From an uncultured archaeon (lineage in GTDB: Archaea > Aenigmatarchaeota > Aenigmatarchaeia > QMZP01 > JACQNV01), in NCBI GenBank assembly GCA_964631205.1, contig CAZVWU010000005.1, forward strand, positions 19,711 to 83,710: DNA of 64,000 nucleotides, written 5' to 3'. This document shows positions 1 to 64,000 of this stretch, in pieces. Under the pieces are notes generated by a model that saw only the letters and a program-made list of their open reading frames with translations, was not told the DNA's origin and did not search any database. The position numbers and the translations under genes are program-made. How positions within the stretch are numbered: position 1 is the stretch's first letter; every line of letters begins with the position of its first letter.

Positions 1-1
1 T

Positions 2-256
2 CTGACTGACAGAAGGATAATAAAAAAGAGTGGGATACTAAAAAGCGAAGTGAATGCATGGGAATTAAGGCAGGTTATCAACCTGAAAATTTACCAGTCC
101 CTCATGGGAAGGCTCACTGGGTTTGGCACAGTTGATGTTGTGTTAACAGGCAACAATAATCTGTTTTTGGAGTCTGTGAGGCACCCGGAGAAATTGATGG
201 CGATTCTTGAAGAGCTGGTGGAGGAAAAGACAAGCGAAGTCAAGTTAACAAAATAG
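2..256 (+). CDS. C-terminal fragment of a hypothetical protein. The ORF is open to the window start and may be a bPH_2/YdbT-like domain.
   Basis: The reading frame is open from position 2 with no upstream stop and stops at 256. Weak resemblance to membrane-flanked PH-like domains. Confidence 0.3.
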   Translation: MTDRRIIKKSGILKSEVNAWELRQVINLKIYQSLMGRLTGFGTVDVVLTGNNNLFLESVRHPEKLMAILEELVEEKTSEVKLTK

Positions 257-319
257 CCACTTATTTTCTGCAAGAACAATAATGGAGCTGTTGGAAGAAT
301 TGATCAAGAAAAGAGATAG

Positions 320-1543
320 CTACACCCATGTTTGTTCCCTTGCAGGCCCATAAGAAACAACAGTTATAGGGGCTCCAACAACTTCTTCCATCTCTCTTTT
401 GAAGCGGGAAAATTCCTCGTCAAGGTAGATCCTCCCTTCATTTTCTTTTACAACAGTTTGCCATAGGAAGTTTCTTGTGTATGAAGGGCCTGACTCGCCA
501 ATCCTAGCTTTTACAGGCATGCCATTAAACACATCTGCCTTTGTTATAGCCATTTTTGTGACACCGTTGATTTCTACAGCTCTTTTTGTAAGAACCCAAT
601 CAGGCCATCCAAGACGCCTAGGTCTGCCTGTTGTTGTTCCCCACTCAAATCCTCGACGCCTCAGCAGCCTACCTTTTTGGTAGTTATCTATTTCTGCAAG
701 AGACAATTCCCCCTGTGTCATTTCAGTATATGTCAGGTCTCCACTCAGGATTTCTTCCTTATCGTTTTTTAGGGTTTGATAATCGCCTAACTCTGTTGGA
801 AAAGGCCCTTCGCCAACACGTGACATGCAGATTTTTGCAACCCCCATCACTTCCTCTATTTCAGTTGGTGGTATACCGAGACCTGTACAGGCACCTCCTG
901 CTGTAGTATGCGAAGATGTGACAAAGGGATAATCGCCTAAATCTATGTCGAGGAATGTTCCTTGTGCACCTTCAGCTAATATATATTCCCCTCTTTTCAG
1001 GGCAGCCAGGATAAACTCCTCAGTATCCTTAACAAACTGTTTTAAGGAGAGTTCAGCCTCAGTCCTTACAGCATTCTTTTCGTTTAGATATTCCCCTATC
1101 CTTACACCTGTCCGCGCATATTTCTTTGAATAAGTCGGACCGATCCCTTGACCAGTAGTACCTAGACGCCGACCCTCCTCTCTATCTTGTTTTATACAGT
1201 CTGGCAAAATTACATGAGCTCTGCTGGAAATAAGTAAGTTGTCTGGGGTTATTTTTATCCCATTGTTTTCCAAGTCCACAATTTCCTCAAAAAGTTCATC
1301 GGTGTTGATTACTACCCCACAGCCTAAAACAAAAATAGTCCCTTCATGCAAAATTCCGGAAGGTATCTGATGCAATTTGTATGTTTCCCCGCCATGCATA
1401 ACTGTGTGACCTGCATTTGGTCCGCCATTATATCTTCCAACAACTGTATATTGATCGTGCCTAGGAGAGCTTAGTAAGTAATCTACTACTTTTCCTTTGC
1501 CCTCATCCCCAAAATGTAGACCTACAATCACATCTGCTGGCAT
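320..1543 (-). CDS. purA: Adenylosuccinate synthetase
   Basis: 407 aa. N-terminal GDEGKGK P-loop, GGPNAGHTV and a TTGRxRR-like motif (TTGRPRRLGW), typical of PurA. Confidence 0.93.
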   Translation of the reverse strand: MPADVIVGLHFGDEGKGKVVDYLLSSPRHDQYTVVGRYNGGPNAGHTVMHGGETYKLHQIPSGILHEGTIFVLGCGVVINTDELFEEIVDLENNGIKITPDNLLISSRAHVILPDCIKQDREEGRRLGTTGQGIGPTYSKKYARTGVRIGEYLNEKNAVRTEAELSLKQFVKDTEEFILAALKRGEYILAEGAQGTFLDIDLGDYPFVTSSHTTAGGACTGLGIPPTEIEEVMGVAKICMSRVGEGPFPTELGDYQTLKNDKEEILSGDLTYTEMTQGELSLAEIDNYQKGRLLRRRGFEWGTTTGRPRRLGWPDWVLTKRAVEINGVTKMAITKADVFNGMPVKARIGESGPSYTRNFLWQTVVKENEGRIYLDEEFSRFKREMEEVVGAPITVVSYGPAREQTWV

Positions 1544-1596
1544 AGAGAACCTGAACGATTTACAAATATTATATTTTATAATTAGTTGAAAGCTTT

Positions 1597-2343
1597 TTAT
1601 ATCTGCTCTTTTTTATCTTCCCTTCTATATTCTGCATTCAACAATTCCCAAATCCTTTTAGCTTTTTCCTCGCCTATTCCTTCCACATTCATGAGCTTTT
1701 TCTGCTTTGCATTGAAGATTTTTTTGACAGAACCGAAATGTTCGAGTAGCCTTCTGCTTAAAACATTTGAGACTGCGGGCAGGCCGGCGACTATAAATTC
1801 CTGGTGATCTTCTGTTGTTTCTGTCCGGGTTTTTGCGCGGATTTGGATCCCCCTTTTTTCATGGTCCTGCTCCCTCTTTGCAATCCAATAAATCATTTCA
1901 GCTGTTTCTTTTGAATTTGCAGTCCATATAACCGGGATTTTATAATCAATTGCTATAGACGACATGACCCCTCTTACTGTGTTTGGGTGGATCTGCCTTT
2001 CAACAAACAGCATATCTGGATTTCCCTCCAATAGGAGCAAAGGCCTTTCAAAAGAATCTGATATTTCAGCCATCTGCCTGAAAATTCTTTGGTCTGTTAT
2101 AGACTGTAAAAAATCAGAGCAGGTCTTTTTTTCTATCCCTACCCTGTCAGAGCAGATAAAATCTGCAACCCTTAACTGCTTCAATACAACATCTGCGCCC
2201 AGCTCCCTGATGTAGGCAGGCACCATGTTGTTTTCCCGATGGTCTACAAAAACAGTTATCTTTCCGGAAGGGAAGGTTTTCTGCGCAAAAAGGTTTTTTA
2301 TCTCTTCTTCAGAGTTCTCAGCTTGCTGGTTTTGATTTTCCAT
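1597..2343 (-). CDS. ERCC4-type (XPF/Hef/Mus81-like) structure-specific nuclease with a C-terminal HhH2
   Basis: VFVDHRE...ERCC4 catalytic motif followed by tandem helix-hairpin-helix (GLPAVSNVLSRRLLEHFGSV...VEGIGEEKAKRI). No helicase domain in this gene. Confidence 0.8.
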   Translation of the reverse strand: MENQNQQAENSEEEIKNLFAQKTFPSGKITVFVDHRENNMVPAYIRELGADVVLKQLRVADFICSDRVGIEKKTCSDFLQSITDQRIFRQMAEISDSFERPLLLLEGNPDMLFVERQIHPNTVRGVMSSIAIDYKIPVIWTANSKETAEMIYWIAKREQDHEKRGIQIRAKTRTETTEDHQEFIVAGLPAVSNVLSRRLLEHFGSVKKIFNAKQKKLMNVEGIGEEKAKRIWELLNAEYRREDKKEQI

Positions 2344-2677
2344 AATCTAAATAATTTGTTAATTTCTTCTTTAAAATAGCAATAAGTTCAGGGTCTTCTC
2401 TCCAATAATTATCAGGAATATTTAGATCTATAATAGGCTTCTTTAAATTAGGAAATTTATCCTCTATAAAAGTTCTGTGACCTTCCAGTCTTTCACAAAA
2501 AACAAAAATAATGTCAGCCCACTCCACCAGCTCTTTTGAAATTGGGGTTGGGGAAAGCGGATGGATTCCGCAGGACCTTACTTCAAACCTTTTGTCTTTG
2601 CTAAACAAATCTTGCGCAGTTGGGCTTCTATGGGTATTTGCTGTGCAGACAAAAAGGATTTTTTGCTTTTTCTCCAT
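2318..2677 (-). CDS. Low-molecular-weight protein-tyrosine phosphatase / ArsC-like phosphatase
   Basis: P-loop FVCTANTHRSP matches the C-x2-N-x2-R-S signature of the LMW-PTP/ArsC family. 119 aa. Confidence 0.65.
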   Translation of the reverse strand: MEKKQKILFVCTANTHRSPTAQDLFSKDKRFEVRSCGIHPLSPTPISKELVEWADIIFVFCERLEGHRTFIEDKFPNLKKPIIDLNIPDNYWREDPELIAILKKKLTNYLDYGKSKPAS

Positions 2678-2689
2678 AAAATAAAAAAT

Positions 2690-3013
2690 TTAGGAAATTT
2701 TAGAACCAACCTTGACTTCCCTGTCCGGCGTCAATAAAGAGACAGTCCCGTCCTCTTCAGTAACAGCCAGCAGCATGCCTTGCGATTCGACTCCACGGAA
2801 TTTGGCTGGCTCAAGGTTTGCGATAATTATTATTAGTTTTCCTATTAATTCTTCTTCAGAATAATCTTTTTTAATTCCAGAAACAAGCTGGATTTTTTTG
2901 TCCCCTAAATCTACAATTAATTTATATAATTTGTCTGATTTTTCTATCGGTTCTGCAGACAATATTTTACCTGTTTTTAATTCGAGCCTTTTAAAATCCT
3001 CTAACGTGGCCAT
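2690..3013 (-). CDS. tRNA-binding domain protein (Trbp111/CsaA/EMAP-like)
   Basis: 107 aa OB-fold tRNA-binding domain pattern (KVGKILSAEP...LYKLxVDLG...SGI...). Confidence 0.8.
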   Translation of the reverse strand: MATLEDFKRLELKTGKILSAEPIEKSDKLYKLIVDLGDKKIQLVSGIKKDYSEEELIGKLIIIIANLEPAKFRGVESQGMLLAVTEEDGTVSLLTPDREVKVGSKIS

Positions 3014-3056
3014 AGCCCAAGTATATATTAGGGGTTGGAATTATATAATATACTAT

Positions 3057-4841
3057 ATGAGAAAATTAGCCTTTTTTGTAGTGGTTTTATCTGTATTTTT
3101 ATTTGCTGATTACGCGGCTGCACAGTCGCCTACACCTAATCCGGTTGCGCAGACCACGTTCATGCCGTCGCCCCCCGCTTTTGATAAACCCTTTATCTGG
3201 CTCGTCACAACACCTGCGCTTGTAGAGCCTGCTAGGGTCAGCTGGCAGGTTACTGGAGGCGGGAGTGGAAATTTTAACAAGATAGCGGATACAAAATGGT
3301 TCTGCTTTTTTTCAAGCGACCAGACATCTACATGCGGCCCCACCCCATTCACAAGCGCGGGGGGCGGGACATCGAGAAACTATTTGGTCACCATAAAATC
3401 CGGGCAGCTAAACAACAACGGCGAAGCTGGCGTTGTCCAAATTAGCCAGTTGCCAGCGCTTGCAGCAGCTGTTTATAAAGCAGATCTTAACCTTGGTTAC
3501 ATGGAAGGGAGCGGTTTTACTGATACCTCAGCTACAGTAAAATACAAAGTTTTATCTGCTATCGACCCATCAGTTGAAATTAGAGCTGGGCCGGCAAACT
3601 ACAGCGCGGGCCCTGGAAGATTTGAGGCCGATTTTAAAACCAATCCCCTTGCTGCCGGAAAATATTTTCTATTATTTGAATTGACGAAGAATGATGGCAA
3701 AAAGGGGGGCTCTGTTGGTTATTTTGAGGTTGCAGCTGCACCTACACAAACGCCAACACCAACAGCTAAAAGCTCGCCTATAGAAGCAGATCCTGTTTCT
3801 ATCAGCGCCAAAGCAAACCAGACTGAAAATTTAGAATTCCCGTCCAGAATTAGAAACCCGACAAATGATTCTGTAACCAATTTAACAGCTGCTTTGCCGA
3901 GTTCTCTAACCTCTTTTATGCAAGTCTTGATTGTTAATGACTCAATAGCGGCTGGCGATTTTGTCGACTATAAGATCAAGATCCCGGATGTGCAGTCATC
4001 CCTAACATTGTCAGGGAAATTCAATATAACCGGTATTTCCAATGGGACGACAGTGGTTGCTGAAGTCCCTTTCAATATAAAAGTGGATGTTATAATACCG
4101 CAGGTGGGAAATGTGGAATCTGAAAGGCCAATTCTGGATGCCTCACCTGCATTTTTCTCTGAAACATTGCTGGCAAACAAAAAATTCATTGACAGGATCA
4201 CAGTGAAAAACAAGGGCAAAGGGGGGCTTGGGTCATTTAGCATTGAATTCAAAGGGATAAGCAGGGATTTGATAAAAGCTGAACTGCCTTCTGAGGACAT
4301 ACCAGAAGGCGGCCAGGGATTCATAGAAATAGAAGTGACACCGCCGGCAGAACAGAAATATACCGGCTCTATACTCATTAAAAGCAACGGAGGCGAGAGA
4401 GAGATAGGCGTAAGTTTTGAAGCTTTTGAAGACATATCATCTGACATCGACTCGCTGGGCCTGAAAGTCAGTTCAATAATAGCAAACATAACAGGGAAAG
4501 GGTATACGGAAACAGAAGCAAAGGATATATTCATCGATGTGACAGCAGACCTTGCGACAGCCAAAGCAGAATGGGATTCAAAAAGATACAAGGAAGCTAA
4601 AGCAGCTTACAGGTTGGCTGAAGGCAAACTTCAGAGCATCGAAAACCTATTGGCCAGCAGGAAACCGAGTGAAGGTTTAGGCATATTATTGCCGGTAATA
4701 ATAATCGTTGCGGTGCTGGCTGTTGCTTTTGTGGCATTCAGGAAATTCAAAGGCAAGAAGCCTGAAGAAGGGTATGCAGAAGATGAGTATGAGGAGGAAG
4801 AAGAGTATACAGAACCTGAAGAAGGTGAAGAGCAACAATAA
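3057..4841 (+). CDS. Secreted surface protein with a C-terminal TM anchor and acidic tail
   Basis: Start moved to the internal ATG (MRKLAFFVVVLSVFLFADYAAAQS, a signal peptide), because the track start overlaps the convergent gene. C-terminal LLPVIIIVAVLAVAFVAF TM segment followed by a Glu-rich tail. Confidence 0.7.
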   Translation: MRKLAFFVVVLSVFLFADYAAAQSPTPNPVAQTTFMPSPPAFDKPFIWLVTTPALVEPARVSWQVTGGGSGNFNKIADTKWFCFFSSDQTSTCGPTPFTSAGGGTSRNYLVTIKSGQLNNNGEAGVVQISQLPALAAAVYKADLNLGYMEGSGFTDTSATVKYKVLSAIDPSVEIRAGPANYSAGPGRFEADFKTNPLAAGKYFLLFELTKNDGKKGGSVGYFEVAAAPTQTPTPTAKSSPIEADPVSISAKANQTENLEFPSRIRNPTNDSVTNLTAALPSSLTSFMQVLIVNDSIAAGDFVDYKIKIPDVQSSLTLSGKFNITGISNGTTVVAEVPFNIKVDVIIPQVGNVESERPILDASPAFFSETLLANKKFIDRITVKNKGKGGLGSFSIEFKGISRDLIKAELPSEDIPEGGQGFIEIEVTPPAEQKYTGSILIKSNGGEREIGVSFEAFEDISSDIDSLGLKVSSIIANITGKGYTETEAKDIFIDVTADLATAKAEWDSKRYKEAKAAYRLAEGKLQSIENLLASRKPSEGLGILLPVIIIVAVLAVAFVAFRKFKGKKPEEGYAEDEYEEEEEYTEPEEGEEQQ

Positions 4842-4844
4842 GTA

Positions 4845-6251
4845 TTATTCTGCTTCTTCCTTATTTCCTCTGCTCCTTAAATAAAAGAATATTGATATTA
4901 TGATAACTACAAAAACTAAAATGGCTACTATAGTATAAGCGTCTGCTGGTTTTCTAATAGCAGGCCTTTCTTCTTTGGTTGAGACCTCCTTAATGTCCTC
5001 TGTAAATATCTTGCCTTTTGCTTTTTCAAGCAGGCTAAGCAGGCTTTGATATTCCTCGACATCTATCCCTTTTTCCCTGTATTTGGCCACAAAATCCCTC
5101 ACCTGCAAATCAATCTCAACCCTTTCTTCCGAGTTCAGCTTATCCCTTATTTCAGACCAGTATGCATTTACATTGGCTTCTGTATCCCTGAAGGACAAGT
5201 AAGATTTCAGCCTTTTCTCTGAATCGCTGCTGATTATAAACTCCAGTTCAAAATTTTCAGGGCTTATAACCTGAGGCGCTATCTCGATAATCAGCTCCCT
5301 TTTTTCCCCGCTAGCTATTCTAAGTGTAGATTTTGCAAAAGCTGATGACAACCCTTTCGGCAAATTCAGGTCAACTGTGAATTCTTTTTCTTCCTCATAA
5401 TTTTCAATTGTTAAGGTGTAAGGTATTCGCTTTGTGTCATATGCAGAGTAGCTGTTTGGGGTTACATAGGCATACCAGCCCTGCAGCCCTATAGTATCCA
5501 CAAAAATAGTTGAAGTTATTTCTTTTTTGCAGAACGGCATTATTTTTGAATCGCAGAGTTTTCCGTTGACCACTGCTTCTGCAATAATTGTTGCTTCATG
5601 GGAGCCGCTTTTTGCCGGGCCGACTTGAAACTCCACTGTTTCCCATTTCCTAGGCTCAAGCCTTATATACTCTGTTTTTGGTTTTATATCAATCCTGCTT
5701 CTGGCTGTCAGCTGGATATCTATTTTGTTTTGCGAGTAAAGCCGGACTGGCAGGATCCCGGGCTCATCTTTCTTCAGCGGCATCTTGTCCCCATAAACAA
5801 AATAGGCGTCAAACATCTTCTCGTCCCTGATAGTAAAATCGCAGGGGTTTGTTTCAGGCCTTCCTATCGCTACACTGGTTCTGTTGGAAGAAATGCAGAA
5901 CCCGCCTTTAACAAACTCGTTTGCTGTTTTGTCTGAATTGATGGTGATTGTGTAGTCTGAGAAGTCGCCGTCTTTTCTGCCCTTAGAGAGGAAACATAGC
6001 GGGATGCTGACTATATTTTTTGGCGAGGCCAGGACATCTATGAATTTTATGTTTGTTTCAGCGTCTGTTGTCACATTTATTTTTATCCTATCCTCCTCGT
6101 AGACTCCAATATCGGGTGTCAGCTTCACATTTATGCATTTTTCTGAATCTGGCTGGATTGTGAAATAGAAGTTGTTTTTAAGTTCCCTTGCTTGCGTTAG
6201 GTTTACTGCCAATAACCCTAAAACCACCAGCAATATAATTTTTCTTGTCAT
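4845..6251 (-). CDS. Secreted surface protein (signal peptide + C-terminal TM anchor). Paralog of 11611..12969.
   Basis: N-terminal signal peptide MTRKIILLVVLGLLAVNLTQA. C-terminal TM VAILVFVVIIISIFFYL followed by RSRGNKEE. Shared blocks with 11611..12969 (YTLTIENYEEEKEFTVDLNLPKGL vs YYLEIRNYGEEKDYAVELSLPRGL). The start overlaps the upstream gene end by 4 nt (operon). Confidence 0.75.
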   Translation of the reverse strand: MTRKIILLVVLGLLAVNLTQARELKNNFYFTIQPDSEKCINVKLTPDIGVYEEDRIKINVTTDAETNIKFIDVLASPKNIVSIPLCFLSKGRKDGDFSDYTITINSDKTANEFVKGGFCISSNRTSVAIGRPETNPCDFTIRDEKMFDAYFVYGDKMPLKKDEPGILPVRLYSQNKIDIQLTARSRIDIKPKTEYIRLEPRKWETVEFQVGPAKSGSHEATIIAEAVVNGKLCDSKIMPFCKKEITSTIFVDTIGLQGWYAYVTPNSYSAYDTKRIPYTLTIENYEEEKEFTVDLNLPKGLSSAFAKSTLRIASGEKRELIIEIAPQVISPENFELEFIISSDSEKRLKSYLSFRDTEANVNAYWSEIRDKLNSEERVEIDLQVRDFVAKYREKGIDVEEYQSLLSLLEKAKGKIFTEDIKEVSTKEERPAIRKPADAYTIVAILVFVVIIISIFFYLRSRGNKEEAE

Positions 6252-8773
6252 GGGCAGGCCTCCGTATAATTCAGGAACTTGAACTCGTCTTCTATTTTTC
6301 CTGCTAACTTTCCGCTATCGCAGTTTACAAAAACCTTTCTTTCAGCCCCTTCTTGGGGGGGATTAAGCAAGGAGTTTGCATTTGCTTCGAAAAATTGATG
6401 GGTGCCTGTGACGTTATAAACACGGAATCCCTTATCTGCCTGCCTTATCCAATAATAGTCTGTTGTGTTTACTTCAGAACACTTATCGCCAAATATGCTG
6501 TCTTTTTCATTTATCCATTTGCCTTTAGTGAAATCGCATGCAGGCCTCTGGTTGCCATTCAGGCTAAACCACAAACCATCTGAGCAGGTGTAAGCCTCAA
6601 GATTGTAGAACCCTTTCACATTTTCATCGCCGCACACAGTTGCAGTTTTACCGCTCACGCTGCCTTTTGCCCATATAAGGCTTGAGACAAACTCCTTGAT
6701 TGTCTTGGGCTCGCCTGAGGAACGCCCTATGGACTGCCTTGCCCTGTCTTCAGCCAGCTTCACTTTGCCGCACATCTCAACAACTCCATGGAGCTTGCCT
6801 GAAAACTTTTTGGATGCGCCTTCACCTATAACATCCACATCAGGTATAGCTTGGGCTCCTTTGAATGTTCCTGCATAACTGGGCGCTGCGGGGATGCTGG
6901 CGAGGCCAGCAAGGCTGCCTATGCCCCCAAATATTAACGTTGCAGTATCCAGGTTTCTTCCTGTCTGGATAAGTTCAACTGCCTCCTTCCATGGGACTCC
7001 GCCACCAAAAAATAAATCATAAACAGCCTTGTCTGCATGAGATACCTCTCCTAGAGGCAGGGCTACCTCTTGGTTAGGGCTAAGTGTTAATGGCCCGCTG
7101 ACATCTGTTGTTCCTATCAATGACACCCTAACCGCGCCTAAAACCACTCCGATAGCTGATAAGACTATCCCTGTAATTTGCATTGCGCTTACCGGAGTTC
7201 CGTAGCATAGCCTAAGGGCCAGGACAGCTATCTGCAGTATTAGGGATACAGCATTCAAAACTAATGATAAAAATGTTATTACAGAACCGCAAGCCCCGCT
7301 AAGAGTCCCATATGTCGCTATACTTGCAGCAACGCAGACAGCGCTTGTTACAGCGAGATAAATGCCTATAGCAAGCATTATCCAGTTGATTGTCAAAGTG
7401 ATATCGCTCATGGTTTTGATTCTTCTTTCAGCTCGTTTTACTGTATTCTGGACGCTTTCCAGTTCTGCCAGATCTTCCCCCAGTATATCAAGGTCTAGTG
7501 TGGTTTTGTTTGCTATTTCTATTGTTTCTGTCCCCTTCTGTGTCAGGACATTCATGTACATCCCTATCAGCAGCGACCTGGAAGGGGAGTTTTTGTCCAG
7601 CTTTGTCATTTTTGGTATTTCCAGGATACAATCGTATTCAGAAACATCATATACCTGCGGCTTCTGTATGTCGCCTAAATTCAAACCATATTGCGCAATG
7701 TTTTTTGGGGTGCATATTGGCTTATAAGTTTTGGCTGTGGAGTTTGGCTTTGTGTCTGCATTTATTTGGTGGTAGAAAGAGGTTGGGGATATCGAATAAT
7801 TCAGGGGCGCATTTTCTATGTGGAATTTTAAATTTAAGGGAAGGGGCTGGCAGCTTGCGTTTGGCGCGCCCTTGCCTATAAGAAGCTCAGGGACAACGCA
7901 ATTTAATTTCGGGGGCTCTATCTCATCGATTATTAAACTGATGCCTGTCTTTGGCTTGCACCCTGTCCTTGCCGGGAACTGGCCTTCAGGGCACCTGCAA
8001 TCCTGCCAGCATGTCTGGTAGTTTTCGCCTATGTCGCACCTTGCATCACCGCAGACCTGCGGGACATTATAGAAAGTTATTGGCGAATAGATTTTTTCAT
8101 CTGCCGGGAAAGCAAATATGTAGCCTGAATCTTTTTCCAATTCAGAAACCTCCCTTGGGTTTTCCAGGTTTATGTTTTGGGGGGAATTTTTTGCAGCCAC
8201 CCCAGCAGTTATCTGGTATATTTTCTTGCCTTTGAAATCAACCCTGTCTACAAAACTTGCAGGGATCATCCCATAGCTTTGTATGAATTTTTTCACGTCA
8301 GTTATGTTTACAGAGGAGTAGAGGTCGATTTCGCCGGGGTCTGTATTTTGGACTCCGCCATCCAATATATAACTCCAGTCAGCCAGCCAGCTCTGGTTTG
8401 TTTTTATTAAACTGATGATGCCAGCTTTTCCGTTATTTTCCAGCTCTGAAAGTTTTAAGATGGCGTCAGCCTTGTTTGCAAATTCTATCGGGCTTGATTT
8501 TATGCAGTCTATGGGGTTTTTGTCTTTGCATAAATACAATAAAGCAGCCTCTACAGAGGAACCAGAACTTCCTATGTCAATCCTTACATCGCCCGAATCC
8601 CCTACTCCAATCAGCTTTCTCTCCAAGTAATCATTGATGTCGAGCTTTATCTGTTCTGTGGCTTTCTGTGTTATGATATTTATGTTTACTGCGACAGCAG
8701 TGTTTGCATTTACAAGCAAAAATATTGATGCAAAGACAGCTATGCAGAGCAGGTTATAGTTGAGAGTTTTCAT
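6248..8773 (-). CDS. Large polytopic membrane protein with Cys-rich extracellular regions
   Basis: 841 aa. Signal peptide, a central cluster of about six hydrophobic helices (IMLAIGIYLAVTSAVCVAASIA...), and a CGDARCDIGENYQTCWQDCRC Cys-rich motif. Confidence 0.75.
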   Translation of the reverse strand: MKTLNYNLLCIAVFASIFLLVNANTAVAVNINIITQKATEQIKLDINDYLERKLIGVGDSGDVRIDIGSSGSSVEAALLYLCKDKNPIDCIKSSPIEFANKADAILKLSELENNGKAGIISLIKTNQSWLADWSYILDGGVQNTDPGEIDLYSSVNITDVKKFIQSYGMIPASFVDRVDFKGKKIYQITAGVAAKNSPQNINLENPREVSELEKDSGYIFAFPADEKIYSPITFYNVPQVCGDARCDIGENYQTCWQDCRCPEGQFPARTGCKPKTGISLIIDEIEPPKLNCVVPELLIGKGAPNASCQPLPLNLKFHIENAPLNYSISPTSFYHQINADTKPNSTAKTYKPICTPKNIAQYGLNLGDIQKPQVYDVSEYDCILEIPKMTKLDKNSPSRSLLIGMYMNVLTQKGTETIEIANKTTLDLDILGEDLAELESVQNTVKRAERRIKTMSDITLTINWIMLAIGIYLAVTSAVCVAASIATYGTLSGACGSVITFLSLVLNAVSLILQIAVLALRLCYGTPVSAMQITGIVLSAIGVVLGAVRVSLIGTTDVSGPLTLSPNQEVALPLGEVSHADKAVYDLFFGGGVPWKEAVELIQTGRNLDTATLIFGGIGSLAGLASIPAAPSYAGTFKGAQAIPDVDVIGEGASKKFSGKLHGVVEMCGKVKLAEDRARQSIGRSSGEPKTIKEFVSSLIWAKGSVSGKTATVCGDENVKGFYNLEAYTCSDGLWFSLNGNQRPACDFTKGKWINEKDSIFGDKCSEVNTTDYYWIRQADKGFRVYNVTGTHQFFEANANSLLNPPQEGAERKVFVNCDSGKLAGKIEDEFKFLNYTEACP

Positions 8774-8804
8774 ATTTTCATCACTTCTATTTATTTTGGG
8801 ATCT

Positions 8805-8827
8805 CAGCCCTTTTTCTAAAAGGGCTG
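8805..8827. terminator. Perfect 10-bp stem hairpin (CAGCCCTTTT-tct-AAAAGGGCTG) just after the stop of the 902-aa class III gene. Candidate intrinsic terminator or RNA stability element.
   Basis: Palindrome read directly. Followed on the plus strand by ATTTTTC. Related stem GCCCTTT/AAAGGGC occurs at 36268..36284. Confidence 0.4.
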
Positions 8828-8839
8828 ATTTTTCATATT

Positions 8840-11548
8840 TTATTCCAAACGTCCATAATCTCCGTAGAGCCAAGGCGAATATTTTTTGTGTGCTTTATCC
8901 AGTCCAGAGTCAACAGCTATAGAGCCGGCATAAGTAATCGGCACAGAATCGGTGAACTTGCAGGAAGTTGGTTTCTCCCTGTTAACCGGTTCTATTTTGC
9001 AATGTTGTTTGAATATTGGGACAGCGGTGCTGAAATCAAATTCGTCCTTCTCGAATAAGCCGGTCACTTTGAATGAAGGCACAAATGCATTGACATAGTA
9101 TTCGCTGTCTTCTTCCTTCACCTCAAAATCAAATCTCGTTATGCCCTTTATTAAAAAGTCGTGGGATAGTGTTTGGTACCTTCTGCATCCTTGGAAAGCA
9201 GAAAATTTCTTGCAGATTTTTTTCCTGTAAGTGACCTTTTTTGTTGTTGTGACTTCAGCAGTATATTCTTGGGGAGAGAGGTAGTCGATGACACTAGATG
9301 CTTGCGCTGTATGCTGTTTTTGAGGGGTTGTTACGGCTTCTTCGCCAGCCACATCCGCTGTTGCATTGGAAATAATAGCGGCTGTGAATATCGCTGATTC
9401 TCCTGGTTTTATAAATCCGTCCTGTGTTGCATTGGACCATAGAAGCCCGAGGATTTCGGTGTCAGCAGTTGCAGAAAAAATTGTGGATGTTATGGATGCT
9501 GTATTTGATTTGTCTACAAACTTGTGGTCTGACGCGTCTAACTGGAGTTCCACTCTTATTATATTTTGTTTTTCTGGATTGGCAACACGCAAGCTGATTA
9601 TATTCTTTGCTTCGCTTTCGCTCGCATTGATTGTTAACGGGAACTCAACAATATTGGAGGTTGCTGTGCCGTTTTTATAGGTTGTTATTAAATTGCCTTC
9701 AATTGTAGACTCCTGGTTCTGCCATAATGATAGGTCAATAGGCTCTATATCATCCAATAAAGTCTGCCCACCATTGGCCACCACAATTTCTATTTGGTTC
9801 CATGGCCTTTGGGTTTTGGGCTCGAAAGTAACTGATATCGAATCTGCTGTTTCCGGGGTTAGGTCTATTGCAAAAGGGAATTCCAATGTTTTCCTATCAT
9901 CGCTTGTCCTTGGTTGAAAACCGGGATTATATTCTTTATGCGCCGCCTCTGTGAATGGATATGGCGCGTTGACTACAGCTTTGTTGAAATTGAATATTAC
10001 AATGGGGTTTTTCTTTAATACAACATTCTTATTAAGGTCTGACATGCTTACAACATCAAAAAACTGGCCATACTGCGGATTGTAAACATTTAATTCGGAT
10101 ATCCCGCATGCAGAATGGGCTTCAACAATGCCTTCCTGGTCTGTCAACCCGAGAAGGCAGGGGCCTGCTGAGACTTTTGTGTCTGGTATTGGAGTTCCAC
10201 CAGAATCAGAGACGGAAATTTTAACCGGGCACTTCCTATCCCCGCAAGGGTCCTCTATCTCAGTAAAATTCCCTATGACATCGCAATTCCCTATTTCATT
10301 ATTATCTATATATGCCAGTGTCCCAAAATTTAACTCGAAATCGCCTGATTTCACAGTGGCCACTATCGGCATGTTTAAGCTGTATTCTATATCAAACCCG
10401 ACTAGGCAAAATGGTATCCATTGGTGGAGCGGTTTTGCGTTTGTTATCGAAACAGCATTTTGCGAAGGCTGGAAGTTTTTCTGGCTGACCTCAGAGCCCC
10501 TGTGGAATTTTATTTCCAGATCAGGATAAGTTTTGTTATTCAAGTCCGGGATATAATATTCAAGAAATTTCCTATCCTTGGGCGGCGGGTTAACAAGCCT
10601 TTCTGTATATTGTATGAGGTCTTCTCTCTGCTCCTCTGTTATATTTGCAAAGACTGCGTCTATCTCTTTCCTTTTCTCCTCTGGCACTGTTTCCAGCATC
10701 TCAGCAAACGTAAGCCTTTTTCCATCCCCAATAGGCGGCTGCTGCCAGAGCAAGATTTTGGATGCCGCAAAATCCACAATTTTTTCAGCTGCCTTCTCAA
10801 GGTCGTCCCTTGTCCTGAATATGGAATCTCCGCATTTCGACAGCATACCAAGCGTAGGGAAGAACCTTGGGTTTGTGTGGTACATCAAAGATGAAATAAA
10901 AATGTCGAGGTGCCTCTTTTTGGAATTGTCCTGGACAAAATCAGATGCAAAATCGTAGGCCCGTCGAAAAGACACGGGCACATTTATTTTATATGGCTGC
11001 ATGAGGTCAAAGCCTTCCAAGCTGGTTTTCATGTAGACATCTATCGCAATATCCTGGTCCCTGATCAGGACTTCGATATTTTCCCTTCTCGCTGGCTCTA
11101 TTTTTATTTCCTTGCCATAAGACTTTTTGATGGGGGAAAAATCAAAATCTTTTAGCCTATTCTCCAGGCCGAGCTTTATCTCCTCATTTATCCTGTCAAG
11201 GCTTGGTATAAACCTTTTCTGGCAGAGGCCCCAGTATGCGACTTTGCTCCCTGCAAAATTTATATTGTTGGGGGGGGCATTATAATATCCGCCCTGCCTG
11301 CCAATCCTGATGACCGTTTCTTCTGCCGCATTCTGGACAGCCCTTTCAATATCGCTCTTTACCAGCTTTTTCAGGTTTGCTATATTGGCGGGCTCAGGCT
11401 TGACGAGAGTCTGGCTTACAATTAAAGCGATTGTTATCGAGACGATTGCTATCGCGAGGATTATTATGATCTCTGTCTGCCCCTTCAGCCCTTTTCTTTC
11501 CCGAAATAAAAGGCCCGAACGCCCAAAAGAAAGGGGTTTAGTATACAT
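8840..11548 (-). CDS. Giant protein with an archaeal class III (type IV pilin-like) signal peptide
   Basis: N-terminus ...RKGLKGQTEIIIILAIAIVSITIALIV is a prepilin-type K/R-G cleavage site plus hydrophobic helix. 902 aa. Paralog of 21360..23444. Confidence 0.8.
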   Translation of the reverse strand: MYTKPLSFGRSGLLFRERKGLKGQTEIIIILAIAIVSITIALIVSQTLVKPEPANIANLKKLVKSDIERAVQNAAEETVIRIGRQGGYYNAPPNNINFAGSKVAYWGLCQKRFIPSLDRINEEIKLGLENRLKDFDFSPIKKSYGKEIKIEPARRENIEVLIRDQDIAIDVYMKTSLEGFDLMQPYKINVPVSFRRAYDFASDFVQDNSKKRHLDIFISSLMYHTNPRFFPTLGMLSKCGDSIFRTRDDLEKAAEKIVDFAASKILLWQQPPIGDGKRLTFAEMLETVPEEKRKEIDAVFANITEEQREDLIQYTERLVNPPPKDRKFLEYYIPDLNNKTYPDLEIKFHRGSEVSQKNFQPSQNAVSITNAKPLHQWIPFCLVGFDIEYSLNMPIVATVKSGDFELNFGTLAYIDNNEIGNCDVIGNFTEIEDPCGDRKCPVKISVSDSGGTPIPDTKVSAGPCLLGLTDQEGIVEAHSACGISELNVYNPQYGQFFDVVSMSDLNKNVVLKKNPIVIFNFNKAVVNAPYPFTEAAHKEYNPGFQPRTSDDRKTLEFPFAIDLTPETADSISVTFEPKTQRPWNQIEIVVANGGQTLLDDIEPIDLSLWQNQESTIEGNLITTYKNGTATSNIVEFPLTINASESEAKNIISLRVANPEKQNIIRVELQLDASDHKFVDKSNTASITSTIFSATADTEILGLLWSNATQDGFIKPGESAIFTAAIISNATADVAGEEAVTTPQKQHTAQASSVIDYLSPQEYTAEVTTTKKVTYRKKICKKFSAFQGCRRYQTLSHDFLIKGITRFDFEVKEEDSEYYVNAFVPSFKVTGLFEKDEFDFSTAVPIFKQHCKIEPVNREKPTSCKFTDSVPITYAGSIAVDSGLDKAHKKYSPWLYGDYGRLE

Positions 11549-11610
11549 ATATACTATAATTGAGCTAACCTGAATAAAAATAAAATATCAGAATTAAAGG
11601 GGCATCAAAA

Positions 11611-12969
11611 TCAGTATCTGCCTGCTCTTTCCCAATAATTATCATCAGCTTCTTCTTGGCTGCCCCTTCTTTTAAGCAGCATAAACAAAACAAGGGCCAC
11701 CAGGACTATCACAACTATTATAAGGACTGTCAGGTCGATCCCGCCTTCTGCTTTCTTGGATGTTTTTTGGGCAGGCTGGATTGTCTCCACACTCTCGGTT
11801 TTGTTGGCTGCCTTGTTTGCAAGGTCGCTGAAAGACCTGAGGTCTTCTGCCAAAGTTGAGTCTTTTGACCTTATTATTGCCTGGTTTATATCAGAAAGCG
11901 CTTTGGAGTCCAGTGCTTCTGTTGTTTTTAGCCTGTTTAAGTCGCAGGAAGCTTCGTTTACAGACAACGAACCCTGCAATGTTTTTGTTGCCTGGCCTTT
12001 TACTGATATTGTGAAGGTATACGAACATTCCGACCCTTCGGCCTCTAATTCTATAATTATATTTTCCCTGTTGGATATGGTTTTTGTTGTGGTGTTAAAG
12101 CCGGACTTTAAACCTCTTGGCAAGCTCAGTTCAACTGCATAATCTTTTTCTTCCCCATAGTTCCTTATCTCAAGGTAATATTTTACTGGCTGGCCTTTTT
12201 TTGTAGAGGCTGATTCAGGCATCAGGGTGGCTGAAAAATTGGCGGATGCGAGGGATTCCGGAGGATCCCGGACTGTTAAAAGTGTGGATGCTGTTTTTGT
12301 GCAGCCTGGGAGAGCGCAGCCCCTCACGACGGCTCTCACATTCAGGATGTTGTCTGTCTGGGTTCTTATCTTCTGGCTGACCACAATTTTTTCCTGGGGC
12401 CTTGTTGTGACAGATAAGGTTTTCCCTGTTTCCAGGATTTCAATGTCCATGTCTAGCCTTATGGTTGAATATATTTCTATCTGGTATTCGCCTTCTATGT
12501 TGGGCTCCAGATATGTCACGGGATCCATCCTTATATCGAAGTATTTCTGGTTCAGGCTCACCACAGCGCAGGGGTTCCCGCTTCCTGTGTCCTGGTCTTC
12601 CTGTTCAGCAACACAGATCCCATAATTGAATTCCTTCTGCTTTCCCCTTGCATCTGCTGTAAACTTAATGATTTTTGTCTGGTTTACAGCCTTTCCAAAG
12701 GTATTGAAGCAGATAGGTATGCTGACAGGGTTTCCAGGGTCAGTGAAGACCTCTGCGCTTGTAAAGTCGCACCATTCGCCGCAATCAGAGCTCAGGCTAA
12801 AAGTTGCAGGGACCCCAAACACGCCAACATCGTCAGGGATTTCAGCATTGATGCATTTCAGCGCCTCCGGCGCCATGGCAAAGTTCGTGCCGTCTTTCAG
12901 CGAGGCTTGAGCGGTTCCGGCAATAACAAGGAAACCTAAAATAAGCATTGCTCCTGTAAGGGATTTCAT
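11611..12969 (-). CDS. Secreted surface protein (signal peptide + C-terminal TM anchor). Paralog of 4845..6251.
   Basis: Start chosen at MKSLTGAMLILGFLVIAGTAQA (signal peptide), 30 nt downstream of the palindromic TATA at 13021. C-terminal TM LTVLIIVVIVLVALVLFMLL followed by KRRG. Confidence 0.7.
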   Translation of the reverse strand: MKSLTGAMLILGFLVIAGTAQASLKDGTNFAMAPEALKCINAEIPDDVGVFGVPATFSLSSDCGEWCDFTSAEVFTDPGNPVSIPICFNTFGKAVNQTKIIKFTADARGKQKEFNYGICVAEQEDQDTGSGNPCAVVSLNQKYFDIRMDPVTYLEPNIEGEYQIEIYSTIRLDMDIEILETGKTLSVTTRPQEKIVVSQKIRTQTDNILNVRAVVRGCALPGCTKTASTLLTVRDPPESLASANFSATLMPESASTKKGQPVKYYLEIRNYGEEKDYAVELSLPRGLKSGFNTTTKTISNRENIIIELEAEGSECSYTFTISVKGQATKTLQGSLSVNEASCDLNRLKTTEALDSKALSDINQAIIRSKDSTLAEDLRSFSDLANKAANKTESVETIQPAQKTSKKAEGGIDLTVLIIVVIVLVALVLFMLLKRRGSQEEADDNYWERAGRY

Positions 12970-13019
12970 AATATTATATTGTTCGACCCGCTTAAAAGAC
13001 AGAAATAGGGCCGCAAAAT

Positions 13020-13031
13020 GCTTTATAAAGC
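13020..13031. promoter_or_regulatory. Palindromic TATA box GCTTTATAAAGC. A likely bidirectional promoter, giving a leaderless transcript of 13054..14043 and a transcript of 11611..12969.
   Basis: Perfect 12-bp palindrome about 28 nt upstream of the GTG start. Identical boxes at 15087..15098 and 60379..60391. CTTATAAAG at 24766..24774. Confidence 0.55.
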
Positions 13032-13053
13032 CTGTTGCCATTCTTAAAATAAG

Positions 13054-14043
13054 GTGAATTTTATTAGCGGCTACCTAAGAGGTTTCATAGACGGGATTTA
13101 TAGTAGGGGCAGAAAAAATTTCAGGGACCTGCTAGCTTTTTCATTGGTTGGGGCTGTTTCTTTCGGATCAATGAAGGGGTATAAATCGTATACAGTGTAT
13201 ATTGAAAGGCGTGAAAAGGAGAGAGCGGCAATAGTAGAAGGGTTCGAGAGCCTTATTGAAGTTGACAGAGACTTAAAGGCAGATTATTCAGAAAAAATAG
13301 GCGCGGAAGCTGCAGAAAGGAAAAGGCTGGAGGCTCAACTCGTAGAGTTGAGAAAAAGATTGGAAAAAGGGATGGGGGATTATTCAACAGAATTAGAAAA
13401 AGACAGGAAAGAGAGGAAAGATTTTATGGCTGAGCTTAAAAAAATCCAGTTTCCCCCTTCCCAGATTCGTGTCGAGTCAACCATTTATCCCGGGCTGACT
13501 GGAAAGCCGTCAACAAAAGAAGAGCGTGCAAAAAAAGCGAGGATTTTGGTTGAGAGAATGAAAGATTCAGGATGCATGGTTAAAAAGAAAGAAATTATGG
13601 CAGAGAGACAAAGCATTGTGCTAGTTAAAAGCCTTGAGACTTCAAGGGGGCGAGCTGTTATTTACTCTATTGAGTGGATAGAAAAAGGAGGAAGAGGTTA
13701 TCAAGAATCTATGCTTGCTCTGGGACTTGATCCGAAAAAACCAATAGATAGTAATGAGATAGAAACCATGGCAAAGAAGTTTTTTGGTTTTTTGGATCAT
13801 TGGGGTGACTCCAGAAAGAGTCTTAGTTATAATGAATCGGCAATGAGGGATGCAGTTTATGAAACTTGCAGAGAAATCGTGATTGATTTTGAGCGCGATG
13901 GCGAACCAGATGGTTTCTTCAGAGACGGGATGAAAAGAGAGCTTGAAAAAGAAGTCGTGGGGATTTTCTACAACGGATTGCTTGATTCTTGCTTACAAGC
14001 CATCCCTGAAACACCCGATCAACCCGCGAACCCTAAAAGGTAG
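13054..14043 (+). CDS. Hypothetical protein, cassette family copy A (conserved N-terminus, variable C-terminal half)
   Basis: GTG start 28 nt after the TATA GCTTTATAAAGC. N-terminal ~90 aa and the last residues (PDQPANPKR) are shared with 15119..16087. The middle is unrelated. Coiled-coil-like region. Confidence 0.7.
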   Translation: MNFISGYLRGFIDGIYSRGRKNFRDLLAFSLVGAVSFGSMKGYKSYTVYIERREKERAAIVEGFESLIEVDRDLKADYSEKIGAEAAERKRLEAQLVELRKRLEKGMGDYSTELEKDRKERKDFMAELKKIQFPPSQIRVESTIYPGLTGKPSTKEERAKKARILVERMKDSGCMVKKKEIMAERQSIVLVKSLETSRGRAVIYSIEWIEKGGRGYQESMLALGLDPKKPIDSNEIETMAKKFFGFLDHWGDSRKSLSYNESAMRDAVYETCREIVIDFERDGEPDGFFRDGMKRELEKEVVGIFYNGLLDSCLQAIPETPDQPANPKR

Positions 14044-14165
14044 TTTTATTTAGGGCTTGCTTTTTGGAACAGCTATAACTGTGACACCATCTGATTCAAC
14101 CGGATCTTTATCATCAATATCTTTTATAGAAGACAGTTTTACTTTTATTTTATAGGGCTGGCCGC
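14044..14165 (-). pseudogene. Remnant of the C-terminal end of a giant-protein gene (paralog of the 3' end of 16090..21345)
   Basis: DNA at 14044-14165 is near-identical to 16088-16210. The minus-strand translation ends ...VTVIAVPKSKP*, like the 1760-aa protein. No upstream ORF continues it. Confidence 0.5.
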
Positions 14166-14274
14166 CCCTGCAATCTGGCCTATATCGCTATCGAAGGGTT
14201 GCATGGCGTCACCTAAGATTGGGGAGGCCTGTTGTTGAGTCTGGTTTATTAATTCCTGTTCCAATTATTGTGAT

Positions 14275-14766
14275 ATGATTCTCATCGACACTTCAGTATA
14301 TATAGCCGCTGAAGAAGATGGCTCTATTGAAAAATTGTTAGAGCAGATTTCAGAAAAGATGTTTATACATTCATGTGATGTTATAGAAAAGGAGATTAAT
14401 CTCGCCGCTGATTTTTTAAGAAGGACCGATAGAAAAATTGAATCAGAAAAATTAAAAGCCATCTATGAAAAAATAAAAGAAGGCAACATTAGAACAAGTG
14501 AAAGGATACTAAGGCTGTCTGAAGACTATCATTCTGAAGCTTCACAGCTCTCTAAAAAGGATCATAAAAAGATAAAAGCCGATTTTTTGATAGTGGCCTC
14601 TGCATCTGTAGCTGGGGTAAAAAAAATCCTGTCTTTTAACAGGAAAACAATGGCATCTGAACAGACCATAAAAGTATACAATATAGTAAATACCAGAAAT
14701 AATTGCAAAACACCTGCATTTTTGACAACAAAAGAAGAATTAAGAAAGCTCTTGGAGTCTCTTTAG
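14275..14766 (+). CDS. PIN-domain-like protein (VapC-like). No cognate antitoxin found.
   Basis: N-terminal MILIDTSVYIA and C-terminal DFLIVASASVAGVKKILSFNRKTM match the PIN acidic-residue layout. Longer (163 aa) than classic VapC. Confidence 0.5.
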   Translation: MILIDTSVYIAAEEDGSIEKLLEQISEKMFIHSCDVIEKEINLAADFLRRTDRKIESEKLKAIYEKIKEGNIRTSERILRLSEDYHSEASQLSKKDHKKIKADFLIVASASVAGVKKILSFNRKTMASEQTIKVYNIVNTRNNCKTPAFLTTKEELRKLLESL

Positions 14767-15086
14767 TTTAAGCCGATTTCTGCGCTCCTTTTCGATATTC
14801 TCATTTACCATTTCATCTATTTCGTCAGCAGCCTGCTCTCTGATAAACCTGGTAAACTCTACAGCATCCATCATTTTTCCATTCACTTCAATCCCTTTTT
14901 TCATGATTTATATATAGGCCGGGTACTTAAATAGCTTGCAGGCTTCAATGGTGTGTCTAATCGGTGTTCATATATTCCGGGAAAAGAGGCCTGTGAAACA
15001 CATGAATCACCGGATATATATTATTGGTTAACCGTTAACTGACTGAAAAGTGTAACCTTAAGAAGTTTACTTTACGCCACCGAATG

Positions 15087-15098
15087 CTTTATAAAGCC
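15087..15098 (+). promoter_or_regulatory. Palindromic TATA box GCTTTATAAAGC for 15119..16087 (leaderless)
   Basis: Same box and the same spacing to the start as the copy at 13020. The surrounding ~45 nt are duplicated. Confidence 0.55.
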
Positions 15099-15118
15099 CC
15101 TTTTCATTTTTTAATAAG

Positions 15119-16087
15119 GTGGATTTTATCAGATACCTAAGCGGTTTGGTGGACGGGATTTATAACAGCAGGAAAACCAGGGACCTGCTCGCTTTTTCAT
15201 TAGTGGCGGCTTTGCCTTTCGCATCAATAAAGGGGTATAAAGCATACACAGGGTATATTGAAAGGCGTGAAAAGGAGAAAGCGGCAATAGTAAAGGGGTT
15301 CGAGGACTTTAGTGAAGCTGAGAAGGCCTTGCGCGCAGATTATTCAGGAAAAATAGGCGCGCTGGAGGCTGAACTCGGGGAGCTGAGAACAAAATTGGAA
15401 AAAATAGGGGACCTTGAAAAAGTCCAGTGGCCAAAGGCAGAGGCAGGACCCTTGCCTATTCCTAAAAAGAAAAAACTTTCACCAGAAGAGAAAAAAGAGG
15501 CCGCTGAGAGGAGGCAGGTTAAAGCCATCAGGCTTGCCAATTACATCAAAAGCACTGCCACTATAGTAAACCATAAAGGGCTTATTGAAATATATTTTGA
15601 AGGCTATGGAGACGAGAGGCGTAGCTTTAACATGATAGAATTCAATTTGCCACTTAAAACTCATCTCGGAAACTGCAATGCGTATTATCTGGAATTTAAT
15701 ACCGGAAATATTTTTGCTGATGACATAAGAAAGATGCTTGTTCTTGGGGTAAATTCAAGAGACCCCAACAAACAATGCTCTTTAGCTGATAGTCTTGCTT
15801 CCGATACTATCAGAGTTAACAATAGAGATGCATCAGATCCCAGAAACGGCAATATACGTGTATTTCTTGCCGCAAAGAGAAATTTTGAATATGTGATCGG
15901 TGAGCCGGCTAAGTACAGGATATTTGGTGATGCACAGGTAGCGTTTCATAGAGAGGCGGAATGGCTTTTCCCAAACGAAGATGAGATGAACCAAAAATAC
16001 GAAGAATTATTAGACATATTTACAATTGTGGCTTCTACCGCTGAACCTAGCTCTGAAACTCCCAATCAACCCGCGAACCCTAAGTAG
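15119..16087 (+). CDS. Hypothetical protein, cassette family copy B
   Basis: Shares the promoter, N-terminal ~90 aa and terminal ...NQPANPK with 13054..14043. The C-terminal half is different. Confidence 0.7.
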   Translation: MDFIRYLSGLVDGIYNSRKTRDLLAFSLVAALPFASIKGYKAYTGYIERREKEKAAIVKGFEDFSEAEKALRADYSGKIGALEAELGELRTKLEKIGDLEKVQWPKAEAGPLPIPKKKKLSPEEKKEAAERRQVKAIRLANYIKSTATIVNHKGLIEIYFEGYGDERRSFNMIEFNLPLKTHLGNCNAYYLEFNTGNIFADDIRKMLVLGVNSRDPNKQCSLADSLASDTIRVNNRDASDPRNGNIRVFLAAKRNFEYVIGEPAKYRIFGDAQVAFHREAEWLFPNEDEMNQKYEELLDIFTIVASTAEPSSETPNQPANPK

Positions 16088-16089
16088 TA

Positions 16090-19000
16090 TTATTTGGGCT
16101 TGCTTTTTGGAACAGCTATAACCGTGACCTCATTTGATTCAACATCTCCCTGAATGCCACCCATTTCGAGCTTTACTTTTATTTTGTAAGAGGTGCCGGC
16201 TGTTACTGATTCCCTTTCTACCAAAAGTTCAGCCCTGCCATTATTAATTATTGCTTTCTGTTTGGCGTCAGTATTATCAATTGCCAGCAATGCTTCAGCA
16301 TGTTCCTCACCATTTTCCACTTTTACTTTAAAAGAAAGTTTTGTACCATCAAAATTTTCATCAAACACTGTGATATGAGGCACCTTAATCTCCCTCTTTA
16401 CTTCTTTTATCTTTTCGTCCTCGAGGGTTGCCTCATTTTTAAAGTCCTCAAATGATTGGTCTGTGAAATGAAGGCGGAGCATATCTTTTATAGGTGTTGC
16501 TTGTTTTATAGTCAGATCACTGTTTTGCCTTAATTTTTCGTTTCCAGCTGCCTTTACATGGCCAGGGAAAAAGGTTATTATCATGTTATTCTGCAACTCA
16601 GCGAAGGTGTTAGAACTGGATTTTGAATTCAGATCATTTATGTTATCCTTTATTAGTTGTGCAGTTTTCTCCCTAATTAACTCAAATTCGTAATTAGTGG
16701 CATCATTTTTAAATTTTATTATCAGATTATCTGTGGGTTTGCCATCAGGCCCTTTTTCTTTTTGTATACTCACCACCCTAAACGGCAGGGAAGAGTAGAC
16801 CCCACTGTCAAACTTGCCTCTGGAAAGGCTGTCTTGCTTGAATTTTACGGTACCTGTTTTTTTGCCAATAAATTCGCCTACCGTTTTGGTATTTGGGTGG
16901 ACTGCTTCCTCAATGATTATGGAATCAATTATGTCTGAAATACTGGGGTCTGACAGCTTCAGATTTTTATTCTCAATTGCCAGCGGCCTTGCTCCAGTCT
17001 CTGAAAATGCTATCAAAACTCCTTCTTTGAGTTGTTCACGGTTTTTGATTGTTGCAGCATTTGGATGTTTTGTTGTGTCTGCGAAATACATCACATCGCC
17101 CGGACTCAGGTCAGCTATTTTAGTAGCGGATTTCAGGTTCCTGAAAACTGATTTTCCTATTTTTGTGGTATCAGATCTGGAGACATCAGCTTTACTGTAG
17201 CCGAAATCTACATCAAGCTCGATTTTTCTCTTCTCGGGATCCCCAGACTTTGGTATGCAGGTATATTTAACCACATACGTCCCCTGATCTAAATCAGGTA
17301 TCTTTGCTTCGGCGTCATCCGGCTTTAGCACGATTCTCTTTGACTTGCCTGTTGAGAAGGCTCCTCCAACATAGTCGGCTTTTTTCCCGTATTCCACCAA
17401 ACAGTTTTCAAGTTCAACAGCTTCACCCTGGATTTTTTTATTTGAGAGCATGACAATCGCCTCTTTCTGGTTAACCCTGTATTCGCATGTCCTTGTGAGC
17501 TCTGATTTTGTGCTGTCTACCCTTATTCCATGTATAGCCACGCCAAGTTCTTTTGACGGGACCAGCCATAGCTTCCCTTCCTCTGGGCATCCTTCAAGCG
17601 GCTGACCTATGTTGGCGGCAATATTCCTTCCGGGCAGCTGTGAGCAGTCCTGCCTGTAGGTGACCGTGAGGCTTTCACGCTGCGTCAGCTTGGGGCAGTC
17701 ATATTCAAACACATATTCGCCGTCTGCAGGGTCGCCTATGTTGAAGATCGCAGGCGCATTCTGGGGACTGCTTGGGCCTGCCGTGAGGCCTAACAGCTGC
17801 TTGAGGCTTCTCGGCTCTGCAGTTGCGTCCTTTATGCCTGTGAGGATAAGGGATGTCTTGGATTTTATTATATTTGTGTGCTGGGTAAGCTTGATGTCAG
17901 TTAGCGTGTCTTTACCTATTTCATCTTTTATTGATTTGGCCTCTACTTCTATCTGGGCTGCTGCATTTTTGACAGCTGCGCTTGCAGTTATTGTTTTGTC
18001 ATTCGGGTCTGCAAGCCTGCTGGCCTGGCTTTGGATTTCAAACGCCAGCGACTCTATCCCCTCAAGAGTCTTTTTCTTTTGATTTTGCAGGGCGTTTTTA
18101 TCGCCCAGGTAATCTGGTTTCTCCAGCTCCCTGTCTATCCTTCTCAATTCAACTGCGTAAGACGTCTCAAGGTTAGTGGCACGGACATCTATATTGTTGA
18201 CAGCTGTCCTCAGCGCGTCTGTGACCCCCGAAGCCTGCTTCCTGTATTTGATGTCCCAATTCCCGCCGCAGACGAAATTGTTGCCGTTCTCAAGCTCAAA
18301 TATCACCTGGTCCTGCCCGCATGCCTCATTTGTCCTCTCGAAGTTCTGGCCTGTCTGTGTGTTCTTTGCAGTCATTGAAAACCCGATCTTCCTGTACTGG
18401 TTTGCATAGTTTTGGAAGTCAGTTGTCCTCTGGTCAACATAATTATTCAGACCTTGGAGTGTATTTGATGCAGCCCCAAGATACTGGTTGTTGCAGGATG
18501 TAAATTGCGCAACGCAGTTCAGCGCGGCCTGCCCTGCCTGCTGGGGGTTCTCAGGGTCTGCCCCATTGCAGAGGCCGTCGCCGATATTGTGGATGTTAAT
18601 GTCCATGCACAGCATGAAAGACTGTATTTCCGTGAGCGCTTTCGCCATCTGCGTGTGGATGCTCATCATGGTCTCAGCAACTTTGCAGACAGCAAGGCCT
18701 GCAGTTGTCAGCTGCCCAATCCCCTGCAGGAAAGCCCCTATCGCAGTAAAAGCAGTATTCTGCCCCTTGTCATTGGCCTGGTTGGCGGCATTGTTGATTA
18801 TTGTGATCGGATTCCCCCTTGCTTCCGGGTTTTTCGGGTCGCCTATCCCAGTCACAGTTCCAGGGGTAAGGCCAGAAATTACTTGTGGATGAAATGCTGA
18901 TTGTGGCAGTTTCGTGGCCCTTAAGTTTGCTTTATTTGGATCTATCCTAACAAGATCGTCTGCGTATTGGTTTTGTTCACCGTCAACAGATAATATGTGA

Positions 19001-21345
19001 CCCTCAAGCAGGCCATCGTAGGTAGTTCCTGTTTTTACAAAACTAATAGATTTACCATCAATGCTCCCAGCATAACCAGTTGCACTAAAAATAGTTCCGC
19101 CTGGATATAATGCTGGAGGTGGAATAGCTTGAATGCCTTCTATATCACTTCCTTTTACTGTTTTTATCTGCCCATTCCTTAAAACTCTAAAAGTGTTCTC
19201 ACCTGCTTTACTATTAGTGCCAACTTTGTCTATAAGCGTGGCCGGACCGCCAGACTCAAAAATCCCTTCATCAACTGTAACCTTTGTTCCAGGCGGCGGC
19301 GGATTATTTTCATCGAAGTTCCCAGCCGAACCAGGAAGATTCTCGTCATTTTGAGTCCATTCATACCAGCTCTTTACCCCGCCTGCAACGCTGCTGACAA
19401 TATCCGGGACGAAATCCTTTACCAGACCTACAATTGCCAGCCCTCCCACAATCAGAGACATCGTCGCCATTATCTTGGCATAGGTGACTGAGGTTTTGAC
19501 TATCTCGACGCATTCCTTGAGGATGTCTTTGGCATCGCCGACGCCAGCTTTGAGGTCGCTGAAGATGTCTCGGATTTCTTTTTCAGAAGTTTTTATTATT
19601 TCGTTCAGGCTTTTGACTGTCTGGGAGACTGAGATGTCCTGCAGGGTTGATTTTAGCTCGACTGATTTTTGGTTAGAGAGCCTGGCTTTTGCAAAAAGGA
19701 CGTTGTTCCTGATTGTGAAGTCGCCTTGCCTGCAGTCCTTAAACTTTTCCAGCTTGAACTCGCACTCTGTCCTTCCACCCGGAGCAGGCTTGCAGCCTGT
19801 GAGCGGTATGATTTTGTGGCCGAATGGTTTTCTCTCTTTTGGCCTTTTGAGCTTGGCGTCTTCAACAGCTTTCCTGCAGGCTTCCCTTGATTTTTCGTCT
19901 GACCTTATTTTGCTGCAGGTTTTTGTTTCCTGGGTCAGCAAAGCAACCTGCTGGAAACAGCTGTCCTTTATTTTGGCGTCGCTTATCCTATCGCATAAGG
20001 TGTGGTCCTGCAGGGACAGGGCTCCATTCGCAAAGCAGGCGTCCCTGTCTGGCTTGGCGCCTTTATCGCAGGTTGTTATGACATCGCTCCTTGTTGCCAA
20101 CGATTCAGTGTCCCTGTCCAGCTCAACCCAAACTTCATCAACCTGAGTCCCTGTTGGCACGCTTATAAGTTCATAAGTAAGCTTTGTCGGGTGCCTCCTT
20201 TCGCATGAAGTAAATTCAGTCTCTTCAAACCTCCCTACTATCCCTGTTTTTGTTTTGTCTATGCACAGGCCCGGGTCATTTTTGTTGTTCGCGTCAAAAC
20301 TGCATACCAGGTTAGGCTCACCACAACCGTCTGAAAAATCACGGCAGCAGTTCTCCCTTGTCTCGCCTGCATCCAGGTCAGGGACCCCATTCCCGCAATC
20401 AAGCTTTGGCTTTGGCGCAATTGTAAAAGGGTTCCCTATAAGATTGACTGTTGACGGGAAAACCAGCCCATACTCCTTTAAAATCTTTTCTGTGTCGACG
20501 AATCCTTCCCTATCTGTTTTCCTGACATCAAATTTTTCAGGCGTGTCTGCCTGGTCAATCCCGGATATATGGAGGCTTGCAATCTGCGAATTCGGGTCCT
20601 GGTTGATTTTGTTTGGTATTACCCTTGAAACCCAGCCTTTTGGGATGACATTTTTATTTTTTATAAAGTCTGCAGTCAGGTTGAGGAGCTTTGAATCAGA
20701 CAAGACCACATCCACACTGTCCAATTCATTATCCTGCAATATTTCCCAGTCGCTCTGGGAATTCCCTATACCATGCCTTTTTATGACGTCCCAATATCCA
20801 AACCACTGCCTTTTGCCTGCTATTTCCAATGTGGCGAATGTCAGCAGCCTTGCTTCCTGCTGGCCGAAATTAAGGGTGCCAACATCTTTTGCATTCGATA
20901 TGTCAAGCCAGTTTGCCTGGTAGTCAACAAAGGTCGAGAATTTAATTGCAGACTTCTTGTTTGCCTGGACTGACCGGATGCAGTCTGTTGGGTCCTGCAG
21001 CTTGAATTTTTCATCTATGCAGGGGATTATGTAAACATCATTTATCAGGACGCTTGGCTGGGAATTTATTTTAATCCCGATTGAAGTGAACTCCGGCTCC
21101 CATTGCCCTTGGACAGGGCTTTTGTCTTCAACTTTTATCTGCTTATTGACCAAGCTCGAAGGCGCTCCCAAGGAAACTGGAGTCGGCGGCTGCAACCTTG
21201 TTGATCCATCTGGCGCAAAGAAATTCACCTGGATTACTGTTGCAAAAGACTGGGCAGTTGAGAGCGGCAAGGTCAGCATCAAATAGATAGAGAAGACTAC
21301 AGCTGACAAAAATGCATTTTGCTTGCTAAAGATTTTTGCTTTCAT
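16090..21345 (-). CDS. Giant secreted/membrane protein (about 1750 aa) with internal hydrophobic segments and Cys-rich modules
   Basis: Start chosen at MKAKIFSKQNAFLSAVVFSIYLMLTLPLSTAQS (signal peptide). The track start at 21372 is also possible. CGNGVPDLDAGETRENCC Cys-rich motif and an internal TM-like stretch IMATMSLIVGGLAIVGLV. Convergent with 15119..16087 (3-nt gap). Confidence 0.8.
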   Translation of the reverse strand: MKAKIFSKQNAFLSAVVFSIYLMLTLPLSTAQSFATVIQVNFFAPDGSTRLQPPTPVSLGAPSSLVNKQIKVEDKSPVQGQWEPEFTSIGIKINSQPSVLINDVYIIPCIDEKFKLQDPTDCIRSVQANKKSAIKFSTFVDYQANWLDISNAKDVGTLNFGQQEARLLTFATLEIAGKRQWFGYWDVIKRHGIGNSQSDWEILQDNELDSVDVVLSDSKLLNLTADFIKNKNVIPKGWVSRVIPNKINQDPNSQIASLHISGIDQADTPEKFDVRKTDREGFVDTEKILKEYGLVFPSTVNLIGNPFTIAPKPKLDCGNGVPDLDAGETRENCCRDFSDGCGEPNLVCSFDANNKNDPGLCIDKTKTGIVGRFEETEFTSCERRHPTKLTYELISVPTGTQVDEVWVELDRDTESLATRSDVITTCDKGAKPDRDACFANGALSLQDHTLCDRISDAKIKDSCFQQVALLTQETKTCSKIRSDEKSREACRKAVEDAKLKRPKERKPFGHKIIPLTGCKPAPGGRTECEFKLEKFKDCRQGDFTIRNNVLFAKARLSNQKSVELKSTLQDISVSQTVKSLNEIIKTSEKEIRDIFSDLKAGVGDAKDILKECVEIVKTSVTYAKIMATMSLIVGGLAIVGLVKDFVPDIVSSVAGGVKSWYEWTQNDENLPGSAGNFDENNPPPPGTKVTVDEGIFESGGPATLIDKVGTNSKAGENTFRVLRNGQIKTVKGSDIEGIQAIPPPALYPGGTIFSATGYAGSIDGKSISFVKTGTTYDGLLEGHILSVDGEQNQYADDLVRIDPNKANLRATKLPQSAFHPQVISGLTPGTVTGIGDPKNPEARGNPITIINNAANQANDKGQNTAFTAIGAFLQGIGQLTTAGLAVCKVAETMMSIHTQMAKALTEIQSFMLCMDINIHNIGDGLCNGADPENPQQAGQAALNCVAQFTSCNNQYLGAASNTLQGLNNYVDQRTTDFQNYANQYRKIGFSMTAKNTQTGQNFERTNEACGQDQVIFELENGNNFVCGGNWDIKYRKQASGVTDALRTAVNNIDVRATNLETSYAVELRRIDRELEKPDYLGDKNALQNQKKKTLEGIESLAFEIQSQASRLADPNDKTITASAAVKNAAAQIEVEAKSIKDEIGKDTLTDIKLTQHTNIIKSKTSLILTGIKDATAEPRSLKQLLGLTAGPSSPQNAPAIFNIGDPADGEYVFEYDCPKLTQRESLTVTYRQDCSQLPGRNIAANIGQPLEGCPEEGKLWLVPSKELGVAIHGIRVDSTKSELTRTCEYRVNQKEAIVMLSNKKIQGEAVELENCLVEYGKKADYVGGAFSTGKSKRIVLKPDDAEAKIPDLDQGTYVVKYTCIPKSGDPEKRKIELDVDFGYSKADVSRSDTTKIGKSVFRNLKSATKIADLSPGDVMYFADTTKHPNAATIKNREQLKEGVLIAFSETGARPLAIENKNLKLSDPSISDIIDSIIIEEAVHPNTKTVGEFIGKKTGTVKFKQDSLSRGKFDSGVYSSLPFRVVSIQKEKGPDGKPTDNLIIKFKNDATNYEFELIREKTAQLIKDNINDLNSKSSSNTFAELQNNMIITFFPGHVKAAGNEKLRQNSDLTIKQATPIKDMLRLHFTDQSFEDFKNEATLEDEKIKEVKREIKVPHITVFDENFDGTKLSFKVKVENGEEHAEALLAIDNTDAKQKAIINNGRAELLVERESVTAGTSYKIKVKLEMGGIQGDVESNEVTVIAVPKSKPK

Positions 21346-21359
21346 ATGTTGGTTTATTC

Positions 21360-23444
21360 CTAAACAACACAACTTTTTATGGTAGTTGAATTGACTGGCA
21401 CGAAACTAAGCGGCAGCGAGACCCCCACCTGGTTGCCGCACTCGACAGTGACATTGATCAATTTAAGCCTTATTTGGGCTGAGGCAACCACGTTTTCTTC
21501 GATGACCCGCTGGTTTTCTGTGTCAGCTGCTTTTTGGTTTTTGACCTCAACAGGATCGTCTGGATCTACAGGGTTTGGCAGGGGCTTGTAAGGATAGCCT
21601 TCTGTCAAAACAGGGTTGTAGAACCACAGGTCTGTTGTCCCCTCTGGTATTTTCCCGGCAGCATCAAAGCCGCCGAGTATAGAATCTCCTTTTTGGACGA
21701 CTGTTGTTAAAGCGACATCCTCGAGGGTTGGGATTAAATTTGTAGTAAGCTCTTGGTCGCTTGTCTTCACAAAGAACGGCGCTGTTTCTCCGCCATATCC
21801 TATTGACAGTGTAAAGCTCTCTGAATTTGGCCTGACATCAGCAACAGTATAAACCCCTGCCCTTTCCACCATTTCCATGTTGAAGATATGGATTTTAACC
21901 AGGCTTAATCTTGCGAGCCTTATTGTTTTATCCTTGACTGAATCTGAGCTGGAAACCTCCTTGAACAGCTTGTGGTCTTTCTCAGTTATCTCCAGCTGGC
22001 TGATCCCGCAAGGGACAAGCGCTTCCAGGACGCCTTCGCTGTCTGTTTTCCCAAGCGGGCAATAAGAGTAGAAAACGTCCGCATCTGCCACAGCCCCTGC
22101 AGCATCCACGGCAGTTATTTTTGCAGGGCACCTTCCGACTGTGCACCTTTTGACTTCTTCATCAAAGAACCCTAACGTCAGGCCCAAGTCCTTCCAGTCA
22201 CCTGGCTTATACCCGTTCACAAATGTATGGAATGCAAATTTGAGTTTTAGATCTTCATCCCCAACTTCTGCCACAACAGGGAACAGCAAGAAGTATGAAA
22301 TCCTATAAGGTGGCGAGACGCAAAGGGTTGTATACCCAAAGTTTTCTGTCCTTATAATGACACGCCCTGGATCTTCGCCATTGTTCTGGAAAACCTGGAA
22401 GGACTTTTCGTCCAGCTCGTTTCCCAAAGAAAATTTCACATCAAGGTTTGTAAATACCGGCAATACTCCAGGCAGATAAGATGTCCTGTTAGTTATGCCC
22501 TTTGGGACCTTGCCAGCAGTATAGATGTTGTCGAGAGTGCCGGCTATCAGATCCTCGACATCAGGCTTTAGGCTGAACCAAGTCTTTACAATAGGAGGTG
22601 TCCCGCAACCTGTAAGGATCCCCTCGCTGGGTATTTTTGGCCTGCCAAATTCATCTGATTCTCGGTAGGCGCGTATTGAGTTTATTATAAACCTCTCAAA
22701 CAACCTGTTCTCTTCAACCCCGCTAACCCTATTCACAGGCTCGCCATCTTCATCGTAACCTGTGATCTGCAGCTCTTTTTTCTGGCTCTTCTCTATAAGC
22801 TCATTCCCAAAATTTATTGCCTTTCCAAGGCTCGAAGGGATTTTTACTTCTATAGGCTTGCCAAAGTCATAGCCCTCCACAGACACTGGCAGATCGATTT
22901 TTAACTGGACATCATTATCATTGATTTTAACTTCTACGCTCCGCGGGCTCCCTATCGAAACATCTTTTCCCTTTACACTTTGGTAGGACTTTGGGTCTAT
23001 TCCCTTTAAAGATTCTTTTAACCCGGCTGAAAGGGTTGCCTCAAAATCCGCCCTTGTCCTAGTTATGGTAGTGTTCCCGTACTGCCAGAATACAACTTTA
23101 TTTCCCAGATAATCAAGCGCGGGGGGCTTTGGATCAGAGTCGAGATCGAGATAGCCGCCGTTTTGGGCGATTTTCCTTATCAGCTGTGTTGCATCAGAAG
23201 AGATTCTTCGCTGGATGTCAGAGTTTAAGGAATTTTTCAGCGCAGAAACAGACTCAGGCTCTGGAGGCAGCAAGCTTATTGTTTTGGTTGCAAAGAGAAC
23301 CCCCACAACAGCAACAACCACTATACCTAATACAATTATAATTTCTGCCTGGCCTTTCAGCCCTTTTCTTCCCGAAGAAAAGTGTTGAGATCCCAAAAGA
23401 AGGGGGTTACCTATGCTGTTTTGTTTATTATTCCGGCCTTTCAT
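21360..23444 (-). CDS. Giant protein with a class III (pilin-like) signal peptide. Paralog of 8840..11548.
   Basis: ...GRKGLKGQAEIIIVLGIVVVAVVGVLF. N-terminal ~80 aa align with the 902-aa protein. Start chosen at MKGRNNKQ. The track start at 23480 is 36 nt further upstream and also possible. Confidence 0.75.
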   Translation of the reverse strand: MKGRNNKQNSIGNPLLLGSQHFSSGRKGLKGQAEIIIVLGIVVVAVVGVLFATKTISLLPPEPESVSALKNSLNSDIQRRISSDATQLIRKIAQNGGYLDLDSDPKPPALDYLGNKVVFWQYGNTTITRTRADFEATLSAGLKESLKGIDPKSYQSVKGKDVSIGSPRSVEVKINDNDVQLKIDLPVSVEGYDFGKPIEVKIPSSLGKAINFGNELIEKSQKKELQITGYDEDGEPVNRVSGVEENRLFERFIINSIRAYRESDEFGRPKIPSEGILTGCGTPPIVKTWFSLKPDVEDLIAGTLDNIYTAGKVPKGITNRTSYLPGVLPVFTNLDVKFSLGNELDEKSFQVFQNNGEDPGRVIIRTENFGYTTLCVSPPYRISYFLLFPVVAEVGDEDLKLKFAFHTFVNGYKPGDWKDLGLTLGFFDEEVKRCTVGRCPAKITAVDAAGAVADADVFYSYCPLGKTDSEGVLEALVPCGISQLEITEKDHKLFKEVSSSDSVKDKTIRLARLSLVKIHIFNMEMVERAGVYTVADVRPNSESFTLSIGYGGETAPFFVKTSDQELTTNLIPTLEDVALTTVVQKGDSILGGFDAAGKIPEGTTDLWFYNPVLTEGYPYKPLPNPVDPDDPVEVKNQKAADTENQRVIEENVVASAQIRLKLINVTVECGNQVGVSLPLSFVPVNSTTIKSCVV

Positions 23445-23484
23445 ATTCCTTGAGCTAGAAAAGAAAGAATTATTTTGCATATTT

Positions 23485-23576
23485 TTCTAGTGCAGGTCTT
23501 TTGGCTTCAGCTGGAAATAGGTTTTTGACCGATTTGATTAGAAGACCTATTTCGTCCATTTAGCCAAAGAAGTGCA
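23485..23576. repeat. Intergenic element copy A (TTCTAGTGCAGGTC ... long central region ... AAAGAAGTGCA)
   Basis: Conserved termini shared with copies B-F. Inner pairing GTCTTTTGGC / GCCAAAGAAG. Lies between the stop of 23632..24117 and the start of the 706-aa gene. Confidence 0.7.
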
Positions 23577-23631
23577 CACTATATAATTATCAGTTTTCTC
23601 TTATAAGCATGGATCTATAACAGTGTTATAT

Positions 23632-24117
23632 CTATTTCTCATAGACAATAAAAACAATATCAATGTCTTGCCCTCTTTTGGAGATTTTCTGGTTCACTTT
23701 ATATATGCCAGTCTTGTTTTCCAGGGCCTTGCTGAGTGGCGTGACAGTGTCTCCATATTTAAAGTAGTAGTCCAACTTCGGATCAAGTGTTTTTTGTATA
23801 TAGACATCAGTCAGCGCATCCGCTATCTCCTCGCACCTTGCATCACCGCATCTCCAGCTCGGGGTTGTCTGCGAGCAATAAAGGACATCGGCCACAGTCT
23901 TGCATTTTTCTATATCCCCTGAATAACCGCTGTCTGTCTTTAGAAGCGCTGTCACCAAGCTGTTTGCATGCAGTTTTATGTAGTCTTCCCCCCTAAAAAT
24001 GTCAGCAGTAGAGATAAGCAAAGCAATAGTGCCTATGCTTACCACAATAACCAGAACCAGAGTTATCAGCATTGTCTGCCCGTTCAGGCCTTTTCTGTTT
24101 GAAATTTCCGTTTTCAT
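23632..24117 (-). CDS. Small pilin-like protein with a class III signal peptide
   Basis: MKTEISNRKGLNGQTMLITLVLVIVVSIGTIALLI. 161 aa. Confidence 0.7.
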   Translation of the reverse strand: MKTEISNRKGLNGQTMLITLVLVIVVSIGTIALLISTADIFRGEDYIKLHANSLVTALLKTDSGYSGDIEKCKTVADVLYCSQTTPSWRCGDARCEEIADALTDVYIQKTLDPKLDYYFKYGDTVTPLSKALENKTGIYKVNQKISKRGQDIDIVFIVYEK

Positions 24118-24135
24118 ATACTTCGTCTATTCACC

Positions 24136-24714
24136 TTAGGTTGGCACCCTGACTGTCATGAGGCCGAGATCGACCCTGTTTTCTATCGATCGGAATATAT
24201 TAACAGGTATTGATAAACCCCTGTTTTTTTTAGACTGTATGCTAAAGCAGATTTCTCTGCAGAATGTCCAGCTATTGCATCCTTTTTCCTGGCCAAAATT
24301 CAGCGGATCGCAATCGTTCTTTTCTTCGCCTAAAATAATTTTGTCAATTGTTACACATGCATCGCCGACAAGTTTTTTTATTTGCTCGCAGCCCTCCTTG
24401 TCATAAGGGCCTGTAAATGTGACTAGCTTTGAATCATCGAATATAAATTCCTCCTTTGTGAGAAAGCTTGCTTTGGCTACAAGGCTCGATGCTAACAGGA
24501 TTTTATGAATGTCCTCCTTGAAACTGGCTCCCTTGGATTTTGTTGACTCAAAACCAATAAAAAAGAAAAGCGCTGCTACAACAACCATCAGTATAAGGAC
24601 GGCCATCAGGAGATGCTCCATTATGCCGAACTGGCCCTTCAATTTTGAGGGAGGGGTGGGAACCGCAGGTTTCCACATGCCGAATTGTCCGCTTATTTTT
24701 TTTAAAAAAACCAT
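24136..24714 (-). CDS. Pilin-like protein with a class III-type signal
   Basis: ...PSKLKGQFGIMEHLLMAVLILMVVVAALFFFIGF. Internal N-terminal duplication KISGQFGMWKP / KLKGQFGIMEH. The start is uncertain. Confidence 0.6.
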   Translation of the reverse strand: MVFLKKISGQFGMWKPAVPTPPSKLKGQFGIMEHLLMAVLILMVVVAALFFFIGFESTKSKGASFKEDIHKILLASSLVAKASFLTKEEFIFDDSKLVTFTGPYDKEGCEQIKKLVGDACVTIDKIILGEEKNDCDPLNFGQEKGCNSWTFCREICFSIQSKKNRGLSIPVNIFRSIENRVDLGLMTVRVPT

Positions 24715-24786
24715 ACTTATATTTGGCTTTCCGTAAATATATTGTCCAATATTTGCAAAAGGCTTATAAAGCTTGGTGGCAATTTA

Positions 24787-25356
24787 ATGGATATGCTGAA
24801 AATAGGAGAAAAAGTTCCGGACTTTGAAACAGATGTATACCACAATGAACAGATTAGAAAAGTCAAGTCAGCAGACTTCAAAGGCAAATGGCTTGTCGTT
24901 ATGTTTTATCCAGCTGATTTCACTTTTGTATGTCCGACAGAGCTGGAGGAAGCTGCTTTGCTTTATGAGGAATTCAAGAAAGTCGGCGCAGAAATAATGA
25001 GCGTGAGCACAGATACAGGATATGTCCACAAGGCATGGCATGATGTCTCGCCTGCAATTAAAAAAATAAAATATCCCATGGCCGCAGACCCCACCGGAAA
25101 ATTGAGCAGGATGTTTGGGACCTACATGGAAGACACTGGCCTTGCGCTCAGGGGAACATTCATAATTGATCCGAATGGAGTTCTGAAAGCATATGAAATG
25201 CATGACCTGAGCATTGGAAGAAGCGCAGAAGAGACGCTGAGAAAATTGCAGGCTGCAAAATTTGTTGCTGAGAATGCAGGGCAGGTTTGCCCAGCTAACT
25301 GGAAGCCCGGGAAAAGCACATTGAAACCGGGATTGGATTTGGTGGGGAAGATATAG
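24787..25356 (+). CDS. Peroxiredoxin (typical 2-Cys Prx/AhpC family)
   Basis: Peroxidatic Cys in FTFVCPTE and resolving Cys in GQVCPANWKPG. Start moved to MDMLKIGEK, because the track's TTG start would include the TATA box. Confidence 0.9.
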   Translation: MDMLKIGEKVPDFETDVYHNEQIRKVKSADFKGKWLVVMFYPADFTFVCPTELEEAALLYEEFKKVGAEIMSVSTDTGYVHKAWHDVSPAIKKIKYPMAADPTGKLSRMFGTYMEDTGLALRGTFIIDPNGVLKAYEMHDLSIGRSAEETLRKLQAAKFVAENAGQVCPANWKPGKSTLKPGLDLVGKI

Positions 25357-25385
25357 AAAATTCTTTTTAGGGCAAAGAAGGAAAA

Positions 25386-25979
25386 GTGATTTATATGCAA
25401 TTCGAACCGAAAAATTTTGAGAGTTTGTTGGGTACTGCGGGATTTTCAGACATTCTTCTAAAAAACCATTTCACACTTTACCAAGGATATGTGACGAATA
25501 CGAACAAGCTGGCTGATGACTTAGCTGCTTCATTGAAAGCTGGCTGGGCAGGAACCCCCGGATATTCTGAACTGAAAAGGAGGTTTGGCTGGGAGTTTAA
25601 TGGGATGAGGTTGCATGAGCTGTATTTTGGGAATATGGTTAAGGGAGGCTCGCCTGTTGATAAAAATTCCCATCTGTTCAAAAAAATCGTGGAAGATTTC
25701 GGCTCATGGGAAAACTGGGAAAAAGATTTCAAGTCAACAGGTTCGATGCGCGGGATTGGGTGGACAATACTTTATTTTGACAAAAATTCCAACAGATTAT
25801 TCAATGTATGGGTGAATGAGCATGACTTTGGGCATCTTGCAGGATGCGTTCCGTTGCTGGTTCTTGATGTTTTCGAGCACGCATATATGATTGATTATGG
25901 ATTGAAAAAAGCGGATTATATTGAGGCTTTCTTTAAGGCGATTGATTGGAAGGCTGTGTCTGAAAGATTTAATTTGTAA
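25386..25979 (+). CDS. sod: Fe/Mn superoxide dismutase family protein
   Basis: C-terminal D-x-F-E-H-A-Y (LDVFEHAYMIDYG) and an N-terminal H...YVTNTNKL block match the Fe/Mn SOD fold. Some canonical His positions look diverged. Confidence 0.75.
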   Translation: MIYMQFEPKNFESLLGTAGFSDILLKNHFTLYQGYVTNTNKLADDLAASLKAGWAGTPGYSELKRRFGWEFNGMRLHELYFGNMVKGGSPVDKNSHLFKKIVEDFGSWENWEKDFKSTGSMRGIGWTILYFDKNSNRLFNVWVNEHDFGHLAGCVPLLVLDVFEHAYMIDYGLKKADYIEAFFKAIDWKAVSERFNL

Positions 25980-25980
25980 A

Positions 25981-27459
25981 TTATTTTATATCGAGATTTT
26001 CGAGTTTATTTTTCTCAAAATCGAAAATCCTCACAAGGTGGTTGTTTGTGTCTGTAATATATAATTTTCCGTCCAGATATTTGACATCAGAAGGTTCCCA
26101 CAATCCAAGCACCTTGCACTCTTCATCACCAATCATGCAAACATTTGCCTCGATTTTTTTGATTACTGTGGAAACTTCCATTTTTTCCAAATCTATTTTC
26201 CTAATTGCATTATTGTAAGTGTCAGCAACATACAAAACGTTTTTGCCGCCTGCGCAAATCCCCAAAGGATGCTGGAAGAGAGCTTGTTTTGCAGGCCCGT
26301 CTTTGAATCCAAACTCAAACAGGCCCTTTCCGCTGACTGTTGAAACAAAATTATTTTTAATGTCTATTTTCCTTATCCCAGAAACTTCGCTGTCCGCCAT
26401 AAAAATATTTCCATCTAAAACAGCCAGGCCGGAAGGCTGCGCGAAAGAGGAATCTGATAACGTCCCGTCAATAATATCTTCCCTGCCGTCCCCTGCAAAA
26501 GGCCTGATAAAATCCGATTTTGGGTCAAAGACCCAGAGCTGGTGGGCTCCGGCCATTGCAATATAAATCATCCCATTCCTTCCAGCCAAATCCCATGGAG
26601 AGGATAAATCTGTCTCCTCCCCTTTTCCGCCAGCAGATCCCCAATAAGCTTGTTTGCCTGTCCCAGCAACAGTTTTTACTTTTTTATTTTTTAAATCTAT
26701 TAACCGGATGCAGTGGTTTTCTGTGTCTGCGACAAATATTTTATTTTCAAGGAATAATACTCCCTGCGGCCTGTTAAATTCCGCGTCTGAAAAATTTCCG
26801 TCTTTCATTCCCTTTTTTCCTGAGCCTGCTTCTTCAACAACTTTGCCTTTCAGGTCAACAACCAGAATTTTATTCCTGTTTGAATTGCTTAAGGCAAAAT
26901 ATTTTTTGCCAGGGGAAAACGAAAGTTTGCCTGGATAAGAAAGGGTTGGCTTATTTTTATTTTCCGGGATTTTTATTTCGATCTTCTTTTTTGCCAAAAT
27001 ATTTTTTTGGTCCTCCAGAATTGTGTCCACAAGCTCTATAATTTCATCCCTGTGGCCTTCGCCTGATGTTTTGAATATAATGTTTCCTTTTGTGTCAATT
27101 ACTGCTAAAGTCGGCCAGCCAGTAGCTTGATATTCATTCCACATTCTCATTTCTTTGTCCACAATTACCGGGTGTTTTATCTCATAACGAAGAATTGCCT
27201 GCCATATATTTTTTGGGTCAGCTTCCTGCTCAAATTTTGCAGAATGGACACCTATCACAACCACAGGCTGTTTTTTGTATTTTTCCTCGATATGCTCGAG
27301 ATCAGGCAGAATGTGCATGCAGTTTATGCAGCAATATGTCCAGAAATCAAGAATTATAACATGGCCTTTTAATTTCTCTAAAGACAGAGGTCTGTCTGTG
27401 TTTAGCCATCTGAAATTTTTTGGGAATTCCGGAGCTTTGGATATTTTATTCAGAAACAT
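25981..27459 (-). CDS. Thioredoxin-like (CxxC) domain fused to an NHL-repeat beta-propeller (NHLRC2-like)
   Basis: FWTYCCINCMH thioredoxin/TlpA-like motif. C-terminal repeated NHL blocks (LYVADTYNNAIRKIDL, IFMADSEVSGIRKIDI, LYITDTNNHLVRIFDF). Confidence 0.85.
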   Translation of the reverse strand: MFLNKISKAPEFPKNFRWLNTDRPLSLEKLKGHVIILDFWTYCCINCMHILPDLEHIEEKYKKQPVVVIGVHSAKFEQEADPKNIWQAILRYEIKHPVIVDKEMRMWNEYQATGWPTLAVIDTKGNIIFKTSGEGHRDEIIELVDTILEDQKNILAKKKIEIKIPENKNKPTLSYPGKLSFSPGKKYFALSNSNRNKILVVDLKGKVVEEAGSGKKGMKDGNFSDAEFNRPQGVLFLENKIFVADTENHCIRLIDLKNKKVKTVAGTGKQAYWGSAGGKGEETDLSSPWDLAGRNGMIYIAMAGAHQLWVFDPKSDFIRPFAGDGREDIIDGTLSDSSFAQPSGLAVLDGNIFMADSEVSGIRKIDIKNNFVSTVSGKGLFEFGFKDGPAKQALFQHPLGICAGGKNVLYVADTYNNAIRKIDLEKMEVSTVIKKIEANVCMIGDEECKVLGLWEPSDVKYLDGKLYITDTNNHLVRIFDFEKNKLENLDIK

Positions 27460-27477
27460 ATGTATATGTTTTCTTTT

Positions 27478-27520
27478 GGGTTATAAGGCTTTTCTTTTAC
27501 AAAAGAAAAGGGTATAAATT
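27478..27520 (-). promoter_or_regulatory. Promoter module of the thioredoxin-NHL gene: TATA-like boxes flanking a 10-bp inverted repeat (CTTTTCTTTT-ac-AAAAGAAAAG)
   Basis: Minus-strand reading TTTATACCC-hairpin-CCTTATAACCCAAAAGAAAAC, then about 8 nt, then ATG. The same architecture recurs at 29995..30030 upstream of the pilin-like gene 29404..29970. Confidence 0.5.
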
Positions 27521-27587
27521 CAGCCATTCAAAATCCTCCGGGAACTCTGGAGCTTTTTTTAATTTTTCAAAAAATCCAGACATAGAA

Positions 27588-28688
27588 TTATTCACAACCT
27601 TTGGTTTTCAATTCAGAATAAATGCCGCTGACTTCATCCATCAGACCCAAAAATTTTTCCATTTCAGCTGGATTGTTATAGTTCTGCAAATCTATGACTG
27701 AAGAGATGAAAGTCTTGAACTCCCCGCCCATTTTTTGCTTGAGTTTATTATAAAGCGGCGTGCAGTCTTGTTTTTTGAGCTCTGGATCTGAAAAAGCGTC
27801 TGCTAGAACCTGCGCTCTCCTAGCTTCTTGTTTTGCAAAAGAAAGAAGGTTTTCAAACATCATTTTATTTTTAAATTTATAATGGTCTACACCACCGACA
27901 AGGACAGCTAACACATCCAATGGGTCCTTGTAAACTAGCCTGTACTCTGCAGATCTGCCTTCCCTGTCTGACGATTTAAACAATATCGCCCCGATTCTTC
28001 CTTGGGCAGGCGTCCTCAGCACAATCCCATTCTCCGGTATTGGGAGGTCTGCAGGCGAGATTATGATTTTAGTTTTTGGCGGCTGGAATTCGGCAGTGCA
28101 AAAGCTTAGCTTTAAATCTTGGGGGGATTTTGTCCTTACGATTCCTTTGATTGGCCTTATAAAATCGTCCCTGCTTTTGCTCACAAGCTCTGAATCCCCA
28201 TTGCAAAAGCCAAAGGAGACAACAGGGTCAATTGATTGCGGGAATAATTCTGTTATATTGTTGATTATTGAGTAATGTTCTAGTGAGTAGTCTGTGATCC
28301 CATAAAATATCTTTGTTTCAGGAAGGGCTCCCACGAAATCCTGCTTCCAGAAGCCATAGCTTAAAGACCCTTTGTAAACAGAAAGTTTTTCTCCCGGCTT
28401 GAAGAAAAACAGTATGGAAGGGTTCACTGAAACGCCGGCACCTTCTGAAATAAAGGGCGGCGGAGCCAGAAGAGGCGGCTTTTTTAGCCTGATTTCTGCA
28501 GGAACATTATAGATGTATGTATCCTCTATTAGATTTTTCAAGTTTTTATATTCTTGAACCTCAGCTGATTTTGTTTCAGTGACAGAGTATACCCCTGCAA
28601 ATTGCAGCATGAAATAAAGGAAAAATGAGGCGATTATCAAACCCAAGATTATTTTGAATGCCTCAAAAACGCTCAACGCCATAAGCAT
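27588..28688 (-). CDS. Membrane-anchored hypothetical protein (pilus-locus accessory?)
   Basis: N-terminal TM MLMALSVFEAFKIILGLIIASFFLYFML. No recognisable domain. Confidence 0.55.
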   Translation of the reverse strand: MLMALSVFEAFKIILGLIIASFFLYFMLQFAGVYSVTETKSAEVQEYKNLKNLIEDTYIYNVPAEIRLKKPPLLAPPPFISEGAGVSVNPSILFFFKPGEKLSVYKGSLSYGFWKQDFVGALPETKIFYGITDYSLEHYSIINNITELFPQSIDPVVSFGFCNGDSELVSKSRDDFIRPIKGIVRTKSPQDLKLSFCTAEFQPPKTKIIISPADLPIPENGIVLRTPAQGRIGAILFKSSDREGRSAEYRLVYKDPLDVLAVLVGGVDHYKFKNKMMFENLLSFAKQEARRAQVLADAFSDPELKKQDCTPLYNKLKQKMGGEFKTFISSVIDLQNYNNPAEMEKFLGLMDEVSGIYSELKTKGCE

Positions 28689-28736
28689 CACTGGTCTCCT
28701 ATAGGGGCTTTACTTCCACATAGCCGCCTTTGTTTG

Positions 28737-28770
28737 CACTTCTTTTCTGAAGAAAAGACCTGCACTAGAA
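28737..28770. repeat. Intergenic element copy B (inverted orientation), flanked by 31-bp direct repeats at 28704..28736 and 28772..28802
   Basis: GCACTTCTTTTCTGAAGAAAAGACCTGCACTAGAA. Central palindrome CTTTTC-TGAA-GAAAAG. Contains the stop (CTA) of 28765..29244. Flanking repeat GGCTTTACTTCCACATAGCCGCCTTTGTTTG occurs twice. Confidence 0.7.
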
Positions 28771-29244
28771 AGGCTTTACTTCCACATAGCCGCCTTTGTT
28801 TGTCAGTAAAAGATTGTATGTTGAGGTTATGCAGAAATTGGCTTCTGGTTTCATCTTTTCTATAGCGACCCCCTTTATTCCTTTATCCCGTCTGAGGTAA
28901 ATGAGAGAATATTTGTTTGCCTTTATCAAATCCTGGTAATCATACTCGTCTATCCAGCCTTTTGCCGGGTTATCCCTAGGATCTTCTGGATCTAAAAAGC
29001 AGGCCCTTTCCACATTATAGCCTAAAAAGAAATTGAATGTCTCCTTAGAGCCTGTTGTTGACCAGAAGATGCCTGTCTTCTTTTCCTTGCTGTAAACAGC
29101 CAATTCAAATTCCTTTGCTTGCCTGTCCAGCTGCACTTCTTCCCCAAGGCCGAAAAATCTCATTATGAGTGTAATTCCCCCTGTCAGGAGAAACCCAACT
29201 ACTATTATGACAAAAATAAATACAAACACCAAAGATATGTCCAT
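28765..29244 (-). CDS. Membrane-anchored hypothetical protein
   Basis: N-terminal TM MDISLVFVFIFVIIVVGFLL. 159 aa. The stop codon lies inside intergenic element copy B. Confidence 0.55.
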   Translation of the reverse strand: MDISLVFVFIFVIIVVGFLLTGGITLIMRFFGLGEEVQLDRQAKEFELAVYSKEKKTGIFWSTTGSKETFNFFLGYNVERACFLDPEDPRDNPAKGWIDEYDYQDLIKANKYSLIYLRRDKGIKGVAIEKMKPEANFCITSTYNLLLTNKGGYVEVKPF

Positions 29245-29359
29245 CTTTATAATTGTTTATTCAAGTTAAAATATACTGTCAAGACTAGAAAAGAAGAATT
29301 GCTTTGCATCTTGGAAGATTGACAGAAAGAAAAAGTGCAAAGAAGTGCAATCATCGGTT

Positions 29360-29406
29360 TTCTAGTGCAGGTCTTTTTGACCAATTGAACAGGGAAAGAA
29401 GTGCTA
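29360..29406. repeat. Intergenic element copy C
   Basis: TTCTAGTGCAGGTCTTTTTGACC...GGGAAAGAAGTGCTA. The stop codon of 29404..29970 lies in the terminal GTGCTA. Extra AAGTGCAA half-sites lie just upstream (29325-29350). Confidence 0.65.
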
Positions 29407-29970
29407 CTCTATGTTTAAAACAAAGATTTTGCTGCAGTCTTCTGGGAAGGATGTTGCTGTTGCGTTCACACGCTCGCATGTCGCGGAATCCTTGACCAGA
29501 CTGCTTTTGCCTGACTTGAACTCAAACTGGAACTTCCCTATGTCTGTATCTGGGGGAACTTTCATAACTATTGGTATATCTCTGATGTCCCCAGCCCTTA
29601 TCCAAATTGTCTGCACATAATCAAACCATGCTATAGCTTGTGTTAGAGGCCTTTGCCCGACTGCCCTAAAACTAAGTTTATAACAAGCGTCACCGGGCCC
29701 TTTATTGTTTATCAATATTTTAAACTGGTTTTCAGCGTCCCTTTTAGCTGAGGCTTCATCCCCTGTTGTCAGGACACAGCTTTTAGTCGGGTCTTTTTTA
29801 AGTGTGTCTGAGAGGTCTTGTATAGCTTGCTCAGTGACCTGGATCCCTATTGTATTGATATTTTTGAACAGGTTTCGTATAAATCCTGTTCCTAAAGTTA
29901 AAATTAGCACAGCTATCACAATGATTATCACAAATTCAATTCCGATGTTTATGCCTTTTTTTTGAGCCAT
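29404..29970 (-). CDS. Pilin-like protein (class III-type signal)
   Basis: MAQKKGINIGIEFVIIIVIAVLILTLG. The stop codon lies inside intergenic element copy C. Confidence 0.6.
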   Translation of the reverse strand: MAQKKGINIGIEFVIIIVIAVLILTLGTGFIRNLFKNINTIGIQVTEQAIQDLSDTLKKDPTKSCVLTTGDEASAKRDAENQFKILINNKGPGDACYKLSFRAVGQRPLTQAIAWFDYVQTIWIRAGDIRDIPIVMKVPPDTDIGKFQFEFKSGKSSLVKDSATCERVNATATSFPEDCSKIFVLNIE

Positions 29971-30092
29971 ATTATTGGTAACTGTTTTCTTTTGGTTATA
30001 CCTTTTCTTTTGGGAAAAAGAAAGGGTATATGTTTATGCCTTTTTTTTGAGCCATATTATTGGTAACTGTTTTCTTTTGGTTATACCTTTTC
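29945..30092. repeat. Tandem duplication (two ~62-nt copies, 85-nt period) of the 5' end, promoter and first 9 codons of pilin-like gene 29404..29970
   Basis: ATGTTTATGCCTTTTTTTTGAGCCATATTATTGGTAACTGTTTTCTTTTGGTTATACCTTTTC occurs at 29945..30006 and 30030..30092. The second copy would encode a truncated MAQKKGINIYPFFFPKEKV*. Confidence 0.7.
29991..30030 (-). promoter_or_regulatory. Promoter module of pilin-like gene 29404..29970, with the same architecture as 27478..27520
   Basis: Minus strand: TATACCC-(CCTTTTCTTTT...AAAAAGAAAGGG imperfect IR)-GGTATAACCAAAAGAAAAC, about 17 nt before the ATG. Confidence 0.45.
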
Positions 30093-30240
30093 GACTCAGG
30101 CGGACATAGGTCTTTATACAATTACCTAGACCTTTTTCGTCCCTCTAATGGGTAATAATTAGCTCAGGTTGTTTATATATAATTTATTATACGAGATGCC
30201 GAATTATCAAAACTGTGATAAAACACAATGCAGTATAAAA

Positions 30241-33200
30241 TCAACGCCCTTTACCCCTGCCTTTGGCTTTTATTTTTTTCGCTGGTTCTTTTGGTTCCTT
30301 TTTATCTAGTGGAGCTTTTACAGTAATATAATCTTTTAGGTCTGCCAGTTCTGTGCTTACAGGCGCCTCTTTTTCTGCCTTAACATCCACTTTCGGCCTT
30401 CTCGAATAGAAGAAGATTATTATAATGATTATTATTATCCCGAGCATGATGCCTATCTGGGAAGAGTATGCTGTAATTAGGCCTGTCGCTGGAGTTGTTG
30501 GTTGGGTTGTCTGGTTTGCAGTAGGCGCTGGTGTTGGAGGTTGAGGTGACGCCGTTGGGGGTGTTGCCTCTTCAGCAGGCTTTGGTTTTGTTGTTGCGAC
30601 AAATACAGAAAATCCCGGAGTTGTGACGACAAATTCCGCTGAGCCGCCTGTTTTCAAAGCCCATTTTGGATCAGGCAGCTGATTCCATGTTTTATTTGAA
30701 AATCTAAGGAATATTATCTCTGATGGTGGCGAATTTAACATCTCATCTTTTCTCATTGTTATTGTGAAATTTGCTTGTGATATCTTGCCTCTCAGGTTTT
30801 CTGAAGCTATTAGCTGAAACACCTTTAAAGCTTTCTGGCCTGCTCCAGGAAGAGGCTTTAATCCTTGGCCATAATCGTCTGCTATCGGCATCCCTTTCAG
30901 CGCTCTCATCTCTACATAGGCTGCTACTGAACTGACCACTTCATCTGTTTCTAAAATGATTTTGCTTATTCCTGCTTTTTCTGATATTTCCTGGGAGATT
31001 ATCAGCTCTATCGGTGTATATGGCAAGAAATCCCTGGGGTAGGTTAGTAATTGTGAAGCTATGACATTTAATTCAGATGCCGAAATTACATAAGATACGC
31101 CACCGACTCCACCACCGTCTCCACTTCCACCGCCTCCTCCACTAGAGGATCCACCACCAGCTGCAGAGGCTACTGTTATTGTTATTGTAGCTGTTGTGCT
31201 GTTGCTCAAGCCGAAAATATCAATTGCAGTGTAAGTTACAACAAATGTTCCGGTGGAGGTGTAGGTTTTTACTGGGTTTGCGGCTGTGGATGTTGTTCCA
31301 TCGCCAAAGTTCCATAAGTGTGAAATCCTGTCTCCAAGGACGCCAGGTATATTCGGGTCTGTTGCGGCGCTTGTAAATGTTATTTCTTGCCCAATGGTTG
31401 CTGAGTTTGTTGAAACAGTAAATCTTGCAACTGGCGGGAAATTCACCAAAGAAGCCAAGTTGCCTTGCCCGCTTGCAGAGGCATTGTATATAGTCCCATT
31501 TGACAATGCCAGCGTGCCATTAAATATTATATTGTTTGTAATATTTGCGCTATTTACAACTGTGTTCACCAGCGTCGAATTTATAACTGTGCTTCTTGTT
31601 ATTGTAACGTTTGTTAAGATATTTGCCAGGTTAAGGCTGCTATTTGTTATTGTGCAATTTGTCAGCGTGCTGCCGATTGCATTGCTGTCTGCTAAGGAGC
31701 AGAGATTAAGCGTGCTTGCAGCGACTGTCCCATTAATCAGGATCCCGGCTATCAGGAAGGAATTGTTGAGGGATGAATTTGTTAAGGTAGAGTTTGTGAT
31801 TGTTGAACTTGTCACGCTTGAGCTTGCGAGTGTTGAGTTAGTTACTGAGCTGGCTGTGACATTTGAAGACGTGCTCGTGCTGAATGTGACATTTGAGTTT
31901 ATAACTGAGCCGCCGCTGATTGAGCTTCCTGTTATATTGCTTGGGTCAACAACAGTATTAACAAAGGAGCAGGGAGAGGTTGCTGTTGTATCAGATATAT
32001 TGCTGTTCACAATATTGCATCCGTTAAGGACGCTGTTCCTGATAGAACTTAACCTCCCTGTGACGCTATTAAGGGTGCTTGAATTCACAGTTGAGTTTGT
32101 CATCACACTTGAGGCTATGCTGTTTGTGCCAATCAAGGTTGTGAAGTCGAGTATGTTCACGAGATTGTAAACAAGGTCTGTATTGGCCGTTGAGTTTTCG
32201 CCTGTGCATGCAAGGCTAACATTTTTAAAACCAAAAGGAGTTGTTAGCAGACCTATCTGTGCGCTGTGGACTGTTGTGCCTGCTCCCTGAAAACTGTTTG
32301 CCATGGAGTTGAAATCTGTATCTGAGAAAGACCATCTGCATGTATCGGTTACTGATGTGTTAAAGGTTAGAGTGAAGAAGCTTGTTTGTACAGTTGACCT
32401 GTTTGCCGGGTTAAAGCTGCTTTTTACTGAAGGCCCACCGCCCCCTCCCCCTCCACTAGCTGTAACTGCTATCCCTATCGCTGCTGAAGTGGTTGAAGCC
32501 CCCAAATTGTCTGTTGCAACTGTTGTAAGCGAGTATGTGCCTGCTGCCAGATTATTGACTGCCTGTGAGAATGGGGCTGTTGTGTCCTCGCCGAGTTTTG
32601 TTGCGCCCTGGAAGAATTCAACTTTGGCAACTGTCCCATCAGGATCAGTTGCTGTGGCCTCTATTGTGAATGTTGCAGGGGCTGTGAATGTTGCTCCTGC
32701 TGCTGGGTTGGTTATGCTGGCTGTTGGAGGCTGGTTCCTGTTATCAACAGCAAAGCTGTTTGTCGCCACAGCTGTCCCTGCTGTTGTATCAGATGGGGTT
32801 ATCCTTATCCTGACCTGATTATTAACTGCTGATGCCGCAACGCCGTCTGCCACTGAGTTCCAGACAAATGTGTGCGCTATACCTGTAGGCGAAGTTGTCA
32901 GGCCTGTTACGCCATCCCCGCCTGTTCCTCTAGTTGCTGCACTAAAGGTTGCCCCATTGTCTGCTGAGAGCTGGACATTAACTGAAGCTGTGTTGCTTTC
33001 TGGGTCTATTAGGTTATAGCTGATTGTTATGTTGCCTCTCTGGGTTCCTGCAGGCGTGGTTATTGTTGCTGAAGGCGGTGTGTTGGCTTGCGCGCCGCCT
33101 GTTGGTGTTGCTGACACTTCAATTGAGTTGAAGATCGACCCTTCTCCTGCTAGATTAACTGCAGTGACTTTATAGAATACCTTCTGGCCGTTTGCAAGGC

Positions 33201-34362
33201 CTGTGTCCTGGAATGTCAGGACATTTCCAACTGTTGTTACCAGAGCCTTGTTAGTTGAAGTTGTGCCCCTGTATATTTTATAGTTTGTTACCGTGGCTCC
33301 GCCGTTGTTTGCAGGAGCCTGCCATGTGAGTGTTACCTGACCATTACCAGCCTGGACTGCCAGGTTCTGGGGTGCAGATGGGAGCCGGATCAGGACAGGA
33401 ACTGGGAGTGTTGGCAATGTGGCTATTTCGAATGTTACGGTTGAGAAAAATGATTTAGCTGTGATTGTATATCCGCGGCTTAAAAGGTCTATTGTCTGGC
33501 CTTGGTTTATAAATTGGTTTGCAAGCTGGTTGCTATTTGAATCGGTAACAAGCACTTGCACGCCCCCCACTATTCCTGAGGTTAGCTGAAGCTTGTCATT
33601 CCCTGGCAATATAACTAAAGACCCTGGGGGTACTGTAAGCTCGGTTTTTGTTGTTGCGGGTGCAGGTGTTGCCGCTATTTCATTGCTTCTTGCACTTTCA
33701 CCCACAGAGTTTACAGCAGTGATTTCATAGAACACCTGCTGATTATTTGTGACGCCAATGTCTGCGAAAGTAAGGATGTTTCCTATTGTTGCTATCAAAA
33801 GCTTGTTTGCTGAAGCTGTGCCCCTATACACATTATAGTTAATTATTGCTGCTCCGCCATTGTCTGCAGGAGCCTGCCATGTGAGTGTTACCTGACCATT
33901 ACCAGCCTGGACTGCCAGGTTCTGGGGTGCAGATGGGGCTGAGACTTGGCCTGGGACAGAAACTTCAAGGGTTGCTTCTGACACCATGCTTAATCCAGGA
34001 AAGAGCTTAATTGCTGCTACTTTTATTGTCAAGGAGGTGCCGTCTATCAGGTTCACGGTTTTTGTTTCCCCCAAAAATATTATAGCAGGACTAGCTATGA
34101 CACCAGCTGGGCTGGAGACATAATGCAGGTATTGACCATTAAGGTTTCTTATGTCAAGCCATATTTGATTGGTAATTCCATCAATTGTTTGGAGCGATAG
34201 AAGATAATTCCCAAAAGTTGTGGATGTTGACCCGCCGACTGTCACTGTTGTTGGTGCTGACTGGGCAATAGCCATGCCCAAAAGCAAAATCAAAGCTGCA
34301 GAGAAATAGGCGGTCGCTCGCTTGGTATTCTTAAAATCTCTGCGCATTCTCCTTTCTTCCAT
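30241..34362 (-). CDS. Giant surface protein with tandem FN3, Ig-like, Asn/Ser/Thr-rich beta-helix-like and PKD domains, plus a C-terminal 'PGF'-containing anchor module
   Basis: Signal peptide. Two near-identical FN3 units (PSAPQNLAVQAGNGQVTLTWQAPA...). PKD motif WNFGDGT. Many N-x-S/T sequons. C-terminal TTPGFSVFVATT, a Thr/Pro linker, TM IMLGIIIIIIIIFFY and RRPK. Confidence 0.85.
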   Translation of the reverse strand: MEERRMRRDFKNTKRATAYFSAALILLLGMAIAQSAPTTVTVGGSTSTTFGNYLLSLQTIDGITNQIWLDIRNLNGQYLHYVSSPAGVIASPAIIFLGETKTVNLIDGTSLTIKVAAIKLFPGLSMVSEATLEVSVPGQVSAPSAPQNLAVQAGNGQVTLTWQAPADNGGAAIINYNVYRGTASANKLLIATIGNILTFADIGVTNNQQVFYEITAVNSVGESARSNEIAATPAPATTKTELTVPPGSLVILPGNDKLQLTSGIVGGVQVLVTDSNSNQLANQFINQGQTIDLLSRGYTITAKSFFSTVTFEIATLPTLPVPVLIRLPSAPQNLAVQAGNGQVTLTWQAPANNGGATVTNYKIYRGTTSTNKALVTTVGNVLTFQDTGLANGQKVFYKVTAVNLAGEGSIFNSIEVSATPTGGAQANTPPSATITTPAGTQRGNITISYNLIDPESNTASVNVQLSADNGATFSAATRGTGGDGVTGLTTSPTGIAHTFVWNSVADGVAASAVNNQVRIRITPSDTTAGTAVATNSFAVDNRNQPPTASITNPAAGATFTAPATFTIEATATDPDGTVAKVEFFQGATKLGEDTTAPFSQAVNNLAAGTYSLTTVATDNLGASTTSAAIGIAVTASGGGGGGGPSVKSSFNPANRSTVQTSFFTLTFNTSVTDTCRWSFSDTDFNSMANSFQGAGTTVHSAQIGLLTTPFGFKNVSLACTGENSTANTDLVYNLVNILDFTTLIGTNSIASSVMTNSTVNSSTLNSVTGRLSSIRNSVLNGCNIVNSNISDTTATSPCSFVNTVVDPSNITGSSISGGSVINSNVTFSTSTSSNVTASSVTNSTLASSSVTSSTITNSTLTNSSLNNSFLIAGILINGTVAASTLNLCSLADSNAIGSTLTNCTITNSSLNLANILTNVTITRSTVINSTLVNTVVNSANITNNIIFNGTLALSNGTIYNASASGQGNLASLVNFPPVARFTVSTNSATIGQEITFTSAATDPNIPGVLGDRISHLWNFGDGTTSTAANPVKTYTSTGTFVVTYTAIDIFGLSNSTTATITITVASAAGGGSSSGGGGGSGDGGGVGGVSYVISASELNVIASQLLTYPRDFLPYTPIELIISQEISEKAGISKIILETDEVVSSVAAYVEMRALKGMPIADDYGQGLKPLPGAGQKALKVFQLIASENLRGKISQANFTITMRKDEMLNSPPSEIIFLRFSNKTWNQLPDPKWALKTGGSAEFVVTTPGFSVFVATTKPKPAEEATPPTASPQPPTPAPTANQTTQPTTPATGLITAYSSQIGIMLGIIIIIIIIFFYSRRPKVDVKAEKEAPVSTELADLKDYITVKAPLDKKEPKEPAKKIKAKGRGKGR
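33090..33936 (-). repeat. Two near-identical FN3-domain coding repeats inside the 1373-aa gene (about 33090..33381 and 33650..33936)
   Basis: At least 72 nt identical (coding PSAPQNLAVQAGNGQVTLTWQAPA). The flanks are diverged. Confidence 0.75.
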
Positions 34363-34477
34363 AAAAAGTCTATTGGCTCTCCCACTCCGAATTTAATAAT
34401 AGTTATAAGTTTTATAAACTGATTGGTAAGCAGGGCAAGTTTTATAAAGCTATCCTGCTTTTCGGTATTTTGGTTTT

Positions 34478-34535
34478 TTCTAGTGCAGGGCACCTTTTTA
34501 CGAAAAAGTTGCACCAAAAATGGAAAGAAGTGCTA
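34478..34535. repeat. Intergenic element copy D
   Basis: TTCTAGTGCAGGGCACCTTTTTACGAAAAAG...GGAAAGAAGTGCTA. Central CTTTTT-ACG-AAAAAG hairpin. The stop of the hef helicase gene lies in the terminal GTGCTA. Confidence 0.7.
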
Positions 34536-36197
34536 TTTCGAAGGAATTTGTGGATTTAGGCTTTTCTGCTGCATCCCATAAAGGATCCATTTCATCTTTT
34601 TCTCTTTGTTTAGAGATGACCAGTGGTAAGCCTCGTCCCTTGTGCCTTTTGTTATCAGGACAATGATTTTGCCGATTTTGGACCTGCCAACACGGCCTCT
34701 CCTCTGTATGCTTCTTATTTCGGATGGCGCAGGTTCGTAAAAGATCGCGATGTCGGCATCAGCCACATGCAGGCCTTCCTCCCCGATTGAAGTGCAGACT
34801 AATACATTGTAAACCCCTGACTTAAAATCCTCGAGCCGCTGGATCTGCTCTTTTTGGGTGAGGCCTTTTTTTACTTCTTGGATTGGTTTATCCTGAGGTT
34901 GCATATCTACTGCTTTTTGAAAATCAGTATTTAGTTTTTTATTTTCTTCTTTTTGATTAACGTTTTTCTTGAAACGGTTATTTACTTGCTTATTTTCAGA
35001 TCCCCTTTTCCCTTGGCCGATAAATTCGACAGGCCTTGAGCCCTCTATTTTTCCCAATGCCGATGCTATGTGGCTTACAGTGTCCCTGTATGTGGCGAAG
35101 ACTATTATTTTTGAGCCCTTTCTCTGGTTTACCTCTGCAGATACTATACTGCAGAGCTTGCTCATTTTTGGGTGCTTGTAGCCTTCCTCGAAAAGGCTGT
35201 TTGTCAGCCACATTGCATTTGAAATTGTTTTGTCTTTTACAAGGGCTATCGAATACCTTGATTTGTCTTCCCTTACTTTTTTCCAATAGTTTTCTAAAAT
35301 GGGGATTCCCTGGGTCTCTAGAAGGCCGATCGCATGCTCTATTTTTATTGCAGGCAGGGCAAGTGAGAGCCCTATGAAGGCGTCCCTGTTCCCTGCTTTT
35401 ATTTTTGCCATCAGGTTGCTTTGCAGAAGAAGCAGGTCTTTTTTTGTTGGATTTTTTCTTTTTAAAAGCCACATTTTCCTGAGGGTTTCTATCCTTTGGT
35501 AATAGGCAGACTTTAGAAGAGTCCTTATTCTGTCAAAATTTTCTGGAAGCTCAACACTGACCCATCCTATTTCCTTTTCGTTTATGTAGGGCTTGACATC
35601 CTCATCTTCTTCTGTCCGTATCTCGATTGCATCAAGGCCTGTATTTTTGCAGATTTCTTCTATCTTCCCTTTATCTGCGCCGGGGGAAGCTGTTAACCCC
35701 AGTATTTTTGGGTTTTTTGCTTGCGCCAGATAGGTTTTTGCAATAAATGGATAGGCATAATCGCCAATTGCATGGTGGACTTCATCCAAAACCAGCAGGC
35801 TGAATTCCTTCAAGTTGAGCCTGTTTTCCTCAAGATCATTTTTAATTGTTTGCGGGGTTGCGAAGACCAGTTTTTTGTTTTTGTAGATTTCTTCCCTTTT
35901 CTCTGGGCTTATTACTCCTGTTATAACTACAAAAAGGGTCTCGTCAATATTTAGGAAATTTAAAAAAGATTTATAATGCTGGTTTACAAGGGGCCTTGTA
36001 GGCGCCATTATTAATATTTTGGAGCTCTGGTTTTCATTCAGCCTGTGGGCTGCTAATAAGGCCGCTATGGGCGTTTTACCTAAACCAGTTGGAAGCACGC
36101 ACAGAATATTTTTATTCAAGGCAGAAGCTAAAACCGATTGCTGATAGGCTCTTGATTCGATTGAGTCTGGCTTGATTAAGGGATGCGAGACGTACAT
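34533..36197 (-). CDS. hef: Hef/FANCM-type DEAH-box helicase (helicase part only)
   Basis: Q-motif/Walker A (LPTGLGKT), DEVHH, and C-terminal LVCTSIGEEGLHV...FYEPAPSEIRSIQRRGRVGR, typical of archaeal Hef helicase. A K/N/Q-rich low-complexity insert lies between motifs IV and V. No nuclease domain is present. Confidence 0.85.
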   Translation of the reverse strand: MYVSHPLIKPDSIESRAYQQSVLASALNKNILCVLPTGLGKTPIAALLAAHRLNENQSSKILIMAPTRPLVNQHYKSFLNFLNIDETLFVVITGVISPEKREEIYKNKKLVFATPQTIKNDLEENRLNLKEFSLLVLDEVHHAIGDYAYPFIAKTYLAQAKNPKILGLTASPGADKGKIEEICKNTGLDAIEIRTEEDEDVKPYINEKEIGWVSVELPENFDRIRTLLKSAYYQRIETLRKMWLLKRKNPTKKDLLLLQSNLMAKIKAGNRDAFIGLSLALPAIKIEHAIGLLETQGIPILENYWKKVREDKSRYSIALVKDKTISNAMWLTNSLFEEGYKHPKMSKLCSIVSAEVNQRKGSKIIVFATYRDTVSHIASALGKIEGSRPVEFIGQGKRGSENKQVNNRFKKNVNQKEENKKLNTDFQKAVDMQPQDKPIQEVKKGLTQKEQIQRLEDFKSGVYNVLVCTSIGEEGLHVADADIAIFYEPAPSEIRSIQRRGRVGRSKIGKIIVLITKGTRDEAYHWSSLNKEKKMKWILYGMQQKSLNPQIPSK

Positions 36198-36287
36198 ATC
36201 GCTTAAGAATTAGCATATAGGAGTTTAAATTAAAAGTAGGAAATTAAAAACAAATTTTGGGGGTTCGGCCCTTTCCTAAAGGGCTGA

Positions 36288-36324
36288 TTCTAGTGCAGGT
36301 TTTTGCCGTGGCAAAAAAGTGCTA
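36288..36324. repeat. Intergenic element copy E
   Basis: TTCTAGTGCAGGTTTTTGCC-GTG-GCAAAAAAGTGCTA. The stop of 36322..38313 lies in the terminal GTGCTA. Preceded by hairpin GCCCTTT-CCT-AAAGGGC at 36268..36284. Confidence 0.7.
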
Positions 36325-38313
36325 GTGTTTCCTTTTGATCAAAACAAATACAACTATTACCACAATAACTATCACTGCGATTATTCCAAGCAATAGTGTG
36401 TTTGAACCTGCTGCTGGAGTTGTTGGGGCTGTTGTTGCTGCTGGAGTTGTTGTGCCTGCCGGGGCTCCTGTGGTTGGTGGAGTTGTTGTTGTCTGTGGTT
36501 GTTCGGCTGCTGCTACTGCCTCTTTCTTTGTCACAACAAATATTGAGAATCCTGGGGTTGTAGCCTTGAATTTGCCTCCGCCAAGGGATTGTGTTGAGAG
36601 TTCATTCCATTTCCCGTCTGCAAACCTTGCTAGCACAACATCTGCGGCTTTCAAGTTGTTTGTTGAGAGCTCTGCATCTGTGAGGCTAAATTCTATTGTT
36701 GCCTGCTTTACTGCAGCAGAAAGGACTGTTGAAGGCGTGACCTGGATGACTTTCACTATAGGCTGTGCTGCTGATGGCAAGGCTGTCAATGCTTGGCCTT
36801 TGTCGTCTGAAATTGGTATTTTATCAAGAGCTCTGATCTCCACTGTCGCATCGGCTACTGAGACATCTTTTGTGACTTCAACCTGTATCTTTTCGACAGA
36901 AGATTTTGATGCTACATCTGCTGGGACAGCCAGTTCAACAGGGGCTGCTGTAGTCAAAGGTGCTGTGACTGTGAGGGTTGTTGAGGCCAGGACTGTGGAG
37001 GTTGATGAAGGCGTTGACTGTGAAGTGGATGAAGTGCCTCCAGTGCTGCTAGTCAATTCGGCATATTTGATTTTGAATGTGGCTGTTTTTGTTACAGAAT
37101 TGCCTGCCCTGTCTGTTTTTGTGAATGTCGCTTTGTATTCGCCTACATCTGATGTGTCTGTGAAGTCATTCCCGCAGTTGTGGGTTACTTTGGTTCCTGT
37201 TGGCTTCTCTATTGAGATTGACTGGTCAGCTGAATCAAGGCCTGATGTGACGTCTGATGATGAGCATGTAAGGTCATCTTTGGATATGGTATTGCCTTTA
37301 TTGGTATCGGTGCTTGGCACTGTTAGGGTTGCTGAAGGGGATGTTGCGTCGTTTGTGATTGTGTATGTTGAGGCGTTCGCCACCTGGTTATTCGAGACAT
37401 CTGTGGCAAATACTGTGAAGTTGTGGATACCATCAGGCATACCTCCAAGAGAGAGTGTTGCAGTGGAGCTTGAGCCTCCGCTCGCTATTGTCATGCTTGC
37501 GTTGGATATTGTCTTGTTGTTGCCGAACCCTATGGAGAGGTTTACAGAGACTGGGTTTGTCTCGTTGAAATCGACTTTAAAGTCATTTGTTGTGTTGGTT
37601 GTGTTGGTGTTGTTGGCCCTTGTGCCGCCTGTATACCTTACAGCATTAGGCGCGATTGTGTCGTTTACATAGAAAGTGACATTTGTCTGGTTTATAACGC
37701 CGCTCCCGCCGCCATCATCTATCAATGTGACTGTCATGTTCAATGAGTTGTTTGTAGGTATTGTCCTGCCGCCTGGAACCTTTAACCTCACAGCTATGTA
37801 TATTGTGCCTGAAGTGTTAACAAGTGGAGGTACGCCCCATGCGCCTGCTGAAGAATTGACTCTTGTTGTATTGAACCATGTAAGGTTGACTAGCTGGCCG
37901 ACTGTTACATTAGTGAAGCCTATTCCGTTAAATGAACCTGCTGTGCCTTGTGCTGATGCGCTTGCATTTTTCAGAGTCTCTGATGAGAAATTACCTAGGA
38001 ATTCAAAACCCGGAGGCAGTGTTATGTTTATCTGTGTGATATTCCTGACATTGCTTGCCACATCAGTGCCTAAAACTTTTATAGAGAGGTTTAAAGTTAC
38101 GTTGTCGCCGCCGGATTCGAGGAATGTGACGTTTCTCCCTGAATCAGCAATGGTAAAAGTCTGGAACCCCGTTGTGTTTATGCCTGAAACAACGAACTGG
38201 TTGCCTTCTTTGGCAGCGCTGATATAATTGACAAAAAGAGATAGGCTTACTAATAGTACTAATGCAGAGAGTAAAATCAAAACAGGTTTTGTGGCTCCTT
38301 TTAAATTATTCAT
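36322..38313 (-). CDS. Heavily N-glycosylation-sequon-rich surface protein (S-layer/glycocalyx candidate) with the 'PGF' anchor module
   Basis: Signal peptide and dozens of N-x-T/S sites. The C-terminal domain is homologous to the C-terminus of 30241..34362 (ARFADGKWNEL...TTPGFSIFVVT), followed by a T/P linker, TM LLLGIIAVIVIVVIVVFVLI and KRKH. Confidence 0.8.
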   Translation of the reverse strand: MNNLKGATKPVLILLSALVLLVSLSLFVNYISAAKEGNQFVVSGINTTGFQTFTIADSGRNVTFLESGGDNVTLNLSIKVLGTDVASNVRNITQINITLPPGFEFLGNFSSETLKNASASAQGTAGSFNGIGFTNVTVGQLVNLTWFNTTRVNSSAGAWGVPPLVNTSGTIYIAVRLKVPGGRTIPTNNSLNMTVTLIDDGGGSGVINQTNVTFYVNDTIAPNAVRYTGGTRANNTNTTNTTNDFKVDFNETNPVSVNLSIGFGNNKTISNASMTIASGGSSSTATLSLGGMPDGIHNFTVFATDVSNNQVANASTYTITNDATSPSATLTVPSTDTNKGNTISKDDLTCSSSDVTSGLDSADQSISIEKPTGTKVTHNCGNDFTDTSDVGEYKATFTKTDRAGNSVTKTATFKIKYAELTSSTGGTSSTSQSTPSSTSTVLASTTLTVTAPLTTAAPVELAVPADVASKSSVEKIQVEVTKDVSVADATVEIRALDKIPISDDKGQALTALPSAAQPIVKVIQVTPSTVLSAAVKQATIEFSLTDAELSTNNLKAADVVLARFADGKWNELSTQSLGGGKFKATTPGFSIFVVTKKEAVAAAEQPQTTTTPPTTGAPAGTTTPAATTAPTTPAAGSNTLLLGIIAVIVIVVIVVFVLIKRKH

Positions 38314-38532
38314 GGAAACCTCTATAGCACATTATATGTTTTGTTTCGAAGATATATAAACATTATTTTGGATGGACACCTATATAAGTATTTTTATTTC
38401 TTTGCCCAGGTTTGTCCCTTTTCTTGCATTAATTAAGATTATAGTTTGCTTGCTTATAAATTTAACCTGGGAGCTTATATGGCCTTAGTCATTTTTATAT
38501 TTTATTCATTCTTACGTTAATTACTTATTATT

Positions 38533-38571
38533 TTCTAGTGCAGGTCTTTTGCAAGAGCAAAAGAAGTGCTA
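38533..38571. repeat. Intergenic element copy F
   Basis: TTCTAGTGCAGGTCTTTTGC-AAGA-GCAAAAGAAGTGCTA. The stop of 38535..40841 lies in the left-end TTCTAG. Confidence 0.75.
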
Positions 38572-40841
38572 TTATTTAGTAATATATAAGGTTCTAAGAA
38601 ATTGTAGGCTAATTCCCCTTCTTTCTGGCGGACACTGATAATGATCCTATCGCCCACTTCCAGGCTTCTATATAGCTGGTTGCCGTTAAAGAATTTTATT
38701 TGAATTTCGCTTTCTGCTGTTTCAGCGTCATCTGCCAGTGTTATAAGCTTGTTTTGGCATTCACACTCATCCACATTGCCTGCACACTCCAAGCAGGCAT
38801 CCTTTGATTTTATTGTGCCTTGCAAGGAAACAGATTTGCAGGAATATTCTTCTGTTGATCCTAAATACTCGCCCACTGTTAAGGTTTTGCTGGTTTTTTC
38901 AGGCATTCTTTTCGACAGCCTTTCAATTTCAGCCAGGCCAAGCGGCCTGTCATATACGCTTACTTCATCCACAAGCCCGCCAAAGTAATCCTTGTTTAGG
39001 CTGCTCCAGGAGCTTCCGCCTATGACGATGTAAGAGCCGTTCAGGTCTGGCTGGAGCTCTGAGTCAAGCTCCGCCTTCAACTGAGCGTTTAAATAAATGC
39101 TCGTTTTCTGGAATTCCAGAACTGCTGCAAGATGAGACCATCCTCCAGAAATATTTTCATATTCCCCAGCCGCAAACTGGTAAAACGCTTCCAGAGTCGT
39201 ATTCTGGCCTGTGTAATTTGAACTCTGGTAGGATCTTATGCCAATCCCGGTTCTATTGGCAAAAATAAGGGATTGTGGTGGTCCTGAACCTCCCTTTGGA
39301 CCGAGCAGCTGCAGGATAGTCTGTTGGCTTATATTTTTAGGCAGATTAAACCATAGGTCAACAGAAAACTGGTTCTGGTCAGGCAGCAAAAGGGGGACAT
39401 CTATATAACTGGAATTAAAGCCGGCTGCCATCCCGAACTGGCCAAGGATTTTTTTAATTTGCGGCGCCTCCTGGGTGTCATTGGTTATGGAATCTGTGAG
39501 TATTCCGTCTTCTTCGCTGAAAGAAAAAAGGTGTATCCTTTCCTTTATGTCATATACCTTTGTAAGGTCATCAGCCTTTTCATGCTGCTTAAATATTGCC
39601 ATCAGGTCTTCCTTGGACAGCCTGCCTTTGTAGATTTGGATGTCGTCTATAAGGCCGTTGAATGTGGTGGATGGGGGCATCCCGCCTATAAAAAGACCGT
39701 TCTCCCCTGAAATCTTTATCGGGCCTTTAAACTCTTTTTCGTCCTCCAGGCTTCCGTTAATATAAAGCCTGGCCTTTTCGCCGTCCCAGACAGCCGCAAC
39801 AAATAACCAGCTATTGAGGGGGGTCTCATTTTTTGAAAAAATTTCAACTCTGGCTCCATCCCCTTCAGCAGCAAATTGCAGCCTTGGAATTTTTTCATCT
39901 TTTACTAAAAGCAAGCTGTAGGCTGCCTTAAATGGTTGAAGCTGATCCTGCTCGTGGGGTTTTGCGATTATTGTTTGGGGTCCGCTCCCTTCTGCGGAAA
40001 CAAGATATATCCATCCTAGCAGCGCAAGGCCGTCGTTTATGTCTGCAGCGAAATTTTGGTTGTCATCAACTTTTACAAAATCCCCAACACCATCAAAAAA
40101 AAGTGCCTGATTCTCCACTCCTTTCATGAGCCTTTTTTCTGCTTCACAGCTGGGATAGGGATCGCTCTCGAGGTTCCCAAGGACTCCATTATTTTGATTT
40201 CCAGAAACGTCATTTATTTGGATGCCATCCAAATCCTCTTCATCGAATGCAAGCCTTAATGTCAGCATGGGTTTGGTTTCCTTTTCTACCTCAGGCCTCG
40301 AAAAGGTTGAAACATCTATAGAAAGCTTCAAAACAGCTTCACTATCGTAGATCTCTATAAGCTTCCCGTTGGGAAAATAAGGCAGCTGCAGAGTCAGGTA
40401 TGTCTCTTCCAGCTCGCCGGCGCCAAAATCAAATGCAAAAAGCCCGAGCTCAAACCTAGAGATATCCAGGACTTCCCCGTCTTCAGAAATAGTTTTTGCT
40501 GTGTAAGCGACTTCTGGGTCTAGGAATTTTTCCAGGCCCTTATTGGGCGCAGAGCCCTCGATGATCCTTGTTCCCTGCTCAACCAGTTCCCCGCTGTTGT
40601 AATAAAGCCCAATAGAATATAATAAAATTTCGTCCTCATATGATTTGGATGGCTCGGACAGCTCGGCTGGCTCAGCAGAAAACCCGCCTTCCGGGATTAT
40701 TTGGTGGCCTGTAATTTGAAGGTTATAAAGGATTAAGGCTAGCAATATTGAAACAATTGACAAGCCCGCTATCATTGCTAGTTTTTTGGATTCCATACAT
40801 ATGGCACTCTTTGCTAAACTTGGATGAAACAGATTTTCCAA
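38535..40841 (-). CDS. Membrane-anchored protein with LamG-like (concanavalin A-like lectin) domains
   Basis: N-terminal TM. LamG_3-type motifs GLIDDIQIYKGRLSKEDL and GLVDEVSVYDRPLGLAEIERL. An alternative start at MESKK (40796) is possible. Confidence 0.75.
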   Translation of the reverse strand: MENLFHPSLAKSAICMESKKLAMIAGLSIVSILLALILYNLQITGHQIIPEGGFSAEPAELSEPSKSYEDEILLYSIGLYYNSGELVEQGTRIIEGSAPNKGLEKFLDPEVAYTAKTISEDGEVLDISRFELGLFAFDFGAGELEETYLTLQLPYFPNGKLIEIYDSEAVLKLSIDVSTFSRPEVEKETKPMLTLRLAFDEEDLDGIQINDVSGNQNNGVLGNLESDPYPSCEAEKRLMKGVENQALFFDGVGDFVKVDDNQNFAADINDGLALLGWIYLVSAEGSGPQTIIAKPHEQDQLQPFKAAYSLLLVKDEKIPRLQFAAEGDGARVEIFSKNETPLNSWLFVAAVWDGEKARLYINGSLEDEKEFKGPIKISGENGLFIGGMPPSTTFNGLIDDIQIYKGRLSKEDLMAIFKQHEKADDLTKVYDIKERIHLFSFSEEDGILTDSITNDTQEAPQIKKILGQFGMAAGFNSSYIDVPLLLPDQNQFSVDLWFNLPKNISQQTILQLLGPKGGSGPPQSLIFANRTGIGIRSYQSSNYTGQNTTLEAFYQFAAGEYENISGGWSHLAAVLEFQKTSIYLNAQLKAELDSELQPDLNGSYIVIGGSSWSSLNKDYFGGLVDEVSVYDRPLGLAEIERLSKRMPEKTSKTLTVGEYLGSTEEYSCKSVSLQGTIKSKDACLECAGNVDECECQNKLITLADDAETAESEIQIKFFNGNQLYRSLEVGDRIIISVRQKEGELAYNFLEPYILLNNSTSFALAKDLH

Positions 40842-40867
40842 TCAATCTGTGTAAAATCTGTTTCGGC

Positions 40868-43852
40868 TTATTTGTACCTGGATAATAAACTTAGCATATA
40901 TTTCATGCTTACTGGGCCAAAGGTTATTGGCTCAGCTTCTACAGACCGCATCACTGAAATTTCTGTAGGCCTGATATTATCGTCTGTAAAGCTGCATCCC
41001 CTGTAAAACCCCACAACCCCTTTATCGAACTGGACTTTGATATTCCCGCTTGGATCCTTTGATATGAGGCTGCTTTCTATATAATTCTCGCTGCCCCAGA
41101 GGGCGACTGCCTCTTCTGCGTTCTTGGCGCAGTTTGGCCTTGCTGGTTTTTTCCCGCCTCCCTGTTCAGTATACTCGTCTGCCAACCTAAAGATTACATG
41201 GCCAAGCTCATGCAAAAGCCTTGAGACAATCCTGTCCTTCGAATAGGTCTCTGATATAAAAACGAGGTTTCCCACGCTAAATGACCTAAAAGGGATTTGG
41301 GAAACAACTATTGCATAGTCTGCATTAGGGCACTGTTGGGAAATGGCTTTGTTTGCAGACTGTATATTATTTACTATATTGCCTATATCTGCAGGGTTTA
41401 CCAGCATATTCCCTTGGGAAGGGACGATCCATAAATTGAATTTCTCTTTGTTGGATTTGAAAGGCTCTACGCCGAATATGCCTTGCTTTTCAGTGTCATC
41501 ATAAGATGCCCAGCCCATTATTTTCTCTTTAAACCCTGCACCATCTATGTTTCCATCATAAAGGAATGCTATATCCAGTTTGCTGCCTAGTGAGCCGCTG
41601 TCTATTATCTTTTTGCAGGAGGGTATCTTTATGCACAGGGCTGCATCGGGCTTGCACTTCTCCCCTTGCTGGCAGTCATTGTCTGCACGGCACCTTCTCG
41701 CAGCAATATTGGAACCGGAATATATTTTAAGCTCATCAAAGAATATTTTTCCCCCATCAAAGCCCTGCAGGACTGGATACAATGCAGTTGGAGGGATGGC
41801 TGTTTCTTTGCCTTTCAGCTCCCCATTAATAAAGAAAGAGGCTTCCAGCTCTTCGCCTGCTGTTTTGGCAAGGATAATTTGGATCTGCATCCACTCGTCA
41901 ACAGGCATATTGGAGGAATAAATTTCATGATCCCTGTCCCGTCCTTTCACTACAATCCCTATGCCTTTTTTCCCGAGAATTAGCGCGATAAACTGGTTTC
42001 CATTATCTGGACTATCAGACATATTAAAAATATAATTTTCCCCTTTCTCGAATTTAGGGTTCTCAGATATTTTCAGGGAAAATGTTGCTGCAAATTCTGG
42101 CCCTGTTATGTCTAGCTCTTTGCCTCGTACATAACTTCCTGTGCTGTCGAGCAGGATGGCATGTTTGCTTACACCTGCTGCCCACTTGGCCTGATTCATC
42201 TGGCCTGAGTTCCCAAAATCTGAAAGGTCAGAGATCACATCTCCGCGCCCCTCATCCATCCTCCAATCCAATACAACCTCTGCTGGATTTTTTGCAGAAG
42301 AATAAAGCGATTTTATTTCAGCTTCAGCCAAAGCTGTGTTGTAGATTTGGATGTCATCTATAAGGCCGTTGAAAAATCCATAGGAACCGCCGCCAACCAC
42401 AATGTCAAGCTTTTCGGATAAAAAGATTGGCTGCTCTTCTGAAATTTTGGCTTCACCATTGAGATAAAGTGACGAAAGGGATTCTTCATCTGTCCTTTTT
42501 GAGACAAAAACTATGTGCGCCCATCCTTTATTGGGGTTGACATAGAAAGGCTTGTTTTTGTACACAAAACCTATGCCTGAACGGTCAATAATCATCCTTA
42601 AATCGTCGGCTGAGCGCAGAGACATGATTTCTTGGGTCGCCGAAGGGAGATCCTTCGGTATCCTTATCCAAAACGCCAGGCTGATATCGTCCCCAGCCAC
42701 ATCTAACGGTTTGTCCAACACTATAAGGTCGTCTATGCCGTCAAAGGCTAGGCCTCCCCTTCCATCCCTTCCAGCAACCTTGAAAACCTGCGAGCTGTTG
42801 ATCCCTTTTAGAGTCCCTTCATTTTTCTCTATGTCTGCAGATGAGTCTTTTATTGCAGAATCCTGGAGGCTGTCAAATCTCCATTCAAGGACCGTCCTTG
42901 GGCCTACAGATATGCAGCCCACTTTCTCGTAAATCTTTTTGTTTTCTTCCTGCGGTTCTTTCAAAACATTTTCAATATCCAGCTCAATGTCTATGCAGTA
43001 TTCGCCTGAAGAGGAAAAGAACAGGCCTTCGCCTGATATTTTTTCAGCAATTACTTCTCCCGGCTTAAGGTTAGAAGGATTTAAATAGAACTGCTTTTCT
43101 GTCACTTGGATGCCATCTTTTTTTATAACAAGATTGTTTGCTATCTGGCCGGAAAATGGATTGCCAGAATTTTTCACAAAGATTTTTATTTGGAACTGCT
43201 GGCCAGTATAAGCAGAAAAAAGTTTTGCACCATCTTGGCTGGCAAAATATGCATCCTCCAGGACGATATTGGATCCCTGTTGCGGTGTTGGGGGTTCTTC
43301 CTGATATTCGCAGCCATCCCCTCTCCAAACGCCCCCGGCAATTTCACATTCTTCTTTTGCATTGCAGGCCTTAAGGTTTGAAAAGCTGCAGCTTTCCTTT
43401 ACTGCCTTCACAAGGCATGGGGCTATATCTTGATGGAAGCATGCAGTGACGCTGGCGTCATTGGAAACAGTGTCGGTGAGACCTTGGGTGCAGAAAAGGC
43501 CGCCTGAGTTTTTACAGGATTCTTTTGTCCAGCAACCTTCCAAATGGTCTGCGGAACACTTTACCAGCTCCTCATCAAAAGGCATGCAGACCTGCGTTTT
43601 TGTGAGATACCCTGCCCTTTCGTCAGCAATTTCGACCGATTTTCCTTTGAATTTTATTTCGCATGTTGTCCTGTTGATTGTGGAAAATTGCTTTTTTGTT
43701 GAGGCGTAAAGTTTCTTTGTTTCTGATGCAGGGGCGGATGACAGGAAGTAGACAGAAAGAACACCTATGATTATAACCAAGACTAGGATAGGGACCAATA
43801 TTTTTATTGCAGCCATTAAAACACCTGCTATGAATAGTTTGTTTTCCGACAA
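40868..43852 (-). CDS. Giant membrane-anchored protein with a Cys-rich region, LamG-like domain(s) and a C-terminal zincin metallopeptidase domain (M64/IgA-peptidase-like)
   Basis: N-terminal TM ILVPILVLVIIIGVLSVYFL. LamG motif FNGLIDDIQIYNTALAEAEIKSL. HELGHVIFRLADEYTE has an HExxH motif followed by an (L)ADEY motif. Confidence 0.75.
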   Translation of the reverse strand: MSENKLFIAGVLMAAIKILVPILVLVIIIGVLSVYFLSSAPASETKKLYASTKKQFSTINRTTCEIKFKGKSVEIADERAGYLTKTQVCMPFDEELVKCSADHLEGCWTKESCKNSGGLFCTQGLTDTVSNDASVTACFHQDIAPCLVKAVKESCSFSNLKACNAKEECEIAGGVWRGDGCEYQEEPPTPQQGSNIVLEDAYFASQDGAKLFSAYTGQQFQIKIFVKNSGNPFSGQIANNLVIKKDGIQVTEKQFYLNPSNLKPGEVIAEKISGEGLFFSSSGEYCIDIELDIENVLKEPQEENKKIYEKVGCISVGPRTVLEWRFDSLQDSAIKDSSADIEKNEGTLKGINSSQVFKVAGRDGRGGLAFDGIDDLIVLDKPLDVAGDDISLAFWIRIPKDLPSATQEIMSLRSADDLRMIIDRSGIGFVYKNKPFYVNPNKGWAHIVFVSKRTDEESLSSLYLNGEAKISEEQPIFLSEKLDIVVGGGSYGFFNGLIDDIQIYNTALAEAEIKSLYSSAKNPAEVVLDWRMDEGRGDVISDLSDFGNSGQMNQAKWAAGVSKHAILLDSTGSYVRGKELDITGPEFAATFSLKISENPKFEKGENYIFNMSDSPDNGNQFIALILGKKGIGIVVKGRDRDHEIYSSNMPVDEWMQIQIILAKTAGEELEASFFINGELKGKETAIPPTALYPVLQGFDGGKIFFDELKIYSGSNIAARRCRADNDCQQGEKCKPDAALCIKIPSCKKIIDSGSLGSKLDIAFLYDGNIDGAGFKEKIMGWASYDDTEKQGIFGVEPFKSNKEKFNLWIVPSQGNMLVNPADIGNIVNNIQSANKAISQQCPNADYAIVVSQIPFRSFSVGNLVFISETYSKDRIVSRLLHELGHVIFRLADEYTEQGGGKKPARPNCAKNAEEAVALWGSENYIESSLISKDPSGNIKVQFDKGVVGFYRGCSFTDDNIRPTEISVMRSVEAEPITFGPVSMKYMLSLLSRYK

Positions 43853-43970
43853 TTAAAATATAGAGTTGGACATAACTCTTTGGATTTTAAGAACGATTGT
43901 ATAGCTTATTCCAAAAAGTTATGTCATCCACTATAAGCATAGATTTATCCCTTCTATACAATATTTTATC

Positions 43971-44651
43971 ATGAGACTGGAAATCCCAGAACCCCTTGAT
44001 GCACTTTTTTCTGTGGAAGCAGGCTCTGTGGCTAATTTTTTCGGGGCTGCTGGGACAGGGAAGACAAATCTCTGCATCCTGCTTTCGCTTGACTGCGTGA
44101 GAAAAGGCGGGAAGGTAATTTACATTGATACAGAAGGCGGGTTTTCTGCTGAGAGAGTTAAACAGCTTGCTGGAAAGAATGATATTATTAATATACTAAA
44201 TAGTGTTGTTCTAATGGAGCCAAAAACTTTTGAGGAGCAAGGAAAGGCTATAAGAGGACTACAGAAAGATAAGTTTGATCTTATTATACTTGATTCTGCT
44301 GTGGCTTTGTACAGGCTGGAGCACTCAGACAGCAGCAAAACAGAGCTTTCTGAGCACAACAGGGAGCTGTCAAGGCAACTTTCGGTGCTTTCAGCGATTT
44401 CACGGGACAAAAAAATACCGGTGGTCTTGACTGCACACACATATAAAAATTGGGATACTGCTGAAGATGAAATTGTCGGGGGAGGCCCGTTAAAATATTG
44501 GTCAAAATCAATTATATTCCTTGAAAAAACCGGCAAAACTTCTGAAAGGAAGGCTACTATAATAAAACATAGGAGCGAGCCGGAGGGGAAATCTGTGAAA
44601 TTTATGATTGTTGAAGAGGGGATAAAGCCCAGCGGGTTTAAGATTTTCTAG
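43971..44651 (+). CDS. radB: RadB (short archaeal RecA/RadA paralog)
   Basis: 226 aa. Walker A GAAGTGKT. No N-terminal HhH domain. KaiC/RecA-like core. Confidence 0.8.
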   Translation: MRLEIPEPLDALFSVEAGSVANFFGAAGTGKTNLCILLSLDCVRKGGKVIYIDTEGGFSAERVKQLAGKNDIINILNSVVLMEPKTFEEQGKAIRGLQKDKFDLIILDSAVALYRLEHSDSSKTELSEHNRELSRQLSVLSAISRDKKIPVVLTAHTYKNWDTAEDEIVGGGPLKYWSKSIIFLEKTGKTSERKATIIKHRSEPEGKSVKFMIVEEGIKPSGFKIF

Positions 44652-44703
44652 GGTCTTAAAGTTTATCAATATATATAATAGATAAAAGAAAATAAAAAAT
44701 AAT

Positions 44704-45756
44704 ATGATCACTCAAGAGCGAATTAAGGAAATGGAGAAGCAGGGATACAGGTTTGTGGGAAACCATTCTGCGATAAAGACATGCCTCTGGTGCAAAAAAG
44801 CTGTCAGGGGGGAGGACACCTGCTACAAGAATACTTTTTACAACATCAAGTCATGGAGATGCATAGAGGCGTCGGTTTCTGTTGACATCTGCAACCTGAG
44901 GTGCCAGTGGTGCTGGCGTGACATAGCTTATTCGAAGACAGTTTATGACAAGCTTGACGACCCAAGGCAGATTGTTGACGGGTTTATCAGGGAGCACAAA
45001 GAACTTTTGATGGGGTTTTGGGGGAATTCCAGTGTTGACAAAAAAAGGCTGTATGAGGCAATGGAGCCAAAGCATGTCGCATTAAGTCTCACAGGGGATG
45101 CGTGCCTTTATCCCAAGCTGCCGGAATTAATTTGGGAAATCCATAAAAGAGGGATGACTTCTTTTTTGGTTACAAATGGGACTCTGCCGAATATGGTGAG
45201 AAAATTAATTGACACTCCAATTACCCAGCTTTATATCACGCTGCCGGCCCCTGACAAAGAAACATATGAAAAAATGTGCGACCCGCTTCTTGAAAACGGC
45301 TGGGAGAAAATAATGGAGAGCTTGCAGCTCCTGAAATATTTCAAAAGGTCTGTGATAAGGCTGACGGTTGGGAAGGGAATGAACCTGTTTTCGCCGGAAA
45401 AATATGCTGAGATTATAAAAAATGTGGAGTTTGACTGGCTGGAAGTAAAGGCTGCGATGCCTATTGGTTTTGCGCAGTACAGGATGACAGCGGATAATTT
45501 TGCGACACATCAGGAGATTGTGGAATTTTCAAAAAAAATTGCAGGGCTTGCGGGGTTGGAAATTATTGATGAGAAAGAAAACAGCAGGGTTACTTTGTTG
45601 TCCAGAAAAGAAAGGGTTGACAGGAAATTAACATATGACTGGGACAAGCCTGAGTATGAGGAGTTCATAAAAAACCTGCCGGAATCAGGATGCGGAACAG
45701 GCGGGATCCATCAAGAAAAAGAAAGCCAGATTATACCGGTTTCTATGTTGGGATGA
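44704..45756 (+). CDS. taw1: tRNA 4-demethylwyosine synthase (radical SAM, TYW1/Taw1)
   Basis: N-terminal GNHSAIKTCLWCKK auxiliary cluster and radical SAM CNLRCQWC (CxxxCxxC). Length 350 aa. Confidence 0.8.
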   Translation: MITQERIKEMEKQGYRFVGNHSAIKTCLWCKKAVRGEDTCYKNTFYNIKSWRCIEASVSVDICNLRCQWCWRDIAYSKTVYDKLDDPRQIVDGFIREHKELLMGFWGNSSVDKKRLYEAMEPKHVALSLTGDACLYPKLPELIWEIHKRGMTSFLVTNGTLPNMVRKLIDTPITQLYITLPAPDKETYEKMCDPLLENGWEKIMESLQLLKYFKRSVIRLTVGKGMNLFSPEKYAEIIKNVEFDWLEVKAAMPIGFAQYRMTADNFATHQEIVEFSKKIAGLAGLEIIDEKENSRVTLLSRKERVDRKLTYDWDKPEYEEFIKNLPESGCGTGGIHQEKESQIIPVSMLG

Positions 45757-45876
45757 TAGATTTTATTAATAAATTCCTCTTTTTTTTCCTGTAGAATTTC
45801 ACAAGATGTATTTTGTGATGAATTTAAATCCTGATATAATTCTGCTTTTTCCCTGCAGAGGTGAATTTAAATCCGG

Positions 45877-46707
45877 ATGATAATTATTGGTATGGGACGG
45901 GCTATTCTGTGCATTGTTTTGGTTTTTGCTGTGATTTTTATTTCAGGCTGCGCGCAGAAAGAGCAGAACGTTTCAACACCGCAACCAAGCCCTGTGTTGC
46001 AGGCATCTCCGGCTCAGGCTGCAAAAACTGTAACAGACCTGCAGACAACGCCTGCGCAGCCTGCTGTTTCGCCTGTCGCCTCGCCTTTAACTTTCAGCAC
46101 TCCCAAAAAATCTGCGCATTGGGAAGGGAACATGCCAGAGCACGGCTCCACTATTCCGGCGCCTCCTGTGAATGTTGTGATTGACGCAAATTTCGACTTT
46201 GCTCCCCCATCTTCAATTTCAATAACCAAGGATGGGAAGGAATATGGAACAGGCGATACTGTAATAGACAAAAACAAGCTTGCCATGAGGCGGCCTATGG
46301 ATGCGGCCGCCGCTGACGGGATTTACACAGTAAATTATAATGCTTGCTGGCCTGACGGAAGCTGCCATCAGGGCTATTTCCAGTTTGCAATTGACAGGTC
46401 AAAAGCCTCTGAATACCAGGATTTAAGGGGCAAGCCTGAGGTGACAATAAGCCTTTCTGAGATACAATTCAAGCCTGCAAAAATCCGTGTCAGCAAAGGG
46501 ACAAAAGTTATATGGAAGAATGATGACTCTGTTGTCCATTATGTGAACACAGACCTGCATCCAAGCCACACTTATTTGGCTGAACAAAATTCAAAGGCAT
46601 TGAACAAAGGAGATGCGTATGAATTTACATTCACCACACCGGGATTTTATCCTTATCATTGCAGCGCGCATGCGGATAGCATGAAGGCTGAGATTATTGT
46701 GGAGTGA
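45877..46707 (+). CDS. Lipoprotein with a CopC-like domain fused to a type-1 copper cupredoxin domain
   Basis: Signal plus lipobox-like FISGC. YTVNYNACWPDGSCHQGYFQF is CopC-like. C-terminal H...YHCSAHADSM matches a Cys-x2-His-x3-Met blue-copper site. Confidence 0.7.
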   Translation: MIIIGMGRAILCIVLVFAVIFISGCAQKEQNVSTPQPSPVLQASPAQAAKTVTDLQTTPAQPAVSPVASPLTFSTPKKSAHWEGNMPEHGSTIPAPPVNVVIDANFDFAPPSSISITKDGKEYGTGDTVIDKNKLAMRRPMDAAAADGIYTVNYNACWPDGSCHQGYFQFAIDRSKASEYQDLRGKPEVTISLSEIQFKPAKIRVSKGTKVIWKNDDSVVHYVNTDLHPSHTYLAEQNSKALNKGDAYEFTFTTPGFYPYHCSAHADSMKAEIIVE

Positions 46708-46750
46708 TGTTCGTGAGCACCAGATTAATTTAAATTGCTTTTCTTCCAAA

Positions 46751-47659
46751 ATGATGTCTATGCAGGATATTGGTTCAATAAGATACGTGACTGACACGCT
46801 TATTGGCGCCAGCCCTTACAGGGATGAGCCTTTTCTTTTGCGCGGAGGCAGGCCTGTTGTTTTTGAAGATTCGCCCCATGCAGACGGCATAGACCGTGCC
46901 TTTCAAAAAATTGCAGATTATTCTGAAAGCAACACGGATCAGCTTGTTTTTTCAGGATTCATTCCAATAGAAAAGGCGGATTCTGAGCAGGCTCTCAGGG
47001 GGGTTGAGGCTTTCTGCACCAAAGGCATCAGGATTGGCAGCCACGTGAAGGGCGGGTCGCGCCTTTTCAGGCTGTGGGCCGATTATTTGCTGAGGACCTA
47101 CGATGCGCACTGCAAGGCAAAAAGCACCGATTACTGCAATATTTTCGGCTTTGATATAAAGGAGCCGCTGCACCTCTCAAATGTTGAGCTGTCTATAGCA
47201 AGGGTTTATTTGTTCCACGGCGACCATGAAAGCCTTGAGGCAGCAAAAAAGGTTTTGGATATTGCAGTAAAAGGCAAGGATGCGCTTAAAAAAGGGAACA
47301 GGGCCAGTTCTCCAAGATGCCTGTCTGTGCTTACTGAGCTTTTTTCAGAGGATTCGTATGTTTCTTTCAGGCTTGGCGATGTTGAAAGGTCAAAAGCAAG
47401 CTGCAGCGAGGCCCTGGCTTCTGCATCCGGGCTTGAAAAATTGATGGGCTCGAAGGACAAGGACATGAGGGATTATATGGCTCTGGCCGATGCTTATACG
47501 CAGCACGGAATACTCATGCTTGAAGGGGTTATCCCTGTAGACGAAAAGGCGTTTGACATGCTTAAGGAAGTGATACTGGATGCGAAGAAATTGCCGGGCT
47601 CCAGCCACGGGACTTTTGCGGAGAGGCTTGAAAGGGGATCCAGGCTGGCGCTAAGGTAA
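46751..47659 (+). CDS. Hypothetical protein
   Basis: Long ORF with no recognisable motif. The start is uncertain (46697 is also possible). Confidence 0.5.
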   Translation: MMSMQDIGSIRYVTDTLIGASPYRDEPFLLRGGRPVVFEDSPHADGIDRAFQKIADYSESNTDQLVFSGFIPIEKADSEQALRGVEAFCTKGIRIGSHVKGGSRLFRLWADYLLRTYDAHCKAKSTDYCNIFGFDIKEPLHLSNVELSIARVYLFHGDHESLEAAKKVLDIAVKGKDALKKGNRASSPRCLSVLTELFSEDSYVSFRLGDVERSKASCSEALASASGLEKLMGSKDKDMRDYMALADAYTQHGILMLEGVIPVDEKAFDMLKEVILDAKKLPGSSHGTFAERLERGSRLALR

Positions 47660-47660
47660 A

Positions 47661-47993
47661 TTATCCCTTCACTCCTTTAATTGTGCCGCTTACCCTGATT
47701 GTCTGGAAAATTACCTGATCATCTCCAATATTATGGATCAAAGAAAAAGCCAGCTTAATGTGGTCAACATACAGGTGCGAGCATTTTATCACGCCTGTGT
47801 TGTTTTTTTGGTCCCATAAATTTTTTATCACGTGTATGTTGGCTTTTGCAAGCCCAAGCTCGCCGATAAGGTCAAGGACAGAATCCAGTATGGAATTTTT
47901 AATGTCAAAAAATTTTATAGGATTTGCAGAATGCACTTTAAAATAAATATACCTCTTTTTTTCCCTCAATGAAGGCTTTTTAGTAAGTTTCAT
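47661..47993 (-). CDS. pop5: RNase P protein component 2 (Pop5/Rnp2)
   Basis: LREKKRYIYFKV...GVIKCSHLYVDHIKLAFSLI...IRVSGTIKGVK aligns well with Pyrococcus Pop5. Confidence 0.8.
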   Translation of the reverse strand: MKLTKKPSLREKKRYIYFKVHSANPIKFFDIKNSILDSVLDLIGELGLAKANIHVIKNLWDQKNNTGVIKCSHLYVDHIKLAFSLIHNIGDDQVIFQTIRVSGTIKGVKG

Positions 47994-48304
47994 ATTTCCC
48001 TGACCTCATCCAAAATTATCCTTTTCCCAAATCCGCCTCTTTTTTCTAATTTATTTTTTCTAAGCTTTTCCAATTCCTTTGATTGCAATTTTTTGAATTC
48101 GCATATGGAATTTATGACCTCTAAAATATCTACCAGCTCTTCAGAGCTTCCGTTTTCTAAAAACTCTTCAGCCTCCTCTTTTAGTTTTTCTTTCAGTTTT
48201 TTCCAGTATTCATCTTCCCCGGCTTCGTGGAAAACTGGGGCTTTTCTGTCTTTTCTGATTATCTCTGGGATTTTATCCCTTACTAGTTTGTTGTATTTCA
48301 TCAT
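47990..48304 (-). CDS. MazG-like / PRA-PH-like all-alpha NTP pyrophosphohydrolase
   Basis: MKYNKLVRDKIPEII... is characteristic of the house-cleaning NTP-PPase family. Start taken at MMKYNK. Lies between rpp30 and pop5. Confidence 0.6.
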   Translation of the reverse strand: MMKYNKLVRDKIPEIIRKDRKAPVFHEAGEDEYWKKLKEKLKEEAEEFLENGSSEELVDILEVINSICEFKKLQSKELEKLRKNKLEKRGGFGKRIILDEVREI

Positions 48305-48370
48305 ATAACAATATTCAGGATTTTTCAGAGTTTCGAGGCAAGACTCAGGACGCAAAACCCAAGACCGCAT

Positions 48371-49060
48371 TTATTCTGTCAATTCCACTCCTGGCATCAC
48401 CCATTTTCCCGAGAGCCTTTTCCTGTTTTCTTTTATTATAAAATCGGACAGGGATAGCTTAATTTCCTTGTCCTGAAACCCCAGAACCTTTCCAAAAGAA
48501 AATAGTTCGGATGGTGACCTTAAGCCAAAAGCGCCAAAGGCTCCGGATGTCAGGACAAAAGGCGCCTTGTATTTTTTAATTAACTTTGCGTTTTCCACCA
48601 AACCGCGGATTATTTTTGCCCTTGTTTCTTTTGAAGACTGGATCAGGTCATTCAGGGAAAATTCTATTGCGACATTGCTTTTCTTTGCGAGCCTTGCCAT
48701 GACATGATCGATCCCGGAATCCTCCCTTCCCATTTCCGGATGAAGCAGGATATCCACTCCGGGAGTCTCCACTGCAACCCTGTTTGCCTCAAGTTCGCCG
48801 CCGTGGACTAGGATTATTTCAGCTTTCTGCCTGATGGATTCAACAATATGCGGGATTTTGTTTGGCTTGTCTTTTATTTCGATTCCGATTGAAATATCAA
48901 TTTGTTTTTTGTATGGGAGGATGGCGGCTTTGAATTTTTCAATATCTTGTATGTTTGCCCAGTTGCTGACAAGGCAGATACCGGAAAACCCGAGCTGTTT
49001 GGCTGTGCTTATGGTCTCGCCGATATTTTCTGAATGGAGATGGTAATCAAAGGCTGGCAT
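48371..49060 (-). CDS. rpp30: RNase P protein component 3 (Rpp30/Rnp3), TIM-barrel
   Basis: GIDHVMARLAKKSNVAIEFSLNDLI and FVLTSGA blocks align with archaeal Rpp30. Confidence 0.8.
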   Translation of the reverse strand: MPAFDYHLHSENIGETISTAKQLGFSGICLVSNWANIQDIEKFKAAILPYKKQIDISIGIEIKDKPNKIPHIVESIRQKAEIILVHGGELEANRVAVETPGVDILLHPEMGREDSGIDHVMARLAKKSNVAIEFSLNDLIQSSKETRAKIIRGLVENAKLIKKYKAPFVLTSGAFGAFGLRSPSELFSFGKVLGFQDKEIKLSLSDFIIKENRKRLSGKWVMPGVELTE

Positions 49061-49118
49061 AAGAGAAGTTGGTATGTTCTGGATAAAAAGCTAATGTGGT
49101 TGGTGGGGAAAGAAGAAA

Positions 49119-50165
49119 TTATTGGCCGAATAACTCACCGGCAGGCGTTGCTGCAGCTGACAGCTCTTCTATGCTGACCATTTTTGCACCTGGCGGGACG
49201 GTGAAATCGATGTCCTCAGCAGGGGTTTTAAAGGCTGTTGCAGTTGAATCGAATTTTATGAAGAAGCCCGCGCCTTCGGGTATTTTCTGCGTCTGCGCAT
49301 CTGCAAAGGCGCCTGCAATCGCTTTTATGAACTGGGAGATGTCTATTTCAATCGAATATGCTGAAGACAGCGGGAGGCCATGCTCCTTATCCAGACAGAA
49401 TTCCTGCTTTATTTCCTTTATCATTTTCTGGAACAGGAAAGACAGCTGTTCAAGGTCCTGGGGATTTATCTGCTGTGAGCCTTCTAATTGGGAACCCAGC
49501 GGGCCTAATGCTGCAAGAAGCTCTTTGGAGCTGAGCTTGCTTAGGTCGCCTACTGTGTAGGATATTTTGTCGCATCCCCTTCCAATCACGCTGCCTGTTC
49601 CCTGAGGGCCTAACTTAAGCGCGCCTTTGTCATATAAAACTTTGAATTGCTGGAGGAGCTTTGCAGGGTCCTGCTGGGAGAACTGGTTTGCTGAGTTTAG
49701 CGAGCCTGCAAGGTTTGGGTATTTCTTTGCAATTTCCTCTTTTGTTGCCTTTGTGCATTTTATTACAGAGGTCTCAAGGCATACTGTTGCATCTGCCTTG
49801 TCCTGGTAAAATGAAAGTGATTTGAACGGCAGGGGCCCTGCTGAAGGCAGAAGCGCGCTTAGGCCTGAAATGTCAAGGTAGGATTTCTCCTTGTCGCCTT
49901 TTTTGCCGCCTGAAAGTTTTACCCGGATGTCAGATAATTTGTCCAGCTGGCCCACGCTTGCGGCAGCTTCGGGATCAGAGGCCACTGCCTGCTTGAACTT
50001 GTCATTCAGAACAATCCCGAACTTGATTTCATAATCAGCAGTGTATCCCTGCCCTGATTCAAGGGCATTGAATTTTTTAAAAGAATCTGTCACTATCGCC
50101 GCCTGCGCGCACCCACTGACAACAACCACAACAGCGAGGGCAAGAACTAAAAGTGATTTGTTCAT
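49119..50165 (-). CDS. Putative lipoprotein, hypothetical
   Basis: Signal peptide ending VVSGCAQ (lipobox-like). No known domain. Confidence 0.6.
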   Translation of the reverse strand: MNKSLLVLALAVVVVVSGCAQAAIVTDSFKKFNALESGQGYTADYEIKFGIVLNDKFKQAVASDPEAAASVGQLDKLSDIRVKLSGGKKGDKEKSYLDISGLSALLPSAGPLPFKSLSFYQDKADATVCLETSVIKCTKATKEEIAKKYPNLAGSLNSANQFSQQDPAKLLQQFKVLYDKGALKLGPQGTGSVIGRGCDKISYTVGDLSKLSSKELLAALGPLGSQLEGSQQINPQDLEQLSFLFQKMIKEIKQEFCLDKEHGLPLSSAYSIEIDISQFIKAIAGAFADAQTQKIPEGAGFFIKFDSTATAFKTPAEDIDFTVPPGAKMVSIEELSAAATPAGELFGQ

Positions 50166-50262
50166 AAAAGATAGTAATAATTGGAATGCGGGTATTTAAA
50201 GTTGGTGAAGCTTTGTTTCTCGCAGAAATTAAGTTTTTATGATTTTAAAAGTTTTTGGTTTT

Positions 50263-50517
50263 TCAGTTTTTCTCTTTTTTGGATTCCCTCACAGTCTGGA
50301 GCTGTTTTTCAAGCCTTTGGCCTGCTGTGTCTGTTTCAAGCTGTATAATAAGCAAATCGACTATGTACGGGTCGTATTTTCCGCCTCCAAGGTCAAGCTT
50401 TTCCTGCTCGATTTCTTCTCTCAGCGGCCCTTCTATATACTTCCTGACCAGAGTTTCTTCTAATCCTATTTCTTGGGAAATCTCTTCAATAGTCAGGCCC
50501 TTTGTTTGGTTTTCCAT
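50263..50517 (-). CDS. Small hypothetical protein (possible HTH)
   Basis: 84 aa acidic protein. LTIEEISQEIGLEETLVRKYI is a possible helix-turn-helix. Confidence 0.4.
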   Translation of the reverse strand: MENQTKGLTIEEISQEIGLEETLVRKYIEGPLREEIEQEKLDLGGGKYDPYIVDLLIIQLETDTAGQRLEKQLQTVRESKKEKN

Positions 50518-50838
50518 AAACAGGATGGGATAGGGGATTTATAAAGGTTTGCCTTGTTGTTACTTTATATAGACTAACATAACACTGTTATATAGTTAGG
50601 AATCAATTTATAAATCTTGCTGTATTTGACTTTAGCATGGAACGACCAAAGAAGCAGGCAGAAGACATCATTGGCTCTCTGAAAGAAGAAGAGACAGAGC
50701 TGCTTTTGAGGAGAAAAAAGCCTTTCAAAGAAGAAGCGGAAGACGAATTTGAGCAGGCATAGTTGTTTTTTATTTTTAAGCGCGGAAGTTTTATTATAAA
50801 CTACTCAGCATCTAATAAGATGACTGATATTTAAATTC

Positions 50839-51399
50839 GTGGCTCAATCAAATGATATGGTTGAATGGGCACAGAGCCTTATAGCAGTAGACGACAATGA
50901 CAATTTTATACGGTACGCCCCAAGAAAAGAATGCCATACAGGCAAAGGTGTCAGGCACCGCGGAATAACGCTTCTCATATTTAATAAAGACAAAAAAATC
51001 CTATTGCAGAAAAGAAAACATGATGTCTTCGACAATATATGGGACCTTGCGGGGGCCACCCATCCTGTGCACAACAAAGATTCCGATGAGACTTACGAAC
51101 AGAGTGGTGTTAGGTGCATGGAAGCCGAGTGGGGGGTTAAAACAGAATTAAAAAATATATTGGCGTACACTTATTTCGAGAAGTATGGAAGCTTATGTGA
51201 AAATGAGCTCTGCGCGTTGCTGGCAGGCCAATTTGACGGCCAATTAAAACCTAATGGCGAGCATATGTATGACCACAGGTGGGTTACGTGGAAGCAGATT
51301 CTGGATGAGTTGTCCAAAGAGCCTGAAAACTTCACACCTTGGCTTAAAGTTGCCATAGAGAAGCTAAAAGGCCATGAGTTTCTTGACAAAATCAGCTAA
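50839..51399 (+). CDS. Nudix-fold protein of the type 1 isopentenyl-diphosphate isomerase (IDI) family, possibly with an altered active site
   Basis: HRGITLLIFNKDKKILLQKRKHDVFDNIWDLAGATHPV aligns with IDI1 (H..AFS.FlFN..G.LL.QRR...K..WPG.WTNS.CGHP), but the catalytic Cys position reads Ala (AGATHP). Confidence 0.65.
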   Translation: MAQSNDMVEWAQSLIAVDDNDNFIRYAPRKECHTGKGVRHRGITLLIFNKDKKILLQKRKHDVFDNIWDLAGATHPVHNKDSDETYEQSGVRCMEAEWGVKTELKNILAYTYFEKYGSLCENELCALLAGQFDGQLKPNGEHMYDHRWVTWKQILDELSKEPENFTPWLKVAIEKLKGHEFLDKIS

Positions 51400-51586
51400 G
51401 CTATTTTTTTATTGTGGGAGGCCACACTTGTGGGAATATGGAACACCTTAATAGCTGGCCTTCGTGGATTCCATACCCTCTAAAGAGTTCGAAATCATCT
51501 GGCCTGCCCTTTATAAATCTTGGTTCGACCACTGGTCATTGGTTCTGTTGGTTCAATAGACCAGTGGTATTGAAGTTATAAAATCC

Positions 51587-52543
51587 CTATTTTTCGTAAA
51601 GGGCTTTTGCAACCTTTTCAAGCATTGGAAATCCCCGGACTTCCGAGCTGAACTGGGAGAGCAGCTTGATTTCAACCCCTTTGAAGGTGCGTTCTATTTC
51701 ATCAAGCCTTTTTAGTTGCTGGTTTCTCCTTTCAGAGCAGAATTTGCATTCTGTATTTCTGGGCACCACCTGGTTCACGATAATTGTCTCAACTGGTATT
51801 TTGTATTCCTGCAATGTTTTCAGCGACCTCTCGGATTCCAGTATTGACATCGCCTCTGGTATCAGGACTAAATTGAAATGCGTCTTTTTGGGATCAGAGA
51901 GGAGTTTCTTTGCCTCTGCAATCCTTGCCTTCATCTCTTCCAGTTCCTTCGACCCAAAACCGTCCTCATCCTTTCCCCCAAATGGCAGGATTTTTTTTAT
52001 CATGCTTGTGACAGCTGTTATTTTCATCCTCATCCTGATCAGTTTGCCTACCCATGACTCCAGGACTTCAGGAAGCGACAGGAAACGCAGCGCATGCCCG
52101 GTGGGGGCTGTGTCAAAAATAATAATGTCATACTCCTTGTTCTGCATGTATTTCAGGAATTTGTCAAAGGCCGCAACCTCATCTATCCCTGGAGTCATCC
52201 CTGCAATGTCAAAAGTCTCTTCCAGCCCAAACCCCTTCAAGTAATCCGCCTTTTCAAGCTGCAGGGAGAATTTCTCCTTGTACTCCTGCATCGCTTTTAC
52301 AGGGTCTATTTCAACTGCATAAAGGTTTTTCCCCAATTCCTTTATCTCCCCGCCGATCTTTACAGAAAAAGAGTCGCCCAAAGAATGCGCAGGGTCAATA
52401 GAAATCACAAGGGTCTTTTTCCCTGATTTTGAGAAGGATAGAGCAGCAGCTGCGGCGCAGCTTGTTTTCCCAACCCCCCCTTTTCCTGAAAAGAAATAAT
52501 ATTGCGGATCCCTTTTTTTCCTGACCATGTCCTTCAAAGGCAT
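51587..52543 (-). CDS. ArsA/Get3-family ATPase
   Basis: P-loop GKGGVGKTS and signature DTAPTGHALRFL. Confidence 0.85.
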   Translation of the reverse strand: MPLKDMVRKKRDPQYYFFSGKGGVGKTSCAAAAALSFSKSGKKTLVISIDPAHSLGDSFSVKIGGEIKELGKNLYAVEIDPVKAMQEYKEKFSLQLEKADYLKGFGLEETFDIAGMTPGIDEVAAFDKFLKYMQNKEYDIIIFDTAPTGHALRFLSLPEVLESWVGKLIRMRMKITAVTSMIKKILPFGGKDEDGFGSKELEEMKARIAEAKKLLSDPKKTHFNLVLIPEAMSILESERSLKTLQEYKIPVETIIVNQVVPRNTECKFCSERRNQQLKRLDEIERTFKGVEIKLLSQFSSEVRGFPMLEKVAKALYEK

Positions 52544-52616
52544 ACAGAATAATTTGACTGGGGGATTAATATACAGCTCTCTGCTAGTTATTTAAATCTG
52601 TAGTGCAGACTATTTT

Positions 52617-53474
52617 ATGGAAAACGAATTGAGATTGAAAATTCCAAAATTCAGGAGATATTCATCCCCATCAACAGACTTTTACTTATCGAAAGGGGTG
52701 GTCGAAATAGGCGACAACGAACTCGTCGATGTGTGTATGTGGTCTGCTGATAAGTTCTTAAGGGCTCTTGAAAAGCAGTATAAAGCAGCGGATAATACCT
52801 TTCGGCGTCCAAACTTGTACCAAACTTTCCTAGCAGCTAGAGTCGATGATGAGATGAAAGAGGTTGTTTTCGACTTCCCAGCAAAGCTGCAATCAACTCT
52901 AATACTTCCTGGAAATGCGCAAGTAGAAACAGATGAATATATCTTGGTGGGTGCAGATGGAAACGCTATTCCAAAATCTAAAAGAGCAAGATCCTTTGAA
53001 CCAGCAAAAAGATATAAGGAGAGCGGCAAGCAAATAATTGCAGTTAAAGGCCTTTTTGATATACCATTCAAACTTGTAGAGGACTCGCAATATAATCCAG
53101 AGGATCTTAATCCAGAAACAGGGTTTTTAACACAACTAACTCCTGGAGGCCAGTATCCTATCTCGTTTGGGATCCGCCTCAAAAAGCAGCTATATTGTAT
53201 ATTTTTAATGTGGGGCGGCACGGTCAGGTGTGGCTGGGGACCCTGGGATTCCCACGATACTGTTGGCTTCCAAGTGGCTGTTGATTCACAGACTGGATCA
53301 CCATTAGAATTACCAAAGGATTCATTTGACACTGAAACCGCTAGTTCTGCAACTAAAGGAAATAGAGATAAAATTATAGAAATATTGTACAGAATAGAAG
53401 CTGGTTATGAATCTGACATTGAACGGCTACAGGCTGATCTAGAGACTCTGAGGGAACTAAGGAGAAATCTCTAG
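52617..53474 (+). CDS. Hypothetical protein
   Basis: 285-aa ORF with no recognisable motif. Confidence 0.5.
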   Translation: MENELRLKIPKFRRYSSPSTDFYLSKGVVEIGDNELVDVCMWSADKFLRALEKQYKAADNTFRRPNLYQTFLAARVDDEMKEVVFDFPAKLQSTLILPGNAQVETDEYILVGADGNAIPKSKRARSFEPAKRYKESGKQIIAVKGLFDIPFKLVEDSQYNPEDLNPETGFLTQLTPGGQYPISFGIRLKKQLYCIFLMWGGTVRCGWGPWDSHDTVGFQVAVDSQTGSPLELPKDSFDTETASSATKGNRDKIIEILYRIEAGYESDIERLQADLETLRELRRNL

Positions 53475-53494
53475 GAAGAATAAAATTTTGCTTT

Positions 53495-54271
53495 ATGCCT
53501 GAAACCCCTTTAACTTTCAAGTCCCAAGGCCAGCAGATTTCAGGAGTGCTGCATCTGCCGGAAAAAATTTGGAAAGCCCCTGCAATAATAATGGTGCACG
53601 GATTTATGGGCGACAAGCAAGGCACTCCATCCGGCTTATTTGTCAAGGCTGCAAGAAAGCTTGTGAATTCTGGTTATGCTGTTTTCCGGTTTGATTTTAG
53701 GGGATCTGGAGATTCTGAAGGCGATTTTGAAAACCAGAACCTAGACACGGAATTTCAGGATTTGGATGTTGCAATAAATTTTGTTTCAGGGTTAAAAGAG
53801 GTTGACAAAAACAGGATAGGGCTTGTCGGCCACAGCAGGGGCGGATTTTTATCAATAACCCAGGCTTCAAAAGACAGCCGCATAAAAGCTGCTGTCTGTT
53901 GGGCTCCTGCAGTTTTTTTCAAACCTTTATGGGAAAAAACTGCATACGAAAGGAAGCTGGCAAAAAGCATATTGGAAAAAGGGCATGCAATAAACTACTG
54001 GGGCTTCAAGTTCACAAAACAGCTTCTGGACACTGATTTCAGGTACGACAATAATATTGAAGGCGCAAAGAAAATAAAAATACCAGTAAGAATAATCCAC
54101 GGGAAAAAGGATACAGCCGTCCCTTTATCCCAATCAAGAAAACTTTACAGGGCCCTGAAATGCGAAAAGGATTTGTCTGTTATGGAAAAAGCCAACCACA
54201 TATTCACAGATGAAAAAGATTTTGAAAACCTTCTAAGGCTCACAGAAACCTGGTTTGGTAAACGGCTTTAA
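53495..54271 (+). CDS. Alpha/beta hydrolase (dienelactone hydrolase / BAAT-like)
   Basis: Nucleophile elbow GHSRGG and a C-terminal His in KANHIF. Confidence 0.75.
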   Translation: MPETPLTFKSQGQQISGVLHLPEKIWKAPAIIMVHGFMGDKQGTPSGLFVKAARKLVNSGYAVFRFDFRGSGDSEGDFENQNLDTEFQDLDVAINFVSGLKEVDKNRIGLVGHSRGGFLSITQASKDSRIKAAVCWAPAVFFKPLWEKTAYERKLAKSILEKGHAINYWGFKFTKQLLDTDFRYDNNIEGAKKIKIPVRIIHGKKDTAVPLSQSRKLYRALKCEKDLSVMEKANHIFTDEKDFENLLRLTETWFGKRL

Positions 54272-54394
54272 TAAGTGTCAAGCTTGAGCTCTTTTATTTT
54301 TTTCGCTATTTTAGCCGCTTCCTCTTCTGTGAGTATGCCGGCGAAATCTGCTAGCTTTATCTTTTCTGCCATACTTTTATTCAATTTTCACTAA

Positions 54395-54685
54395 TTAAAT
54401 TATCCTCTGAGGCAAAGGGACCAGATTAAAAAATATAATCCAAGAGGCAAGCCAAACAAGAATATATATTGCAGCCCCGTTTCCCAGCCACCATTTCCTG
54501 TCTTTTCCTTTTCCGAAGGTTTTCTGTGTAATAAATCCGATTATTAACAGTAAAATTATTGACGCCCCCAAGGCAAACCAGAACCTGCTGAAATAAAGGG
54601 AAATGTAGCCTGCTGCTGCTCCAAAAATTGTATGTAAAAGAACAGAGATTCTCTGGGGCTTTAAACTTGGATCCATACCAGACAT
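54395..54685 (-). CDS. Small integral membrane protein
   Basis: 96 aa with three hydrophobic helices. Confidence 0.45.
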   Translation of the reverse strand: MSGMDPSLKPQRISVLLHTIFGAAAGYISLYFSRFWFALGASIILLLIIGFITQKTFGKGKDRKWWLGNGAAIYILVWLASWIIFFNLVPLPQRII

Positions 54686-54710
54686 TGTTTCTGTTATTTA
54701 AAAATGTGGT

Positions 54711-54929
54711 TTATTTTCTTATAAGGCCCCCGCTTACAGGTATAGAAGGCGGAGCTAATCCTTCGCACTTGCAGATGTCTGTGCAGACTTTGCCCCCAGA
54801 GCAGGATGATTTGTCGCACTCTTCGCCTGAGTCTATTGCTCCATTGCCGCATGTTCGAAGGGCTGAAGAGGATTGCTGGGAGGTGCACCCGCTTATAACC
54901 AGAAGAGAAACAAGACTAATTGCTAACAA
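54711..54929 (-). CDS. Small Cys-rich secreted/lipoprotein with a CGNGxxDxGEECD repeat
   Basis: Signal plus VISGC lipobox. CGNGAIDSGEECDKSSC resembles the 'Myxococcus cysteine-rich repeat' pattern. Confidence 0.5.
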   Translation of the reverse strand: MLAISLVSLLVISGCTSQQSSSALRTCGNGAIDSGEECDKSSCSGGKVCTDICKCEGLAPPSIPVSGGLIRK

Positions 54930-54998
54930 TTTTCCTTGCGCGCATATTTTATTTAATTGTGTTTTCCCCTTTTATAAACATACTTTGCATATAAACTC

Positions 54999-55682
54999 AT
55001 GAAACTGGCAATCCTGTACTCCGGCGGCAAAGATTCGACTTTTACAATTTACAAAGCCTTAAAAGAAGGGAATCAGGTCAGGTATTTGGTCTCCCTTATT
55101 TCTAAAAACCCTGCCTCCTATATGTTCCATTACCCGAATATTAATCTTACAAAAGTCCAGGCTGGTTGCATGGAGATCCCTATTATTACAAAAAAGACCA
55201 AAGGTGAAAAAGAAAAAGAACTGGAGGACATAAAAAATGTTTTGAAAAAAATAAGGGATGAGATTGATGGGGTTGGCGCAGGCGCTTTAGCCAGCAAGTA
55301 CCAGTATGACAGGGTGTCTAATATCTGCAAAGAGATGGGCTTGCGGGCCTACACGCCATGCTGGATGCAGGACCAGGAAGAGCATATAAAAGAGATTCTA
55401 AATGCAGGTTTTGAGGTTATATTTACTGGTGTTGCAGCCGGCGGGTTAGGGAAAGAATGGCTTGGCAGAAAATTGGACTGGCAGGCATTTGAAGATTTGA
55501 AAAAAATAAAGGAAAAATACAATATACATATCGGAGGGGAAGGCGGGGAGTACGAGAGTTTGGTTTTGGATTGTCCGCTTTACAAAAAGAAAATAGAGGT
55601 AAAAAAATCACATGAAGTCTGGGACGATAAAACCCAGAGCGGGCATTTGGTAATAGAAGATATAAAGCTTTCTGAGAAATAG
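54999..55682 (+). CDS. dph6: Diphthine--ammonia ligase (Dph6, MJ0570-family PP-loop ATPase)
   Basis: N-terminal LYSGGKDS PP-loop (SGGxDS). About 227 aa, the right size for MJ0570-like. Confidence 0.75.
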   Translation: MKLAILYSGGKDSTFTIYKALKEGNQVRYLVSLISKNPASYMFHYPNINLTKVQAGCMEIPIITKKTKGEKEKELEDIKNVLKKIRDEIDGVGAGALASKYQYDRVSNICKEMGLRAYTPCWMQDQEEHIKEILNAGFEVIFTGVAAGGLGKEWLGRKLDWQAFEDLKKIKEKYNIHIGGEGGEYESLVLDCPLYKKKIEVKKSHEVWDDKTQSGHLVIEDIKLSEK

Positions 55683-55686
55683 TTTT

Positions 55687-56274
55687 ATGGCGACTTATTT
55701 TCGCGTATTCATTCGAAAAACAGCATGTCCCGAAAATATATACAAAACTCTTGGAGATATTTATTTAGTTGAACCTTCTGTTAGTGTTCAGGGAGGTCCT
55801 GCTAGAAATAATAATGAAGTCGCAGCTATTGTTGTTGCGGTGACTAGGCGTTCAGACAGAAAAGATCTTGTTTATTTTGATCATGAAGTGACACCTAGAG
55901 TTTTTGGAGAAGAACTTTCTATACCTGTGATAGATCAATTTGAGATGGGAGGGGAGGCAAAGAGATATGTTACTGTTTTTAATGAAAAATTAATGGCAAG
56001 AAAATTGGGAGGCAAAGAGTATGGGATGCTGCCTCACATTAGGGAGAGGGTGCATACGTTCGGCTCTGGAAAAATATTCAGAGCTAGGTACCCAGCATCG
56101 GAGGATTGTTTTGATGATAGTCTGATGCTTGTTGTCGGGACAAGATCGGATGCTACTAATATGGAAATAGAATTGATAAAAAGGCTAAGAGAGCATGTAG
56201 GTAGATTTGCAATATCAAAAGAAACACTGTTGGAAGAATTTGAAGTAGCTGAAGATAGCAAGATCCGCAGCTAG
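55687..56274 (+). CDS. Hypothetical protein
   Basis: 195-aa ORF, no motif. Four nt after the dph6 stop (possible operon). Confidence 0.5.
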   Translation: MATYFRVFIRKTACPENIYKTLGDIYLVEPSVSVQGGPARNNNEVAAIVVAVTRRSDRKDLVYFDHEVTPRVFGEELSIPVIDQFEMGGEAKRYVTVFNEKLMARKLGGKEYGMLPHIRERVHTFGSGKIFRARYPASEDCFDDSLMLVVGTRSDATNMEIELIKRLREHVGRFAISKETLLEEFEVAEDSKIRS

Positions 56275-56472
56275 AAGGTTATAAATAATTTATTACCTGT
56301 GCCTCATCTTTCTGCTAAGCTTCTTGTGCTTGTGGTGCTTCATTTTTTTGTGTCTTTTTTTTCTTAAATTTGGCATAAAATCTGATGGAAATTGACCATG
56401 TCAATTTCAGCCTGCTTATATCAACCTCCCCTGTTTTTTATTATATATTGGTTAAGGTTGTATAAAAATAGT

Positions 56473-57399
56473 ATGGATAACAAAATAGTGATCCCGAAAA
56501 AATTCAGGGAGCGGTATAATAATCTTGTTGATGACAAAAAGGAGTTTTTTGCCTGCCTCGAAACCCCTTTGCCAAAAAGTTTCAGAGTCAATGTAATAAA
56601 AGGTGATAGAAAAAATATTATTGAAAAATTCCAGCAATATGGAATAAAAATTCAGCAAGTCAGCTGGCATAAAGATGCGTTTGTCACAGATTTTTTTCAA
56701 ATCGGCAGCACAATTGAGCATTTCATGGGGCACATCTACGTGCAGGAGCTGACTTCGATGATGCCGGTGGCAATTCTTTCAGAGAGCATAAAAGAAGGGA
56801 TTGCGCTGGATGCCTGCGCTGCGCCTGGTTCAAAAACAACCCAATTGGCCGCTTGTATGGAAAACAGGGGCGCAATAATCGCCAATGACATAAATTATAT
56901 CAGGATAAAGGCCCTGAAGTTTAATATTGAAAAGCTCGGGGTGTTAAACACAATAATCACAAACCGCGATTTCAGGTCCTTTTCTTTTCCGGAAAAATTT
57001 GATATTGTTTTATTGGATGCGCCCTGCACTTCAGAAGGGACGATAAGAAAGGATTGGAATGTGCTTTCACACTGGTCTGAGGCCAAAATTTTCGGGATCT
57101 CAAGGCTGCAGAAACAGCTTATTCTCAAGGGATTTGACTTTTTGAAAGAAGGCGGGACAATGGTTTATTCAACATGCACTTTTGCGCCCGAGGAAAATGA
57201 GGAAGTTGTGCAGCATTTGCTGGAGAACAGGGAAGATGTGATAATTGAAAAAATAAAATTAAATGGGTTTGAATTGTCTGAAGGTATATTAAATTGGAAT
57301 AAAAAAGGATTTGATGGCCAAATAAAAAATACTGCAAGGGTCTGGCCGCACCACAACAACACCGGCGGGTTTTTTATGGCGAAGATAAGGAAAAGTTAG
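56473..57399 (+). CDS. NOL1/NOP2/Sun-family RNA (cytosine-C5)-methyltransferase
   Basis: SAM motif DACAAPGSKT, catalytic LDAPCTSEG and MVYSTCTF (motif IV/VI cysteines). Start taken at MDNKIV. Confidence 0.85.
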   Translation: MDNKIVIPKKFRERYNNLVDDKKEFFACLETPLPKSFRVNVIKGDRKNIIEKFQQYGIKIQQVSWHKDAFVTDFFQIGSTIEHFMGHIYVQELTSMMPVAILSESIKEGIALDACAAPGSKTTQLAACMENRGAIIANDINYIRIKALKFNIEKLGVLNTIITNRDFRSFSFPEKFDIVLLDAPCTSEGTIRKDWNVLSHWSEAKIFGISRLQKQLILKGFDFLKEGGTMVYSTCTFAPEENEEVVQHLLENREDVIIEKIKLNGFELSEGILNWNKKGFDGQIKNTARVWPHHNNTGGFFMAKIRKS

Positions 57400-57928
57400 A
57401 TTCATTTTGCTTTATCTATCAGAACCTTCTGTTCAGCTGACCATTTCTGGTCAGGATGTTTTTTTATATAGTCAACCCACATGTCAATAAATTTTAGTCT
57501 CTCTTCAAAATTCCGTTTCTTGTCTTCTTCAAGCTCTTTCAGATTAATTTCAATGTTTTTCATAAAAGGTATTTTTTAAATTGCTCCCCAACTTTTAGTT
57601 TTTCAACTGCCGAGTGCGATCATAATAAATTCTTGATTAGTATATTTGGTTATAGGCGATTAATAAATGGGGTAATCTAAGCGGTTATAACACTATATAT
57701 TACGACATGCGAACCAACAAACCACTGGCTTTAGCCGGTGGTTGCGTATGGAATGCTGATATTAATTAAGATGAATGCCTTTTGCTTCTAATTTCTGTGT
57801 TATTTATACTATAGAACTTCATTGAAATGCTTTGTCCAATAATCAATCATTTTTAAGCATGCCCAGCAGAAAGCTTTAAATAGTAAGTCCACTATTATTT
57901 TACTATAATAAACTTTAGCAGGTGTAAA

Positions 57929-59137
57929 ATGCATATAGAAAGACTTTTAGAAAGGGAGATAAGGAATTATCTCCACAAAAAGGAGATAATTGCAGTTGTA
58001 GGTCCGCGACAAAGCGGTAAGACCACACTCATCAAGAAACTTTTTACCGAGATAAAAAACGGGGTTTTCCTGGATTTTGAGGATAGGGAGACATTAGAGC
58101 TGTTCAATCGGGATATAAAATCTTTTGTAGAGCTCTATGTCAAAAAATATGACTATTTATTTATAGATGAATTCCAGTATGCAAGGGAAGGGGGCAAGCA
58201 ACTGAAGTATATTTATGATAATTATAAAACAAAAATCATCATCTCAGGATCTTCTGTTAGCGAAATGTCAATTAACAGCATTAAATATCTAGTTGGGCGC
58301 ATATTTGTGTTTAATCTTTATCCTGTTTCCTTTGAAGAGTTTCTCAATTTCAAAGAGCCTGTTCTATACAAAAATATTTACACTAAAAGGCCCCTTTCTA
58401 AGCCTATTATAGATAAAATTCTCCGATATTTTTATGAGTTTTGCTTGTTTGGCGGTTATCCAAGGGTAATAATGACCGAAGACAAAAAAGAAAAAGAAAC
58501 TGTTTTAAAAAATATATACAACACATATTTTCTTAAAGAGATAAAAGAAATTTTAAATCTTCCGGATGATTATAAGCTAAGTAGGCTTCTAAATGCACTC
58601 GCCTTGCAAATCGGAAACATTATAAATTATAATGAGGTTTCAGGAATAACAGGATTCAGATATACTGAGCTGCTAAAACACATAAATATACTCGAAAAAA
58701 CCTTTATCTGTTTAACTGGCAAACCATTTTATACAAACAAAAGGACAGAACTCGTGAAGGCCCCAAAAATATTTTTCTTAGATAACGGTTTCAGAAACAT
58801 CGTAGTAAAAAACTTTCAGCCACTGGAAAATAGGCAGGATAAAGGGCCCCTTTATGAAAATTTTGTTGCTTCTGAATTTGTAAAAGAAGGTATTGATGTC
58901 AAATACTGGCGCTCGAAATCAAAGGCAGAGATTGATTTTGTAATTGAGAAGAATGGGGAAATAATACCCTTGGAAATTAAATCTGGTTTGTCTGAACCAA
59001 AGCTAACAAAATCATTCCACAGTTTTATTGACCATTATAAACCAAAAACTAGCTATGTGCTTTCTGAAAAATTGTGGAAAGATGCTGGGGGTGTAAGATT
59101 TAGACCAATATTTTTTGTAGAAAAATCAGTCAAATGA
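57929..59137 (+). CDS. AAA+ ATPase (AAA_14 + DUF4143 archaeal ATPase family)
   Basis: Walker A VVGPRQSGKTTL. Walker B-like YLFIDEFQY. Typical 400-aa architecture. Confidence 0.75.
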   Translation: MHIERLLEREIRNYLHKKEIIAVVGPRQSGKTTLIKKLFTEIKNGVFLDFEDRETLELFNRDIKSFVELYVKKYDYLFIDEFQYAREGGKQLKYIYDNYKTKIIISGSSVSEMSINSIKYLVGRIFVFNLYPVSFEEFLNFKEPVLYKNIYTKRPLSKPIIDKILRYFYEFCLFGGYPRVIMTEDKKEKETVLKNIYNTYFLKEIKEILNLPDDYKLSRLLNALALQIGNIINYNEVSGITGFRYTELLKHINILEKTFICLTGKPFYTNKRTELVKAPKIFFLDNGFRNIVVKNFQPLENRQDKGPLYENFVASEFVKEGIDVKYWRSKSKAEIDFVIEKNGEIIPLEIKSGLSEPKLTKSFHSFIDHYKPKTSYVLSEKLWKDAGGVRFRPIFFVEKSVK

Positions 59138-59366
59138 TGCAAGTTTCTGTCTCCTAAATGGCTTCTCCAATAAGTACAGATTATTTTTAGGCAACCTTTG
59201 ATCTTATTCTTTTGGATGTATTAACACCCCGTTAATAGCACAGCAAGATTGCAGCAGTACTGGTTAATATAAGCTGGCTGGGTTCCGCACTTGCATGTGC
59301 CTGCTCCTGTCATTAGATATATTTTGTGCGGGGCCTATTTAAATAATCTTTAGAGCAAACAAATGT

Positions 59367-59732
59367 ATGGAAGTCCTTAAAGGCAAAATATTTTCAGGCA
59401 TGGGGGTTGGCGGAAAAATAATTTTGGATTATCTGCCTGTTTTCAAGGAAAAATTCAGGATGGATTTCTTTCCAGGGACCCTGAACCTGAAGCTTGAAAA
59501 TGAATGGGATCTGCCAGCAGAAGCCGGATATATACAGCCTTTCACAAAAGCTGATGGGACCAGAAGAGGCGGCATCTGGTTTGTGAAAGGTAAGGTAAAA
59601 AATTTCCCTGTTTTTGTAATAAGACCTGAGCTTACAAAGCACCCGAAAGATGTTATTGAACTGATTTCCCCTGTAAACATAAGGAAGCAGTACGCGCTTG
59701 TGGATGGGGATATTCTAGAAGTTTATTTTTAG
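59367..59732 (+). CDS. ribK: CTP-dependent riboflavin kinase (archaeal RibK, MJ0056 family)
   Basis: GTLNLKL, PELTKHPKDVIELISPVNIRKQYALVDGDILEV match the archaeal riboflavin kinase beta-barrel. Confidence 0.8.
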   Translation: MEVLKGKIFSGMGVGGKIILDYLPVFKEKFRMDFFPGTLNLKLENEWDLPAEAGYIQPFTKADGTRRGGIWFVKGKVKNFPVFVIRPELTKHPKDVIELISPVNIRKQYALVDGDILEVYF

Positions 59733-59833
59733 ATCCCTTATTGATCCATAAATATAACAGTGTTATTTGAAGGAGACAGATTTCTTTAGGTGCCTATAAT
59801 TCTTATATATAACTATAGTTAACTATATGACAT

Positions 59834-60028
59834 ATGGCAGACCAAACAACAATTCAGATTGGCAGGGATACGCAAACAGAGCTAAAGGCAGTTGGCAGCA
59901 TGGAAGACACTTACGATACTGTTATAAAAAGGCTTATCGAAGAGCATAAATTATTTAAACGGAGAGAGTTTTTTGTGGAGGCACAGCATCAGATAGCAAA
60001 AAGAGGCAAGTTTGTGGAGCTTGATTAA
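59834..60028 (+). CDS. Putative antitoxin (small DNA-binding protein) paired with the downstream RelE-like toxin
   Basis: 64 aa. TTIQIGRDTQTELKAV...YDTVIKRLIEEH resembles archaeal antitoxin-like proteins. The stop is 1 nt before the toxin ATG. Confidence 0.5.
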   Translation: MADQTTIQIGRDTQTELKAVGSMEDTYDTVIKRLIEEHKLFKRREFFVEAQHQIAKRGKFVELD

Positions 60029-60029
60029 A

Positions 60030-60311
60030 ATGTTCAAAGTGCTTCTTGAGGTAGGGGTTCTCCAGAAAATCAACGGTTTTCCAGGAAAAGAGGCCAGAAG
60101 GTTCAAAGAACAGTTAAAGACACTCAGCGAAAATCCTTTTCCTGGTTTTGATCCGGATAAGAAAGAGATAAAAGGAGCTTCTAAAACAGCGTATAGGCTC
60201 AGGGTAGGAGATTACAGATTTTTTTATATTATAGAGGTTGAGAACAAAATTGTTAAAGTCACAGAATTTTTAACTGCTGAACAAGCCCACAGGAAATATG
60301 GGAGATTGTGA
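60030..60311 (+). CDS. RelE/ParE-family toxin
   Basis: AYRLRVGDYRFFYIIEVENKIVKV is a RelE-like signature. Start taken at MFKVLLE. Confidence 0.7.
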   Translation: MFKVLLEVGVLQKINGFPGKEARRFKEQLKTLSENPFPGFDPDKKEIKGASKTAYRLRVGDYRFFYIIEVENKIVKVTEFLTAEQAHRKYGRL

Positions 60312-60409
60312 GGCTTTTTCTAGTGGTCAGCTAGACTGCTGGATACTTTAAACCATCACTAAGTAATAAAAACAAAAGCTTTATAAAGCCCAGATCTTAT
60401 TATTTGGGT

Positions 60410-61255
60410 ATGGGATTAACCAGACGGGATGTTTTAAAGGCAGGTTTGGCAGGGGCTGTTGGAGCTCTCGCAGGCTGCAATGTCAGCGATATAGCTAAAA
60501 GGGTCCAAAGAGATTTTCTTGAGGCTGCAGGCTTATCTGATTCTGATAAAAAGCCTAGTTATGCGCCCATTTCCCAAGCAAACAATGCGGCTGTTTTAGA
60601 AAAAGTTTATAACCACTTCGACCCTTCTTTGCAACCTTACCTGAAAACTGTGCCTATCCTAAAAACTTTTGTCGGAGCACCAAAAGGTGTTATAGCTTAT
60701 GCCAACCGTGGCGCATTCCCTTACATAGGGGTCAGGTCAGATTGGGATAACCCGGATTTCCATGAAGGCAAAAAAGACCCGGTTTTGACTCATGAGCTTT
60801 TGCACATAATTCAAGACCACAATAAAATCGATGCTGCCAAATTCTTCGAAGCATTCAAGAGGTGGTATCTCGACGAAACTTACGGGCCTGCGAAATCTGC
60901 AGGCGGTGTGGATAAAGGCAGGTTTTATGGCAGAGGAAATGATATGAAATCGGCCATGTTTTCGGACTTATATGAAGATACAGAATGGGATGGCATAGGA
61001 GTTGACGATGAGGATCGGAGAGATATGGCCTATATGGAAAAGTATAGGGTCCTAAATCCTACACCGGGTGTGGAAGAGTTTGCTTACCTTGGACAAAGTA
61101 TAGTGCCCTATGATTTTGATCCAAATTCGCGATGGGCATTTGTTGCGACAGACAGGATGCTCGAATTATCTGACGAACTTTTCGGGTATTACAACGGGGT
61201 ATTGAATCCGGAGATACTTGCTTTGCGCGGGGATAGCATCTGGAAAAGTAAATAG
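60410..61255 (+). CDS. Predicted Tat-secreted lipoprotein with an HExxH motif (putative zinc metallopeptidase)
   Basis: Twin-arginine LTRRDVLKAGLAGAVGALAGC with lipobox Cys. THELLHII HExxH motif. Leaderless relative to the TATA GCTTTATAAAGCC at about 60380. Confidence 0.6.
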   Translation: MGLTRRDVLKAGLAGAVGALAGCNVSDIAKRVQRDFLEAAGLSDSDKKPSYAPISQANNAAVLEKVYNHFDPSLQPYLKTVPILKTFVGAPKGVIAYANRGAFPYIGVRSDWDNPDFHEGKKDPVLTHELLHIIQDHNKIDAAKFFEAFKRWYLDETYGPAKSAGGVDKGRFYGRGNDMKSAMFSDLYEDTEWDGIGVDDEDRRDMAYMEKYRVLNPTPGVEEFAYLGQSIVPYDFDPNSRWAFVATDRMLELSDELFGYYNGVLNPEILALRGDSIWKSK

Positions 61256-61257
61256 GT

Positions 61258-61500
61258 TTACCCCGGCAGAACATCCTGAAGCCCTTTTAAGTCTTTCTGC
61301 GCTTCTGCAAGATCAGAGCCTATTTTAGAAGAAGCTGTTTGGGCAGATTCCGGCGTTGTGACTTTTATTTCCTGTGTTGTATCGGGTGCAGGCTGCAGAT
61401 AGAAAATATAATAGAGTAAAGAGGCTATCACAACAACCAAGACTATTATAACGAGCGCAATAATTCCGTTATGCATAAATGCTGTCCAAAATGCCGCCAA
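61258..61500 (-). CDS. Small single-pass membrane protein
   Basis: 80 aa with one TM IIALVIIVLVVVIASLLYYIFYL. Overlaps the 3' end of the upstream gene. Doubtful. Confidence 0.35.
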   Translation of the reverse strand: MAAFWTAFMHNGIIALVIIVLVVVIASLLYYIFYLQPAPDTTQEIKVTTPESAQTASSKIGSDLAEAQKDLKGLQDVLPG

Positions 61501-63289
61501 GGTCAGCTGACAGTTGTTTGATGTCTGCCTTTAGTTTTGCAAAATCTTCTGTTGTTGGGTTATTTTTGATGGTTTTCACAAAAGAGTTTATGTTGCCTAT
61601 TTTATCTATAAGCTGGCCTAAACCCGCTTTCACCCTCCCCCACCTGTCTGCGTCTGCAGTTTGGCCTGTTGATCTCCAATATCCTGATATTTCAGCTGAA
61701 AGACTGCCGAGGCTGGCAAACCTTGTTTTTAACAGCTCCAGCCTGACTGCCGCATCCAGCAGGAAAGCTTTGTCTATTTCTTTTGCCTCTGTCGGGCATG
61801 ATTCTGGTATTGCGGTTGCAACAGGGGAAGGTGCAATTCCTGGTGTTGTTTGGGCCACTCTTATGTCAACACCCGATACTACATTGTCCTGTGTCGCTCT
61901 GACTGCATCAAGCCATACTGTTATTCCAAGGCTGCCAAAGTCTTTTGACTGGCCTTTATTTATTGTTGCTAAACCCACTTCAGTGCCTGTTGAGTCCTTT
62001 ACTGAGATTTTTGCCCAGCTGTTGTCAGAGCCCTGGATTGCATAAATTTTGTAATTCCCGAAGAGAGCTGTTTGCCCTCCAGTTAACATCGCAGCCCCCC
62101 CAGAAGACGGTATTGTTAGTGGCCCGGGAGTTGGATAGGGTGTTGAAGGTGGTGCTGGCGCGCCCTTTTTGGCTACTCTGATATTTACACCTATTATTTT
62201 GTTGTCCTGTGTTGCTTTCACAGCATCGAGCCATACTGTTATTCCAAGGCTGTCAAAGTCTTTTGAAGACCCTTTGTTTATTGTTTCTTGGGCGACTTCA
62301 GCTCCTGCTGAATTTCTTACTGAAATTTTTGCCCAGCTGTTTTCGGATCCCTGGACAGCATAGATCCTATAATTCCCAAAGGTTGTATATTCTGTTTCTG
62401 TGATTGCAGTGCTTCCTCCGGAAGAAGGCAATGGTGTTGGGACTAGAATGGCAGAGGATATGGCCAGAACAACCTTGTCAGAGAGCCCATTGGTTGCCGG
62501 GGACACTAAAAATAAATTATTGGGCACTTTCACGTTTTGGCTGCTTGCTCCGACATCAGTTGAGCCCACTTGTATTTCAGCAGGCTCGATGGCGGCAGTT
62601 ATTTCCCCAAGCCTGAATTCTGCATTGGTTATTTCTCCCCAAATAGTCCTATTCCTGAAATCTGCCTTGACAACAAAACTGGAATCCTTATCCCTTATTT
62701 TTAAAGACAAAATATTTTGCTTCGTAGAACCAAAGTTCTCTGTGTGCCCTGCAGACACATCAATATAATAAGGCAGCCCTACAGAGCTGTCACTAATCCT
62801 GAATGTGTAAGAAACCTGGGATGCCGCATCCAATAGAGCAGAGAATGCGTCCTTCTTTACAGCTGCGGCATTGAAGATGGTTGATGGGACAGGATAAAAG
62901 GATGTTGACGATACCGGATAAAATGAACCGTCCACTTTCCAATTTGTGCCATCATAATAAGCTATCATTACAGGTAAATTCTGCTTTCCGGGAGTATTTT
63001 CATAAGGCCCCCTTGTTTTGTTAAACAAAATAGCCATCCTTGAATAGCAGTTTCCGCCTGCCCCACATACAGTACCTGTAACATCGCTAGATATTTGTAT
63101 TCCGTTTAAGTTTCCGATAGTTTGGGTGTTATCTGAAAGGTTCATGGCAGATAACCCTACTACAGGCTCAATTTTTATTGTTGCATATTGTGTCTGCGCC
63201 CACCCAAGAGGGCTTACAGCCAAAAGCAAAAATGTTCCGATTACTAGAGGCAAGGCAAATTTTTCTTTGTTTTGAATTGAAAATCCCAT
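61469..63289 (-). CDS. Secreted protein with two tandem ~100-aa repeat domains
   Basis: Signal peptide. Repeats TxFGNYRIYAVQGSENSWAKISV...LGITVWLDAVKATQDN and FGNYKIYAIQGSDNSWAKISV...LGITVWLDAVRATQDN. Confidence 0.7.
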   Translation of the reverse strand: MGFSIQNKEKFALPLVIGTFLLLAVSPLGWAQTQYATIKIEPVVGLSAMNLSDNTQTIGNLNGIQISSDVTGTVCGAGGNCYSRMAILFNKTRGPYENTPGKQNLPVMIAYYDGTNWKVDGSFYPVSSTSFYPVPSTIFNAAAVKKDAFSALLDAASQVSYTFRISDSSVGLPYYIDVSAGHTENFGSTKQNILSLKIRDKDSSFVVKADFRNRTIWGEITNAEFRLGEITAAIEPAEIQVGSTDVGASSQNVKVPNNLFLVSPATNGLSDKVVLAISSAILVPTPLPSSGGSTAITETEYTTFGNYRIYAVQGSENSWAKISVRNSAGAEVAQETINKGSSKDFDSLGITVWLDAVKATQDNKIIGVNIRVAKKGAPAPPSTPYPTPGPLTIPSSGGAAMLTGGQTALFGNYKIYAIQGSDNSWAKISVKDSTGTEVGLATINKGQSKDFGSLGITVWLDAVRATQDNVVSGVDIRVAQTTPGIAPSPVATAIPESCPTEAKEIDKAFLLDAAVRLELLKTRFASLGSLSAEISGYWRSTGQTADADRWGRVKAGLGQLIDKIGNINSFVKTIKNNPTTEDFAKLKADIKQLSADLGGILDSIYA

Positions 63290-63446
63290 ATCAGTTCTTT
63301 CTGCGCTTCAGACACAAAACCCGAAACCAATCACCCACTACATATTATTCGGGGGGGGGACTTAAATAATCATCACATGCTTAGTTCTATTGGACCGCAG
63401 TGTCTGGCGAAATAAGCCTATTAAATATCTGGGTTTAATATCCTCT

Positions 63447-64000
63447 ATGGAATCTTGTTTTGAAAACGAATCTGTAAAAAAAGTTCTGGAGATTTCCGGC
63501 TATCCTGAGCTGAACCCTGCACAGAAAAAAGCTGTTGAAGCAGGCCTGCTGGAAAGTGGGAATTTTGTTGTTGCAGCGCCTACAGCAAGCGGGAAAACTT
63601 TGCTTTCTGAAATAAAGATTTTGGATATTGTCAGGAAAAACAAGAAAGCTTTGTATATTGTTCCTCTCAGGGCTTTGGCAAACGAGAAGTATGAAGAGTT
63701 TAAAGAAAAATATGAAAAGCTTGGCCTGAAAATTGCGATTTCTGTCGGCGACATGGACTCGTCTGACCTCTGGCTTTCGAGGTATGACATAATAATCTGC
63801 ACTTCTGAAAAGCTTGACAGCCTGATGAGGCACGAATCCCCGTGGATACAGGACGTCGGGCTGGTTGTTGTGGATGAGATCCATCTTCTGGATTCCCCGA
63901 ACAGGGGGCCCACTCTTGAAATTGTGCTGACAAAGCTTAGGCAGGTTGCAAATCCGCAGATACTCGGCCTGTCTGCGACAATAAGCAATTATCAGGAGCT
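63447..64000 (+). CDS. Hel308/Hjm (Ski2-like) DNA helicase, N-terminal fragment (continues beyond the window)
   Basis: Q-motif/Walker A APTASGKT. DEIH box (VVDEIHLL). SAT (LSATISN). No stop before the window end. Confidence 0.8.
   Translation, partial: MESCFENESVKKVLEISGYPELNPAQKKAVEAGLLESGNFVVAAPTASGKTLLSEIKILDIVRKNKKALYIVPLRALANEKYEEFKEKYEKLGLKIAISVGDMDSSDLWLSRYDIIICTSEKLDSLMRHESPWIQDVGLVVVDEIHLLDSPNRGPTLEIVLTKLRQVANPQILGLSATISNYQE

Follow-up and report, generated by a model that had tools for sequence, protein, structure and literature searches.

SEA and SEAL domains, found in mucins and bacterial anti-sigma factors, are juxtamembrane autoproteolytic modules that lie beside a heavily O-glycosylated Ser/Thr/Pro region. 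The SEA domain cleaves without a catalytic histidine, in a β-turn between Gly and Ser of GSVVV, and the fragments remain associated until they are pulled apart. In GAIN and MAIN domains, Ser and Thr are interchangeable, and many eukaryotic GAIN domains stay uncleaved.

The MAIN (microbial GAIN-like autoproteolysis-inducing) domains of bacteria self-cleave between Phe and Ser of an HFS motif, with YfkN of B. subtilis as the prototype, and all the cleavage experiments were performed on bacterial HFS domains (bioRxiv 10.64898/2026.05.12.724683). The same preprint, which also discusses the comparison to SEA/SEAL, catalogs archaeal proteins that end in an ECOD ZU5/GAIN-B domain, among them entries from Methanoculleus, Methanolobus, Methanoregula, and Methanosarcina. 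It never names the PGF-pre-PGF domain; its archaeal entries come from taxa that also carry this domain and may be members of TIGR04213.

PGF-CTERM (TIGR04126) is the signal of archaeosortase A (ArtA). Its recognition signal has three parts, of which the motif comes immediately before the hydrophobic domain, and part of the Euryarchaeota is known to encode archaeosortases (PMC6098224).

Two surface proteins with a shared C-terminal domain

The window (the whole 64-kb stretch of DNA analyzed here) contains two minus-strand ORFs of 1373 aa (A) and 663 aa (B), present in its ORF list as described by the initial annotation. Their features are as follows.

30241..34362, minus strand: gene A, 1373-aa type-I membrane-anchored surface protein (ORF list)
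34261..34362, minus strand: A signal peptide, aa 1-34, ending in AALILLLGMAIA and followed by QS (translation inspected by eye, without predictor)
30586..31080, minus strand: A PGF-pre-PGF / GAIN-B-like domain, aa 1095-1259 (homology to B, family HMM, AF2, Foldseek)
30607..30621, minus strand: A T-P-G-F-S turn, aa 1248-1252, putative scissile bond between F1251 and S1252 (AF2 model)
30457..30585, minus strand: A P/T-rich linker, aa 1260-1302 (composition)
30406..30456, minus strand: A transmembrane helix, aa 1303-1319, IGIMLGIIIIIIIIFFY (hydropathy and translation)
30244..30405, minus strand: A Lys-rich cytoplasmic tail, 54 aa, starting SRRPK (translation)
36322..38313, minus strand: gene B, 663-aa type-I membrane-anchored surface glycoprotein (ORF list)
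38215..38313, minus strand: B signal peptide, aa 1-33, MNNLKGATKPVLILLSALVLLVSLSLFVNYISA followed by A (n-h-c layout, translation inspected by eye, without predictor)
36523..37008, minus strand: B PGF-pre-PGF / GAIN-B-like domain, aa 436-597 (TIGR04213, AF2, Foldseek)
36544..36558, minus strand: B T-P-G-F-S turn, aa 586-590, putative scissile bond between F589 and S590 (AF2 model, family conservation)
36397..36522, minus strand: B T/P/A-rich linker, aa 598-639 (AF2 and composition)
36337..36396, minus strand: B transmembrane helix, aa 640-659 (AF2 helix, model 207-227, and hydropathy)
36325..36336, minus strand: B cytoplasmic tail, KRKH (translation)

The two proteins had been proposed to be otherwise different and to end in homologous C-termini, and pairwise comparison bore this out: A 1100-1268 aligned to B 441-606 with 35% identity (E=1e-26), and this region was their sole significant similarity. 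The shared domain was longer than first thought (~165 aa instead of ~100 aa). In both proteins it presents TTPGFS[VI]FV (A 1247-1256, B 585-594) and leads into a T/P-rich linker, with a TM helix and a basic tail beyond it. The distance from PGF to the TM helix had been placed at 35-45 residues, which is close, but we measured ~50. A family HMM run over the six-frame window retrieved exactly two copies, B and A (139.8 and 93.4 bits), and a PGF-motif regular expression retrieved the same two only. This layout is far beyond chance.

Upstream of the PGF-pre-PGF domain, A contains two FN3-like domains, Big_7 (Pfam match at 546-613), an N/S/T-rich repeat region, and PKD (974-1064). B presents weak Ig-like Pfam matches and 27 N-x-S/T sequons, where its composition predicts 12.2 +/- 3.0, and its exact sequence occurs in public assemblies. 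The linkers contain 30% S/T and 26% P in A, and 35% S/T and 16% P in B, where the AF2 model displays pLDDT 55-64 and no secondary structure.

As judged by sequence profiles, the shared domain is the curated PGF-pre-PGF domain (NCBIfam TIGR04213, InterPro IPR026453), and A and B are new members of this known family. They share with it the archaeal origin, the large surface proteins, and a T-P-G-F-S near the C-terminal end of the domain. B matched TIGR04213 with 52.7 bits (cut-off 28). A reached only 18.4 bits, under the curated cut-off, and was recognized only via its homology to B (E=1e-26) and the family HMM built here (93.4 bits). All 89 tested relatives found with the domain profile matched TIGR04213 (best E=7.7e-105), and the relatives form at least 969 clusters at 50% identity (E<=1e-3). 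We located PGF-pre-PGF at 35 loci in Halobacteria, Methanomicrobia, Hadarchaeota, Thermoplasmatales, and DPANN phyla, and it was common in DPANN-type MAGs. The domain is widespread in Archaea, from Halobacteria and methanogens to DPANN-type lineages.

The idea of a recurrent, conserved C-terminal module held at the family level: a TM helix lies within 160 aa past the domain in 133 of 150 representatives, after a median linker of 43 aa with T/A/P/E/S composition, and 104 of those 133 present at least three K/R past the helix. The type of downstream anchor differs between lineages, while the domain itself is constant. A comparable ~50-aa Pro-rich spacer bridges membrane and S-layer in the M. hungatei S-layer protein (PMC11641113).

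The PGF tripeptide and its proposed recognition by an archaeosortase

The initial annotation interpreted TTPGFS, linker, TM helix, and basic tail as a lineage-specific variant of the PGF-CTERM signal, possibly for an archaeosortase or a rhomboid-like protease. On such a model, recognition and cleavage by an archaeosortase or a rhomboid/rhombosortase-like protease may lead on to lipid attachment. A and B do share with the PGF-CTERM system the literal P-G-F, the C-terminal hydrophobic helix with basic residues, and a Thr-rich linker of the sort that precedes the anchor in haloarchaeal S-layer glycoproteins. Moreover, haloarchaeal relatives (P0137, and L019 from Halobellus) carry a genuine PGF-CTERM past the same domain, and the family is named 'pre-PGF' for this reason. 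Despite what this name implies, A, B, and 88 of 89 sampled relatives end in a plain TM helix and basic tail with no second PGF. TIGR04126 matched only one of the 89 relatives and neither the A nor the B tail at E<=1, in agreement with the original view that this PGF is unlike the canonical one. Whereas the ArtA motif adjoins the hydrophobic domain (PMC6098224), the PGF of A and B lies ~50 aa upstream of the helix, inside a confidently modeled fold (pLDDT >95).

Further evidence against a sorting signal comes from PGFS being equally conserved in internal or tandem copies and in TM-less proteins, and from other surface proteins in the window, which end in the same TM helix plus basic tail without PGF. 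No polytopic archaeosortase-like ORF was found in the 64-kb window. The domain also turns up in lineages with no known ArtA: it is common in DPANN-type MAGs, whereas the known archaeosortases come from a subset of the Euryarchaeota (PMC6098224), ANME-1-m has the pre-PGF domain and lacks ArtA, and M. acetivorans has 24 pre-PGF vs. 2 PGF-CTERM (PMC5244752, Table 2). These observations largely refute the variant archaeosortase signal, to which we give scarcely any credence; the module is a widespread curated domain, with its PGF in a predicted β-turn. The idea of processing may survive as autoproteolysis, not as a signal for a separate sortase.

Predicted fold and position of the turn

The two AlphaFold models, independent of each other and both of high confidence, presented pLDDT of 88 (B) and 95 (A). 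The domain itself was above 90 in B and at 95.4 in A (pTM 0.89), and in both models the PGF residues fell within the folded domain. P-G-F-S is predicted to be a tight turn that connects the two final β-strands of a compact β-sandwich: P152-S155 between strands E146-151 and E156-161 in the B model, and P155-S158 between strands E148-154 and E159-164 in the A model.

For both models, the top Foldseek matches were GAIN-B (4dlo, 9mqr, 8oek, 8vy2, 8ikj) and ZU5/FIIND structures (7crw, 6m3q, 3ud1, 3ud2), with prob 0.97-1.0. B was closest to BAI3 GAIN (E=8e-5), CD97 GAIN, NLRP1 FIIND, and ankyrin ZU5, and A to BAI3 GAIN (E=4e-4, TMq 0.47) and AnkB ZU5 (prob 0.98); BAI2 GAIN-B was also among the best PDB matches. 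Fold similarity was moderate (TM 0.40-0.47, rmsd 6-7.6 Å), and profile searches of the domain found no sequence-profile link to Pfam ZU5/GPS or PDB chains. SEA domains, an alpha/beta sandwich in contrast to the all-beta ZU5/GAIN-B type of A and B, were not among the Foldseek matches. On these models, the PGF-pre-PGF domain is a β-sandwich of GAIN-B/ZU5 ('MAIN') type, and its F-S bond is predicted to sit at the position where GAIN/ZU5/MAIN domains self-cleave.

Like MAIN, it is a GAIN-B/ZU5-like β-sandwich acting as the last folded domain ahead of a cell-surface anchor, in large signal-peptide proteins with adhesion domains, and F-S lies in the turn before the last strand. The family architecture matches the preprint's 'signal peptide, adhesion domains, MAIN, anchor' (bioRxiv 10.64898/2026.05.12.724683). 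However, H-F-S is the motif of the bacterial prototypes, whose anchoring relies on sortase/LPXTG or SLH domains, whereas A and B have G-F-S, no His in the domain, and a TM-helix anchor past a T/P stalk. The best PDB matches (4dlo, 9mqr, 8oek, 8vy2) are GAIN domains, known from adhesion GPCRs and polycystin-1 and made up of a subdomain B with GPS motif. A and B resemble these in their juxtamembrane location, in [ST]-x-F-A-[VI] after the site, and in a putative scissile bond at the turn that leads into the final strand. They lack the GAIN-A helical subdomain, the GPS cysteines (0 Cys), and the His at -2. A linker of ~43 aa and one TM helix come after their domain, while GAIN leads directly to a 7TM receptor, and its sequence-profile similarity to PGF-pre-PGF is not detectable.

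Proposed self-cleaving joint or structural module

Conservation within the domain peaks at the turn (n=148): Ser is found in 147/148 sequences, Phe in 145/148, and Gly in 143/148; W and L are invariant. F-S-x-F-[AV]-[IV] is nearly invariant, and the family G-F/S-x-F-A-[IV] parallels H-L/T-N-F-A-V-L of solved GAIN chains (slash at the bond); the cleaved 4dlq chain A terminates in SHL. In A and B, Gly takes the place of the catalytic His of the HX(S/T) triad. Since these domains contain no His at all, as do 68 of the 148 family domains, the canonical HX(S/T) chemistry does not apply to them. One family member does present the canonical TPHFS, with His at -2.

An extremely conserved, polar T-T-P-G-F-S in an exposed hairpin, without the canonical catalytic base, could also be recognized or cut by a surface protease acting in trans (a sheddase), or carry O-glycosylation or another modification, rather than cleave itself. 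We hold this to be very unlikely: no conserved protease or transferase gene lies beside the domain in the window or the syntenic L002 locus, and the fold falls in ZU5/GAIN-B, a group that is specifically autoproteolytic.

BAI3, the best match for both models, is itself a GAIN domain, reported to lack the catalytic His and to have crystallized uncleaved; therefore, its archaeal counterpart could likewise be a structural module that does not cleave. Sitting on a glycosylated stalk, it would form a rigid pedestal close to the membrane or an S-layer/oligomer contact. T-P-G-F-S would be kept because Pro-Gly, a classic turn former, makes a β-turn and the Phe is buried in the core. The core W, L, and F are conserved as much as the turn. 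The missing histidines, the Ser that is never replaced by Thr (0/148), and the many uncleaved eukaryotic GAIN domains point in the same direction. However, a surface turn with a structural role alone would not usually keep its Ser so strictly, the strand past the site (S-x-F-A-[IV]) mirrors the GAIN tethered strand, and one relative retains the His at -2. Besides, SEA domains cleave His-free, and the homologous bacterial MAIN domains do cleave. We consider the structural module possible, though less likely than self-cleavage.

With moderate confidence, we favor a membrane-anchored adhesin with a GAIN-like self-cleaving breakaway joint above an extended stalk. Domain identity, fold class, motif position and conservation, and family-wide architecture are established by the analysis; we infer cleavage and shedding. 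On this reading, A and B are Sec-exported, type-I membrane-anchored archaeal surface (glyco)proteins, running from the signal peptide through variable adhesion-type domains (FN3/Big/PKD/Ig-like) to the juxtamembrane PGF-pre-PGF, and on through a disordered T/P-rich stalk (~43 aa) and a stop-transfer TM helix to a tail of positive-inside type. The helix is the permanent anchor, and T-P-G-F-S is the turn at the predicted GPS autoproteolysis position and no sortase recognition motif. Since the A and B domains lack histidine, the chemistry would need to be His-independent, either strain-driven as in SEA domains or aided by an Arg (B R563 / A R1220) and an invariant Thr (B T574 / A T1231); in the family, the Arg position has R in 143 and H in 5 of 148 sequences. 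The F-S bond would self-cleave via an N-to-O acyl shift on the near-invariant Ser. The cleaved ectodomain would stay clamped non-covalently to the last strand, S-x-F-[AV]-[IV], itself membrane-tethered through the stalk, and may be shed under force.

Proteins A and B in their genomic context

Two minus-strand genes of the window, located exactly as in the initial annotation, encode protein A (30241..34362, 1373 aa) and protein B (36322..38313, 663 aa). Both are signal-peptide-bearing surface proteins rich in adhesion domains (Pfam): FN3-like, Big_7, and PKD in A, and Ig-like in B. In each one, a juxtamembrane TIGR04213 domain is followed by a disordered T/P stalk, a TM helix as anchor, and a tail that obeys the positive-inside pattern. 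BLASTP of A against B retrieved a single significant HSP, C-terminal in both proteins (A 1100-1268 vs. B 441-606, 35% identity, E=1e-26). Thus, the homologous C-terminal domain proposed in the initial annotation is real, and its size is about 165 aa instead of ~100 aa. TTPGFS[VI]FV is also common to both, followed by the described T/P-type linker, hydrophobic helix, and basic residues.

C-terminal features of proteins A and B (aa positions)
A 1249-1251: PGF tripeptide
A 1260-1302: low-complexity linker, 30% S/T and 26% P
A 1303-1319: TM helix, preceded by ...AYSSQ
B 587-589: PGF tripeptide
B 598-639: low-complexity linker, 35% S/T and 16% P
B 640-659: TM helix, preceded by ...AAGSNT

B finishes in ...FVLIKRKH, with the basic cluster at the extreme end. 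In A, the helix is followed by SRRPK and 49 further residues, a Lys-rich tail of 54 aa in all. The 64-kb window contains exactly two copies of the domain, as seen with a PGF-motif regex and with the family HMM on the six-frame translation. B harbors 27 N-x-S/T sequons (4.1 per 100 aa) vs. 12.2 +/- 3.0 expected from composition, and none of the 27 lies inside its PGF-pre-PGF domain; sequons of A are at chance level (28 vs. 24.7 +/- 4.1 expected). The centre of A (aa ~740-960, window 31500..32200) is rich in Asn/Ser/Thr and built as a degenerate repeat (NS[TS]xxNS); it gave only faint matches to pentapeptide repeats and may form a beta-helix or beta-solenoid stalk. Its antisense strand displays long shadow ORFs that mimic multi-TM proteins.

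Other genes of the window
320..1543 (-): PurA (adenylosuccinate synthetase)
1597..2343 (-): ERCC4/XPF-type nuclease with HhH
2898..4841 (+), 4845..6251 (-), 11611..13041 (-): predicted surface proteins with hydrophobic helix and basic/acidic tail, without PGF motif or PGF-pre-PGF domain
8840..11548, 21360..23480, 23632..24117, 24136..24714, 29404..29970 (all -): class-III (type IV pilin-like) signal peptides, 'RKGLKGQ[TA]E...'
13054..14043 (+), 15119..16087 (+): paralogous ORFs of ~325 aa, almost identical at the N-terminus (M[ND]FI..YL.G..DGIY...LLAFSLV...) and at the C-terminus, which closes with P[DN]QPANPK
14275..14766 (+): small ORF flanked by these two paralogues
16090..21372 (-): 1760-aa protein adjoining the class-III signal-peptide cluster
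34533..36197 (-): Hef-type helicase (DEAD/ResIII/Helicase_C)
38535..40841, 40868..43852 (-): two large proteins of the Laminin_G_3 (concanavalin-like lectin) type, each with a TM/signal anchor at the N-terminus, directly upstream of B

The window presents genes of archaeal type (Rpp14, RadB, Taw1, Hef helicase, and many class-III signal peptides), and neither tRNA nor rRNA was detected in it. The sequence derives from a metagenome of groundwater in Ohio (SRR8863434, PRJNA512237). The Laminin_G_3 pair –one of them with weak CARDB and M64 peptidase matches too– forms a surface-protein island together with A and B. The class-III cluster may be a pilus or adhesion locus; neither its proteins nor the adjoining 1760-aa protein matched Pfam. 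Helicase and nuclease, usually a single fusion in euryarchaeal Hef, are here separate genes ~32 kb apart. For PurA, the nearest named relatives are bacterial at ~40% identity, and two metagenomic sequences are nearer (75 and 56%), which suggests either that this archaeon has a bacterial-type enzyme or that its lineage has been sampled very sparsely. We discarded PurA as a taxonomic marker on account of those bacterial matches.

The closest MAG, ERP125453_co1_55, harbors an orthologue of 1301 aa whose C-terminus is organised in the same way and which contains two domain copies. The order of pre-PGF protein, Hef (68% identity), and pilin-like gene (72%) is the same (6725..10630 and 12382..14668 of its locus vs. 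29404..38313 of the window). Since gene A is missing between Hef and the pilin-like gene in that otherwise identical order, we consider it a lineage-specific insertion or loss.

The PGF-pre-PGF family and its anchors

A and B add two members to a domain family that is already known and curated. In the NCBIfam scan, B scored 52.7 bits against TIGR04213 ('PGF-pre-PGF'), above the curated cut-off of 28, and A scored 18.4 bits, below it. Against a family HMM built here from 148 sequences, A reached 93.4 bits, and P0017, a near-identical representative of A, was the top match of the family profile. The Pfam scan of A and B gave no model for the shared domain.

To define the family, a profile of four close sequences was run with exhaustive HMMER on 1.84 billion cluster representatives (E<=1e-3), retrieving 969 proteins (50%-identity clusters), a minimum for the size of the family. 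Word-indexed searches retrieved 2 matches with the domain and 6 with a 40-sequence profile, the latter swamped by the low-complexity tail. TIGR04213 was matched by 89/89 relatives scanned individually (best E=7.7e-105), and the PGF-CTERM model TIGR04126 by only one of them. Scanning one genome per species, among GTDB representatives that do not include the source genome, we located 35 loci in Methanomicrobiales, Methanoculleus, Methanosarcinales, Halorussus, Halobellus, Hadarchaeota, Thermoplasmatales, and Woese-, Nano-, Aenigmat-, and Micrarchaeota. Therefore, the module is neither new nor lineage-specific: the suggestion of a signal particular to this lineage gives way to an already curated domain found from Halobacteria and methanogens to DPANN-type archaea. 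Some methanogens contain dozens of paralogues. M. acetivorans has 24 pre-PGF domains vs. 2 PGF-CTERM, and ANME-1-m presents the pre-PGF domain and lacks archaeosortase A (PMC5244752 Table 2).

Layout statistics were taken over the 150 best representatives of the family. The domain-linker-TM-basic arrangement is recurrent: in 133/150, a TM helix follows no more than 160 aa after the domain. In these, the linker is T/A/P/E/S-rich, its median length is 43 aa (10th-90th percentile 32-74), and 104 of the 133 have at least three K/R after the helix. A PGF placed 35-45 residues upstream of the TM, as the initial annotation had described, is the rule for the family (about 50 in A and B), and a second PGF adjoining the helix occurs in only 1 of the 150. 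Some proteins contain internal domain copies that keep PGFS (P0025, P0026, P0030, and P0094), 16 contain tandem copies, and other members have no TM helix at all.

The anchor after the domain varies by lineage: plain TM and K/R in our organism and in DPANN-type MAGs, a conserved 'APLVYAPLLAPLAFLLWARRKH' in Methanomicrobiales, 'VIWRYISxG' in Hadarchaeota, and a genuine PGF-CTERM, among the relatives examined, in Halobellus and in P0137 only. Domain and anchor are separable modules. At the level of single loci and proteins, we observed 'SAPLVYAPLLAPLAFLLWARRKH' (L004-L006, Methanomicrobiales), 'VIWRYIS[IL]G' (L013/L020/L024, Hadarchaeota), and 'IRRWWIRRQNPALFRKYD' (P0051/P0068/P0071), and some of these lineage-specific motifs may be unrecognised sorting or retention signals.

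A conserved turn in a folded domain

The AlphaFold model of B 436-663 presented a mean pLDDT of 88.4, with values >90 through the domain, a linker at 55-64 with no secondary structure, and a C-terminal helix. For A 1095-1265, pLDDT was 95.4 and pTM 0.89. In both models, P-G-F-S makes the tight turn that joins the final two strands of a compact beta-sandwich, and for this reason we take them as settling the sorting-signal question: as modelled, the tetrapeptide is a structural element in a buried context, not an exposed linear tag at the membrane.

The initial annotation had read PGF, linker, helix, and basic tail as a variant PGF-CTERM signal, possibly for an archaeosortase or a rhomboid-like protease. 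It was right that this PGF is not a canonical PGF-CTERM: it lies about 50 aa from the helix in A and B, not directly N-terminal to it, and neither protein matched TIGR04126 at E<=1 (NCBIfam scan). We presume that the name of TIGR04213 implies a PGF-CTERM after the domain; no second PGF is present in A or B. The signals read by ArtA have three parts, the motif sitting immediately before the hydrophobic domain, and archaeosortases have been described from part of the Euryarchaeota (PMC6098224). No polytopic ORF was found in the 64-kb window or in about 2 kb of extra contig. A and B do end with a hydrophobic helix and a basic cluster, but this is generic: three further surface proteins of the window have the TM and basic tail and no PGF, so we regard it as a general anchor in this organism. 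With the PGF within a folded domain, no TIGR04126 match, and the motif kept in internal copies, an archaeosortase signal is extremely improbable. A 'TTPGFY'-type match ('FTFTTPGFYPYH') in a cupredoxin/CopC-like protein (45877..46707, plus strand) was dismissed as a chance resemblance, the regex hit having no PGF-pre-PGF domain by HMM.

A PGF tripeptide 40-50 residues before the TM in archaeal surface proteins is thus a hallmark of the folded TIGR04213 domain. It is unsuited to predicting ArtA substrates or lipid anchoring, which corrects an attractive but wrong annotation idea.

GAIN-like fold and possible self-cleavage

The best PDB matches of both models in Foldseek were GAIN domains of adhesion GPCRs and ZU5/FIIND domains. 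BAI3 (4dlo) was retrieved with E=8e-5 and 4e-4 for the two models (prob 1.0, TMq 0.40-0.47), together with CD97 (9mqr, 8ikj), BAI2 (8oek), CELSR1 (8vy2), the NLRP1 FIIND (7crw), and ankyrin ZU5 (6m3q, 3ud1, 3ud2). The models thus predict a GAIN-B/ZU5 beta-sandwich, and we consider both domain identity and fold very probable. At the sequence level, neither A nor B matched Pfam ZU5 (PF00791) or GPS (PF01825) at E<=1, and both families were absent from the top 25 Pfam families over the 89 relatives. Neither profile found anything relevant among PDB sequences; a weak match to streptococcal R28 (E=0.0075) covered only the N-terminal half.

GAIN/ZU5-type autoproteolytic domains are cleaved in the turn preceding the last strand. 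ZU5, GPS, and Nup98-C have been united as one cis-autoproteolytic superfamily (Zhang et al.). By its place in the models, F-S would provide the hydrophobic residue and the Ser nucleophile in that turn. Column statistics over 148 family domains identified the turn as the most conserved part of the domain (T 88%, P 92%, G 97%, F 98% [145/148], S 147/148, and next F 99%), with the consensus [YF]xAxTPGFSxF[AV][IV]. W and L are invariant, one Thr reaches 95%, and one position has 143 Arg and 5 His. The GAIN chain of ADGRL3 runs ...CSCNHL-TNFAVLMAH, and in the crystal of cleaved latrophilin, chain A stops at ...CACSHL; hence, H-L/T-x-F-A-V-L of GAIN, cut between L and T, parallels G-F/S-x-F-[AV]-[IV] of PGF-pre-PGF.

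The catalytic His of HX(S/T), or a conserved remote His as in NLRP1, was not found. Position -2 is Gly in 143/148 domains, no column has a conserved His, and 68/148 domains have none at all. The two window domains contain neither His nor Cys. P0153 has TPHFS in place of TPGFS. The His replaced by Gly and the His-free window domains favor a purely structural, non-cleaving relative, like uncleaved GAIN domains, and we regard this as a serious possibility, clearly below an even chance. On the other side, the models place F-S at the GAIN-type cleavage position. The 'processing site' of the initial annotation finds no support as a sortase-type signal but may hold in the sense of autoproteolysis, whose actual occurrence we consider plausible but somewhat short of an even chance.

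Prior work on MAIN domains gives a bacterial parallel. These GAIN-B-like domains of bacteria and archaea were described by Brogan & Rudner (May 2026, bioRxiv 10.64898/2026.05.12.724683), where bacterial examples were cut between F and S of HFS, with fragments staying associated, using Edman degradation and S-to-A mutants. Their architecture consists of signal peptide, adhesion or enzymatic domains, MAIN, and anchor, and force-dependent ectodomain release was proposed. A, B, and the family share this layout. A structure-based table in the preprint lists archaeal entries with ZU5/GAIN-B as last domain from Methanoculleus, Methanolobus, Methanococcoides, Methanoregula, Methanosarcina, Methanomassiliicoccus, and Bathyarchaeota, one of them with a TM helix after the domain. 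These taxa coincide with those richest in PGF-pre-PGF. The preprint makes no mention of PGF or PGF-pre-PGF, and all its experiments are bacterial. We rejected an NF006937 (YfkN-family) match of one relative as a bridge to MAIN, as a probable phosphoesterase domain would explain it.

If the domain does cleave itself, the cut would fall at the F/S bond, between F589 and S590 in B and between F1251 and S1252 in A, and the ectodomain would stay attached to the tethered last strand until a pull removes it. With its ~43 aa, the stalk would place this joint at roughly S-layer height; it can be likened to the Pro-rich spacer of ~50 aa in the S-layer protein of M. hungatei (PMC11641113). Because Gly replaces the His of HX(S/T) and the window domains have none, cleavage would need a His-independent route, relying either on strain, as SEA domains do, or on the invariant Arg/Thr. 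Only tentatively do we extend this to the whole PGF-pre-PGF family, as a His-independent self-cleaving GAIN-like module that would cut between F and S of G-F-S by strain and/or the invariant Arg/Thr and leave the strand S-x-F-A-[IV], 'Stachel-like' and tethered to the membrane, on a glycosylated stalk.

The models tie a large archaeal family of uncharacterised function to the self-cleaving GAIN-B/ZU5 fold, for which experimental validation in bacteria came only with the 2026 preprint. This link is very recent, and the missing His makes G-F-S cleavage a sharp question, whose answer bears on GAIN-like shedding of archaeal adhesins and on His-free chemistry. If self-cleavage is true, archaeal surface adhesins would be force-releasable, and for proteins like A, with its cytoplasmic tail, the cell interior might register the shedding. 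The family would then be the archaeal equivalent of mechanosensing by adhesion GPCRs, reached through a new catalytic solution.
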